A stretch of DNA of 64,000 nt, taken from Malacoraja senta (lineage: Eukaryota). The stretch's first letter is position 1. The number at the start of each line of letters is the position of its first letter. This document shows positions 1 through 64,000 of this stretch, one piece after another. The stretch spans positions 7,008,001 to 7,072,000 of the forward strand of contig CM075988.1 in NCBI GenBank assembly GCA_038087875.1. The letters run 5' to 3'. A program made the translations under genes and the position numbers. The notes below the pieces were generated by a model, which was given only the letters and a program-made list of their open reading frames with translations, was not told where the DNA came from and did not search any database.

Positions 1-328
1 CCCCACTCCCTGCCATGGATGCCCTCCACCGAAAACGGTGTCTGAAACGGGCTGGGAAGATCATTAAAGACCCCTCCCACCCCAACCATGGACTGTTTGC
101 CCTCCTCCCATGCTGAACTCGGAGTCCCGCCGATAGATTCCTCCGGTCCCTCCGTCCCCATTGTTAATTATTCTGTATTTTTGATTATTCTGTATCCTCT
201 TTTTTTTTAAATTTCTATATTGCACTACTACTACGGACTGACGCAAAACTGCATTTCGTTGTACCCATACTCAGTATTTGTGCAATGACATTAAAGTTGA
301 ATTGAATTGAATTGAATTGAATTGAATT
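1..328 (+). mobile_element. 3' end of a Rex1/Babar-type LINE with (GAATT)n tail
   Basis: Encodes the RT C-terminal motif IIKDPSHPNHGLFALLP, as in the copies at 7529 and 15583. Ends in a stem-loop, ATGACATTAAA and (GAATT)n at about 299-328. Confidence 0.75.
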
Positions 329-679
329 AAGTTTACTTCCAACTACTATATAAATGTATGTGTTTCTCTCTATACCATTCTTTTATTGGATGAAATAAAT
401 ATTTTCTCATCTCCCCTCAAATCCTTCTACCAATTACTTTAAATCTTTGCCTTTGATATTTGTCCCCTCAACAACAGAAAATTCTATTTTAGACCCTCTT
501 TACAGTACCTCTCAGTTAAATCCCCACTCAGCATTATCTGTTCCAAAGAAGACATGCTTAGCGTATCTATCCTTTCCCATAACCTTTGCAGGGTTTTGAT
601 TCGAAATGTTGACTATCCCTCTAACTTCCGAGACGCTGCCTGACCCGCTGAGTTCCCCCAGCTGTTTGTTTGTTGCGAA

Positions 680-890
680 GGTAGACACAAAATGTTGGAG
701 TAACTCAATGGGACAGGCAACATCTCTGGAGAGAAGGAATGGATAACGTTTCGGGTCGAGACCCTTCTTCAGAATAGGAAACATCACCCATTCCTTCTCT
801 CCAGAGATGCTGCCTGTCCCGCTGAGTTACTCCAGCATTTTGAGTCTAGCTTTGATTTAAACCAGCATCTGCAGTTCTTTCCTACACTGT
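680..890. mobile_element. Palindromic Penelope-like terminal-repeat element with hammerhead motif
   Basis: Inverted arms GTAGACACAAAATG..GGAGTAACTCA / TGAGTTACTCCAGCATTTTG. Minus strand 772-745 reads CTGAAGAAGGGTCTCGACCCGAAACGTT. Confidence 0.7.
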
Positions 891-1219
891 TTGCTGCTCA
901 TGTTTCCAACATCTGCTGCCTCTTGTGCCACCTCTCCCTTAACTAGTTTGCTATGCTAGCAACATCCTCATAAATCTCCTCTGTGTCGTCGAGTGTTTCA
1001 AATAATATGGTGATCAGAACAGTACACTGTACTCAATTGCGATCAATCTATCATGGTATGGAGTTCTGGTATCACTTCCCAGTTCTTTTTATCCTCCATA
1101 AGACTTTTTAACCACTTTGTTGACCCTTCATACAACAGGACTTACGTCAAAGATCCCTTTGCTTTATGCTCAACAACCCCCATTTTACTATCATACCAGT
1201 AAATCTCTTCAGAACCTGA

Positions 1220-1495
1220 TTCTATCAACTGACATCTATCATAAACCTACTGAATCCCACAGCTATCTAGACTACACTTCCTCCCACCCTGCCTCCTGCA
1301 AAGACTCTACCCCCCTACTCCCAATTCCTCCGTCTACGCTGCATCTGCGCCCAAGATGGGGTGTTCCATAACAGGACATCTGAGATGTCCTCATTCCTTC
1401 GGGATCAGGGCTTCCCCTCGTCCATCATAGATGAGGCCCTCACAAGGGTCTCCTCGATATCTCGCTGCTCCGCTCTTGCTTCTCCTCCCCCAGTC
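1220..1495 (+). mobile_element. Penelope-like element RT C-terminal fragment
   Basis: Translates as LSTDIYHKPTESHSYLDYTSSHPASCKDS, a typical PLE RT thumb region; frameshifted. Confidence 0.75.
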
Positions 1496-2019
1496 AACAA
1501 ACTATTAGCACATCTGAAACAAATGTGAGCATACCACAGGATACGCATGTCAAAGTTATGGTCTTGTCTGTATTCATTTCACAAACATTATGAAAGAATA
1601 AGTAAGCACAATTTACTTTTCAATTCATATTCCTAGAAGCAAGCACAGATAATGTAGCATTGTGATGCAGACAGTTTTAATGGACATAATCTCCATTAAC
1701 ACACTTTTTTCTTTTAATATATTTAAGAAACTTTAGCTATAAACTTTAATTAGCCAAAAGAAAACTTTTGACATTTTTACACATCTGACTTTTTTATAGC
1801 TCTCCTGGCCTGCTGCTTTTCTACTTATTCTTGCGATTCATCCAACATTTTCAGCATTATGTCCTCTTCATTGGCAATAGTTGCATAACTCTGCACATTA
1901 TTTCTTATCCTTTTTGGAGTCGGTCTATAGGAAAGATGCCTTTAAGCTGGGAAAAATGCAGAGAAAATTTTCGATATTGCCAAACTCAAGGGCCTGAGCT
2001 ACTGGGCGCACTTGAGCAG

Positions 2020-2480
2020 GCTAGGACTTTATTCCTTGGAGTGCAGGAGGCTGAGAGGTGATCTTACAGAGGTGTGTAAAAGCATGAGCAGACTGCACAA
2101 AGTGCTTTTCAAAGAGTAGGGAAATCAAGAACTAGAGGGCATACGATTAAGGTGAGAGAGCAAAAATTGTAAAGGAACCTGAAGGACAGCTTTTTCACCA
2201 CGAGGCAGTTTGAATAACATTCAGTCTGAAGAAGGGTTTCAGCCCGAAACGTTGCCTATTTCCTTCGCTCCATGGATGGTGCTGCACCCGCTGAGTTTCT
2301 CCAGCACTTTTGTCTACCTGCAGTTTGAATAACGACCTTTAAAAGACATTTGGACATGTACATGTATAGGAAAGATAGAGGGATATTGGTCAAAACAATG
2401 GGATTAGCTTAGATGGGGTAACTTGGTCTACATGGATGAGTTGGGTCGTAGGGCCTGTTTCTGTGCTATATGACTATAAT
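2020..2480 (+). mobile_element. CR1/HER1 LINE 3' fragment interrupted by a PLE hammerhead-bearing repeat (about 2221-2320)
   Basis: CR1 3' motifs (AGGCTGAGAGGTGATCTTA..., GGGCCTGTTTCTGTGCTATATGACT). CTGAAGAAGGGTTTCAGCCCGAAACGTT at 2226-2253. Confidence 0.7.
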
Positions 2481-2649
2481 GCTACAAGGTGCGGGCTGTA
2501 TTGTAACAAATATTTTGATTATCATTTCACACTTTTGAAATTTAGGTTTAGTCATTAGCAATTTAGCCAGATAACATCATTTTTATTCTAGTCTGTAAAA
2601 GTTTGCTTTAAAATATTAATTTATAGTTCTTCATCTTCCCTTACACATT

Positions 2650-2970
2650 CGGTTATATAGAGTCACAGCTTGGAAACAGGACCTTTGGCACAACTTGCCC
2701 ATGCCAACCAAGATGCCCCAACTATACCAGCTCCACCTGCCCATATTTGGCTCATATCCCGCTAAATCTTTCCTATCCATGTACCTGTCCAAATGTCTTA
2801 TACATTTTGTTATAGTGCCTGCCTCAAAAAAACTCATCTGGCAGCTCATTTCATATATCTACCACCCTCTGGGTGGGAAAAATTGTCCCTCAAGTTCCTA
2901 TTAAATATTTTTCCTCTCATCTTAAATGATTATCCTCTGTTTCTTGATCCCCTTCTCTGGGTAAAAGGCT
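2650..2970 (-). mobile_element. CR1/HER1 LINE 3' fragment
   Basis: Reverse complement of the CR1 3' end seen at 63575-63990. Confidence 0.7.
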
Positions 2971-5900
2971 GTTCATCTTCATCACTATTTGCCAGAGTAT
3001 TTATTATTTTTGGACTGTTAACTAATCTTTGTTATTTGTCTCTAAATAGGGTATCGCTGGTTCCACTGTCATTTTCAAAATTCAGAAGTAGAATACTAAT
3101 ATTTCCCAGAAAATCATTTCTTATTGTATACAATACAATGCCTTTGCTGGAACTCCACACAAATTAGCAGTGGACTCATCCACATTCTTGCACACTTTGC
3201 AGGAACTCTTGAGCATTCTCTAAATACCTCTTTATTATTGCCCAGTAATATCTTACTGAACTATCTCAGAACATTTTTATGTTGAAGGTGTTATATACAT
3301 TCTAGGTATTGTTAATGTTATTCTTTATGAGCATGAGCCCCAACCTTTCATTTTGAATTTCATTAATCCCTACAATACCATCTTCCAAGTCTACATATTT
3401 CCTACTTTGGATTCGGCTGAAAAACAAAGTCATTGAAGCCCCTTGGTTATTCAGAGATTAATGAGCCTTTCATCAGCAATCTGTCCAATTACTAACCAAG
3501 AGTTTGAAAAGATTGGGAATCAGCACTGAGCAGTCAGGGAGAAAATATAATTTACTTCTCCATTGCTTGATATTTGAAACTTGCATTACGAAAATTGAAT
3601 AGCAACATCTTTGACTGCCTACACTCCACTCATTCTGGTAATAAGTGTATGGCAACTAACAGTTGTGCATTTTGTGGCAGGAATGTGTTCTTCTTTTGAA
3701 TAGGCTTACTTGAGCATAATGGAATCAGGGTCAACGTTTGATCCTACAACAGATTTGTAGTAACAAGGTTTCACTGTGTTGTGTGTTATGCAACGTTGAT
3801 TGGCACAGAACACAAAACGAGTGGTACAGGAACTTATTGAGGTCAAGAACTAAGGGCTCCAAAACACTACCTGCCAAAATGAAAGACTTATTTGTTGCTT
3901 TTGATCTTCTATTTGAATGTTTAACCAATATAAAATACCTCCTTTGGTCAAGGCACATGCTTCTATCTATATTTTAGAAATAAACTGAGAGAATCCATGT
4001 TCTGACACCTCACCATGACTTCAACTTTTTTGTGAGACGGCTTTCTGTGTTCAAAAGAGGGCAAATATTTATTTTGTGATCTAGAGCTGAGCACGAATAA
4101 AGAAGTAAAGAAAAGGCACATGGGGTTCCCATAGTGATACAATGTCTGTTCATTTTAATGAGGGGCCAATGACTTGAAGAGGGGGAAGAATGAGCAGGGT
4201 GGAAATGTCTTTGGCAAGAAAGTAATTCATCTTTTAGGAAAAGAGGTAAAACATTATATACTTGAAGTCCCATCTGCAAACAATATCTACATATACAAAC
4301 CACAAATTATTAAATCACAGCCAAGCAATTGCAGGCCTCAATTAACAAGGAGTTACTTTCAAATCATTACAGTTATGACTGCAGGTTTTACTAAACTCTT
4401 CAAGGGAAGGTTTAAAATTGAAAATTGACTTGAAGTTGGCTCTGTCGGTATCTTGTCATTTAACATTAAAGGAATACATTGCTGTGTTGGTTTAACTGTC
4501 ACTATCTATCATGGATATACTTCCAAACAGAAAAAGGGTGGGACTTCCAAATCTAGAGCCCCCGGGATTACAAACTGTCTACTGGATAAAGAAGCTGATG
4601 CGAGATACCAATGCATCAGAAATCCTAGAGGAATACAGATAGAATAAGATTTTTTTAAAATCTAGAAAAAGGGACCGTGCATGAAAACCTATTAAAATCA
4701 AATACAGCCCCACCACCGATTTTCCAGTAACTGGTGATCTGGCACCTCCTTTCATCCAGTCAAAATTACGAGAGCACACTTGAAAACCCCCTGGACAACC
4801 CCTGAATATGTGGTGCTTAGGCCGGGTGAGGCGACCAATCTTGAGCTCATCAGGACCTCCGTGGCTGATCACCGGATCAAATTCGCTCTGGAACTGAGCC
4901 GCAGTCTGGCCATAGCTGGTGGATCTGTTCCCATAGCCGACTTCAGAGGCCGACTTTGCGCACAACCTAGGCCCCCCAACCCCCTCCCTCCAGACAACCT
5001 AAGTTGTCTAATCTGGCCCTCATTGCGACTACCAAGGGCAACTCGTTAACAGGCGCCTTGGCTGCCTGCGCAAGAAATCCAAGTTTCGCTTCAAAATTAG
5101 TTTACATTGAATATTTGTTTTATTTAAGTTTCTAGCAGTCCATGGTGCTTTTGAGACATGGGAGGGGTATAATTAGTGGGTCAGAGGTGTATGGTTGTAT
5201 CAATATTACGTGACCTCTGTTGGTCCGACAAAACACTTAATACTCAAGGCTTTGGAAGCAAGAGTGCTGGAAAATCAGTTATGGACCTGTACAAGCAACT
5301 ATAGTTCTAGCAATTATTTCAATCAATATTTCTCGGCTGCAAATGTAATTTAATCAGGAAGCTTACAACTTGGACCACAAATAAATATTTTCGGAGTGGA
5401 AACTTTGTTGCCAGGTACTGCTTATGGAGGTTGGGATTGTAAATTGGGATTGTAGGTCCTGGATACAGGGTTTACGTAGAGGCTTCCGGAAGGTGGAGTA
5501 GAGTAGAAGAAATCAGAAGAGGCGTTATTTTCAGTGGGATGTACAATGCAATGGGTAGAGTGGGACAAGAGTTTATTGAATAAAGTGATTACATGGCATC
5601 AGATTGGAGTCGTTAGTGGGTGTGGGTGTGAGAGGAGGGTATGTGGGTCACTGTGGTGTCAAGAGGAGGCCTGCATGGTAAAGGTAGGTGACTTACCTGA
5701 CAGGTGTCCCAATCTGATGCTATGCTGGTGAAACCATTTTACACAGACTAACAATAAATGATTTCAAGATAATGTGACCCACATTCTCTCTAATGCCCTG
5801 GTGTCTCACACCAGCAGATGCTCTAATGAATTTTCCCAGAGTAATAAAACTCATTCAGAAATGGTTTCACACCAGAAATAAATTATTTTCAATTGAGTAA

Positions 5901-6782
5901 TGCTGAAAAATATACATTGAAATTTCTAGGCAAATAGCTCTCATTAATCATTACAACTTTTGCTCAACTTTTTCTTAATTTAATAAAACTAAGGCAGGGA
6001 TGGCATTCAAATGCTTGAAACAAGGTATTTGAGTCAAATGCTATGTTACTTCAATTGCAAGCTACCATCAGCACCATCTCTGCCATGTAATAGTTTTTAC
6101 TGGGTCAGACGCATAGAGATTGGGGGTGCCAAGTATGTTACTTACTACTTTAATTTTGTTCCTTTCCAGATTAATATTTATGGAGACCATAAAATAACTG
6201 GGAATTAATCTGTCCTATACATCCTATAAACAGAGGACAAATATAGTCTGTTGACTACTGCCTATTTTTCAGCTAAATATGCAAAATTCAGCAAACAAAC
6301 ATGAAAGATTAATCACAATAGCTTAGTAGCAATTATATAGTTCTTAAATTTTTTACAAGAAAAATATGATAAAAACAAGATCAGTAACTGTACGTTTGAT
6401 ACTTGGGAACAATTGTCTTGCAGCACTGAATTTCTGTTCATGAATGCCCACAGTGACATCTGACTTACAATGGCTTTGTAATATAAAATTGATCACGAAG
6501 CACTGTACTTCATGTACTCCTGGGTGAAGGGCGGCTGATTATCAGGATTCCCATTCATTGCTCTAAAATAATTTTCAGCGTCAGGTTCAATATCAGGTTG
6601 AACTCTGGAGGGCAGTATGATACCAAGGACATGGACAAATATTTTATCAGTATTATCGTTTTACTGGGGGAAAATAATGAAATTCTAAAATCAAAAGTAG
6701 AAACTAATATGTTGCAGGTCTGTCTCTGTAAATTGATGTCTTAAGTTATGTGATACATTTTTATACTTTAGATGCATTGTTA

Positions 6783-7068
6783 AGCCCCTGTCCTACGATG
6801 TGAGTTTACCCAAGAGCTCTCCTGAGTTAAAAAAAAAAATCAAACTCGTGGTAAGTTCATCACGAGTATATTTTTACTCTTGGACATATTTCAGTGTTGA
6901 AAAAACTTCACGAGTTACCGCGTTTCCCGAGTACCTGCCATTAGCATTACGAGCCGCCACGAGACATCCAAGAGCTTCTCCGTACCCACTACGTACATTC
7001 TACGTACTTACCATGAGTTTGATTTTTTTAAAACTCGGGAGGGCTCTTGGGTCATGTGGATAGGGGCT
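6783..7068. mobile_element. PIF/Harbinger-type MITE
   Basis: TIRs AGCCCCTGTCC.../...GGATAGGGGCT with long imperfect subterminal inverted repeats. TTA on both flanks (6780-6782, 7069-7071). Confidence 0.75.
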
Positions 7069-7374
7069 TTATCATGCTTGGATTATAATAAAAGCGTAAT
7101 AATTACCTGCCTCAGAAGGGAACATAAAATTGACAGAACTCCCAAGACATTTTACATTTTAAGCATCCATTCTCCTCATCCACTTCTCCTTTCCTCCCCC
7201 CTCCCCATTCCGGAGGAATAGCACCTTATATTCCGCTCGGGTAGCTTACAACCCAACGATGCGAACCTAAACATGTTCTCCTAAGATCCCATCAGAGATG
7301 AATGTTCTTCATAGATACATTCAGTTTAAACTCAAGTACAATAGGTAGAGCAAAGGGGATGGTACAGAGTGCAG

Positions 7375-9190
7375 AGGATGAGGGGGGGACCTCATTGAAA
7401 CTTACCGAATAGCAAAAGGCCTGGATAGAGTGAATGTGGGGAGGATGTTTCCACTAGTGGGAGAGTCTAGGACCAGAGGCCACAGCATCAGAACAAAAGG
7501 ACACACCTTTAGAAAGCAAATGAGAAGATCCATCATTGTACCTGTACCAAAAAATGCCTCCCCAGCTTGTCTGAATGACTACCGTCCGGTGGCCCTCACA
7601 TCGGTAGTCATAAAATGCTTTGAGAGGTTGGTCAAGAAACACATCTGCGCCTTCCTCCCTCGCAACATGGACCCGCTACAATTCGCATACAGTCCAAACA
7701 GATCCACGGACGATGCAGTCTCCCAGGTTCTGCACACCGCTCTCTCTCACCTTGATAGCCAGACGGGGGGCTATGTGAGGATGCTGTTCATTGACTTCAG
7801 TTCAGCCTTCAACACGATAGTCCCCACCAGACTAGCGAGAAGCTGCTGGAATTGGGGCTCAACACCCTTGTGTGTGCCTGGGTCCTGGACTTTCTCACCG
7901 CCAGGCACCAGGCAGTCAAGATGGGAGGAAATACATCAAAGTCCCTCACCCTGAGCACAGGATCCCCCCAGGGTTGCGTCCTCAGCCCCCTACTATTCTC
8001 CCTGTACACACATGACTGTGTGGCTAGGTTCAGCTCCAACTCTATAATCAAGTTTGCTGATGACACTGTGGTGGTGGGCCTGATCTCTGATAACGATGAG
8101 AAGGCCTACCGGGAGGAGGTGGCTGATCTGGCACTCTGGTGTCAGAACAACAGCCTCCTCTTGAATGTCAAAAAAACTAAGGAGCTGATCGTGGACTTTA
8201 GGATGGCACAACATCCGAGGACGTACACACCATTGAAGATAAATGGGGATACTGCGGATAGGGTGAGCTGCTTTAAATACCTGGGAGTCCACATCTCAGA
8301 GGATCTGACATGGACATCACACACAGCAGCACTGGTGAGTAAGGCAAGGCAGCGCCTTTACCACCTCAGGCAATTGAGGAAATTCAGAGTGTCTTTGAGG
8401 ATCCTCCAGTGCTTCTACTCAGCGGCTGTGGAAAGCATCTTGGTTTCCAATTTGGTTTGGGAACTGCTCTGCCCAGGACAAGAAGGCTCTGCAGAGAATA
8501 GTGCGTTCGGCCAAACGCACTACGGAAACTACACTCGCCCCCCTGCAGGAACTATACATCAGAAGGTGCAACTCCAGAGCCAACAAGATCATGGGAGACC
8601 CCTTCCACCCCAGCAACAGACTGTTCAGCTGCTACGGTCAGGCAAACGCCTCCGTTGCCATGCTGTGAAAACGGAGAGGATGAGAAGGAGTTTCTTCCCA
8701 GCGGCCATTAGAACTGTAAACTCCTATCTCACCAGGGACTAACTTTACTGTACCAATTTACTGTTGTTTGGTGTCTTTTTAAAATTGCTGTTTTTTCTTT
8801 TTTTTTCCTCCCACAAATATGTAATATGTGAATATGTGATTCTGTTCCATTCTGTTTTGATGGTTTTTTGCACAATCCACAGGCATTGCCACTTTTCATT
8901 TCATTGCACATCTCGTATGTGTATGTGACGAATAAACTTGACTTGACTTGACTTGATTTCTTTAGTCATAGGGTAGTGAAGACCTCATTGCCACAGACGG
9001 CTGTGGAGGCCAGGTCAATGGATATTTTTAAGGTGGAGATCGACAGATTCTTGATTACAAAGGGTGTCAGGGGTTATGAGGCAAAGGCAGGAGAATGGGG
9101 TTGAGAGGGAAAGATTGATCAGCATGATTGAATGGCGTAGTAGAATTGATGGGCCGAATGGCCTAATTCTGCTCCTAGAACTTATGAACT
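7375..9190 (+). mobile_element. CR1/HER1 3' fragment split by the Rex1 insertion
   Basis: CR1 sequence stops at ...GCAAATGAGAAGA (7528), resumes at TTTCTTTAGTCATAGGG (8957) and ends GGCCTAATTCTGCTCCT. Confidence 0.75.
7529..8956 (+). mobile_element. 5'-truncated, frameshifted Rex1/Babar LINE (RT domain)
   Basis: ORFs 7430-7954 and 7852-8742 contain [29 protein letters not shown] and KFADD. Ends AATAAA plus (CTTGA)n. Confidence 0.9.
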
Positions 9191-9204
9191 GCCCATCGAG
9201 CAGT

Positions 9205-9508
9205 TACAGTGGCACAGCGGTAGAGTTGCTGCCTTACAGCAAATGCAGCGCCGGAGACCTGGGTTCGATCCCGATTACGGGGTCTGTCTGTATGGTGTTT
9301 GCACGTTCTCCCCATGGGTTTTCTCCGAGATCTTCGGTTTACTCCTACATTCCAAATTGTACAGGTTTGCAGGTTAATTGGCTTGGTAAATGTAAAAATT
9401 GTCCCTAGTGGGTGTAGAATAGTGTTAATGTGCGGGGATCGCTGGTCGTCGTGGACCCGGTGGGCTGAAGGGCCTGTTTCCGTGCTGCATCTCTAAACTA
9501 AACTAAAC
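9205..9508 (+). mobile_element. HE1-type V-SINE (tRNA-derived)
   Basis: A box TGGCACAGCGG, B box GGTTCGATCCC, V-domain-like core, CR1-like 3' end and (CTAAA)n tail. Confidence 0.8.
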
Positions 9509-9809
9509 TTATGAATATAGTTCCCATAATAGGGCGCAAATGTCCCTTGAACAAATCATTCTAAAAAAACATAATCATACTAATTCTGCCCCTTGAACTT
9601 AATAACAGTTCCCATAATAGTGGCCTAATTCTGTCCCTAGAATTTTTGAACATAGTTCCCATAATAACGTAATTGTCCCTTGAACAAATCATTCTGAAAA
9701 AAATATTAATAATAGTCTTCAGGATATGATGGAAATGTGCCAGCATTAATAAAGAGAAGACGATTTGATGATTATTACCATTTGGTTGAAGTTCCTTTAA
9801 CAAGTCTTC

Positions 9810-10340
9810 CTATACCAAGATGGCGGCGGGACGGTTTGAAGGGAGCTGTGGGCGGGATCTCGGGCGGCTGTTCTCACGCTGTGGGCTGAGCGAGCGAGTG
9901 GCGGTTGGTGCGAGCCGTTGCCGCGGCGACAGACGGCGCTCACTCAGAGGTTCCCCAGCCGGCGGGCGGGCGACACGGTGATGCCTCGGATAACGCGCTG
10001 CGGGCCGCCGCCGCCGCTACCAGGCCCGGCCCACCGCCACCCACACCGCCGCTCCCGCACCGCCAGGGTGCTGGCCGAGAGGAACCAGGCCGTGGTGCCG
10101 GTGGGAGCCTGGGTGGAGAGCGCCAGGGACGGACCCGACGAGCAGCACCCGGCGTTTGTGAGTAGCGGGACCCGATGTAGTGGGCGGTGGGTAGCGGGCA
10201 GCCCGGTGCCTGTAGCGGAGGGAGCCGAAGTCGGGGTTAACGCAGCCCCATCCCCCAGACCTGATCGGAGCGTTGGTTTGATGTTTCCATGCACACGTCC
10301 TGCAGCGCAGAAACGGCCCCATCGGCCCTCCGCGTCCATG
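9810..10340 (+). promoter_or_regulatory. CpG island / CCDC15 promoter with YY1 motif
   Basis: Sharp switch to GC- and CpG-rich sequence. Perfect YY1 consensus CAAGATGGCGGC at 9816-9827; GGGCGG boxes. Confidence 0.8.
9981..10157 (+). CDS. CCDC15: CCDC15 coding exon 1
   Basis: MPRITRCG...VLAERNQAVVPVGAWVESARDGPDEQHPAF matches the recalled human VLAERNEAIVPVGAWVE. Donor GTGAGT at 10158, phase 0. The start codon is inferred. Confidence 0.88.
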
Positions 10341-10589
10341 CTGGCCCTTTTGCCCACCCACATTGATTCCTCTTGCCTGCATTAGGAGCCGTGTCCTATA
10401 TTCCATTACCTGTCTAATAGCCTCTTAAACATGCCTGACTCCATCATCATCTCCCCCCCCCCCCCCAAAATCTTTCAAAAATCTTCAGAAACTAGTTACT
10501 CTCACCTTAAACTGATGCCCTTTTAATCCCTACTATGGGGAAAAGGAATATGCCTATCTTCCCATATAGAGGCATACCCTATTTATGCC

Positions 10590-11465
10590 TACATGTGTAA
10601 GAAGGAACTGCAGATGCTGGTTTACATTGAAGATAGACACAAAATGCTGGAGTAACTCGTGGGCGGGCAGCATCTCTGGAGAGAAGGAATGGGTGGCGTT
10701 TTGGGTCGAGACCCTTCAGACTGAGTCAGGGGAGAGGGAGACACAGATAAGGAAGTGTAAGGTGTGAAAATGAGGTATCAAAGGGGTTGCCGATCAAGGA
10801 AAATGTAGGATAGTTCATCGTTAGCAAGAAGAAGGTGACGACAAAGCATTCAGAGATAACATTTAATCAGACGGTAGACAAAAAATGCCGGAGACACGCA
10901 GCGGGTGAGGCATCATTTATGGAGAAGGGTCTCGACCCGAAACGTTGCCAATTCCTTCTCTCCATAGATGTTGCCTCACCTGCTGAGTTTCTCCAGCATT
11001 TATTGTCTTGTTTGTTCCAGCATTTGCAGTTCTTTCTTAAACATTTAATTAGACGGACAGTCAGACTTGTCGGAGAATTAGGAAGGGGGAGGGATGGAGA
11101 AAGAGGGAAAGCAAGGGTTACTTGAAGTTAGAGAAGTCAATATTCATACTGCTGGGGTGTAAGCTGCCCAAGCAAAATATGATGTACTGTTCTTCCAATT
11201 TGTGCTGGACCTCACTCTGACAGTGGAGGAGGCCCAGGAGAGAAAGGTCAGTGTGGGAATGGGAGGAAGAGTTAAAATGTTTAGGACTGGAAGATCAGGT
11301 AGCTTTAGGCAGATTGAGCGGAGGTGTTCAGCGAAATGATCGCCGAGCCGATATATTGGAGTCCACACCTGGAACAGTGGATGAGGTTGGAGGAGGTGCA
11401 AGTGAACCTCTGCCTCGCCTCAAAAGACTGTTGGGGTCCTTGGATGGAGTCGAGGGAGGGGGGTA
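10590..11465 (-). mobile_element. Penelope-like 3' region (GIY-YIG end plus terminal repeat) with nested palindromic repeat
   Basis: Minus-strand IYRLGDHFAEHLRSI motif (ORF 11144-11401). Same terminal repeat as at 680, 24260 and 39330. Confidence 0.7.
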
Positions 11466-11571
11466 TAGGGACTATGTGTCACCCCTCAGCCTCCTTTGCT
11501 CCAGAAAAAACAAGTGCAGCTGATCGATTCGCTCCTCTGGAATACATCTCGGTGGGGGGGGAGGGCGGGAG

Positions 11572-11880
11572 GGCACGGCATGGTGCACTAGCGCAGCAGT
11601 AGAGTTTCTGCTTTGCAGAACCAGAGACCCAGGTTTTGATCCTGACCATGGGTGCTGTCTGTAGGGAGTTTGTATGTTCTCCTGTGTGGGTTTTCTCTGG
11701 GTGACCTTGTCTAATCTAATCTGGGATCTCTGGTTTTTTCTCACACACCAAAAATGTACAGATTTGTAGGTTAATTGGCTTGGTATCATTGTAAATTGTC
11801 CCTAGTGTGGGAATCGTTGGTCGGCCTGAACTCGGTGGGCCGAAGGGCCTGTTTTCACACTATCTCTAAACTAAACTAAA
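11572..11880 (+). mobile_element. HE1-type V-SINE
   Basis: Homologous to 9205-9508; (CTAAA)n tail. Confidence 0.75.
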
Positions 11881-12789
11881 TTTAGACAAGAAGGATGCCT
11901 ATGTCGGACTCCTGTTTATTGACTATAGCCTTCAACAGCTTAATCCTATGCAAACCCATCTCCATATCCTACACCTAGGAGTCAGCACCCCAACTCTGCC
12001 AGTGAATCCTCGACCTTCTGACCCACATACCACAATCAATGAGGATAGTTGTCAACAGATCCTCCACAATAATTTGTGTTTAGGTTTATGATATTGTGTA
12101 CCTTCAAGGTATAGTGAAAAGCTTTGTTTGTGCTGAAGTGGAAATAGTTGAGACCTTCAAGTTCCTTGATGTAAATATTATCAACGATCTGCTTTCATTG
12201 AAGCGACAGCGAAGAAGAAGGTGCAATGCCTCTAATTCCTCAGGAGTGAGGATATTCAACATGCCTCCAATGACTTACAAACTTCTGCAGATGCACTTTA
12301 TTCACATGACAGTGCTGTGTTGCACTTAATAATGAGTCAGCAGTGGCACAGAAAGTTAGATGCATCGGTATCCGACTTCCAGGTTGCTTTATATGCATTT
12401 GACTGAGTGCACAGTGATCAAAATGGAACTAGAGAGCTTGGGTTATCATTCATTTTCACTCAGCCAAATATCTCCTATTTCATTTCAATAAAATAGGTAT
12501 TTGGCCCAATGGAGCTAGTTTCACATAGGATGGTGCAGTTAGCTAGACAATCTGCTGTTTTCTATAATTCTACAGATATTGATTTGTATTTTCAGTTTTT
12601 AAATAGAGCTCTTAAAAATATTTTTTTAAAGTAGAGCTCTCATTATTAAGGTGCAAGGTTCCCACTTGCTTTAAAAGGATAGTAATACCAATGTCCAAGA
12701 GGAGTAAGGTGACATGCATCAATGACTACTGAATGTGGCATTAACATCCCTGTTTATGTAGTGTTTTGAGAGGTTGGTTATGACGTATA

Positions 12790-13552
12790 TCCGGAAGTGA
12801 CGGCGCTGCCATGCAGCTGCGGCTCGCCTGCAGTCCGTCTGTCTTTTCCTTTTTTTTTGTTTTCTTTTGTCTTGTTGCACGTATGTTTTAGTTTATTTTT
12901 GGTTGTGTATGTGTGTGGGGGGGGGGGGGGGTTGGGGAACTTGTTTTAGTCTCTTCCTTCGGGGGGATGCGACCTTTTCTTTGTCGTATCCCCGTCTCCG
13001 TCTGCACTGAGGCTTAATCGCAGAGCTGGTGGCCTCCAACTGGGACCGACCATGAGGCTCCGTAGGCAGAGCCAGTACTCACCATCGCGGAGCTGGCCGA
13101 CTTCGGGGCTGTGATGGCGCAGTGGACGACAATATCGGGAGCTTGCAGGTCCCAGGTTGATGACCGATTCTCCGGTGCTCCCGCAACAACAGCTTTGTCC
13201 GCTGGACTGGAGGGTGGCAGCTTCGTCCGCCCCGGGCCGCGGAGTTTGAACCGTTCGCGGAGCTTGGATTCGGCCGCGGGACTTACCATCACCCGGCGGG
13301 GGGCCCAACATCGAAAGCCTGGATCGTCTAAACGCAGAGGGAGAACAAGGAGGGAAGAGATAAAGACGTTAAAACTTTTGCCTTCCATCACAGTGAGGAG
13401 GTGCCTGGTAGACTCGCTGTGGTGGATGTTAAACTGTGTTCATTGTGTGTTCTGTTATTTTATTCTCTGTCATGACTGCAAGGTACGCAATTTCATTCAA
13501 ACTAAAAGTTTGAATGACAATAAAGGAAACTTTATACTTTATAACTTTTATA
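12790..13552 (+). mobile_element. GC-rich non-coding retroposon with Rex1-like 3' end (copy A)
   Basis: Homologous to 31371-32100 (-) and 60600-61027. Two hairpins, ATGACAATAAA and a short repeat tail. Confidence 0.6.
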
Positions 13553-13743
13553 TCAACTATTACCTTAGTAAGGACCTGGACACACTACATTTCACCTACT
13601 GCCACAATGGATCAACTGTGGATGCAATCTTGCTGGCTCTCCACTTTGCACTGGACCACTTAGACAATAAGAAAACAATAAGAAGTTCATTGACGACAGC
13701 TTGATGTTTTATTCAAACATATCAAACTCTGAGAATTGTGTCT

Positions 13744-13943
13744 NNNNNNNNNNNNNNNNNNNNNNNNNNNNNNNNNNNNNNNNNNNNNNNNNNNNNNNNN
13801 NNNNNNNNNNNNNNNNNNNNNNNNNNNNNNNNNNNNNNNNNNNNNNNNNNNNNNNNNNNNNNNNNNNNNNNNNNNNNNNNNNNNNNNNNNNNNNNNNNNN
13901 NNNNNNNNNNNNNNNNNNNNNNNNNNNNNNNNNNNNNNNNNNN
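13744..13943. other. Assembly gap (200 N)
   Basis: Run of N. Confidence 1.
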
Positions 13944-15582
13944 CTGCTCGTCCATATGTAACTGGATCCTCAACATAATCAGCATGAATTGACAACAATA
14001 CTTCTCATAGAATACAGAACAATACAGCACAGAAATAGGCCCTTCGGCCCATGTTGTCTATGCTGAACATGGAGTCAAAATAAATACATTTTATCTGCCA
14101 GCACATGATCCATATCCCTTGATTCCCCGCATATTCATGTGCCTATCTAAAAGAGACACAAAATGCTGGAGTAACTCAGTGGATCAGGCAGCATCTATGG
14201 AGAAAATGGATAGGTGACGTTTTGGGTCGGGACCCTTTCGTCTGATTGTATTAGGGAGAGTGGGGGGGAAAAAACTAGAAGTGAAAAATAAACAGGACAA
14301 ATCAGGGCCAGCAACAAAGAACCTCTGGCAAGGAGGTTCCGTGATGGGACAATTGTTGGCTGGAGACAGATGTGAGCCTAAGAGGTATATTTTGTTACGA
14401 GGTGGAGCCGGTTAACAGACTTTTAGTGGATGGAGGGGGATGGGATGGAATTGTTTGTAGAAATTTCCTGAAATTGGAGAATTCAGTGTTCATACTGTTG
14501 GGTTATAGACAATAGACAACAGGTGCAGGAATAGGCCATTCGGCCCTTTGAGCCAGCACCGCCATTCACTGTGATCATGGCTGATCATCCACATTCAGTA
14601 CCACGTTCCTGCCTTCTCACCATATCCCCTGACTCTGCTATCTTTAAGAGCTCTATCTAACTCTCTCTTGAAAGCATCCAGAGAATTGGCCTCCACTACC
14701 TTCTGAGGCAGAGAATTCCACAGATTCACAATTCTCTGGGTAAAAAGGTGTTCCCTCATCTCCGTTCTTAATGGCTTACCCCTTAGTCTTAAACTGTGGC
14801 CCCTGGTTCTGGACTCCCCCAACATCGGGAACATGTTTCCTGCCTCTAGCTTAATAATCTTATATATTTCCAATAAGATCACCTCTCATCCTTCTAAATT
14901 CCAGAGGATACAAGTTCAGCCGCTCCATTCTATCAACATATGACAGTCCTGCCATCCTGGAATTAACCTTGTGAACCTAAGCTGCACTCCCTCAATAGCA
15001 AGAATGTCCTTCCTCAAATTTGGAGACCAAAACTGCACACATAGCTCCAGGTGTCTCACTAGGGCCCTGTACAACTGCAGAAGGACCTCTTCACTCCTAT
15101 ACTCAACTCCTCTTGTTATGAAGGCCAACATGCCGTTAGCTTTCTTCACTGCCTGCTGTATCTGCATGCTTACTTTTAGTGAGTGATGAACAAGGACTCC
15201 CAGATATCTTTGTACTTCCCCTTTTCCCAACTTGACACCATTCAGATAATCTGCCTTCCTGTTTTTGCCAGCAAAGTGGATAAACCTTACATTTATCCAC
15301 ATTAAACTACATCTGTCATGCATCCGCCCACTCATCCAACCCGCCCAAGTCACCCTGCATCCTCATAGTATCCTCACAGTTCACACTGCCACCCAGCTTT
15401 ATGTCATCTGCAAATTTGCTGATGTTATTTTGAATCCCTTCATCTAAATCATTGATATATATTGTAGCTGCGGTCCCAGCACAGAGCTTTGCGGTACCCC
15501 ATTTGTCACTGCCTGCCATTCTGAAAGGGACCATTTAATCCCTACTCTTTGTTTCCTGTCTGCCAACCAATGTTCTATCCAT

Positions 15583-18200
15583 TCAGATTCAGATTCAACT
15601 TTATTGTCATTGTGCAGTGTACAGTACAGAGACAACGAAATGCAGTTAGCATCTCCCTAGAAGAGCGACATAAATATGAGCAGTAAATAAATAAATCTAA
15701 TAAATCCTGGTGGGAGGAGTGTCCGGGGGGGGGGTGTGATTGGCAGTCACCGAGGTACAGTGTTGAGTAGTGTAACCGCCGCAGGGAAGAAGCTGTTCCT
15801 GGACCTGCTGGTCCGGCAACGGAGAGACCTGTAGCGCCTCCCGGATGGTAGGAGGGTAAACAGTCTGTGGTTGGGGTGAGAGCAGTCCTTGGCGATGCTG
15901 AGCGCCCTTCGCAGACAACGCTTGCTTTGGACAGACTCAATGGTGGGGAGTGAGGAACCGGTGATGCGTTGGGCAGTTTTCACCACCCTCTGCAGTGCTT
16001 TCCGGTCGGAGACAGAGCAGTTGCCATACCATACTGTGATGCAGTTGGTAAGGATGCTCTCGATGGTGCAGCGGTAGAAGTTCACCAGAATCCGAGGAGA
16101 CAGATGGACCTTCTTTAGTCTCCTCAGGAAGAAGAGACGCTGGTGAGCCTTCTTGACCAGAGTTGAGGTATTGTTGGTCCAAGAGAGGTCATCGGAGATG
16201 TTGACCCCCAGGAACCTGAAGCTGGAAACACGTTCCACCTCCCTCCCGTTAATGTGGATGGGGGTGTGCATGCCGCCCCTAGACTTCCTGAAGTCTACAA
16301 TGAGCTCCTTGGTCTTCTTGGAGTTAAGGGCCAGGTTGTTGTCAGCGCACCATGCTGCTAGGAGCTGGACCTCCTCCCTATAGGCCGACTCATCGTTGTT
16401 GCTGATGAGGCCAATCACCGTTGTATCATCTGCGTACTTGATGATGGTGTTAGTACCATGTACAGGTGTGCAGTCGTAGGTGAAGAGGGAGTAGAGGAGG
16501 GGGCTCAGCACACAGCCCTGTGGAACGCCGGTGTTCAGGGTGAGGGTTGAAGAGGTGTGCTTGTCTAACCTAACAGACTGGGGTCTGTTGGTTAGAAAGT
16601 CCAGTATCCAGTTGCAGAGGGAGGGGTCGATGCCCAGGTCACCGAGTTTGGTGATCAGTTTAGAGGGTATGATGGTGTTGAATGCTGAGCTGTAATCGAT
16701 GAACAGCATTCTTACGTAAGTGTCTCTGTTGTCGAGGTGGGAGAGGGCGGAGTGAAGTGCCGTTGAGATGGCATCCTCCGTACTCCTGTTCTTGCGGTAG
16801 GCAAACTGATAGGGATCCAACGTGGGGGGTAGGCAGCCTTTGAGGTGTGCCAGGACCAGCCTCTCGAAGCACTTGGCGATGATGGGAGTAAGTGCAACTG
16901 GGTGGAAGTCGTTGAGGCTTGCCGCAGTGGAGTGTTTTGGCACCGGCACGATGGAGGTGGATTTAAGGCACGTGGGCACAACTGCTTGGGCAAGTGACAG
17001 GTTGAAGATGTCAGTCCAGACGTCTGTCAGCTGCGCAGCACAGGTCCTGAGGACGCGCCCGGGGATGCCGTCGGGGCCAGCAGCCTTACGTGCATTAGTC
17101 CTACTCAGTGCCACGTACACGTCGAAGGGGGTGAGTGAGAGGGGCTGGTGATCGGCAGGGAGCACCGCCTTGATGGCCAACTGCCGATTGTCCCTATCGA
17201 AACGGCCATAGAAGTGGTTGAGCTCCTCAAGGAAGGAGGCGTTACTGGATGTGGGGGTGGTGTTGGTGGGTCTAAAGTCCGTGATGGCCTGGATGCCTTG
17301 CCACATGCGTCGGGGGTCGGAGTTGTTGTTGAAGTGCTCCTCAATCCTGAGTTTATGGCAGTGCTTGGCCTTCTTTATGCCCTTCTTCAGGTTAGCCCTG
17401 GATGAACTATAGGCTCGGGCATCGCCTGACCTGAAAGCGGTGTCCCGTGCTTTCAGCAGTAGCCTGACCTCGCTGTTCATCCATGGCTTCTGATTCGGGA
17501 ATATGGTCACCTGTTTGAGGGAGGTGACACTGTTGATGGTGGAGTTTATAAAGTCCAGAACAGATGATGTATAGGAGTCAATGTCCGTGTGGGAGTCAAG
17601 GGTGGCCTGGGCTGCAAACGCCTTCCAGTCAGTGTTTCCAAAACACTGCTGAAGTGTGGATTCCGCATCCTCTGACCAGACTTTAACTGTCCTCACAGTG
17701 GGTTTAACCCGTCTGATGAGTGGGGAGTACTTTGGGAGCAGGAACAATGAGAGGTGATCAGACTGTCCAAGGTGGGGGAGGGGGACGGCTTTGTAAGCTT
17801 CAGCCATGTTGGTGTAGACTTTGTCCAGTGTCTTGCCTTCTCTAGTGGCGAAGGAGACATGTTGGTGGAATTTGGGGAGTACAGTCTTCAGGTTGGAGTG
17901 ATTGAAGTCACCCGCAACAATGAAGGCTGCCTCGGGGTTGTGAGTCTGTTGTTTGCTAATGGCAGAATGCAGATCTTTCATTGCAAGCTTGGCATTAGCA
18001 TCAGGAGGAATATAGGCTGCAGTCACAACAGTGGAGGTAAACTCTCTGGGCAGATAGAACGGTCTGCATCTAACCAAGAGGAACTCTAGGTTAGCTGAGC
18101 AGTGACTCTCGATGATGGTGGTGTCCGTGCACCATGCTTTGTTTACATAAATGCACAGACCTCCACCTCTGGTCTTACCGGAGTCAATTGTCCTGTCCTG
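15583..18200 (-). mobile_element. Young 5'-truncated Rex1/Babar LINE
   Basis: (TCTGAA)n tail at the left end. TCCAT on both flanks (15578-15582, 18201-18205). Contains a long intact EN-RT ORF. Confidence 0.92.
15747..18197 (-). CDS. Rex1/Babar ORF (partial APE endonuclease plus reverse transcriptase), no native start
   Basis: 776-aa ORF ([31 protein letters not shown]). The frame stays open upstream to the truncation point ([23 protein letters not shown]). Confidence 0.85.
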
Positions 18201-18485
18201 TCCATGTCAGTATCCTACCCCCAATACCATGTGCTCTAATTTTGCCACTAATCTCCAATGTCGGACCTTAACAAATGCTTTCTGAAAGTCCAGGTAGACT
18301 ACATCCACTGGCTCTCCCTTGTCCATTTTCCCAGTTATATCCTCAAAAAAATTCCAGAAGATTAGTCAAGCATGATTTCCCCTTTGTAAATCCATGTTGA
18401 CGGACCGATCCTGTTACTACTTTCCAAGTGTGTCGCTATTTCATCTTTAACAATTGCCTCCCGTATCTTCCCCACCACCGATGTT

Positions 18486-19180
18486 TCCCAAGCTACCCAA
18501 GCAAAATATGAGGTACTGTTCCTCCAATTTGCTTGTAGTCTCACTCTGGCAATGGAGGAGGCCCAGGACAGAAAGAATAGTATGGGAAAGGAAAGGGGAG
18601 TTTAAATGGTTAGTAACTGGGAGATCCATTAGATCTTGGTGGACTGAGCACAAGAGTTCAGCAAAAACAGTCGTCCATGTTTGGAAAGCCTCATCTTGGG
18701 AGCAGATGCAGTGGAGATAGAGTTGGGGATTTGAGAGTTGGGGATAGCATCTTTGCAAGCGGCAGGGTGGGAGGAAGTGTAGCTGGGAGTCGGTACGTTT
18801 CTAGTAGACAACAATCAATAGTCTGTCTCCAGTGATGGAAACAGAGATCAAGATAGGGAGAGGTGCCGTAGATAGTCCAGGTGAATTTGAAGGGCAGCAT
18901 GGAAGTTAATGAAGTTCTGCACGGATTCAGGAAGCAGTCCCGATGCAGTTGTCGATATAACGGAGATTGAGTTGGGGGATGGGACGTCTATGCCTGGAAG
19001 AAGGACTATTCGACGTAACCAGCAAAAAGGCAGGCATAGCTCGGGCCCATACGACTTAACTTGAAGAAAGTGAGAGGAGATGAGAAGAGAAGTTGTTGAG
19101 AGTGAGGACAAGTTCCCCTTGGCAGACGAGAGTGCTACTTGTGAGGGTAATTGGCGGTCTCTGTTCAAGGAAGAAACGTA
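18486..19180 (-). mobile_element. Penelope-like RT/GIY-YIG fragment, degenerate
   Basis: Minus-strand SYTSSHPAACKD and YLIFCLGSL motifs, homologous to 1220-1495 and the 11110-11460 region. Confidence 0.7.
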
Positions 19181-19374
19181 CCTCTCTAAACGGCTATTGA
19201 GATTTCTTATATAAAAACCTCTTAAAACCCATTATCGTATCTGCCATACCACACTGCACGTTCTAGGAACCTACCACCCTCTGTGTAAAAAAGAATCTTA
19301 CCCTGCACAGCTCCTTTAAACTTTTCCCTTCTCAGCTTGGGATATATAGCTCGATAACCATCAACGCAAGTAAA

Positions 19375-20305
19375 CCTCAAGCCCCTGCTCTACTCGCTCT
19401 ATACCCATGATTGTGTAGCCAGACACAGTTCCAATGCCATGATGAAATTTTCTAGCTCAACTACCACTATTGAATGAATAATGGCTTATGATGCGTCAAA
19501 ATACCGAAGAACGATTGCAAACCTAATAATCTTGCTCTCGCCATCATCAAGACCAAGGAGCTGATTATCGACTTCGGGAAGCGAAAGCCAAAGATTCACG
19601 AGCTTGTCTTCATCGACAAGACTGCGGAGGAAAGAGTGAACAGCTTCAATTTCCTGGGTGTGCATATCACTGAAGATATATCCTGGGCCTAGCACATGGA
19701 TGCAAAAGAAACCTCATCAATTCCTCTACTTCCTTAGAAGAATGCAGAGATTTGGTATGTCGACGAATACTCTCCTTAACTTCACCAGGGGTAGGGTGGA
19801 GAGCATGCTGACTGGCTTGGTTCAGCAACCAGAATGGCAAAGATCACAGGTACTGACCTCACCATTGAAAGGATCTATTGAAGGCGGTGCCTCAAAAAGG
19901 CAGCAGCATCATCAAAGACCCACACCAGCCTGGTCCACATTCTCATTTCACTCCTTCTCTCTGGAAGAATCTTTGGGAGTCTGAAAACTGTGACCACCAT
20001 GTTCCAGAATAGCTTCTTCCCATCAACCGTCAGGCTGTTGAACTACACAGCACTCACCTCAGCAACTATGAACTTCTATATCTGGTTGCGCAAAGGACTT
20101 TGTTTTTTTGCTCTAACATTATGGTTATTAACTTTTAAATTATTTTATTTATCTGTGCGTATTGCGTTTACGAACCTGTTAAGCTGCTGCAAGTAAGACT
20201 CGTTCTATCTTCAGTACATATGACAATTAAACAATCTTAACTCTTGAAAATTATTGATTTATTCTTTCATATCAGTACATATGACAATTAAACACTTGAC
20301 TTAAA
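19375..20305 (+). mobile_element. Degenerate Rex1/L2-type LINE 3' fragment
   Basis: KTKELIIDF, FLGVHI and FQNSFFPSTVRLLN remnants; duplicated ATGACAATTAAAC end. Confidence 0.7.
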
Positions 20306-20629
20306 AATCATAGATCTTTTTCAGTATTATCTGCAGTGATCATGCTGGCCTGGAAGGTTAATATACTGGAAGTTGAGAACTTTGCTTTCATGGAGCTTTA
20401 GAAAATTATCTTGCCAAAATATTATGGCTTTGAGCTAGTCACCTTTTTTCTATTATTAAAAAAGTATTTTATGGAAGTTTCCAAATACCTTGTGCCTGTA
20501 ATGCTCATTTCCTTTGACATGTTTGAAATGTTGTCAGCAGTCATTGTGAAGCTTTTATTTCTTTAAATTATAACTATTCTACCTATAAATCTTGCAGCAT
20601 TCTGTTTAAGATGATATCTTTATTTTTAG

Positions 20630-20779
20630 ATTACTGCGCTGGAGGTAGATGAGCAACTAAAGGAAATCCGTAGAGCAAAGTTGGAGAATTTGAAACGTTT
20701 TCAAGATGAAGTGAAACATCGTGTGACCGAGTATGCTCGCATTTGTAAGAAACATCAACAGCAACGAACTTATGAAGCA
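20630..20779 (+). CDS. CCDC15: CCDC15 coding exon 2
   Basis: tttttag| ITALEVDEQLKEIRRAKLENLKRFQDEVKHRV...QRTYEA |gtaaga; 150 nt, phase 0-0. Confidence 0.92.
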
Positions 20780-21644
20780 GTAAGAAAGGAAAAAAACTAT
20801 TAAGTAGATAATGCTTTGCTGTTTAATATCCTCAGTGTAGCTAAAATTCAAATTGACTGTTTGAAGCTGATTTTGCTTCATATTAGTACTTAATTTTTAT
20901 ACCTTTTATGAAGTGTTTTCATTAGCTAGTGTAGGTATAATTTGAATGCAGCTGTTATCTTGCATGTCTTTACCTGGGGATCTTAACAAGGAATATTAAT
21001 TCCATTTCACTCCCCCCCCCCCCAAATTTCAATACACTTGTTTCATCCTTCTCCTTGTGAAGACGGACATAAAGTATTTATTAAGAGCTACATGCATTTT
21101 CAGCATAAAAAAACAGCCAACTATTTTGGTCTTTAATAGGGTCTACCGTTTGCTTAATTTTCTTCCTCAATGTATTTATAAAAATCTTTGCTTTTTTTCT
21201 AGTGCTTTTCTTGGCTTCCTAATATTCTTTTTCATTTTTACCCAGCTTCTACTATGCTCCAAGGTTTATGCAGTTACACAAATCCAGTTAGTTGGCATAA
21301 ATTTTGATAATATTTTTACTATCAGATTAAGTATCCTTATGCATTATTCCCAAACAATAAAAATGTTAACCATGCCCAATATCATCAGACAGCCTTTCTG
21401 GTCTCTAATAATTACAACCGTCGCATTAATTGGGATTTTTTAACTTAATGTTTTACATTTCCTAGCAATAATCATACCTGAATTGTGCTAGAAAATTTAA
21501 TTCTTCAAATTACAGTTTGCTTAAAAGCAAAGGAAATAACAAAAGTAAAATTATAGAATTTTCACAACCTACTTGAAGAAATTCCTTGTGGCAAGATAAG
21601 GACCCACCCAATAGAGAACTTCATTGTTTATTTTTTCTACTTAG

Positions 21645-21848
21645 GTTGAAAGGGATGATTGTGTGATAAAACAATCCTCTGCATCAGCTGCACAGCTCAT
21701 TCCAAATAAAAGCACATGCCTACTTCGCAGTAATGATAATGATGTTGGGTTTGCTATATTAAGCCCGAGCTCAAGGTGGGTATCTGCACAGGGGCTGAGT
21801 AATGAAAAAGAGGAAGATGAAGATATATTCAATGATCAAGCAAGACAG
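21645..21848 (+). CDS. CCDC15: CCDC15 coding exon 3
   Basis: ttag| VERDDCVIKQSSASAAQLIPNK...DIFNDQARQ |gtgaga; 204 nt, phase 0-0. Confidence 0.9.
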
Positions 21849-23159
21849 GTGAGAAACTCTCAGAGGTAATTAAACAGCAGCTGCTATTTTCATTTTCAGA
21901 TCAAAGTCACTCTATGAAGCTATCACTTCTAAGTATAAAATGAAAAATGTCACACCCTGAACTGTCACACCCTACATGGAGTTTGCATGTTCTCCCTGTG
22001 ATTACATGAGTTTCCACTCTGGATTCTCCTGTTTCCTCCCACATCTTAAACATATGCTGGTTGGTAGGTGATCCCTAGTTAGGTGGTTCATGGGAGAATC
22101 AGGATGTTGGTGTGCATCTGTGAAAGAATAGTTTGGAGGAAGATAAGGATGTATGCAATTGATGGAATGGTTGTGAAAAGTGATGTAGATTAAAAATCCA
22201 CCTACATTGTCAGGATATATATGAAATTTTGTTATATCATTGTACCAAATGACAATGCATTCTCCCATTGCCCCGCAATTTTTAACATTTACTTTTTTTT
22301 TAAATTGTAAGGACAGAGCATCATTTTTTTTCATAATCATTTTGGTGAATCTTCCACTGACACCCTTGATATATATTCTAAGGAACAGGTTTGATTAAGT
22401 GGAATTTATTTTCTTATTTATTATTTTTTGGAATCTGGGTATTGCTGGCAAAGCCAGCATTTACTGTTTGTATATAATCACTCTGATTCAATAAGGAGTG
22501 CAGAAACATTCATTTGAAGGAGCATGTTCACTTCAAAGTGATGAAGATCCAATCCAATGAAAATGCAACATATGCCTATATCAATGCTTAGCAGTTTGAC
22601 AAGCAGCAGATTGAATCTTTATTTCCTATCACATTTTGATGTAAATGATGATGACCAACTATTTAATCTCTGAAAAATGCATTTAATCTAATATATTCCA
22701 CCTTTGACCAGAATTTCTCCATCTTGTAACTTGAGTTTAATTTTTGTGCCTATTATAGAAAATATCCACAGTCCATTCTAATATTCAGCTCCACTGTATA
22801 ATTCAAGAAGTATACTGTAGTGTTGTTAATTGTCATCCTTCTACAGCAATGGTAGCAAGAATTATATGTCTGGAACAAGGATGGTAGCAGAAACGGGTTC
22901 AAATCTTTCTAACAGTGGAAGAAAATAAGTTAATTTTCTTTGAGATAGAATTCCTATTTGCAGTAAATATCATAAACGGTTTCACATCAGTTTTTTTAAT
23001 ATGCAGTGTATGGCTATTAAATCTTGGCCTGATGAATAGTTTAAATTGTGTGCCCGCCAACATTTAATTTCGCGTTTTGAGATAGAGGTTCGTTTGATGA
23101 TTCAGGCATGCAGTTTTTGGGAAATTAAATAGGGTTAGTATTTTTAAATAACCTAAACT

Positions 23160-23475
23160 TTCCACTAGAGGGAGAGTCTAGGACCAGAGGTCAAAGCCTC
23201 AGAATTCAAAGATGTTCCTTTATGAAGGAGATGAAGGGGAATTTTTTAGTCGGAGGGTGGTGAATTTATGTGAATTGCCGTGGAGGCCAAATCAACGGAT
23301 ATTTTTAACGCAGAGATAGATAGATTCTTGAATAGTACGGATGTCAGGGATTATGGGGAATTAAGGCAGGAGAATGGGGGTAGGAGGGCGAGATTGATCA
23401 GCAAGGATTGAATGGCGGAGTAGACTTGATGGGCTGAATGACCTAATTCTGCTCCTATTACTTGTGAACTTATAA
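23160..23475 (+). mobile_element. CR1/HER1 3' fragment
   Basis: Homologous to the uninterrupted form of 7450-9190. Confidence 0.75.
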
Positions 23476-24254
23476 ACAACTTTATTCGTTTAGGTATAAG
23501 TGAATTAGCCTGCTAGATTTCTGAACCTTCAATAGTTTCAATGACAAAATAAAATTTAGGGAAAACAAAATAGTCAGATTCTTGTGAGTTTGTTGACCTG
23601 AATGTAACTGAAGAGGTAATTGTGGAAATAATTGTTTTAATTTGTTAATCTCTTTAGTAAATGTCCATAGTACACTGAAAGGTCTCGACCCAAAACGTCA
23701 CCTATTTCTTCTTTCCAGAGATGCTGCCTGTCCCGCTGAGTTACTCTAGCATTTTTGTGTCTACCTTTGATTTAAACCAGCATCTGCAGTTTTTTCCTAC
23801 ACACTAATTTATATCACTGAAATGAAAGTCATTTGCATTGTGCAGTGATTTACTTACCCCATTCTGCTTTTTGGGTCTGGACCCTTCTTCAGACTGATTC
23901 AGACGCTTCAATCAGTCTGTCTCCAATAATTACTAAAACACATTTAGATGACTATCTCCCAGTCAGGTGTTTATCGTTTCACCCCTGTGTGCAGTAAAGG
24001 ACCAGTCTTTCTTGGTTTCCAACTGTCACGTGTATCTCAATGGATCCACCTGATGAAACAGCTGTGATTGGAAACGTGCTGTTTGGAGGTTTTAAGACAT
24101 AGTTCTACATTATCCTAAGTTCTATTGTGCTTCAACATCCCATTGTATCTGAACTTATGCATTTTTAAACTTGTTTAAATGTAACGTTATTTTTATATGA
24201 ACTGGATTCATTGCTAAAAGGGATCAGATTTTGTCCTGAGGTCAACAGTCTTTA

Positions 24255-24600
24255 TTTGTAAGACACAAAATGCTGGAGTAACTCAGCGGGACAGGCAGCA
24301 TCACTTGAGAGGCATCTCTCTCGAGAAGGAATAGGTGACGTTTCGGGTTGAGACTCTTCTTCAGACTGTTGTCGGGAGTGGGCGGTAGAGAGATAAAATG
24401 TAGTCGGAGATAGTGAGACTGGTGGGAGAACTGGGAAGGGGGAGGGGATGGAGAGGGAGGGAAAGCAAGGGCTACTTGAAGTCAATGTTCATACCGCTGG
24501 GGTGTAAGCTACCCAAGTGAAATATGAGGTGCTGTTCCTTTTCCTACCGCTGGGGTGTATGCTACCAAATTTCATACCGTCTGGGATGTAAGCTACCCAA
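24255..24600 (-). mobile_element. Penelope-like terminal repeat and 3' ORF end
   Basis: Same family as 10590-11465; hammerhead-like motif at 24364-24337. Confidence 0.7.
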
Positions 24601-24701
24601 TTCAATTAAAAAAACCAATTCAATTTAAATAGTCTGTATTTGTATTTTGCTACAAAAATCATTATTTTGCAAATAATAATAGAAATATTGATTTGTTTCA
24701 G

Positions 24702-24818
24702 CTGAGCAAAGTTACAAAAGAGGCTCGTCATCGCCTTGCATCATGTCAAACGGTATCACAGATGGACCTGTGCTCAAGTCTACCAGGAGGTGTCTGGAAG
24801 GCATCTCCAACAAGAGAT
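24702..24818 (+). CDS. CCDC15: CCDC15 coding exon 4
   Basis: tttcag| LSKVTKEARHRLASCQTV...SPTRD |gtgagt; matches the recalled human LSETMKQARHRLAS; 117 nt. Confidence 0.92.
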
Positions 24819-25129
24819 GTGAGTTTTCTTTCTTTTGATAACATTAGTTTCTATTGATCTTAAAGCTTGCAAATCCCTTAAAAACCAGTATCTTAAAGTG
24901 GGGAGAAATTGTTTTAGAACTGATTTGGTAGTTATGATTTCTTCCTCCAGCACCTGCAGATGCTAGTAATCTGAGGTAAAAATGAAACGTGTTGAACGCG
25001 GGTCAGGCAGCATGTTTCAAGTCGAAGACCCTTTGTCAGAAGTGGAAAAGGGAGAAAGCATTTTGGTTTCAATGATAAGGTGAGGCCATGGTTACCATGA
25101 AGTAATGCTGTAAAGGCCATCTGGTCTGT

Positions 25130-26150
25130 ACGTTTGTGGAGGCATCTGTCTCTGCTCTTCCCTTTCTGGATCTCCGATTCCATCTCAGGAAAGGGATTTG
25201 TGACAATATTCATGACAGAATTACAGACTTTCAGGGTTATTTCAACTATTTTCTCCCATCATACTGATATGGCTGATGTCTTCCTTCTTCCTAAACCGTA
25301 CTTTCTTCTCTGCCGTAATTGACAGCGGCCTTGAGCACATCTTGTCTGTTTTCTATTCCTCTGTCCTCACCCTCTCCTCCTGGACAGTTCGCCCTATCTT
25401 TACCTTCCTTTTCACCAGCCTCCTCATTTATCGGATGATCCTTCATAATTTCCACCAGCTTTAACATGACTCCACCACCAAACATCTTTTCTCCCCCCTC
25501 CCCCTCCTCCTTCAACATTTCAAAGGAACCATTCCCTTCACAATTCTCTGGTCTGCTTGGTCTGCCCTTCTATCCCCAATGACCATCCCTGTTCTCATGC
25601 CATTTTATCCTGCAATGCAGGAGATACACATCTGTCCTTTTATCCCTTCCCTTCCGGCCATCCAGTGAGCCAAAATGTCCTTTAAAACGCAGCAGCTATT
25701 CACTTAAGCTTTTTCCATTCTAGGATACTGTAATTGTGATCACAATGTGCTCTCCTCTACATTGGAGAAACCAAACCTTTTTGACTCCATTGTGGAACAT
25801 CTGTTTTTAATCTATTGGACAGCTTGGAGCTCCCTTTTACCTGGCACTTCGAATAGTCTATTTCACCCACACTGACCAATTTCTCCGTGGTCTCTTGCAC
25901 TGCATCTCCGTTTACATCAAAACTGACCATTTCTGTAATATCCATCTGTAATATTGGCTCAGATTTTCTCTTTCCATTTGCAGAGCGTAGTTTACATCAC
26001 TGGATTTCACATCTGTTTGCATTACTTTGTGCCTGTATTTTCACTCTCTATTGGCCTCATCTTATTGCTTTCATTTTTTTACCCCTCTCTCTCCAACTGC
26101 CCCCGTTAACAAATTTGACCAGAGGACCGTCACAATTTATACCCATGGCC
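25130..26150 (+). mobile_element. Old, highly degenerate Penelope-like fragment
   Basis: Remnants such as TGCTCTCCTCTACATTGGAGAAACCAAAC (LLYIGETK, GIY-YIG motif). Confidence 0.55.
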
Positions 26151-29100
26151 AAATCCTATTAGTGATATTGCCTATGTCGGTATATATTGCCTGAGACAGA
26201 CACAACGGCTGCCGCAAACATCCTGGTGCGCTGCCGAGAACGAAGATGGACCTGGCAGACCAGCGCAAATGAAGACTGACTCTGCGGGTTGCCCGCGGCC
26301 ACGAGTGGCGGCAAAGAAGGACCTGGCTGGCCACTGCCTGCAAAGGAAGCTCGGAAGCCGCCGAGTTTGGCCCCGAAGATTGAGTGAGGAGAGGAATGTT
26401 GGTTCGCAAGTCGATAGAGGGTGATGGAGGAGGCCCTGCAGAAGCTTGGGGCTTACCTGGATCGGGGGCGCTCCACTACATCCAGCATGTGGACAGTACG
26501 GTGGACTATGGACTTTTTCTTTTTGTAAATGGTGCCAAAATATGGCGACTGCATGTGTGAGCTATGTAAAAAGAATTTCACTGTGCAGTCCAAACATGAC
26601 AATAAAGAATCATTAAACCATTGTCTTATTCAACATTTCCCCCCCATCTTCTCCTCAACTTAATACAGTTTTTCGCTCTTTCACAATTCTGATGCACTCT
26701 TTGACCTGAAGTGTTAACTCTGATCCCCTTTCCACAGACGTTGCCTGACCTGATGACATTTTTCCATTTCTGACTTTTATAAGCAGTTTGCTTAAGATCT
26801 GTTTTAAAAGAGTTTATGATTGAGAATAAAGCGAGGAACACCATGACATTATTTATTATCAAGGGAGCCAGCATTTATTTGTAAAGAACAAATGATCCCT
26901 TGAAAAAGTGATTGACTATGTTCAAGATTTAAAAAGTGGACGCCAATGCCAGTGGATGTTTTTATATTGTATTACAGTCAGTCTGCTGAAGCTGAAAGTT
27001 AAGTAATTGATGAATAGTTATTAACCTGGCAAGAGAATTGGCCAAGTATCTGAAGACAGGATAGAAATATAGGGCAGTCGGTACAATGACACAATTGCGA
27101 CTAACGGTGCCTAGGAACAAAACAATGACGACATAGAAAGCTACGTATCCAAGAATGTCTATTGGATTAAAGTACTAACTTTTATAGATTCAACAGATTT
27201 AACAAATATATGGCAAATGAATCTGTTATAATGCATGTTTGGATATAATGCTATTAATGAATTGCCGAACACTGTTTGAATTACGCAGGTTGATTTTGTA
27301 GTTTAGCGATACAGCGCGGAAACAGGCCCTACGGCTCACTGAGTCCGCACCAACCAGCGATCCCCGCACATTAGCGCTATCCAACACATACTAGGGACAA
27401 TTTACACTTATACCAAGCCAATTAACCAAGTAACAACGCGATTTTGATCAGGAATTTGAAAACTGTTTTAGGGTTACTTTGGAAATTGACAAGCAGAATA
27501 AAAGCTGTCTTGGAAAAAAGTATTGTTTATATGGAACCTCTCTGCAGTAATCAGACAATATTGTCTCTTAACATGGGGTGCCAGTTTCACTGCAGGAGGC
27601 CATTGGAAATGGACAAAGAATCATTTTATTGTATCATGTATTTTATTGATATTGTGCAGCGATACTCTGTTAAGCAACGTAAAATACAACCTTCAATATT
27701 TTTAGCAGCTTGATACCTACTAAAAATACCTTTTGAAATTGTGAATTTGAAACTCCAGCCCCTAACTCCTTTTTCCCATTTGACAATTGTCTTTATAACA
27801 TGATTTTCTATAAAGCGGAGTTTCTTAGCAACGCAACTATAGTGTAATAGCAGAACTACTCATATTACTGTAAGATGAGTGATTGCTCTGAGGTAGTGTT
27901 TTGGGTGTCTAATTTGAATATCTAATTTACAAAAGACTAGTCCTCAGATACAACAAGTAATTAGGAGTGCTGCCATAATGTTTTTGTTTATTGCCAGATT
28001 AATTAAATAATAATGTAGGGAAGTTATATATGGCGTTCGTGACACCATCTGGAATACTGTGTACAGTGTTGATTATCTTTGCAAGGAGTTGTAGATGTTG
28101 TATAGGTAGCTCATGGAGGGTTTAATATATAAATACATGGAATGGATGAGTTGTCTTCTAATCAACAAATGACCAGGTTGGCGTGTGCCTGTAGTTTAGA
28201 AGAATGAGGATGCCTTGATTGAAATACTGTATTAACTCTTGAGCAACCTCTTTTGGATAGATGTGGTGATGTTTCCTCTTGTGGGAGAATCTAAAACTAG
28301 GGGGTCATTGTTTAAACGTTAGGGGTTACACTATAAGAACATAGAACAGTACAACACAGGATCAGTCCTTTTGGCCCACAATAAATGAAAGATGAGATGT
28401 AATTCCTTTTCAGAGGATCATGAATCTGGAACACTCCTCCTTAAAGGACAGTGCAGCATAGTCTTTGAGAATTTATTCTGCCAGATGTAGGTAAATTCCT
28501 AATAAGCAAGATGCAGAAGGTTACCCTGGGGGGAGGAATGAGATTGCGGTTGAGTATACAGTCAGATCAACCATGATCTTATTAAATGTTGGGACAGGCT
28601 TGAGGGAGGTGGCGTGCTTCATCTAATCCATTTGTTTAAACAGTTCTTTCAATGGTTGGTTGAAATTTGGAATCCTCTTCAGTAAACAGTAAATGATGCA
28701 TAGTTATAAACAGTGGCAATCCCATGTCAAGTTTCTCATTAAAAGCTTGTTTGACATTTCTATTGATGTTTGATGGAACTAAGTTAACTGGGACAAAATA
28801 CTATTTTGTGATGTTCATCTCTGTGCTTTATTTTATAGAATTGACTACTTTGTTGAGAAATTTGATCTTAATTGGAATAATTTATAGGGTTTTAGTGCTG
28901 CATATTCTGACAAGTGCCGTTGATTTAATATGTGATGAGAGGGGAAGGCAATACAGTGGCATCAGGAGGATTTTTTTTTTAAATCAATCAATTTAGGAAT
29001 CAAAGGATCAAGATATTTAATTTTTAAATGATAAATTATATTAACTGTCCATGGGCTTAAAACATCAATTTAATATTTACTTAGCTTTTGTTGCAGAGCA

Positions 29101-29512
29101 ATTTATGGTACTTATGATTACAGCAATAATTGAACTAATGTCAGGTTATGAAACGATCTTAACTTTTGACAAAGTATAGCTTGAACCTGAGGTCAATGGT
29201 TGGAATTCTGAGGTCAAGAGTAGGTGTACAATATGGAATGAAAAAAAATTATTATTATTAAAATGGATTTGGTCAATCTCTGCATTGTAGTATATGAACA
29301 TTAATTTGCCATTCGATCCTGTCAATAGTGACACGACATCTTGATCTTCAATCCCTACGTATTTACAAGTCCAACAGGAATCACTGGATATACAAGTACA
29401 AATTCTTGCCTTGTAGCTAAATAGTGAGTCGGTTAATGTGCTTTCATCATTACAAATGGAACAATTCCTTTTTCCCCCTTAATTTTAGAGATGTTTTTTT
29501 ATTCGTCATAAG

Positions 29513-32174
29513 CAGGGCTGCCAACCCTCACGCATTGAGCGTCAGAATCACGCATTTGGCCAAATTCTCATGCTCTCACGCTGATCACAAATTTCTCACG
29601 CTGGCGAGTCGTTCGCTGCAGCTCCGGCCATGGAGCAGACCATCTGGAAATCATACTTCTACAATGCACTAAAACATGATTTTAATACATCAAATTTGAA
29701 AATGTTCCCACCCTCCACCCCACTCAGTTGCTCCACTCCCTCAACGGTTGTCCCCAAGGCCATTGATCAGTGATTGCTCAGCCTCCCCACTTTCAAAAAC
29801 ACTCCTTGGCCCCTGGTTCAGACAGAGCACTGCCAGATGTGAACTGAGGTTAATTGTCCGTGATGTCTGGATCCCAAAGCTCAGCGCTTAGTGTTTCGGA
29901 GTTGGCTGATGTTATTGATTTGTAATTAGCCTACTATCATTTGTCACTCAACTATTATGTTTGTTTACCTCACTGACCCCCCCCCCCCAAATTCCTTTGA
30001 CAGGTTGAATAGAAATGTCCCCAATCTCGTTGTTTTATTAATTGAACATGTAGATGAACATCCTCAAGGAGTGTAATCAGATGGAAACTGATTCAGATAC
30101 GATGTTTAAGAGCTTGTTCAAAGAAGGGGCATATTTTAAAGGAGTGACAAAGATACTTGCAGGGGAATGTGTGAGGAGGTTATTATTTGTCTTTAGTTTT
30201 AGCTTGAACCAGGACATCCGAAGATTCAAAGTTTAATATAGTCATTGTGCTGAAACTGACGCCAACCAACCACATAATGGATATCATCTATTCCGGAGGT
30301 TTTATTTTTCTGATGCCATTTAAACTTCACTTGGATTTCAATCACTTCAATGTAAAAGTAATTGGGAATGGGGAGCATTGGAACAAAAAATTGCCCTCGG
30401 TACATATTAACTGTAATATAATAATGTATGCATGTTGGTAGGTGCAATCAAAACGAAGATCTTTTTATCATTGTTGTGTTATGAATACCCCAGAAAATAT
30501 TATGTACTCTCAAGATCACATTTAATAGAATAATATTGCTTAAATATATAGTTATTGGACTGTATTTCGGAAAACTCCCAGCTGAGAGGAAGACAGCAAA
30601 ATACTGAAAATATTGGGGGTGAAAATGACTTCAGGACAGTTTGTTAGGAAAATGAAGGAAATGGTAACAGAATACTTATACAGCTAAGTGAGTATAATTT
30701 TAGGGATGAGAAATTGTGTTCAACCAATTGATGACTTCTTTGACAAAGTAATTGGCATGTTAGATAACAAGGAAGCCAATGGATGTAGCAAATTTTGTTA
30801 TACAAAATTTGGTCTGTGAAGTGCCCCATAAAAGATTACCGCATTAGATAAGTACCTGCAGACTTGAACATAATAGGTTAAGTCCAGGGGGTCAGATATG
30901 GGGCTTTATGTGTGGGCCAGATATATTGTCAGTGCAGAGGGGCTAGGAGCAATGCCAAGTGTGCATCCAGAGTTAAGTTCTGGAATATTACTAGGTGTGC
31001 TGTCAAAGCTGGGACAATGGGAGTGTTCAGCACTGGGAACCTAAGCAGGTAAGCAGCTATGATCAGGGTAGAATAGGGGGCCAGGTGTAAGGCTGGACTC
31101 GGGGTCAAAATGAGAGAAGGTATGCAACTGGAGTCAGGGTCAGGAGTATTACCAGGTGTGCAGTGAGACCCAGGTTGGTCAACATGGGCCAATTGTTTGA
31201 TTATAATCTGATTTCTATCCATGAATATACTAAGATCATTAATGTGCTGCACCTGTTGATCAGAGTCTGGCTCTACTGTGGAATGTAATTTAGCCTAACT
31301 TTATTTATAGCTAATCAAATTGAAAGCATAAATATTGCATTCAAGTGCTAGTTAAAAGACTCGCTACAGTATTGATTGATTGATTGATTGATTAGATGTT
31401 ATTGTCATTTGAACCTCAAAGAGGCTCAAACGAAATTCCATTTCCACAGCCATACAAACAAAACAATTCCTACACGACACACAAACAATTCAATCTACAG
31501 AAAAACATCCATCACAGTGAATCTCCTCCTCACTGTGATGGAAGGCAAAGTCTTTTCTCTCCCCTGCACCATTTTTCTCCCGATGTTGAAGCCCCAGGCG
31601 GGCAATGTTAAGTCCCACGGCCGTTGAGGCCGCGCCGGGCGGTGTACGGCCTCGCTCCGGGCCCAAAAGTCACCAAGTTGGAGCCCCCGGCGGGCGCTGG
31701 AATGTCCCGCGGCCATTAAGCCGCGCCGGGGGATTTACGGCCCCGCTCCGGGTCGTTCCAACCCTGCGACGCGGGCGGGAGAAGTTGCGTTGCGGGAGCT
31801 CCGGAAAGCGGTCTCTCACCCGGACCCGCGAGCTCCCGATGTCACAGTCCACGGGTCTGCAGCTGCAGCTGGAGCTCCGGAGTTGGGCCGCAGCAGCGAG
31901 CCACCACCGCTCCTCACGCTCCGAGGCCGGGCAGCCCCACGATGGTAAGTCTGCAGGCTCCGCGACTGGAGCCCCCAGGTCGTCCCGGTCGGAGGCCGCT
32001 CCACGGAGCTAGGCCCCAACGACAACGGAGACCCGACAGGGAAAAGGTCGGGTCTCCCGTGCAGGGAAGAGATTTTTTTAAGTTTCCCCCCTCCCCCCCC
32101 GGTTGCTACGCTCCCTCAGGCTTGGTCCCTCACAATTTCTCATTCACAACTCTCACCCAATGTTGGCAGCCCTG
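29513..32174. mobile_element. Non-autonomous TIR DNA transposon (hAT- or P-like) with nested insertions
   Basis: Perfect 13-bp TIR CAGGGCTGCCAAC / GTTGGCAGCCCTG. TCATAAG on both flanks (29506-29512, 32175-32181). Subterminal CTCAC repeats. Confidence 0.8.
31371..32100 (-). mobile_element. GC-rich non-coding retroposon (copy B)
   Basis: Homologous to copy A. (CAAT)n tail; hairpins at 31405-31433 and 31509-31541. Confidence 0.65.
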
Positions 32175-32731
32175 TCATAAGTGAAACATTTTTAGATCCA
32201 GTCTAACGGGAGACATCTTTATCGGGTAACTGATTGACTGAGGAGTTGCAGGTCTTAATGTTCTGCAGACTTGATCAAATGCCTTGCATGTTGAGAAAGC
32301 TTTCAGTTTCACTTTCTGAATGAAGCATTTGTTTAAAAAGATGTTATTTGTGTGCATGTGCACTGTTATATCTGATAATAAATTTTCACCATGACTAACT
32401 TTGTTAATATCCGTCATGTTCCCCGGTTCATTAAAATGTGCACAGAATAACTTCCTTTTTTGTAAATTATTCTACAAAAAGTAGAATTACAGTTTTTTTG
32501 CATAAAAGTGCTAAAATTATATCATCTAAAATCATTGTTTTGTTGCATTTTAGTCAATGGTGATTTCTTAACATAGGTTAAACGTTGTATAGCTTATTAG
32601 ACTGCAGTAGCTTGAGATGATTTTTGAAACTGATTCTAAAACTGCTTCCATGAATTGGTAAAGAGATTAAAAAAGATGACAAAATGAGTTTTCTAGCTAA
32701 GTTTATGATTTGCATGCTTTCTGCTTTCCAG

Positions 32732-32887
32732 AATCCGGCATCTCGAAGTGAGAGGGAATTAAGTGTCACAGAAGATTTCACATGTTTGAAAGACCAACAT
32801 GACCTGCCTGCAGAGTTGCAGGAACAGTCTCAGCAATCAACAGATGGGAAGCATGTTACTTTCAAGCCTGAGCTACAGAATGAGAAG
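32732..32887 (+). CDS. CCDC15: CCDC15 coding exon 5
   Basis: ttccag| NPASRSERELSVTEDF...DGKHVTFKPELQNEK |gttaga; 156 nt, phase 0-0. Weaker similarity than the other exons. Confidence 0.78.
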
Positions 32888-33731
32888 GTTAGACTTTGGC
32901 TTCTCCAAACTCCCCAGCAGTAAGCATCAGACCAAAATCCATATGTATGATTTGAATATCAATGATGCATTTTAATCAGCAAAAAAATTATACTTAAAAA
33001 AACAAAACTTAAATCTATTTTTAATTTCTGCTTATTTAAATTTATCTCTTTTGTTGAAACAAATCTTATCATCTTGAGCTTAATTCCTCAGAGGGCAAGT
33101 AGAATCCTTGTGCCTTCTTCCTGGGTTACTTCAGAGAATTATTTCAGAAAGTGTAGCAATCATCTTGATTTATATAACTCCAATATAATTCTGTTGAATA
33201 AAGCTGATGCATTTATCAACATGAAATATTTACACCACTTTTCCTTATTGCCAATGCAAGTTGATTCTAAAGCATAAAACTGCAGTTCACCTGTTAATTC
33301 TGGATTACAATGTCACTCTTACGTGCCATAGAAAAAAAGAGAAATTCAATTATTGCATAGTGTATTTGGGATACATTTAGATTGAAGAACTTTTCTTGAG
33401 ACACTATAATGACATTGAGATTCTTAATGTGGTGAATGGATTCAGAAATTAGAAATCAGATTGTTTCGTCAGTTCAGTTAACTTCACCTTGAAAACTATG
33501 AAAAGTCTATTGAAGGATTGTCTTAATAAAGACCATGCAGGGAAAGAAGCCCTGCTAACCGCAAGTGACATAGTTGCATTTAACTTTTTTAAATGAGCAG
33601 AGGGGCTGGTATTATGAATAGAAGTCCAAAGCATGCATGAAAACAGCTTAATCAATTTATACATGCACTGGTATCTCATTTAAAACTTATGCTGATGAAA
33701 TCAGTTCTAAAAGATGTCATAGAATATTTAA

Positions 33732-33956
33732 GGTAGACACAAAATGCTGGAGTAAATCAGCAGGACAGGCAGCATCTCTGGAGAGACGCAATGGGTGACG
33801 TTTCGGGTCGAGACCATTCTTCAGTGTGAGTCTGAAGAAGGGTCCCAGCCCGAAACGTCACCCATTCCTTCTCTCAAGAGATGCTGCCTGTCACACTGAG
33901 TTACTCCAGCATTTTGTGCCTATTTTCGATTTAAACCAGCATTTGCAGTCCTTACA
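33732..33956. mobile_element. Palindromic PLE-derived element with back-to-back hammerhead motifs
   Basis: Inverted arms of about 90 nt; motifs at 33824-33797 (-) and 33832-33859 (+). Confidence 0.75.
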
Positions 33957-33974
33957 TATATTTGTGTGTTTCAG

Positions 33975-34094
33975 GCCTGTAGCAGACTTAATCGTGAGCC
34001 ATATCCCATGGGTTCCTACCTCGGATTTAGTACTGACTACAAGGCAACGGGCATCCTGCAGCCAGGTGTGGACCAGGAAGAGAGTAAGAAACAG
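33975..34094 (+). CDS. CCDC15: CCDC15 coding exon 6
   Basis: tttcag| ACSRLNREP...GFSTDYKATGILQPGVDQEESKKQ |gtatgt; resembles the recalled human GLSTEFQAPLAFQSDVDKEEDKKE; 120 nt. Confidence 0.9.
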
Positions 34095-34374
34095 GTATGT
34101 TCCCCTGCCTTAGAGATCAGTTAAACAAATTATTTGTTATGATGGTTCACAGATGTTCTTAGTCTATCTTATTGACTATTTTTGATAGAAGAAGGAAAGC
34201 TTTATTTTAGGAAGCTAAAATCTAATATTCATTTATATGCCTTCTAATGACCTACCCACCTCACTTAAATGCAGAAAGTTAGAATTTCAATGAAATGACC
34301 CATTAAAAGTTAAGATGACCTCGTACCCGGCATGATACAACCTCCAGTCCCTGCTTCAATTTACCATTGGGTTA

Positions 34375-34705
34375 TACAGCATGGAAACTGATCCTTCGGC
34401 CCAACTTGCCCACACTGACCAACATGCCCCATCTACACTAGTCTCATCTGCCTGCATTTGGCCCATAACCCTTGTTCAACCTGTCCAAATGTTTCTTAAA
34501 CGTTGTGATACTACCTGCCTCAACTAACATCCTCATGCACCTAATTCCATGCATCCACACCCTCTATATGAAAAGTCACCCCTCAGGCTCTTGTTGAATC
34601 TTTCCCCCATCAACTTAAACCAATGTCCTCTGGTTCTTGTTTCCTCTACTCTGGGCAAGAGACTCTGTGCGTCTACCCGATCTATTCCTCTCATCATTTT
34701 GTGCA
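34375..34705 (-). mobile_element. CR1/HER1 3' fragment
   Basis: Minus ORF contains KMMRGIDRVDAQSLLPRVEETRTRGH. Confidence 0.75.
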
Positions 34706-36423
34706 CCAATTCCAGAAAACCAGCCTTGTCTCTCTGAACTGGCCAGCTCTGATGAAAGGCCATTCACTGTAACATTAACTCGGTTTCTCTGTTCCCTTGG
34801 ATGTTGCTGGATACTTTCATCATTCTCTTATATGGTCACTGCAACATTTTGTATTTTACAGTTCCAGCAGCACCTTGATTCTCCCAACACTCGCCTCCAC
34901 TTGACATAATTTAATAGTAATCGTTTAAACTCCCAACCAGAATGCTTTTGTGATGGGGAAGGTAGATAGAGCAACTCATGGCACCCTACATGTTGACAAG
35001 GGCAGTGTGCAAGCTGTACGTAGACTGCAGCAGAGAGCAGGTGAACTCTGATCCATGGACCTGTGATGCAACAGTATTACCTGCTTTGTCACTGTGCTGG
35101 CCTCATCTTCCATTTGCAAGTCTGCAGGGTAGTTCACTTTGTACATCAATATTTACCAGTCTATTCATAATTGACAAGACTTCACCATGCTCTTTCAGCC
35201 ATCACTACCAAATCTTGTCATTTAATCTATCTTAATCTATATCCAATAACAAACACTTTAGATGTCTTTCCTGCCCTAACTGTCCGCAATGTAAAATCTC
35301 AGATTTTTTTTCCTCTTAGTCCTTATGCAGGGTACATTGGTAACTCTGTTTCTTCCTCCACAGATGCTATCTGTTTTTACTTTATTGTCCTGCAGATGTT
35401 GATACGGATGCTGCAAATGCTATCAAAGATCCTGGGGTTAGATAATGCCTGTGCTCCAGTTCCTCATTTGCGGACAAACAATAATGTATCTAATAAATAA
35501 CTAAATATATGAAAAATACAGTATAACATTGATAATTAAGAGGTTATTCAATTGAGTTTAAAAAATGTAAGGAAGACTATTATTTAAATAGTGATAGATT
35601 AATATATAATTACTTGCAGAAGGATCTAGATGTCCTTCTTTAAAAAAAAACAAGAATGCAAGTGTGGTAAGCTGTTAAAGGCAAAATAGTACATTTTACT
35701 TCTAGTAAAAGGCAAATAGTACATTGGCCATATTGCAAGAGGTTTTGAGTAAATAAAGATGCCACCCTCCAGTCTTCCAGTACCTTCCCTGTGACTATGA
35801 AAATATCTCTGCCAGGGCCCTAGAAATTTCTTACCTTGCTTTCCACAATGTTCAAAGTATGCTTGGGCAGGCCCTGGGGATTTTTCAACCTTAATATTCT
35901 TTAATACTGCGATCACCTCCTCTTTTGTAATTCAGGGATGGTGCAACATATGACTACTAATTTCCCTCAATTTCTTTGCTTCCATGACTGAATGTCAGAA
36001 TATATCTCATGTTGAATGTTAGAACACGCTTAAAGGGCTGAATGGCTTGCTGCTGCGACTATTTTTCAAAGAATCAGCTGAAGTAGGTCCAGCTGTATTG
36101 CTCCATTGAAATCAAATAATCTGTTGAAATTGACTGGAAATTCTGATACAAACCACGGAAAAGCAAATCTATTTATTAATTGATGTACAATTTTACGATT
36201 GCAATCAAAATATCAACTGTCATCTTTTAGTTAACTTTGAGCCACCTCGGTGCTACAGCTGCTTTATCGATGAACATGTTCAAATAACTTATTTACTGTG
36301 TTAAAGCATGGCAGTTTCAAAGCGGGAGCCACATCTAACAGGCATGATCACCTGCAAATCATTAGTGTGCTACAAAGTTAGAGAGTAACGCAGGCCTATT
36401 TCCATTTTGATCTATTTTCCCAG

Positions 36424-36527
36424 CGAGGCAGCCAGTATATGATGTATCGTCGCCTCTTCATGGATATTGAACGAGAGCAGGTGAAAGAACAACGGCGCCA
36501 TCAGCAACATTTGAAGAGAATAGCAAA
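36424..36527 (+). CDS. CCDC15: CCDC15 coding exon 7
   Basis: cccag| RGSQYMMYRRLFMDIEREQVKEQRRHQQHLKRIA(K) |gtgagt; contains the RRLFMDIEREQVKEQ hallmark; phase 0-2. Confidence 0.95.
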
Positions 36528-36875
36528 GTGAGTGGTCTGTTTTCTTACACACAGACTGATGCAGAAGGAGGTCATTCAGCCCTTTGGATTTATTCTGGCT
36601 CGTAGCAGAGCTATCCCATTCCCCTTGTTAATCCTGGCTAAATTGGACCAGTCAGGACTTCAAAATGGAGTTAAGTTTCAGGGCTTGCTGGGAGATTTGG
36701 TCAAATTGGGATTGCTCTCTGCAGAGCTGGGACAAGCTGCGAGAGGTGCCAGATAGTCTGGAACTTAGATACAATTCATATGCAAAGGGTAGGATTGTCA
36801 ATCTGATACCAAATGCATAGAATGGATTGGGTGGTTGCAAACTAGATATACATTTTGTAAATAGCTTGTAAATAA

Positions 36876-37343
36876 TGTGGCAGAATCAGACACTGCTGGA
36901 TGTTTATTGGATGGGGTGTTAAGCCTGAGAGTTCTGTTAATCAGGGTCAATGTTTCAATAGTTGACTTCATCTCGAAGTCCGTTGTGAATACAATGTATT
37001 GAACTGTTGTATCATTGATTTAGGGAAATGTCTGTTATGTATGGGTTAATCGATATCTGTAATTGGAAGACAACCCCTGTGTGGTTCGGCCCTCAGGTTC
37101 GTGGGGCATATAAAAGGCTGTGATCATGAGGCTCAAGGTCGATCTTTTGGAGAACTTCTGGAGTGTCTCTGTCTGCACGAGGCCTAGAGGGCTTGAACAG
37201 ATAGACACAGGGATCGAACCCGTGGTGGGGGATAGGTACAGTGTGGGATCTGTGACGCGCTTTTGGTAAAATAAAATTTAGTTCAAGTGCTTGATTCAGT
37301 GTTTTTACTGATACTAGACTGGGGGGAAGCTCAGAAACGAGCA
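36876..37343 (+). mobile_element. Possible solo LTR
   Basis: TG...CA ends, TATAAAA at 37109, AATAAA at 37270. Flanks ATAA / ATTA are an imperfect TSD. Confidence 0.4.
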
Positions 37344-37361
37344 ATTATCACCCTCACCTTA

Positions 37362-37594
37362 AGGGCCTGTCCCACTTACGCAATTTTTTCAGCGACTACT
37401 GGCACCCGTCATAGTCGCAGCATGTCGCCTGTATGGTCGTGGTGACGCCTGTTTGGTTGTGCGTAGTCACCCAAAGAGTCGTACCTTTTTCTGGTCGCTG
37501 CCGGATTTTCAACATGTTGAACATTTTCGGCGACCTGCGACTATGACAGGTGCCGGCAAGTCGCCGAAAAAATCTCGTATGTGGGACAGACCCT
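37362..37594. mobile_element. PIF/Harbinger-type MITE
   Basis: TIR AGGGCCTGTCCCAC / GTGGGACAGACCCT; TTA on both flanks. Confidence 0.8.
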
Positions 37595-38251
37595 TTATTT
37601 CTTTAAATTGTCAGCATTTATTTTCTCTTAAAATGGCCATCAATTTCCCTTTGATTCGTTTTGACATGGTCTATTCTAAGGCATAATTTACAGTAGCCAA
37701 TTAATCTATTTCTGTCTGTGATATAAGAGGAAACCAGAACACTTGGTGGAAACCACATGGCCACAAGAAAAGTGTAGAAACTCTATAATGACTGTCCACA
37801 AGGTAAGTACATTGGAGCTGTGAGGCGGCTCCACATGTAGCAATGTTGAAAATAAACAAATTAATTGTTGCTTCACTAACAAAACAGAATCCAATTTTGT
37901 TCCTCTTTTGCTATAAAAAAATCTCCCTGCACAGAATTTGGCTCCCAAAATATTAAATAATGAGCAAATCATATTTGACTTGAACTTGAATAAAAGGGTT
38001 TTATGGAAATTAATCTATCAGAAGCAGGAGGGATTACATTAGTAAAGTATTCATTATGTCATCTTAAAACATTCTTAATACTTGAGGGTAGGACTGAGTG
38101 AAAAAGTAATAATTGATCTTAACATATGCCATATTTATAAATGCATTTCACATTAGCTTTGTTAATTCAAACTGAAATATATACACCATAACCTTTAGTT
38201 TGTGTCTTTATCTCAAAAATGAATTCATGTTCCTTGTTTTTTTTAATTCAG

Positions 38252-38413
38252 AATTAAGGAGGAAAAGGAGAAGCTAAGAAAAGCAGAAGAAAAAAGGATG
38301 ATTGAGTTTGCTCATCAAAGCGAACTAGGGATTCAATGTGGAAGGACTGCTCAGTTAAAGGAAGAGGAAAAACAGAGGGCAGCCAAAAGCCAACGGAATA
38401 GAGAGAGCGCAAG
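38252..38413 (+). CDS. CCDC15: CCDC15 coding exon 8
   Basis: ttcag| IKEEKEKLRKAEEKRMIEF...QRNRESA(R) |gtatac; 162 nt, phase 2-2. Confidence 0.9.
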
Positions 38414-38784
38414 GTATACTGTTTGATTTTAAGAACATTGACATCGTTTATTGACTGAGTCACTAATTGAATTGTTCACGAGTTTATTCTTCAAGAGATA
38501 CAATATGCACGATCTTAATCCCATAATTTAAAAAATGCAGAGAGCAGTATCAGCCACCACATATAGCCCTTTTCAACCTTACAAAAACATTCAATTGTCA
38601 AATGAGGAATTGTGGTGAACTCTTCTAAAACTTAATTGCTCTTCAAAATTCATCTCCTTTCTTCGTCTTCTGATTTTAAAACTCTGATTCTAACCAACAA
38701 ATCCACTACAAACTAAATCCCAGTGCAAATTGGATTCTAGCAAGACTGGAATGTCTCTCCATCTATGTAGCTTTCTCTGTAGTA

Positions 38785-39105
38785 TGTTTAGTTCAGTTTT
38801 GGAGGTAATGCTTGGAAACAGGCCCTTTGATTTATCAAGTGTACACTGACCATTAATGTCCCGTTCATATTAGTTCCATGTCATCCCACTTTTGCATCCA
38901 CACGGTAGGGATAAATTACAGAGGCCAATTAACCTACAAATCCGCACGTCTTTGGAATGTGCGAGGAAACCAGAGCACCCAGAGGAAGCTCATGTGGTTA
39001 TAGGGAGAATGTACTAACTACACACAACCAGCATCTGAGGTTAGGATCGAACCCGTGTCTTTAGTGCTGTGCAGCAGCGCTACTAACTGCGCCACTGTGC
39101 TGTCA
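38785..39105 (-). mobile_element. HE1-type V-SINE
   Basis: Reverse complement of the 9205 family; B box at GGATCGAACCC. Confidence 0.7.
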
Positions 39106-39319
39106 TTGTATGTTGAATAGCAACAAGAGAGAATCAGATGATAAGATAATAAAGTAGGGAGGTTATCCCTGTCTCTCTTAGACAATTTATAAGTAACAGG
39201 GGGAGAAGCTTGTTAAAATATCCACACGTTCGGTCCTATTAAAATACAGATACAAATTTATATGTACAAGTGAAAAATATGAGCATTGATACAATCTTGG
39301 GATTCTAAGGTGTACAACC

Positions 39320-39760
39320 TGTAAGAGTAGGAAAGAATTTCAGATGCTGGTTTACTCCGAAGATAAGACACAGATGCTGGAGTAACTCAGCGGGTCAGGC
39401 AGCATCTCTGGAGAAAAGGAAGAGATGGCGTTTCGGGTCGAGACCCTTCTTCAGACGAAGAGTCGGAAGCGAGAAACCTGAAGTATGAAAAGGTTCAGAA
39501 CAAATCAGAGCCGGTCCCAATGACCAAGGAAAGGTGGAGCCCACATTGGTCAATTGTTGGCTGTGGAAGAGGTGATAACGAAGGGATATTGGACGCAAGC
39601 GGTGGAACTAACAGGAACTAGCACCAGGGTGGGGGAGGGGTAGCGAGAGAGATGGAATGCATGGGTTACTTAAAATTAGAGAGAACTAGCACCACCTCAT
39701 ATTTTGCTTGGGCAGCTTACAACCCAGCGGTATGAATATTGATTTCTCCAATTTTAAGTA
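39320..39760 (-). mobile_element. Penelope-like terminal repeat with short inverted ORF end
   Basis: Same family as 10590. Hammerhead-like motif at 39454-39427 with GCC at the cleavage triplet. Confidence 0.7.
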
Positions 39761-40365
39761 ATGTCTACTTTGTTTTAAAAGCTGTTGGACTAGCAACGTA
39801 ATTTGTGTTTTCATTTGTTTACCTGCATTATCTTTTTTTGCTATGTCAATCTGTTGTTAAACTCTTTAAGGTTCTGGAGGATGCTGCTAAGTAGTGCTCA
39901 TCTGTTTAAGACTGTTCATTGGCCCTTGATAAACCATTTCCTTATGACAGAAACTCAACCTCTAGCCAAAGATGCACAGTAGAATCTATATTACTAAAAG
40001 TCTGATCTTGACCACTTCCTGATTGATTTTAGAAAAAACGCGGCCACTTACGGCTGTGATTTTTGGCCATCTTACTCAGAGTCCCCCTCCGCTGTGCAGG
40101 ACAAGAGGATTTTTCCCATCGATGAAAAAATAAAAGAGTTATTCATGTTTAAAAAAGTGTGAGATTCTCTCTCCTGAAGGCCACGCCCCTTCCGGAGGGA
40201 CTATAAAACCCGGAAGTGTTGAGTGCCTCAGTCAGTCTATGCAAGATGGGGGAGCGACAGGGTCACGTCTCTCAGTCTGAGCTGTGAATAACACTGAACA
40301 CATGTCTACTAAACTGTGAGTGTGGTTTTGAGTGCCCTTAATGTGGTTTGAAAATGAAAATGTGT

Positions 40366-40877
40366 TTGGTTTGAAATAAAGCACAGCAAATGGTTGTTGG
40401 TGGTGGTTGGTTTGAAATAAAGCACTGCAAATGGTTGTTGATGGTGGTTGGTTTGAAATAAAGCACTGCAAATGGTTGTTGGTGGTGGTTGGTTTGAAAT
40501 AAAGCACGACAAATGGTTGTTGGTGGTGGTTGGTTTGAAATAAAGCACTGCAAATGGTTGTTGGTGGTGGTTGCTTTGAAATAAAGCACTGCAAATGGTT
40601 GGTGGTGGTTGGTTTGAAATAAAGCACTGCAAATGGTTGTTGATGGTGGTTGGTTTGAAATAAAGCACTGCAAATGGTTGTTGGTGGTGGTGGTGGGTTT
40701 GAAATAAAGCACTGCCAATGGTTGTTGGCGGTGGTTGGTTTGAAATAAAGTACTGCAAATGGTTGTTGGCGGTGGTTAGTTTGAAATAGAGCACTGCAAA
40801 TGGTTGTTGGTGGTGGTTGTTTTGAAATAAAGCACTGCAAATGGTTGTTGGTGGTGGTTGGTTTGAAATAAAGCACA
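40366..40877. repeat. 41-bp minisatellite, about 12.5 copies
   Basis: Unit TTTGAAATAAAGCACTGCAAATGGTTGTTGGTGGTGGTTGG. Confidence 0.95.
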
Positions 40878-41266
40878 TGATTAAAAGTCTAAACTTGACA
40901 ACTTCCTGTTTGCACTGTATTTTTTTTTTTAGATAAAACGCTACCACTTACGGCTGTGATTTTTGGCCATCTTACTCAGTCCCCCTTCGCTCATCAGGTG
41001 CAGAGGATTCTTCCCATCAATGAAAAATAAAAGTGTTATTAGTGTTTAAAAAATGTTGAGAATCTCTCTCCTGTCAATCACGCCATGATGGCCATGCCCC
41101 TTCCAGTGGGAGGGGGAGGGATTACAAAACCCGGAAGTGTGGGTGTGGCTTAGTCTCTGCAAGATGGGGGAGGGAGAGGTCACGACTGTCTGAGCTGTGA
41201 ATCAACTGAACACACTGAATGTCTACTGAACTATGTGTGGTGTTTTGTGTGGTTTTATGGGAGTTT

Positions 41267-41949
41267 CACCCTGCTTGAAATGGTATGAAACTGCATTTGA
41301 ATGTGGTGGCCTTGCACCTTGCATGCAATGGTATGAAACTCCACTTGAATTTGGTGGCCTTGCACCCTGCTTGAAATGGCATGAAACAGCACTAGCATTT
41401 GGTGGCCTTGCACCCTGCTTGAAGTGGCATGAAACTGCACTTGAGTTTGGTCCTGCATCCTGCTTGAAGTGGCAGGAAACTGCATGAGTTTGTTGGCCCT
41501 GCACCCTGCTTGAAGTGGTAGGAAACTGCACTTGAGTTTGGTGGCTTTGCACCTGCTTGAAGTGGTAGGAAACTGCACTTGAATTTGGTGGCCTTGCACC
41601 CTACTTGAAGTGGTACGACACTGCATTTGAATTTGGTGGCCTTGCACCCTGCTTAAAGTGGTCGGAAACTGCACTTGAATCTGGTGGCCTTGCACCCTGC
41701 TTGAAATGGTATGAAACTGCATTTGAATTTGGTTGCCTTGCACCCTGCTTGAAATGGTATGAAACTGCACTTGAATTTGGTGGCCTTGCACCCTGCTTGA
41801 AATGATATGAAACTGCACTTGAATTCATTGGCCTTGCACCCTGCTTGAAGTGGTATGAAACTGCACTTGAATTTGGTGACCTTGCACCCTGCTTGAAGTG
41901 GTAGGAAACTGCATTTGAATTTGGTGGCCTTGCACCCTGCTTGAAATGG
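41267..41949. repeat. 48-bp minisatellite, about 14 copies
   Basis: Unit CACCCTGCTTGAAGTGGTATGAAACTGCACTTGAATTTGGTGGCCTTG. Confidence 0.95.
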
Positions 41950-42367
41950 AAATTCAAGGAATAACCATGAGTCAACTGCCAGCCCACCAGCCGTGAGTGA
42001 GCTGCCAGCACATCAGGCTTGAGTGACTGAGCTGCTGCCACCCCATGAATCCATTTGGCCCACAATGTCCATACTAGCCCTCTGGAAACAAGTCACTTCA
42101 GCCCACAACACCCATACTAGCTCCAGAAAGCCCCCCCCCACTGGCCACCAATATTGGAATTGGTGGAGAGGTGGAATATTGCGTTGGGGGACCAGCCCTC
42201 CCGTGTGAACATGGGACCCAACGGGTCCCACTTAGTCTAGTTAAATATATAAACTAAATTCAGGCAAGATTAACCTGCCAATGTATCCATATGATCCATA
42301 ATAATAGATCATTGAATTTCAGGCTGCGTGTATTTGCTGTTTTGACCGCATTTTAAATTTGTTGCAG

Positions 42368-42516
42368 ATATATAGAAGCCTTAAGAGCACAGATGATGGA
42401 AAAGATTAAATTGCAGAATAATGATCTGCCACCACTCTGCTGCTGTGGATCTGATTTTTGGGATTCGCATCCAGACAAGTGCGCAAATAATTGTGTCTTC
42501 TACAAAAATCCAAAAG
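42368..42516 (+). CDS. CCDC15: CCDC15 coding exon 9
   Basis: gcag| YIEALRAQMMEKIKLQNNDLPPLCCCGSDFWDSHPDKCANNCVFYKNPK |gtatgc; hallmark Cys-rich motif; phase 2-1. Confidence 0.96.
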
Positions 42517-42729
42517 GTATGCCTTAAAACTAAATGCTAATATGGAACAATATTTTTCTAATGAATACTCAGGAACATTTGATAATTGATAGCTGCCTCA
42601 ACTTACTTCATCAGAAGGTTGTGAGGCAGATTGATGATGATTTCTGCAAAATATATGCTCATGTCGGTTAGATGTATCAGTACCTTCTGAACCTTGTAGT
42701 CGGCAGGGCAGTACTCTGCATATCGCCAA

Positions 42730-42948
42730 CTTGGACAATTTTACATTTTTATCAAGCCAATTAATCAAGCCTGTACGTCTTTGGAGTGTGGGAGGAAACC
42801 GAAGATCTTGGAGAAAACCGACGCAGGTCACGGGGAGAACGTACAAACTCCGTACAGACAGCGCCGTAGTCGGGATCGAACCTGAGTCTCTGGTGCTGCA
42901 TTTTGCTGTAAGGCAGCAACTCTACCGCTGCGCCACCATGGCTGCCCA
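42730..42948 (-). mobile_element. HE1-type V-SINE (3'-truncated)
   Basis: Reverse complement reads GGTGGCGCAGCGGTAGAGTTGCTGCC...GGTTCGATCCCGACTAC. Confidence 0.8.
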
Positions 42949-44026
42949 GTAGTAACTGTACTATCTGTCTCCACTACTTTGGCAGCTGGTTGCAAATATT
43001 CACCACCCTTATTTGACAACTTACCCCTCGGACCTACTCTACATTTCACTCCTCCCACCGTCAAACTTAACTTTGTCGATCAAATTTGGACCATAATTTT
43101 CAATAAATGGATTCTAGCCAAAACAGTGAGGCTCAATTGAGATCTACAGTACTGGAACCCAATTAATTTCACAACATGTATGATGTATCACAATACAAAG
43201 CTAAGCAGTAATAACTATAATAAATTTGACACTTATAATCAACCAAAATGACTTCAGTCATTGGGATTGCAGCCGTGTACATGGCACTCCAACAATGACT
43301 GAGTTTCTATTTGTGTATTCATTGATCAAGATTATAGCTTTATTTTGCTAAAATAAATTCAACACCAATTTTTTAAAATGTTAAAGTCTCAATTAATTAA
43401 AGCTATCCCCTTTATTAATGGATAAGAATATACATCTGCTATGTCAGATAATAAACATTGTGATTTCCTGTGAAATACTCTGGATTTTTCCTTTAGGTTA
43501 TATTACTAACTCTTATTGGATTTGACAAGTGTCTTGATTTTAGCACGTTAATTTTCTGCAACACTTTGTGCTACACTTTACTTGACTGTTTTGAAAGCTT
43601 GAAAATTGCTCAAATCTTTGTGCTGAACATTTCCAACAGTCGAAGCTTTAGGGTTTCATACAATGCCACTCGAGCAGATGCAGGCCTAATTTTCCCACAG
43701 ATAACGTGGAATGCTTCACTGTTTTATTACGGTAATAAATAAATTCTGCTTAAAATTAATTAAAGCATTAAAAAAATGTAAACATAGTTGTTCTGAAAAG
43801 GCTGTTTTTAGAAACACATGTCATTGAGATCTATGGCCTTGGTGCACAAATTACAGGGTTAGCAATCACTGCAGGCTTCAGAGAACAATAATTCACAATT
43901 TGCCTTTTGTACAATTTGGGTCCAGTTTCAGCCAGTTGATAATTGTGTAATCAAACCAAACTGAAAGATGGGCTTCACTAAATCTGTACCAAATGTTCCT
44001 CTCCATTTTCCCTTCTTTTTCCACAG

Positions 44027-44145
44027 TGTACGCCAGAGCACTACAGTCTGTGTTATGCTCATATGATGCTTGGGACGGACACTACAGAAATCGTGCTTCA
44101 CTGAAAAAGTTTGCATTGATGAATGTATGTCAAACCAAGAAGTAA
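44027..44145 (+). CDS. CCDC15: CCDC15 last coding exon (10)
   Basis: Long pyrimidine tract, ccacag| (V)YARALQSVLCSYDAWDG...CQTKK* ; resembles the recalled human AYTRALHSFINSCD. Confidence 0.92.
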
Positions 44146-44426
44146 TTCACCTGCTTTGGGAAACTAAATTCAGTCCATCGATAAATTTTCACTGAAAGAC
44201 TCAATCTGTAAGGTGTGATTAGAAAATATGTGAGTGTTTTTATTTTCTTAACGACTGATGTTTGATAAACTATTTATAGTGTTTTTTGTATGAGAAACTG
44301 ATTTTTAAAAGATATTTAATCATTTTTTCAGAATTTTCCAATTGAGCTTAAAGTTTGATAACTTTGAAAAGTATCTTCATTGGAGACCATTTTAACGAGA
44401 ATGATGGTGTGTAAACATAGAATAAC

Positions 44427-44676
44427 AATAAAGGATCACCTCAAAACATGTTTCATTATTTCATGTTTCACAACTATATGTTACTTCAATCCCCGCCCTG
44501 TCACCTCCAGCTCTCACTGTGCCCTGCAAAGGGAGTTCCAAACAGAGATATGCTTTTGAGAAAATAAATAATCATGACGCATGTCACTGGATAAATTTCA
44601 TATTTGTTATAGGTTACCGTTGAGTTTTTTGCTACGTGTTTGATTTGAATAAAAAAGATAGAATAATTGCATTAAA
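44427..44676 (+). terminator. Candidate CCDC15 polyadenylation signals
   Basis: AATAAA at 44427, 44563 and 44648; ATTAAA at 44671. Which one is used cannot be determined from sequence. Confidence 0.45.
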
Positions 44677-44690
44677 AAGTTATATGGTTA

Positions 44691-46554
44691 TGTAGAGAGT
44701 CCAAACGTCGTGTACAAATGTTTTTATTAAGACATTACAGGTTTGGCATACATGTGAGTTTGGTACACTCTAACATAAAGTCATTGTTGCTGCTGTTGAG
44801 CGAGGTTGTTGACTCGCGATCTCGAGCTAAGTTTCTGCAAGTGGCTTGACTACCAGGTGGCACCACATGACCCCTCCCCAGAACCGGAGGAATGAAAACG
44901 AGCATCAGACGAAACGCGGCGGCCTGAACTCGTAAATACAACTGAAACACAACCGTCAAAGATGAGAGCGGGAGGCTGGGTCCCCTGTACAGGCTGACCA
45001 ATGTCCCAAATGAGCGGGCTGAAGACAAGCCACCCATGTCGAGCACAAAAGTCACATTAAGTAGACACACAGGCAGTCCTTGAGGGCAGAAGCGGGCGGG
45101 ACGGCGAAACAGAAAAGAGCAAGCCCACCTTCATCCGGAAGGTCGAGGGCAGCTCCTGCTGTGCGTCTGTGGGAACCCAGGCCATGGGTCGAGATTGTGA
45201 GGCCCGCGGGTGCAGTCTGCGCTCCAGCTGTGGGCCAACCTGGCAGCGGCTGGGAGGCGACAGCAACAATGAAAGAACAAGGAAAAACAACAGGAGTGGA
45301 AAATGAAAAAAAAACTGTGCAGACACCAGACGTCCGGATGGGGCTGCCATTGATGGCCGTTAGAGAAAGACCTGGCAGCCCGGAACGAGCGTCGACCCCC
45401 CCCCATCGGGGCAAATTGCTCACCGCTGCTCCCGTGTCAACAAAGGAACGCCTCGGAATGCCGGTCTCCAACGTAGAGGCGATGTTGCTGGCCGGCTGAG
45501 GCGTTTCCTGGATGCTTGCAGGTCGGTCGGCCTCGACGGGCCTCGGAACCCACTGCTGGAGGTAGGATCACCACGTCACTCAAGACCGGCCGCGCTGCCG
45601 TTCCCTCGGTGAAAACAGGAACCGGCGGCCATGGGTCAGGACCGTGGGGCCCGCGGGCGCAGTCGGCACTGCCTGTAGGCTGTCCCGACCGTGGGCCATG
45701 GAATCCATCGCGGTCCTGCTGACTCATGACTGACCGAGGCTCAACCCTGTTGCTGGGCCGGCCACAGCTCGACGTACGGACAGCCAGCGGATGGGGATTA
45801 TCGAAATCATCACCGGCAAGGAGCAGGCGGACGTCATTGGGCCTCCACTCTAGGTAAACCTGCTCGATCGGGAGGCAGGGCCGGCGGTCGTCAATCAAGA
45901 TCTGGATCGCGCCTATCGACCCGGACGGCCTGCGATCGCCGAGACCAGTCATAGGCAGGAGTCGAGCGGCCCGATCGCAGCGGTGGAGCCCAAAGGTATG
46001 TTACAGGAGCGCGTTGAGGCCGTTGTCGGCGACATATTGTTACAGCACGGAGTTGACGGCTGTAACTATAGCGCAAAATCACTGTAGAGCTGGGCTGTCG
46101 GCTGCGGACAGCGAGAAATCTAAAATATCGTTTTGGAACGTCGGGTCACCACTGTAGAGAGTCCAAACGTCGTGTACAAACGTTGTTTTAATTAAGACAT
46201 TGCAGGTTTGGCATACATGCGAGTTTAACATAAAGTCTTCTTGCGTATGGCGTGCACAGCCTAAAGTTGTAGGACAACTTGTTCTATTTGATTGTGCACG
46301 CCAGGTTGATTGCATTCGTCGAAACAGGGCAGACCACCTGAAGATTGCAATCTCCCACCCCAACATAAAGTCATTGTTGCTGCTATTGAGCGAGGTTGTT
46401 GACACACGATCTCAAGCTAAGTTTCTGCTGTTGTTGTAGGACACACCTCTAAACTCATGATGTTCTCTTCCCGCCAAACGCAGTCATGTGACCGTTCCAG
46501 TTCTGGTGGTGAGGGTTCGATCAGTAAGTGGCTTGACCACCAGGTGGTGCCACA
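44691..46554 (-). mobile_element. Internally deleted Gypsy LTR retrotransposon with both LTRs
   Basis: LTRs 44691-44867 and 46153-46554 (TG..CA). GTTA TSD on both sides. tRNA-Trp-like PBS at 46151-46138 (TGGTGACCCGACGT). PPT GGGGAGGGG at 44879-44871. Gag, protease (FVDTGAAVS) and integrase C-terminal (TFVLDMGG) remnants. Confidence 0.92.
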
Positions 46555-46995
46555 GTTAACTATTTTCCACAATTTGCCCTTCCACAAGTGCAAACATACA
46601 TTTAGTTTTGACACTACAACTTGTGGAAAAAGTGTTATCAGCCACAGTTTAGCAATTAATAAAGCATTCAAACTAATGATGTGAAATTGAAATCAGGTGA
46701 ATTAAAATCAGCAAATTAAGATGACCACAGCTGTTCCATTATTGTGATGACTTTGGCCTTATTCATATTTGTTTTATTTGTGTGTGCCCTCTTTAAATAA
46801 AAATGCTGACTTGAAATGAATTGTTTTTTCATGTCTAATAGTCTAACCAATAAATAAAATCAATTGAGTAATGCATACACTACTGTTTTAATTTGCGCTG
46901 CTAATTTCAAGTTTAATAATTTGTGAATATTTTGGTGTATATATATAATATATATATACATTTTTTAATTAATTTTATTTAAACATTATATATAC

Positions 46996-47242
46996 ATGGT
47001 TCAAACCTGACTACGGGTGCTGTCTATATGGAATTTGTCCGTTATCCCTATGACTGCGTGAGTTTTCTCCGGGTGCTCTGGTTTCCTCCCACACTAAAGT
47101 CGAAAGATGTTTAGGTTAATTTGGCTTTGGTTAAAAAAATATATAACTTGTCCCTAGTGTGTAGGATAGTGCTAATGTACGGGGATCACTGGTCAGCGTG
47201 GTCTCGGTGGACCGAAGTGCCTGTTTCTGCGTTGTATCTAAA
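46996..47242 (+). mobile_element. HE1-type V-SINE (5'-truncated)
   Basis: Homologous to 9205-9508 from the B box onward. Confidence 0.75.
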
Positions 47243-48303
47243 AATAATGCAGGAGAAATGGTCAGAGATGCGAAGCAGAGATTGCTATGTCAGTCATATT
47301 GAGCACCTCAATGCATATACCCTGAATAAACATAGGGACTTATTAAATATACCTTGTCTATTGTGACCATGTATTCTTTGAACCCTAGAAGTTTATTATT
47401 TCCCCCCACATCTGTGAATAGCACAGGATAAGGGTACATTTGAAAAGAAATGGTAAAAAAATAATTGATAATTAATATGGTGCTAAAACAACTTAAAAGA
47501 TCCAAGTAGCTGCTTTTGTCCTAAATTTTGCCTACACTCAATTATCTCCAAAAACAGATACAAAAATCATTCATTAGGAATATTTAATATTTGAATTATT
47601 TCTGCTCTAAATGGTACAAACCAATTCTATGTAAGGGGGTGAATACTGTTGATTATTGCACAATATATATTGTACTTTGGCTATATATTGTAAAAACAAA
47701 CCTATTCTTCCAAAAGAGTTTGACTATAAATGTTGGATAATTTCCTTCCTTAATCTTTGGGGAAGAGGTTCGGGTGAGTAAATTTGTCAAAAAAAGAATC
47801 TTGTCGCAATTGATATTTTTAGTCTCAACAATGGTTTATTCAACATTGTTAAAGAATAAAAACAGAAATAGTCAGGCAGCATCTGTGGAAAGAAAAGGCA
47901 AATATTTGGGATGATTTCTGCATAAGGGTCCCGGTCATGAAAAGTTAATTTTCTCTTTCTACAAATACTTATCGACCTGCTTTTGTTTTTATTTCATCTT
48001 TACAGCATCTTTATTTAATTTTCATTGTGTCAATTGGTTAGGTTATGAAAATGACTCTGTGATAAATGATCAGGCAAGATATTATTGAAAGTTAGACATG
48101 GTCTGAATGGCCTGATTGTACTTATCAGACCAAGCATTAGAAAATGATAATTCAGGTGTTATTTTTAGATGAACTAATCTAATGAGTTCTACCCCTGCTT
48201 ACTTGATTTCCTCCTGCTTGATTCTACACTACTTTTCCCCTTGTACCTCGCTCAGGGCAATGTTGCACTTTGGGAGGTTGACTGCAAGGGGAAAGTATAT
48301 ACA

Positions 48304-49405
48304 CTTCTTGCGTTTGAGGCAGCAGAAGTTATGTGACGCCCTCCAGGCGCTGTAGCCAGTTCACTGTGCTGTTGTCGAGGGCCGTGAGGTCTACCCCTCC
48401 ACCAGGGGGGCTGAGGACAGCGCAGTCAAAAATGACATGCTGTGCTGTTTGCTGGTCTGCTCCACACACGCAGGCTGATGATGAACGCAGCCCCCAATGA
48501 TGCATGTTGGCGTTGAACCGGCCGACCCCTGTACGGAGCCGGTTCAGGGCGACCCACTCTTTTCGTGGCTGGTCCGAGCCAGGTGGGCTGTGGTGTTCGG
48601 TGCAACTGTGAATTGAGGAGGTCGCGAAGTCTGTTCCCAGCTGGTTCTCCATGCTCCTAGTGTGTTGAAAGCGTCGCTGCGTGACGGGAGAAGGGGCGAC
48701 GAGATTACATGCGTTGAGGTCCCAGTTGCTGTGAGTTCGGGGCAAGGTGGTGCAAAGGATGTTTGGCGTTTGATGGGGCCTTGCACACCAGCCTGTGGGT
48801 GAAGTACTCTCTGCGAAGCTTGGCGGGTGCGATACCTGCGAGCACCGGAAGAAGATCCGTCAGAGTAGGCCGGAAGCAACCGGTGATGATCCGCATGGTG
48901 TCGTTAAGGATGGCGTCTAGCTTGCTAACATGAGCGCTGTGGCACCATGCTGGGGCGGCGTACTCAGCGACGCTGTACACGAGTGCAAGAGCACTGGTTA
49001 AGTATATTAGGGCTCCTGTTGTCAGAGCCCTGTCATCTGACCTCAGTCAGGCGAACAACAACAAACAGACAGCAGCAGAAATAACAACGAACAGCAACAG
49101 CTTGCAGCTCTAATGCAACCTCAGTCGCCGCAGTTGGGCGCCAACCAGGAGCATGCGCCCTTTTTAGGGGGGGGGCACCTACAGATGTCGAACCGGATGG
49201 CATCACCCTGCTGCAGCTGAATGCAGAAGGCCTCACCAACGACAAGATCACCGTCATTGAACATCTGCTACAGACCCACAAAGTCATTGCAATCCTGCTC
49301 CAAGAGACTCACAAATGGGATAGCTCCCATCTGAAGATCCCTGGTTATACCCTGGCTGCCTACACAGAGCGACACCCACGGGATTGCCACTTTTGTAAGG
49401 AACAC
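48304..49405 (-). mobile_element. Vingi-type (Ingi-related) LINE insertion with inverted 5' segment, inside a CR1 fragment
   Basis: Minus 3' part: LVYSVAEYAAPAW, WVALNRLRTGVGRF, CVCG..QTAQHVIFDC, GAAG tail. Plus 5' part: LQLNAEGL..ILLQETH (APE N-terminus). TSD AAGTATATACA at 48293-48303 and 49406-49416. Confidence 0.85.
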
Positions 49406-52400
49406 AAGTATATACAGTTAATGCAGGACCTTTAACAGCATTGATATTCAAAGAGATCTCGTGGTCCAAGTCCAAAGCTTCCTGAAAATAGTAAAGCAGT
49501 AGATAAAGGTGTAAAGACTTATGGTATACTTGCCTTCATTGGAAAGGGCATTGAGATTAACAATCAAGAAGCCATGTAGCAGCTTTATAAAACATTGATG
49601 AGGTTCAAGATCCAAGGTCTTTTATTGTCACGTGTACCGATTAAGGTACAGTGATATTCGATTAGGCCACACTTTGAGTATTCTGTGCTTTTCTAATTGC
49701 CCCCAAACAGAAAGGATGTGGAGAGGTTTACTGGGATGGAGTCTGGATTAGACGGTATTGGCTAAAAGGAGAGGTTGGACAAATTTGCATTGTTTTCTAT
49801 GCAATGTCGGAGGTTGAGGGGAGACCTGATAGAAGAATGTCAAATTATGAGAGGCATAGATAGGGTAGTCAATCAGAACCGTTATCCCAGGGTGAAAATA
49901 TCAAATACTAGATGGCAGAACTTTAAAGTCAGAGGGGGAAATGTTTTTTTTTTACACTGTGGTAGGTGCCTGGAACGTGCTGTCGGAGGTAGTGGTGGAA
50001 GCAGATCTAATGGTTTTGAAATAGGCATATGAATATGCAGAGAATGGAGAGATATAGGTCATATGTAGGTAGAAGGGAGTAGTTTAATTTTGGACCATGT
50101 TTGACACAGTCGTTGTGGGCTGAAGGGCCTGTTCCACTGCTGGAGTGTTCTATGTTCACAAAAGCAACAATAAAACACTGGGTCATTCAACCTCTCCAAC
50201 CCCCACTTCTCTTTATTCCACAAAAACACTGTTAACATTTCTTCATTTGATTGTTATCCTTCTTGCAGCATTAAGAAACTAAACAATGTTTTTGTCTGTC
50301 ACCACACTGCAGCATTCTTTGTTCTTGAACCGCTCATTAACATTGGACAAACTTCTCTCAGTTTTGGTCGCAGTTATCCATCCATATCTACAAAACTCCT
50401 AAACTTGTGGTAGGATGATACAGCTGTTATCAGGCCACTGAATCATCCTACCACCAGCCAGCCAATGGGGTGCTGAACTACTAACAACCTCTTTGGTAAC
50501 CCTCTGTGTTGATCATTATTCCCATCCCATTTCACATAGAGAGTGGTGAATCTCTGGAGGGCCGGCGGCCGTCAAGATCTGGATCGCGCCCATCGACCCG
50601 GACGGCCTGCGATCGCCGAGACCAGTCATAGGCAGGAGTCGAGCGGCCCGATCGCAGCGGTGGAGCCCAAAGGTGAAGTAGTGGGTGAAGTACTCTCTGC
50701 GAAGCTTGGCGGGTGCGATACCTGCGAGCACCGGAAGAAGATCCGTCAGAGTAGGCCGGAAGCAACCGGTGATGATCCGCATGGTGTCGTTGAGGATGGC
50801 GTCTAGCTTGCTAACATGAGCGCTGTGGCACCATGCTGGGGCGGCGTACTCAGCGACGCTGTACACGAGTGCAAGAGCACTGGTTAAGTATATTAGGGCT
50901 CCTGTTGTCAGAGCCCTGTCATCTGACCTCAGTCAGGCGAACAACAAACAGACAGCAGCAGAAATAACAACGAACAGCAACAGCTTGCAGCCCTAATGCA
51001 ACCTCAGTCACCGCAGTTGGGCGCCAACCAGGAGCATGCGCCCTTTTTAGGGGGGGCACCTACGGATGTCGAACCGGATGGCATCACTCTGCTGCAGCTG
51101 AATGCAGAAGGCCTCACCAACGACAAGGTCACCGTCATTGAACATCTGCTACAGACCCACAAAGTCATTGCAATCCTGCTCCAAGAGACTCACAAATGGG
51201 ATAGCTCCCATCTGAAGATCCCTGGTTATACCCTGGCTGCCTACACAGAGCGACACCCACAGGATTGCCACTTTTGTAAGGAACACAAGTATATACAGTT
51301 AATGCAGGACCTTTAACAGCATTGATATTCAAAGAGATCTCGTGGTCCAAGTCCAAAGCTTCCTGAAAATAGTAAAGCAGTAGATAAAGGTGTAAAGACT
51401 TATGGTATACTTGCCTTCATTGGAAAGGGCATTGAGATTAACAATCAAGAAGCCATGTAGCAGCTTTATAAAACATTGATGAGGTTCAAGATCCAAGGTC
51501 TTTTATTGTCACGTGTACCGATTAAGGTACAGTGATATTCGATTAGGCCACACTTTGAGTATTCTGTGCTTTTCTAATTGCCCCCAAACAGAAAGGATGT
51601 GGAGAGGTTTACTGGGATGGAGTCTGGATTAGACGGTATTGGCTAAAAGGAGAGGTTGGACGAATTTGCATTGTTTTCTCTGCAATGTCGGAGGTTGAGG
51701 GGAGACCTGATAGAAGAATGTCAAATTATGAGAGGCATAGATAGGGTAGTCAATCAGAACCGTTATCCCAGGGTGAAAATATCAAATACTAGATGGCAGA
51801 ACTTTAAAGTCAGAGGGGGAAATGTTTTTTTTTTACACTGTGGTAGGTGCCTGGAACGTGCTGTCGGAGGTAGTGGTGGAAGCAGATCTAATGGTTTTGA
51901 AATAGGCATATGAATATGCAGAGAATGGAGAGATATAGGTCATATGCAGGTAGAAGGGAGTAGTTTAATTTTGGACCATGTTTGACACAGTCGTTGTGGG
52001 CTGAAGGGCCTGTTCCACTGCTGGAGTGTTCTATGTTCACAAAAGCAACAATAAAACACTGGGTCATTCAACCTCTCCAACCCCCACTTCTCTTTATTCC
52101 ACAAAAACACTGTTAACATTTCTTCATTTGATTGTTATCCTTCTTGCAGCATTAAGAAACTAAACAATGTTTTTGTCTGTCACCACACTGCAGCATTCTT
52201 TGTTCTTGAACCGCTCATTAACATTGGACAAACTTCTCTCAGTTTTGGTCGCAGTTATCCATCCATATCTACAAAACTCCTAAACTTGTGGTAGGATGAT
52301 ACAGCTGTTATCAGGCCACTGAATCATCCTACCACCAGCCAGCCAATGGGGTGCTGAACTACTAACAACCTCTTTGGTAACCCTCTGTGTTGATCATTAT

Positions 52401-55400
52401 TCCCATCCCATTTCACATAGAGAGTGGTGAATCTCTGGAGGGCCGGCGGCCGTCAAGATCTGGATCGCGCCCATCGACCCGGACGGCCTGCGATCGCCGA
52501 GACCAGTCATAGGCAGGAGTCGAGCGGCCCGATCGCAGCGGTGGAGCCCAAAGGTGAAGTAGTGGGTGAAGTACTCTCTGCGAAGCTTGGCGGGTGCGAT
52601 ACCTGCGAGCACCGGAAGAAGATCCGTCAGAGTAGGCCGGAAGCAACCGGTGATGATCCACATGGTGTCGTTGAGGATGGCGTCTAGCTTGCTAACATGA
52701 GCGCTGTGGCACCATGCTGGGGCGGCGTACTCAGCGACGCTGTACACGAGTGCAAGAGCACTGGTTAAGTATATTAGGGCTCCTGTTGTCAGAGCCCTGT
52801 CATCTGACCTCAGTCAGGCGAACAACAAACAGACAGCAGCAGAAATAACAACGAACAGCAACAGCTTGCAGCCCTAATGCAACCTCAGTCACCGCAGTTG
52901 GGCGCCAACCAGGAGCATGCGCCCTTTTTAGGGGGGGCACCTACGGATGTCGAACCGGATGGCATCACTCTGCTGCAGCTGAATGCAGAAGGCCTCACCA
53001 ACGACAAGGTCACCGTCATTGAACATCTGCTACAGACCCACAAAGTCATTGCAATCCTGCTCCAAGAGACTCACAAATGGGATAGCTCCCATCTGAAGAT
53101 CCCTGGTTATACCCTGGCTGCCTACACAGAGCGACACCCACAGGATTGCCACTTTTGTAAGGAACACAAGTATATACAGTTAATGCAGGACCTTTAACAG
53201 CATTGATATTCAAAGAGATCTCGTGGTCCAAGTCCAAAGCTTCCTGAAAATAGTAAAGCAGTAGATAAAGGTGTAAAGACTTATGGTATACTTGCCTTCA
53301 TTGGAAAGGGCATTGAGATTAACAATCAAGAAGCCATGTAGCAGCTTTATAAAACATTGATGAGGTTCAAGATCCAAGGTCTTTTATTGTCACGTGTACC
53401 GATTAAGGTACAGTGATATTCGATTAGGCCACACTTTGAGTATTCTGTGCTTTTCTAATTGCCCCCAAACAGAAAGGATGTGGAGAGGTTTACTGGGATG
53501 GAGTCTGGATTAGACGGTATTGGCTAAAAGGAGAGGTTGGACGAATTTGCATTGTTTTCTCTGCAATGTCGGAGGTTGAGGGGAGACCTGATAGAAGAAT
53601 GTCAAATTATGAGAGGCATAGATAGGGTAGTCAATCAGAACCGTTATCCCAGGGTGAAAATATCAAATACTAGATGGCAGAACTTTAAAGTCAGAGGGGG
53701 AAATGTTTTTTTTTTACACTGTGGTAGGTGCCTGGAACGTGCTGTCGGAGGTAGTGGTGGAAGCAGATCTAATGGTTTTGAAATAGGCATATGAATATGC
53801 AGAGAATGGAGAGATATAGGTCATATGCAGGTAGAAGGGAGTAGTTTAATTTTGGACCATGTTTGACACAGTCGTTGTGGGCTGAAGGGCCTGTTCCACT
53901 GCTGGAGTGTTCTATGTTCACAAAAGCAACAATAAAACACTGGGTCATTCAACCTCTCCAACCCCCACTTCTCTTTATTCCACAAAAACATTGTTAACAT
54001 TTCTTCATTTGATTGTTATCCTTCTTGCAGCATTAAGAAACTAAACAATGTTTTTGTCTGTCACCACACTGCAGCATTCTTTGTTCTTGAACCGCTCATT
54101 AACATTGGACAAACTTCTCTCAGTTTTGGTCGCAGTTATCCATCCATATCTACAAAACTCCTAAACTTGTGGTAGGATGATACAGCTGTTATCAGGCCAC
54201 TGAATCATCCTACCACCAGCCAGCCAATGGGGTGCTGAACTACTAACAACCTCTTTGGTAACCCTCTGTGTTGATCATTATTCCCATCCCATTTCACATA
54301 GAGAGTGGTGAATCTCTGGAGGGCCGGCGGCCGTCAAGATCTGGATCGCGCCCATCGACCCGGACGGCCTGCGATCGCCGAGACCAGTCATAGGCAGGAG
54401 TCGAGCGGCCCGATCGCAGCGGTGGAGCCCAAAGGTGAAGTAGTGGGTGAAGTACTCTCTGCGAAGCTTGGCGGGTGCGATACCTGCGAGCACCGGAAGA
54501 AGATCCGTCAGAGTAGGCCGGAAGCAACCGGTGATGATCCGCATGGTGTCGTTGAGGATGGCGTCTAGCTTGCTAACATGAGCGCTGTGGCACCATGCTG
54601 GGGCGGCGTACTCAGCGACGCTGTACACGAGTGCAAGAGCACTGGTTAAGTATATTAGGGCTCCTGTTGTCAGAGCCCTGTCATCTGACCTCAGTCAGGC
54701 GAACAACAAACAGACAGCAGCAGAAATAACAACGAACAGCAACAGCTTGCAGCCCTAATGCAACCTCAGTCACCGCAGTTGGGCGCCAACCAGGAGCATG
54801 CGCCCTTTTTAGGGGGGGCACCTACGGATGTCGAACCGGATGGCATCACTCTGCTGCAGCTGAATGCAGAAGGCCTCACCAACGACAAGGTCACCGTCAT
54901 TGAACATCTGCTACAGACCCACAAAGTCATTGCAATCCTGCTCCAAGAGACTCACAAATGGGATAGCTCCCATCTGAAGATCCCTGGTTATACCCTGGCT
55001 GCCTACACAGAGCGACACCCACAGGATTGCCACTTTTGTAAGGAACACAAGTATATACAGTTAATGCAGGACCTTTAACAGCATTGATATTCAAAGAGAT
55101 CTCGTGGTCCAAGTCCAAAGCTTCCTGAAAATAGTAAAGCAGTAGATAAAGGTGTAAAGACTTATGGTATACTTGCCTTCATTGGAAAGGGCATTGAGAT
55201 TAACAATCAAGAAGCCATGTAGCAGCTTTATAAAACATTGATGAGGTTCAAGATCCAAGGTCTTTTATTGTCACGTGTACCGATTAAGGTACAGTGATAT
55301 TCGATTAGGCCACACTTTGAGTATTCTGTGCTTTTCTAATTGCCCCAAACAGAAAGGATGTGGAGAGGTTTACTGGGATGGAGTCTGGATTAGACGGTAT

Positions 55401-58400
55401 TGGCTAAAAGGAGAGGTTGGACGAATTTGCATTGTTTTCTCTGCAATGTCGGAGGTTGAGGGGAGACCTGATAGAAGAATGTCAAATTATGAGAGGCATA
55501 GATAGGGTAGTCAATCAGAACCGTTATCCCAGGGTGAAAATATCAAATACTAGATGGCAGAACTTTAAAGTCAGAGGGGGAAATGTTTTTTTTTTTACAC
55601 TGTGGTAGGTGCCTGGAACGTGCTGTCGGAGGTAGTGGTGGAAGCAGATCTAATGGTTTTGAAATAGGCATATGAATATGCAGAGAATGGAGAGATATAG
55701 GTCATATGCAGGTAGAAGGGAGTAGTTTAATTTTGGACCATGTTTGACACAGTCGTTGTGGGCTGAAGGGCCTGTTCCACTGCTGGAGTGTTCTATGTTC
55801 ACAAAAGCAACAATAAAACACTGGGTCATTCAACCTCTCCAACCCCCACTTCTCTTTATTCCACAAAAACATTGTTAACATTTCTTCATTTGATTGTTAT
55901 CCTTCTTGCAGCATTAAGAAACTAAACAATGTTTTTGTCTGTCACCACACTGCAGCATTCTTTGTTCTTGAACCGCTCATTAACATTGGACAAACTTCTC
56001 TCAGTTTTGGTCGCAGTTATCCATCCATATCTACAAAACTCCTAAACTTGTGGTAGGATGATACAGCTGTTATCAGGCCACTGAATCATCCTACCACCAG
56101 CAGCCAGCCAATGGGGTGCTGAACTACTAACAACCTCTTTGGTAACCCTCTGTGTTGATCATTATTCCCATCCCATTTCACACAGAGAGTGGTGAATCTC
56201 TGGAGGGCTGGTGGCCGTCAATCAAGATCTGGATCGCGCCCATCGACCCGGACGGCCCTGCGATCGCCGAGACCAGTCATAGGCAGGAGTCGAGCCCGAT
56301 CGCAGCGGTGGAGCCCAAAGGTGAAGTAGTGGGTGAAGTACTCTCCTGCGAAGCTTGGCGGGTGCGATACCTGCGAGCACCGGAAGAAGATCCGTCAGAG
56401 TAGGCCGGAAGCAACGGTGATGATCCGCATGGTGTCGTTGAGGATGGCGTCTAGCTTGCTAACATGAGCGCTGTGGCACCATGCTGGGGCGGCGTACTCA
56501 GCGACGCTGTACACGAGTGCAAGAGCACTGGTTAAGTATATTAGGGCTCCTGTTGTCAGAGCCCTGTCATCTGACCTCAGTCAGGCGAACAACAAAACAG
56601 ACAGCAGCAGAAATAACAACGAAACAGCAACAGCTTGCAGCCCTAATGCAACCTCAGTCACCGCAGTTGGGCGCCAACCAGGAGCATGCGCCCTTTTTAG
56701 GGGAGGCACCTACGGATGTCGAACCGGATGGCATCACCCTGCTGCAACTGAATGCAGAAGGCCTCACCAACGACAAGGTCACCGTCATTGAACATCTGCC
56801 TACAGACCCACAAAGTCATTGCAATCCTGCTCCAAGAGACTCACAAATGGGATAGCTCCCATCTGAAGATCCCTGGTTATACCCTGGCTGCCTACACAGA
56901 GCGACACCCACAGGATTGCCACTTTTGTAAGGAACACAAGTATATACAGTTAATGCAGGACCTTTAACAGCATTGATATTCAAAGAGATCTCGTGGTCCA
57001 AGTCCAAAGCTTCCTGAAAATAGTAAAGCAGTAGATAAAGGTGTAAAGACTTATGGTATACTTGCCTTCATTGGAAAGGGCATTGAGATTAACAATCAAG
57101 AAGCCATGTAGCAGCTTTATAAAACATTGATGAGGTTCAAGATCCAAGGTCTTTTATTGTCACGTGTACCGATTAAGGTACAGTGATATTCGATTAGGCC
57201 ACACTTTGAGTATTCTGTGCTTTTCTAATTGCCCCCAAACAGAAAGGATGTGGAGAGGTTTACTGGGATGGAGTCTGGATTAGACGGTATTGGCTAAAAG
57301 GAGAGGTTGGACGAATTTGCATTGTTTTCTCTGCAATGTCGGAGGTTGAGGGGAGACCTGATAGAAGAATGTCAAATTATGAGAGGCATAGATAGGGTAG
57401 TCAATCAGAACCGTTATCCCAGGGTGAAAATATCAAATACTAGATGGCAGAACTTTAAAGTCAGAGGGGGAAATGTTTTTTTTTTTACACTGTGGTAGGT
57501 GCCTGGAACGTGCTGTCGGAGGTAGTGGTGGAAGCAGATCTAATGGTTTTGAAATAGGCATATGAATATGCAGAGAATGGAGAGATATAGGTCATATGCA
57601 GGTAGAAGGGAGTAGTTTAATTTTGGACCATGTTTGACACAGTCGTTGTGGGCTGAAGGGCCTGTTCCACTGCTGGAGTGTTCTATGTTCACAAAAGCAA
57701 CAATAAAACACTGGGTCATTCAACCTCTCCAACCCCCACTTCTCTTTATTCCACAAAAACATTGTTAACATTTCTTCATTTGATTGTTATCCTTCTTGCA
57801 GCATTAAGAAACTAAACAATGTTTTTGTCTGTCACCACACTGCAGCATTCTTTGTTCTTGAACCGCTCATTAACATTGGACAAACTTCTCTGTTTTGGTC
57901 GCAGTTATCCATCCATATCTACAAAACTCCTAAACTTGTGGTAGGATGATACAGCTGTTATCAGGCCACTGAATCATCCTACCACCAGCCAGCCAATGGG
58001 GTGCTGAACTACTAACAACCTCTTTGGTAACCCTCTGTGTTGATCATTATTCCCATCCCATTTCACATAGAGAGTGGTGAATCTCTGGAGGGCCGGCGGC
58101 CGTCAAGATCTGGATCGCGCCCATCGACCCGGACGGCCTGCGATCGCCGAGACCAGTCATAGGCAGGAGTCGAGCGGCCCGATCGCAGCGGTGGAGCCCA
58201 AAGGTGAAGTAGTGGGTGAAGTACTCTCTGCGAAGCTTGGCGGGTGCGATACCTGCGAGCACCGGAAGAAGATCCGTCAGAGTAGGCCGGAAGCAACCGG
58301 TGATGATCCGCATGGTGTCGTTGAGGATGGCGTCTAGCTTGCTAACATGAGCGCTGTGGCACCATGCTGGGGCGGCGTACTCAGCGACGCTGTACACGAG

Positions 58401-59971
58401 TGCAGAGCACTGGTTAAGTATATTAGGGCTCCTGTTGTCAGAGCCCTGTCATCTGACCTCAGTCAGGCGAACAACAAACAGACAGCAGCAGAAATAACAA
58501 CGAACAGCAACAGCTTGCAGCCCTAATGCAACCTCAGTCACCGCAGTTGGGCGCCAACCAGGAGCATGCGCCCTTTTTAGGGGGGGCACCTACGGATGTC
58601 GAACCGGATGGCATCACTCTGCTGCAGCTGAATGCAGAAGGCCTCACCAACGACAAGGTCACCGTCATTGAACATCTGCTACAGACCCACAAAGTCATTG
58701 CAATCCTGCTCCAAGAGACTCACAAATGGGATAGCTCCCATCTGAAGATCCCTGATTATACCCTGGCTGCCTACACAGAGCGACACCCACAGGATTGCCA
58801 CTTTTGTAAGGAACACAAGTATATACAGTTAATGCAGGACCTTTAACAGCATTGATATTCAAAGAGATCTCGTGGTCCAAGTCCAAAGCTTCCTGAAAAT
58901 AGTAAAGCAGTAGATAAAGGTGTAAAGACTTATGGTATACTTGCCTTCATTGAAAGGGCATTGAGATTAACAATCAAGAAGCCATGTAGCAGCTTTATAA
59001 AACATTGATGAGGTTCAAGATCCAAGGTCTTTTATTGGTCACGTGTACCGATTAAGGTACAGTGATATTCGATTAGGCCACACTTTGAGTATTCTGTGCT
59101 TTTCTAATTGCCCCCAAACAGAAAGGATGTGGAGAGGTTTACTGGGATGGAGTCTGGATTAGACGGTATTGGCTAAAAGGAGAGGTTGGACAAATTTGCA
59201 TTGTTTTCTATGCAATGTCGGAGGTTGAGGGGAGACCTGATAGAAGAATGTCAAATTATGAGAGGCATAGATAGGGTAGTCAATCAGAACCGTTATCCCA
59301 GGTGAAAATATCAAATACTAGATGGCAGAACTTTAAAGTCAGAGGGGGAAATGTTTTTTTTTTACACTGTGGTAGGTGCCTGGAACGTGCTGTCGGAGGT
59401 AGTGGTGGAAGCAGATCTAATGGTTTTGAAATAGGCATATGAATATGCAGAGAATGGAGAGATATAGGTCATATGCAGGTAGAAGGGAGTAGTTTAATTT
59501 TGGACCATGTTTGACACAGTCGTTGTGGGCTGAAGGGCCTGTTCCACTGCTGGAGTGTTCTATGTTCACAAAAGCAACAATAAAACACTGGGTCATTCAA
59601 CCTCTCCAACCCCCACTTCTCTTTATTCCACAAAAACATTGTTAACATTTCTTCATTTGATTGTTATCCTTCTTGCAGCATTAAGAAACTAAACAATGTT
59701 TTTGTCTGTCACCACACTGCAGCATTCTTTGTTCTTGAACCGCTCATTAACATTGGACAAACTTCTCTCAGTTTTGGTCGCAGTTATCCATCCATATCTA
59801 CAAAACTCCTAAACTTGTGGTAGGATGATACAGCTGTTATCAGGCCACTGAATCATCCTACCACCAGCCAGCCAGCCAATGGGGTGCTGAACTACTAACA
59901 ACCTCTTTAGGTAACCCTCTGTGTTGATCATTATTCCCATCCCATTTCACACAGAGTGGTGAATCTCTGGA
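48795..59971. repeat. Tandem array of six ~1.88-kb units
   Basis: Unit starts at 48795, 50681, 52562, 54443, 56329 and 58212. Near-identical; five junction inserts. Confidence 0.97.
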
Positions 59972-60192
59972 ACTCTCTGCCTCAGAAGGTAGTTGAGGCC
60001 AGTTCATTGGCTATATTTAAGAGGGAGTTAGATGTGGCCCTTGTGGCTAAAGGGATCAGGGGGTATGGAGAGAAGGCAGATACAGGGTACTGAGTTGGAT
60101 GATCAGCCATGATCATATTGAATGGCGGTGGACGGCTCGAAGGGCCGAATGGCCTACTCCTGCACCTATTTTCTATGTTTCTATGTTTCTAT
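59945..60192 (+). mobile_element. CR1/HER1 3' end with (CTATGTTT)n tail
   Basis: Continues the sequence that is cut at every array junction. Confidence 0.8.
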
Positions 60193-60599
60193 CATGCATC
60201 TATACACTGTAAATGGCTCGATTGTAATCATGTATTGTCTTTCTGCTGACTGGATAGCACGCAACAAAAGCTTTTCACCGTACCTCTGTACACCTAACAA
60301 TAAACTAAACTGTAACGTAATCTAGCTCCTCTCTTGTAGGCACAGGGTGTCCAACAATGGTTTATCTTCCATCCCCTACGTTATTGCATCTGAATTTCCA
60401 ATATTCATCCTGACAATATTGTAATAGAATAAGAAGGAATGGGAATAGACATAGTCGCAGCAGGTTACCGAAAATTTTCAACATGTTGTAAATCCAGTGG
60501 TGACCATTAAAAGGTACGACTCTTTGGGCCACTACTCACCACCAAACGGTGTCACCCCGCGTTGCACAAAGAGTCGTACCTTTTTCTGGTAGTCTGAGC

Positions 60600-61027
60600 A
60601 CAACGGCGGGGACGTGGACTTACCATTGGAGCCGATCCTTGCCTGGGATCGACGCTCCAACCGCGGCCTACGGATTTCACCATCGGGACGCTACAAAGTT
60701 GCAGAAGGTTCGACCAGCCCCGATCAGGTCGACCAGTACGGGGAGCTGATTGCCCCGACGAGGAGGGCCCGCCGCCGGCTACGGGAGTAAGATCGTCCCG
60801 TCAACGGAAGGCTCGAGGCCTCCAACTGCGGGAGAACAAAGAAGGGAAGAGATTTAACTTTTTTTCGCCTTCTATCACAGGTGAGGAATGTGGAGGAGTC
60901 ACTGTAGTGGATGTTCATGTTAAAATGTATTTTGTGTGTTTTATTGCTTTTTAATGGTATGACTATGGCAAATCAAATTCCTCGTATGTTGCAAAACATA
61001 CTTGGCTAATAAAGTATGATTATGATC
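60600..61027 (+). mobile_element. GC-rich non-coding retroposon (copy C, diverged)
   Basis: Shares GGGAGAACAAAGAAGGGAAGAGA..ACTTTT..GCCTTC hairpin block with copy A; 3' hairpin plus AATAAA. Confidence 0.55.
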
Positions 61028-61904
61028 ATCTTGTACTAAATGTTATTCACGTTATTCCTTTCATCGTGTATCTCTGTGGATGGCTCGATTGTAATCATGT
61101 GCTGTCTTTCTGCTGACTGGTTAGCATGCAATAAAAGCTTTTCACTGTACCTCGGTACACGTGACAATAAACTAAACCTAATTCTTCAGCTAGTTTTGAT
61201 GTGAAATACGCCAACTCAATATTAGCCTACTAAAATAAATTATATAATTGTAAAGAAAAATGTGTGGGTTGGGAAGTGCGGTTAAAATAGATTACTCTTT
61301 CAAGGAACCAACAAATAGAATTACTATCTTTTGCAATACATGTTTCTATGAAACAAAGTGTTAATTCAATAAATATTTTCCAGGTACTGGACCATCCCCG
61401 AAATACAAACAATTGGAATGTCTTGGCTAGATTTTAAACAAGACTAAACTTTTAATCCATTTTTTCCAAAATATTAATTTTATTCACAATAAAACTATAT
61501 ACAAAACCGAGTAAAGATCGCAAAGCTCGACGTGCATTTTCAGCGTCTAAACAATCATTATAGGAAATTCTCAAGAGTGTTTAAACAACTATCTTTAAAC
61601 AAAACAAAGCACCCTCGGCACTCATGTAATAATAAGGAACTGCAGATTTGGTTTAGTTGTTTTATTGTCACGTGTACCGAGGTACAGTGAAAAGCTTTAT
61701 GTTGAGCGCTATCCTGTCAGCGAAACGACACATGCTTACAATCGAGCCGTCCACAGCGTACCTATACAATGTACAGATGCTGGTTTGTACCAAAGATCGA
61801 CGCAGAATGCTACTGTAACTCAGCGGGTCCAGCAGCATATCTGGAGAAAAAGAACAGGTGACGTTTCGAGTAGACACCCTTCTTCAGACCCTTGCCATTC
61901 AAGT

Positions 61905-61940
61905 CAAAAGATCCTACAGGGATCCGCTATAGGATCTTTG
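61905..61940. mobile_element. 36-bp TIR remnant between 8-bp TSDs
   Basis: ATTCAAGT|CAAAAGATCCTACAGGGA TCCGCTATAGGATCTTTG|ATTCAAGT. Confidence 0.75.
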
Positions 61941-61993
61941 ATTCAAGTGGTCGCCTCGGGTGATATCCCTTCCTCAGTTTGAGGGGTTGGAAC

Positions 61994-62017
61994 CAAAGAT
62001 CCTATAGCGGATCTTTG
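61994..62017. mobile_element. 24-bp TIR remnant between 8-bp TSDs
   Basis: GTTGGAAC|CAAAGATCCTATAGCGGATCTTTG|GTTGGAAC. Confidence 0.75.
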
Positions 62018-62099
62018 GTTGGAACCTTGCTGCTCAATGTCCAGCAGCGGAAAGTGTCAAGCAGAATGTGATCAGTTTCTGGTTTCGCTATGTTTATGT

Positions 62100-63150
62100 A
62101 TCGGCAACAGCCAATTGCTGGTTTCAATACGGCTTGAAGGGGGAAGAGAAAAGATTTTGTTGGCTGGAAATCCCACCCACCCACTGCAGAATCTGCACTC
62201 TGATTACTTCCATTGGCTGCTCGTTTATCTTGCGTCAGTTTCAGCCGGTCACATGCGAGCCGGTCGCTGGTGACTCGCCCTGAAGCTCGCAGTGGTGACA
62301 AATAACAAGCACCCTGTATGCGATTCAGACCTTCTCAGTGTTCACCTGATCAGTGCCGGAAGCCTGGTTCCAGCATCTGCGGCTCCTCGTCTCCACGCCT
62401 GCACATTTGTCATCGCGTTTGGCCGGAATAATGCATTGTTCCCATGTAATTTGTTACATCACCGGGGCCCTATGGATACAGCAGCGGCTTTAAATCAGAC
62501 CAGGCTTCAATCACGGCTGAAGACGCTCTCGGCGCTTTCCTTAGGCTGGGAGAGCCTTGGACCCTAAAAGCGAGGCAGAAAGACCAGGAACTGCAGCGGG
62601 ATTTTTTTCAGGAGGGAGCCTTGTTTATTTCTGTTTAAACCCTGTTTATTTCTGTCCTGGGTATTGTCGCCGGTAGCGAATGGATCATGCGCTCCGCTGT
62701 GCCTCCGGGGATTCGTTGTATCCAGGCATTCACCAGAGACAGCTGGTAAGCGTCGGTCCATTGTCTGGGCGAGGATTATCTGGGTGTCAGTTTTCATTTG
62801 TGCGCGCTCTCTCTCTCTCTCTCCCCGCTACGGATTTAACCCATCCTTCCAGGGGAAGATGTGGGTCCGGTCTTGCGCGACACCTTGTCTTCCACTGTGG
62901 CCCTCGGCCTCCGTCTCTATATTCCCCTCGGTCCACTCTGCCTGGCTCCTGCTGTCTGTCCAACACCACGCTGTTATCTCTGGGGCGAGCAAGCGTTTAT
63001 GTTGCCCACGGGAGTTGAACAAACAATATTTTCACTTTCGAGCGACCTGTCATAAATGCTCTGACATGCGGGTTCACCGCCCGCGGGTTACATTACCCCC
63101 TTCCCACTATCGCTCAAAACAGATTGGTTTTCACCTTAGCTGCCTGCCCC
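62100..63150 (+). promoter_or_regulatory. CpG-enriched promoter / 5' UTR region of SLC37A2
   Basis: Non-repetitive CpG-rich sequence around the first coding exon; CCAAT motifs near 62111 and 62212, TGCGTCA near 62231. Confidence 0.6.
62687..62745 (+). CDS. SLC37A2: SLC37A2 (glucose-6-phosphate exchanger) first coding exon; gene continues beyond the window
   Basis: MRSAVPPGIRCIQAFTRDS(W) |gtaagc, 59 nt, versus the recalled human MRSSLAPGVWFFRAFSRDSW. Lies directly downstream of CCDC15, as in human. Confidence 0.85.
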
Positions 63151-63574
63151 GCTGACTTACTCCAGGAATTTGTTTCTTTCTTCGGTATAAACCAGCATCT
63201 GCAATTCCTTCCTACACATTGGTTTTGACCTTGTTGGTCTGTTACTTTATTAACTGAAGTATCTAAAGGTTCAGACTCCAAGGCTACTGGCTCGACAGGA
63301 GGAGACGTTCTCTCTTTTCCACCACAAAATTATTTGTTCTGGCTTGCCTAAAGATTTCAACAGCTGGTAAAAAGAATATCATTTGTTAAGTCTCAAGCCT
63401 TTAATTGGAGGAAATTTCCACTCCATCTGGTTTGTGCCATTGAAGTAGGGCGCAGATTGAAACGGAGACAGCAACTTGGGATTTGTTTCTCCATTGGGGG
63501 ATTTGTGGGATATCTTCCAATAACATTACGAGGATGTTGGCAGTACTCAAGGGCCTGAGCTGTAGGGAGTAGTT

Positions 63575-63990
63575 GAACACGCCAGGACTCTATTCCTTGG
63601 AGTGCAGGAAGATAAGGGGTGATCTTATAGAAGTGTACAAAATTGTGAGAAGATAGATTGGGTAAACACACAGTATCTCTTGCCTAGAGTAGGGAAATCG
63701 AGAACCAGAGGACATGGGTTTATGGTGAGGGGGGGGGGGTGGGGGGAGATTTAATATGAATCTGAGGGTTAACTTTTTTAAGCAAAGGGTGGTGGGTATG
63801 GAATGTGCTGCTGGAGGAGGTAGTTGAGGCACTATCGCAATATTTAAGAGACATTTAGGCAGGTACATGGATAGGATCGGTTTAAAGAGATATGGGCCAA
63901 ACGCAGGCAGGTAGGACCAGTGTAGATGGGACACGTTGGTCGGTGTGGGTAAGATGGGCCTGTTTCCACGCTGTGTGACTTTATGACTAA
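63575..63990 (+). mobile_element. CR1/HER1 3' fragment
   Basis: Typical CR1 3' ORF and UTR sequence ending GGGCCTGTTTCCACGCTGTGTGACT. Confidence 0.8.
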
Positions 63991-64000
63991 CCAATTGCTC

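Follow-up and report, generated by a model that had tools for sequence, protein, structure and literature searches.

The window (the whole stretch of 64,000 nucleotides that was analysed) contains a host segment copied six times head-to-tail, and each of the five junctions between the copies carries a short insert that matches a Gypsy-type LTR element 2.8 kb upstream. We consider it probable that this array is a heritable, probably neutral macrosatellite that was born in two stages, a template-switch duplication and then unequal exchange. The initial annotation of this DNA had proposed one template-switching event followed by amplification, and everything that we tested agrees with this. Self-BLAST and alignment placed the unit starts at 48795, 50681, 52562, 54443, 56329 and 58212 and the last unit end at 59971, with a period of 1881-1886 bp. 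The six copies, annotated before as ~1.77 kb, were found in place at ~1.76 kb each, and the positions of all five junctions were confirmed by the same two methods. The array is laid out as follows:

48795..59971, + strand: whole array, six units and five junctions, 9417 bp longer than the ancestral locus
48795..50558, + strand: unit 1, left flank continuous into the unit; 7 private substitutions
50558..50680, + strand: junction 1, derived type; templated insert of 117 bp followed by the GAAGTA stutter
50681..52439, + strand: unit 2 (self-BLAST/alignment)
52439..52561, + strand: junction 2, derived type (alignment)
52562..54320, + strand: unit 3 (alignment)
54320..54442, + strand: junction 3, derived type (alignment)
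54443..56204, + strand: unit 4; end states in common with unit 6 (extra CAGC repeat, C at 56183)
56204..56328, + strand: junction 4, probably the oldest type; has the donor's 4 bp, absent in the other four
56329..58089, + strand: unit 5; several 1-bp indels, possibly consensus errors
58089..58211, + strand: junction 5, derived type (alignment)
58212..59971, + strand: unit 6, passing into the intact right-hand LINE 3' end
48304..49405, strand not assigned: non-LTR element (taken to be Vingi) in two head-to-head pieces, with an 11-bp direct repeat on each side (48293-48303 and 49406-49416)

The left breakpoint lies inside this last element. Both flanks of the array are intact: on the left, a single reading frame on the minus strand passes through 48795, and on the right a paralogous repeat (14505-14748) aligned unbroken across 59971 (196/246 identical), as expected if the outer flanks continue as the original elements, which had been claimed. 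The unit pieces, which we take to be Vingi and CR1, gave only sub-threshold non-LTR matches in Pfam (zf-RVT, endonuclease). Together with the insert they had been described as three classes of transposable element; instead, they belong to three families, two of them LINE-type and one LTR-type, and hence to two orders. We rejected a coding function for the unit, whose open frames are short remnants of retroelements and gave no Pfam match above the cut-off. Units 2-6 differ pairwise by only 2-7 substitutions and unit 1 differs from each of them by 10-12. Private indels fall mostly in units 4-6 (24 of 29 columns), which suggests that the excess there consists of consensus errors.

The junction inserts are 117-121 bp long, and all five match the following gag-like region at 93-95% (E 1e-45 to 1e-48), which is part of a larger element:

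45877..45997, + strand (coded on the minus strand): insert template, gag-like region (BLAST/alignment, homologues)
44691..46554, - strand: short Gypsy-type LTR element with an internal deletion (LTRs at 44691-44867 and 46153-46554)

The region ends 2798 bp before the array. Junctions 1, 2, 3 and 5 differ from it by 2 substitutions and a 4-bp gap; junction 4 is without this gap but shows 2 more substitutions and two small indels. The claim of a ~116-bp gag-like insert at every junction therefore holds for all five, but the junctions are not identical among themselves. With the 4-bp gap set aside, the insert retains 119 of 121 donor bases and a genomic template is thus matched. The overlap at the template switches is 1 bp at the entry into the insert, 3 bp (GGT) at its exit and 0 bp at the third switch. 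The stutter reads GGTGAAGTA-GTGGGTGAAGTA at the insert exit; both the GGT overlap and the stutter are as described before. A separate template for the stutter was considered and rejected, since elsewhere only chance matches of 9-10 bp were found. Junction 4 is unlikely to be a polishing artefact from donor reads, since at both sites where donor and insert differ it has the base of the insert.

We call the neighbouring element Gypsy-type because it has paired TG...CA LTRs, a 4-bp target-site duplication (GTTA) and gag homology, and because DUF7041 was present in 8 and reverse transcriptase or RNase H in 3 of the 12 homologues scanned. A motif resembling a primer-binding site lies at 46140-46151. 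The element is older than the duplication, because it is present at the same site in a relative (run X3, whose contig 26 spans the boundary between LTR and flank) and its two LTRs have diverged by 10 substitutions over 170 aligned bases. At 13 of 40 positions the insert carries donor residues that were found in at most 6 of 70-87 homologues. These rare residues and the age of the element lead us to favour, from sequence comparison, the local element as the donor. Donor and insert differ at 2 of 121 bp, whereas the figure for unit 1 and the remaining units is 11 of 1761 (Fisher p 0.20), and comparison with the nearest homologue (P0001) assigns one of the two changes to each branch.

It is very unlikely, in our estimate, that the insert came from a distant sibling of this element or from its cDNA and that the neighbour is a coincidence. 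Such a donor would account for the two substitutions, at one of which the insert has the residue of 68 of 86 homologues, but at the other the local donor agrees with P0001, and at residue 40 the local donor and the insert are alike and P0001 is different. Sibling copies do exist, as the same-species run X24 has one further gag-region contig (depth 44-48), and LTR depth suggests tens of family copies; however, at the gag end the depths add up to only 2-4 times single copy, and with 4-400 copies in a genome assumed to measure 2.5-5 Gb, one of them would lie within 5 kb by chance with a probability of 1e-5 to 2e-3.

The break sites share one short match:

48806..48814, + strand: ACTCTCTGC, 11 bp inside the left breakpoint
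59972..59980, + strand: ACTCTCTGC, immediately after the right breakpoint

A 9-bp match of this kind, which was found post hoc, is expected by chance in about 1% of cases. Between the break regions and the Gypsy-type element the best match was 11 bp (E 0.07), so that the switches have short microhomology and no long homology. Hairpins were rejected as triggers, as folding was no stronger than in shuffled sequences at the donor (z = +1.56), the donor with flanks (-0.32) or the two breakpoints (+0.03 and -0.83), and no G4 motif was listed in the 43-62 kb region.

The structure of the first stage can be read from the junctions; the enzymes are our conjecture. During germline repair of a break or a stalled fork, a DNA end would have switched template at overlaps of 0-3 bp: it would have left the end of the 1.76-kb segment, copied ~121 bp of the Gypsy-type remnant 2.8 kb upstream in the same orientation, reached the start of the segment and, after 6 bases of synthesis, slipped back before it continued. 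The product would be a tandem duplication that carries a templated insert. The weak likeness of the two break sites may have aided the switch. One junction cannot separate Pol theta from FoSTeS/MMBIR. In the second stage, the two copies may have misaligned, and repeated unequal crossover or conversion would have multiplied the unit together with its junction. The derived junction type would then have reached four of the five positions, with junction 4 as the older form and unit 1 as the least homogenised copy.

Junction 4 retains three older states, which suggests that the derived junction spread to the other four positions. In addition, 9 of 15 pairs of shared sites fail the four-gamete test, with all four combinations present, a pattern that mixed haplotypes or chimerism in the assembly could mimic. 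Judged from this mosaic of variants, repeated unequal exchange or conversion is favoured over a single rolling-circle burst, so that of the two routes offered by the initial annotation one gained and the other lost. A burst after the same first event, or re-integration of a 1.88-kb circle, with the mosaic as an assembly effect, is in our view unlikely. Rolling-circle amplification is a recognised route, and the few substitutions among units 2-6 and the many 1-bp indels in the right half of the array would suit it, but it does not account for two types of junction, one of which has three older states that agree, or for the site pairs that do not fit one tree; moreover, at columns 992 and 1010 the outer two units share states that none of the four inner units has.

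We then considered the array in public contigs from two same-species runs of one study (X23 and X24) and from two relatives (X1 and X3, taken from 22 runs with word shares of 0.05-0.20). Contig 16 of X23 (49839-50643, 0 gaps, depth 17.6) crosses the unit-to-insert join of junction 1, although X23 may be the window's own sample. The end of this contig (50643) lies near the 3-bp gap of junction 4, one base off. The insert-to-unit join and the stutter were absent among the 32 pieces listed (there were 151,017 others). The ratio of array to flank contig depth, a rough measure of copy number as the library type is not on record, was 4.3-4.9 in X23 (3 contigs) and 7.7-11.0 in X24 (4 contigs), compared to 0.58-0.88 in X1 (3 contigs) and 0.93 in X3 (1 contig). 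At 50229 both same-species runs have the array majority base. The relatives contain the segment once at this site (X1 contigs 6-8, X3 contig 32). Thus, the array is specific to this lineage and formed after the two relatives had split off, and its copy number may still vary between individuals.

These data bear on the possibility that the array is an assembly artefact, for which read support and depth had been named as the test. The indels in units 4-6 look like errors, and the depth in X24 points to 8-11 copies where the assembly has 6, which may be a miscount; we regard an error in copy number or unit order as a realistic possibility, if a less than even one. That the array does not exist at all is extremely unlikely, given a short-read contig over one join at 4-5 times flank depth and the single copy in the relatives, and the sole N gap in the window (13744-13943) lies outside the array. 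We give next to no credence to the unit being a composite mobile element or dispersed satellite that arrived as an array: it is made of transposon pieces, but both outer ends run into the interrupted elements, and in the relatives the segment is already present once at this site.

Both steps of the favoured two-stage origin, locally templated duplication and later array growth, are already documented (PMC4617611, PMC8654963, PMC12692304). In the 1000 Genomes data, a local template (within 10 kb) was found at 871 (53%) of the complex sites assessed, a figure for deletions (PMC4617611); germline FoSTeS/MMBIR junctions (PMC5120786) and 'cycles of templated insertions' (PMC7025897) have also been reported. 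These variants resemble our array in the short microhomology at each switch, the insert from <10 kb away and the re-replicated host segment. However, they are single events in people or tumours, whereas our junction was passed on by inheritance and later multiplied at least five times. Tandem duplications dependent on Pol theta, which in C. elegans helq-1 mutants span 100 bp to 10 kb with a median of about 1 kb (PMC8654963) and are also known from tnsl-1 (PMC13031629), are alike in size, microhomology and templated or patchwork inserts, and the 6-base stutter is similar. Their inserts match break-flanking sequence and are 1-20 bp long (PMC13031629), while ours is 121 bp from 2.8 kb outside and is therefore atypical for this route. 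The period of the array exceeds the 100 bp per tandem unit that defines a macrosatellite or large VNTR (PMC4063668). Like macrosatellites (PMC4063668) and satellites derived from transposable elements (PMC9659126, PMC12692304), it consists of head-to-tail, transposon-derived, lineage-specific units that are probably under-counted in the assembly and may have been homogenised by non-reciprocal exchange. In contrast to them, it has only 6-11 copies at one known locus, its founding junction and donor are still readable, and its unit cuts arbitrarily across nested elements and does not correspond to a transposon module.

In the accepted model of satellite birth, a duplication gives two monomers and non-reciprocal exchange follows. 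The array illustrates this cleanly in nature, as the founding repair event, the donor and the order of later changes are all still legible. One locus of this kind brings no new mechanism; it would be of greater value as a pattern with which to find and count young arrays that have templated junctions in many genomes, or if its copy number affected the neighbouring SLC37A2 gene.

The initial annotation had placed the array between CCDC15 and the SLC37A2 promoter. The exon at 42369-42515 belongs to CCDC15, which supports the left side; the right side is probable, from a weak match. The nearest exons are:

44026..44145, + strand: probable last coding exon of CCDC15, open frame to stop, assigned from the exon at 42369-42515; ends 4650 bp before the array
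62687..62746, + strand: probable first coding exon of SLC37A2, aligned to residues 1-20, the only match and weak (E 0.4); starts 2716 bp after the array

Copy number affects genes beside some human macrosatellites (PMC4063668). In the array, every unit combines a LINE 5' piece facing SLC37A2 with a CpG-rich insert, and 2.7 kb separate the last unit from the start codon, so that a change in copy number might adjust methylation or expression. It is a long shot that we see here the birth of a macrosatellite with polymorphic copy number that acts as a variable regulator of SLC37A2; if true, the junction would be a full record of how a repair error became a segregating regulatory allele in a cartilaginous fish.

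Self-BLAST of the window, together with alignment of the units, recovered the six units and five junctions described in the initial annotation. The units start at 48795, 50681, 52562, 54443, 56329 and 58212, and the array ends at 59971. All five junctions match the gag-like donor region at 45877-45997, as claimed (E 1e-45 to 1e-48). Relative to the donor, four of them have two substitutions and a 4-bp gap, while junction 4, without that gap, retains the donor's 4 bp. The unit end passes into the insert with 1 bp of overlap and the insert into the unit start with GGT, which is common to both; after this exit six bases are repeated with 0 overlap, so the microhomology and the stutter reported there are both present. 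The left breakpoint is spanned by one reading frame and a paralogous repeat aligns uninterrupted across the right one; thus both flanks are the interrupted original elements, again as proposed. Together these joins show a tandem duplication whose junction contains three switches, each with an overlap of 0-3 bp. The non-LTR elements in the unit we take to be Vingi and CR1. Junction 4 also has two C-to-T changes (56209 and 56212), both at CpG, the pattern that methylation of the insert would predict; sequencing error may explain them instead.

More than 70% of the sequence words were present in two of the 24 listed runs, X23 and X24 (two samples of one study), either of which is possibly the window's own sample. 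Contigs of these runs and of X1 and X3, from two relatives, were aligned to 45998-50720 (eight pieces listed per run, 151,017 further pieces). Contig 16 of X23 crosses the unit-to-insert join (49839-50643, 2 differences, no gap); the insert-to-unit join was crossed by none of the eight pieces listed for each of the four runs. The unit/flank ratio of contig depth, a poor measure of copy number with library type not on record, was 4.3-4.9 in X23 (3 vs 3 contigs, biased downward by low coverage), 7.7-11.0 in X24 (4 vs 3), 0.58-0.88 in X1 (3 vs 3) and 0.93 in X3 (1 vs 2). Contigs that were apparently other family copies, or that spanned elements, were left out (10 and 13 of X23, 18 of X24, 1 and 5 of X1, 25 and 28-31 of X3). 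Depth is raised in X23 and X24 and not in X1 and X3. Within the limits of contig depth and of possible same-sample runs, the array is real and its origin still readable; within those of contig depth it is absent from the two relatives, which are ~3% diverged in the flanks, and is lineage-specific. Its copy number may vary.

We then asked which element served as template. The element around the donor, 1.86 kb long, has two LTRs and a GTTA target-site duplication, and no long open frame was found within it. For its gag-like frame 88 homologues reach E 0.001 or better; among 12 scanned, DUF7041 was present in 8, RT or RNase H domains in 3, and neither in 2. Indirect lines of evidence favour this local element. 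Contig 26 of X3 crosses the element's boundary, so that the element occupies the same site in a relative and therefore preceded the duplication. At 13 of 40 positions the residues of insert and donor are found in no more than 6 of 70-87 homologues, and this sharing of rare residues argues that the source was a decayed copy. Over 121 bp, insert and donor differ at two sites, in keeping with the 0.6% that separates unit 1 from the other units (p 0.20). Against P0001, the nearest homologue, one difference falls on the donor side and one on the insert side, the call at the first being made at the start codon of P0001, which begins there; at one further residue donor and insert agree and P0001 differs. 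The insert could instead have been copied from a sibling of the element, since sibling copies are present (one more gag-region contig in X24) and LTR depth points to tens of LTR copies, but the chance of such proximity would then be 1e-5 to 2e-3 under the assumed genome sizes and copy numbers. Two blocks of about 125 and 97 bp inside the right LTR are missing from the left LTR (44691-44867), and a comparable skip is seen in family contigs from three of the four runs (joint 46226-46362).

How did the copies multiply? The end of unit 4 has two states otherwise seen only in unit 6, one of them also in the paralogous repeat. With the donor's 4 bp, these three states of junction 4 look older, so the derived junction, which X23 contig 16 carries, would have spread to four of the five positions. 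Among 15 pairs of sites with shared variants, 9 have all four combinations, a pattern that would not be expected from a single burst. Because 24 of 29 private indel columns lie in units 4-6, noise in the assembly or a mixture of haplotypes may be part of the cause. Of the routes suggested initially, rolling-circle or unequal crossover, the variant pattern favours the second. All junction templates have one orientation and lie within 5 kb. The junction would have been made either by template switching during replication or by Pol theta, joining a repair intermediate that had been aborted; unequal crossover or conversion between copies would have followed. Hairpins, G4 motifs and long homology were looked for as triggers, with negative results. 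ACTCTCTGC lies immediately past the right breakpoint and also 11 bp inside the left; with 20-bp half-windows the match was equalled by 99 of 20,000 random pairs and in 83 and 69 of 6,809 fixed-end comparisons, and with 15-bp half-windows, outside which it falls, no significant match appeared. We regard it as a post hoc hint only.

In the accessible portions of published work, templates lay within 10 kb at 871 (53%) complex sites (PMC4617611), a host segment was re-replicated by cycles of templated insertions (PMC7025897), a 376-bp insert was drawn from nearby loci (PMC5120786), and Pol theta-dependent tandem duplications carried microhomology and templated inserts (PMC8654963, PMC13031629); the available part of PMC13031928 adds nothing further on higher copy numbers. 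Satellites are described as arising by duplication and then non-reciprocal exchange, often from transposons (PMC12692304, PMC9659126). No account of this case appeared among the titles listed for the locus, for elasmobranch satellites and for arrays founded by templated junctions, in a collection with few subscription journals.

The placement between CCDC15 and SLC37A2 held firmly on the first side and tentatively on the second:
42369-42515, CCDC15 exon, best named matches in rays and sharks (92-98%), which makes the host a cartilaginous fish
62687-62746, 20 codons matching SLC37A2 residues 1-20, the sole match and weak (E 0.4)
The distance from the probable CCDC15 stop to the start of the array is 4650 bp, and that from the end of the array to the putative SLC37A2 ATG is 2716 bp. 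The available text of PMC4063668 defines macrosatellites and describes their influence on neighbouring genes. Neutral drift is the default here, and a role as a variable regulator of SLC37A2 seems very improbable.

Other features of the window were as follows:
678-852 and 33730-33953, paired copies, head-to-head or palindromic, of an interspersed repeat of ~100 bp that occurs about ten times in the window
7382-8742, shorter relative of the LINE at 15747-18206
13744-13943, 200-N scaffold gap
15747-18206 (minus), young LINE copy whose open frame of 819 codons includes an endonuclease remnant and RT and ALKBH8_N domains
40362-40876 (41-bp x 12.6) and 41267-41949 (48-bp x 14.4), minisatellites in a CCDC15 intron
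39995-40334, resembling 40882-41251, duplicated minisatellite-flanking segments
48293-49416, non-LTR element in two head-to-head pieces (3' part minus, 5' part plus) inside an 11-bp direct repeat
The last resembles the product of twin priming by an element with an internal deletion. At the point of inversion (49000-49007) eight bases of its direct repeat are found again, and members of its family have an opposite-strand joint (48361/49233) in all four runs.
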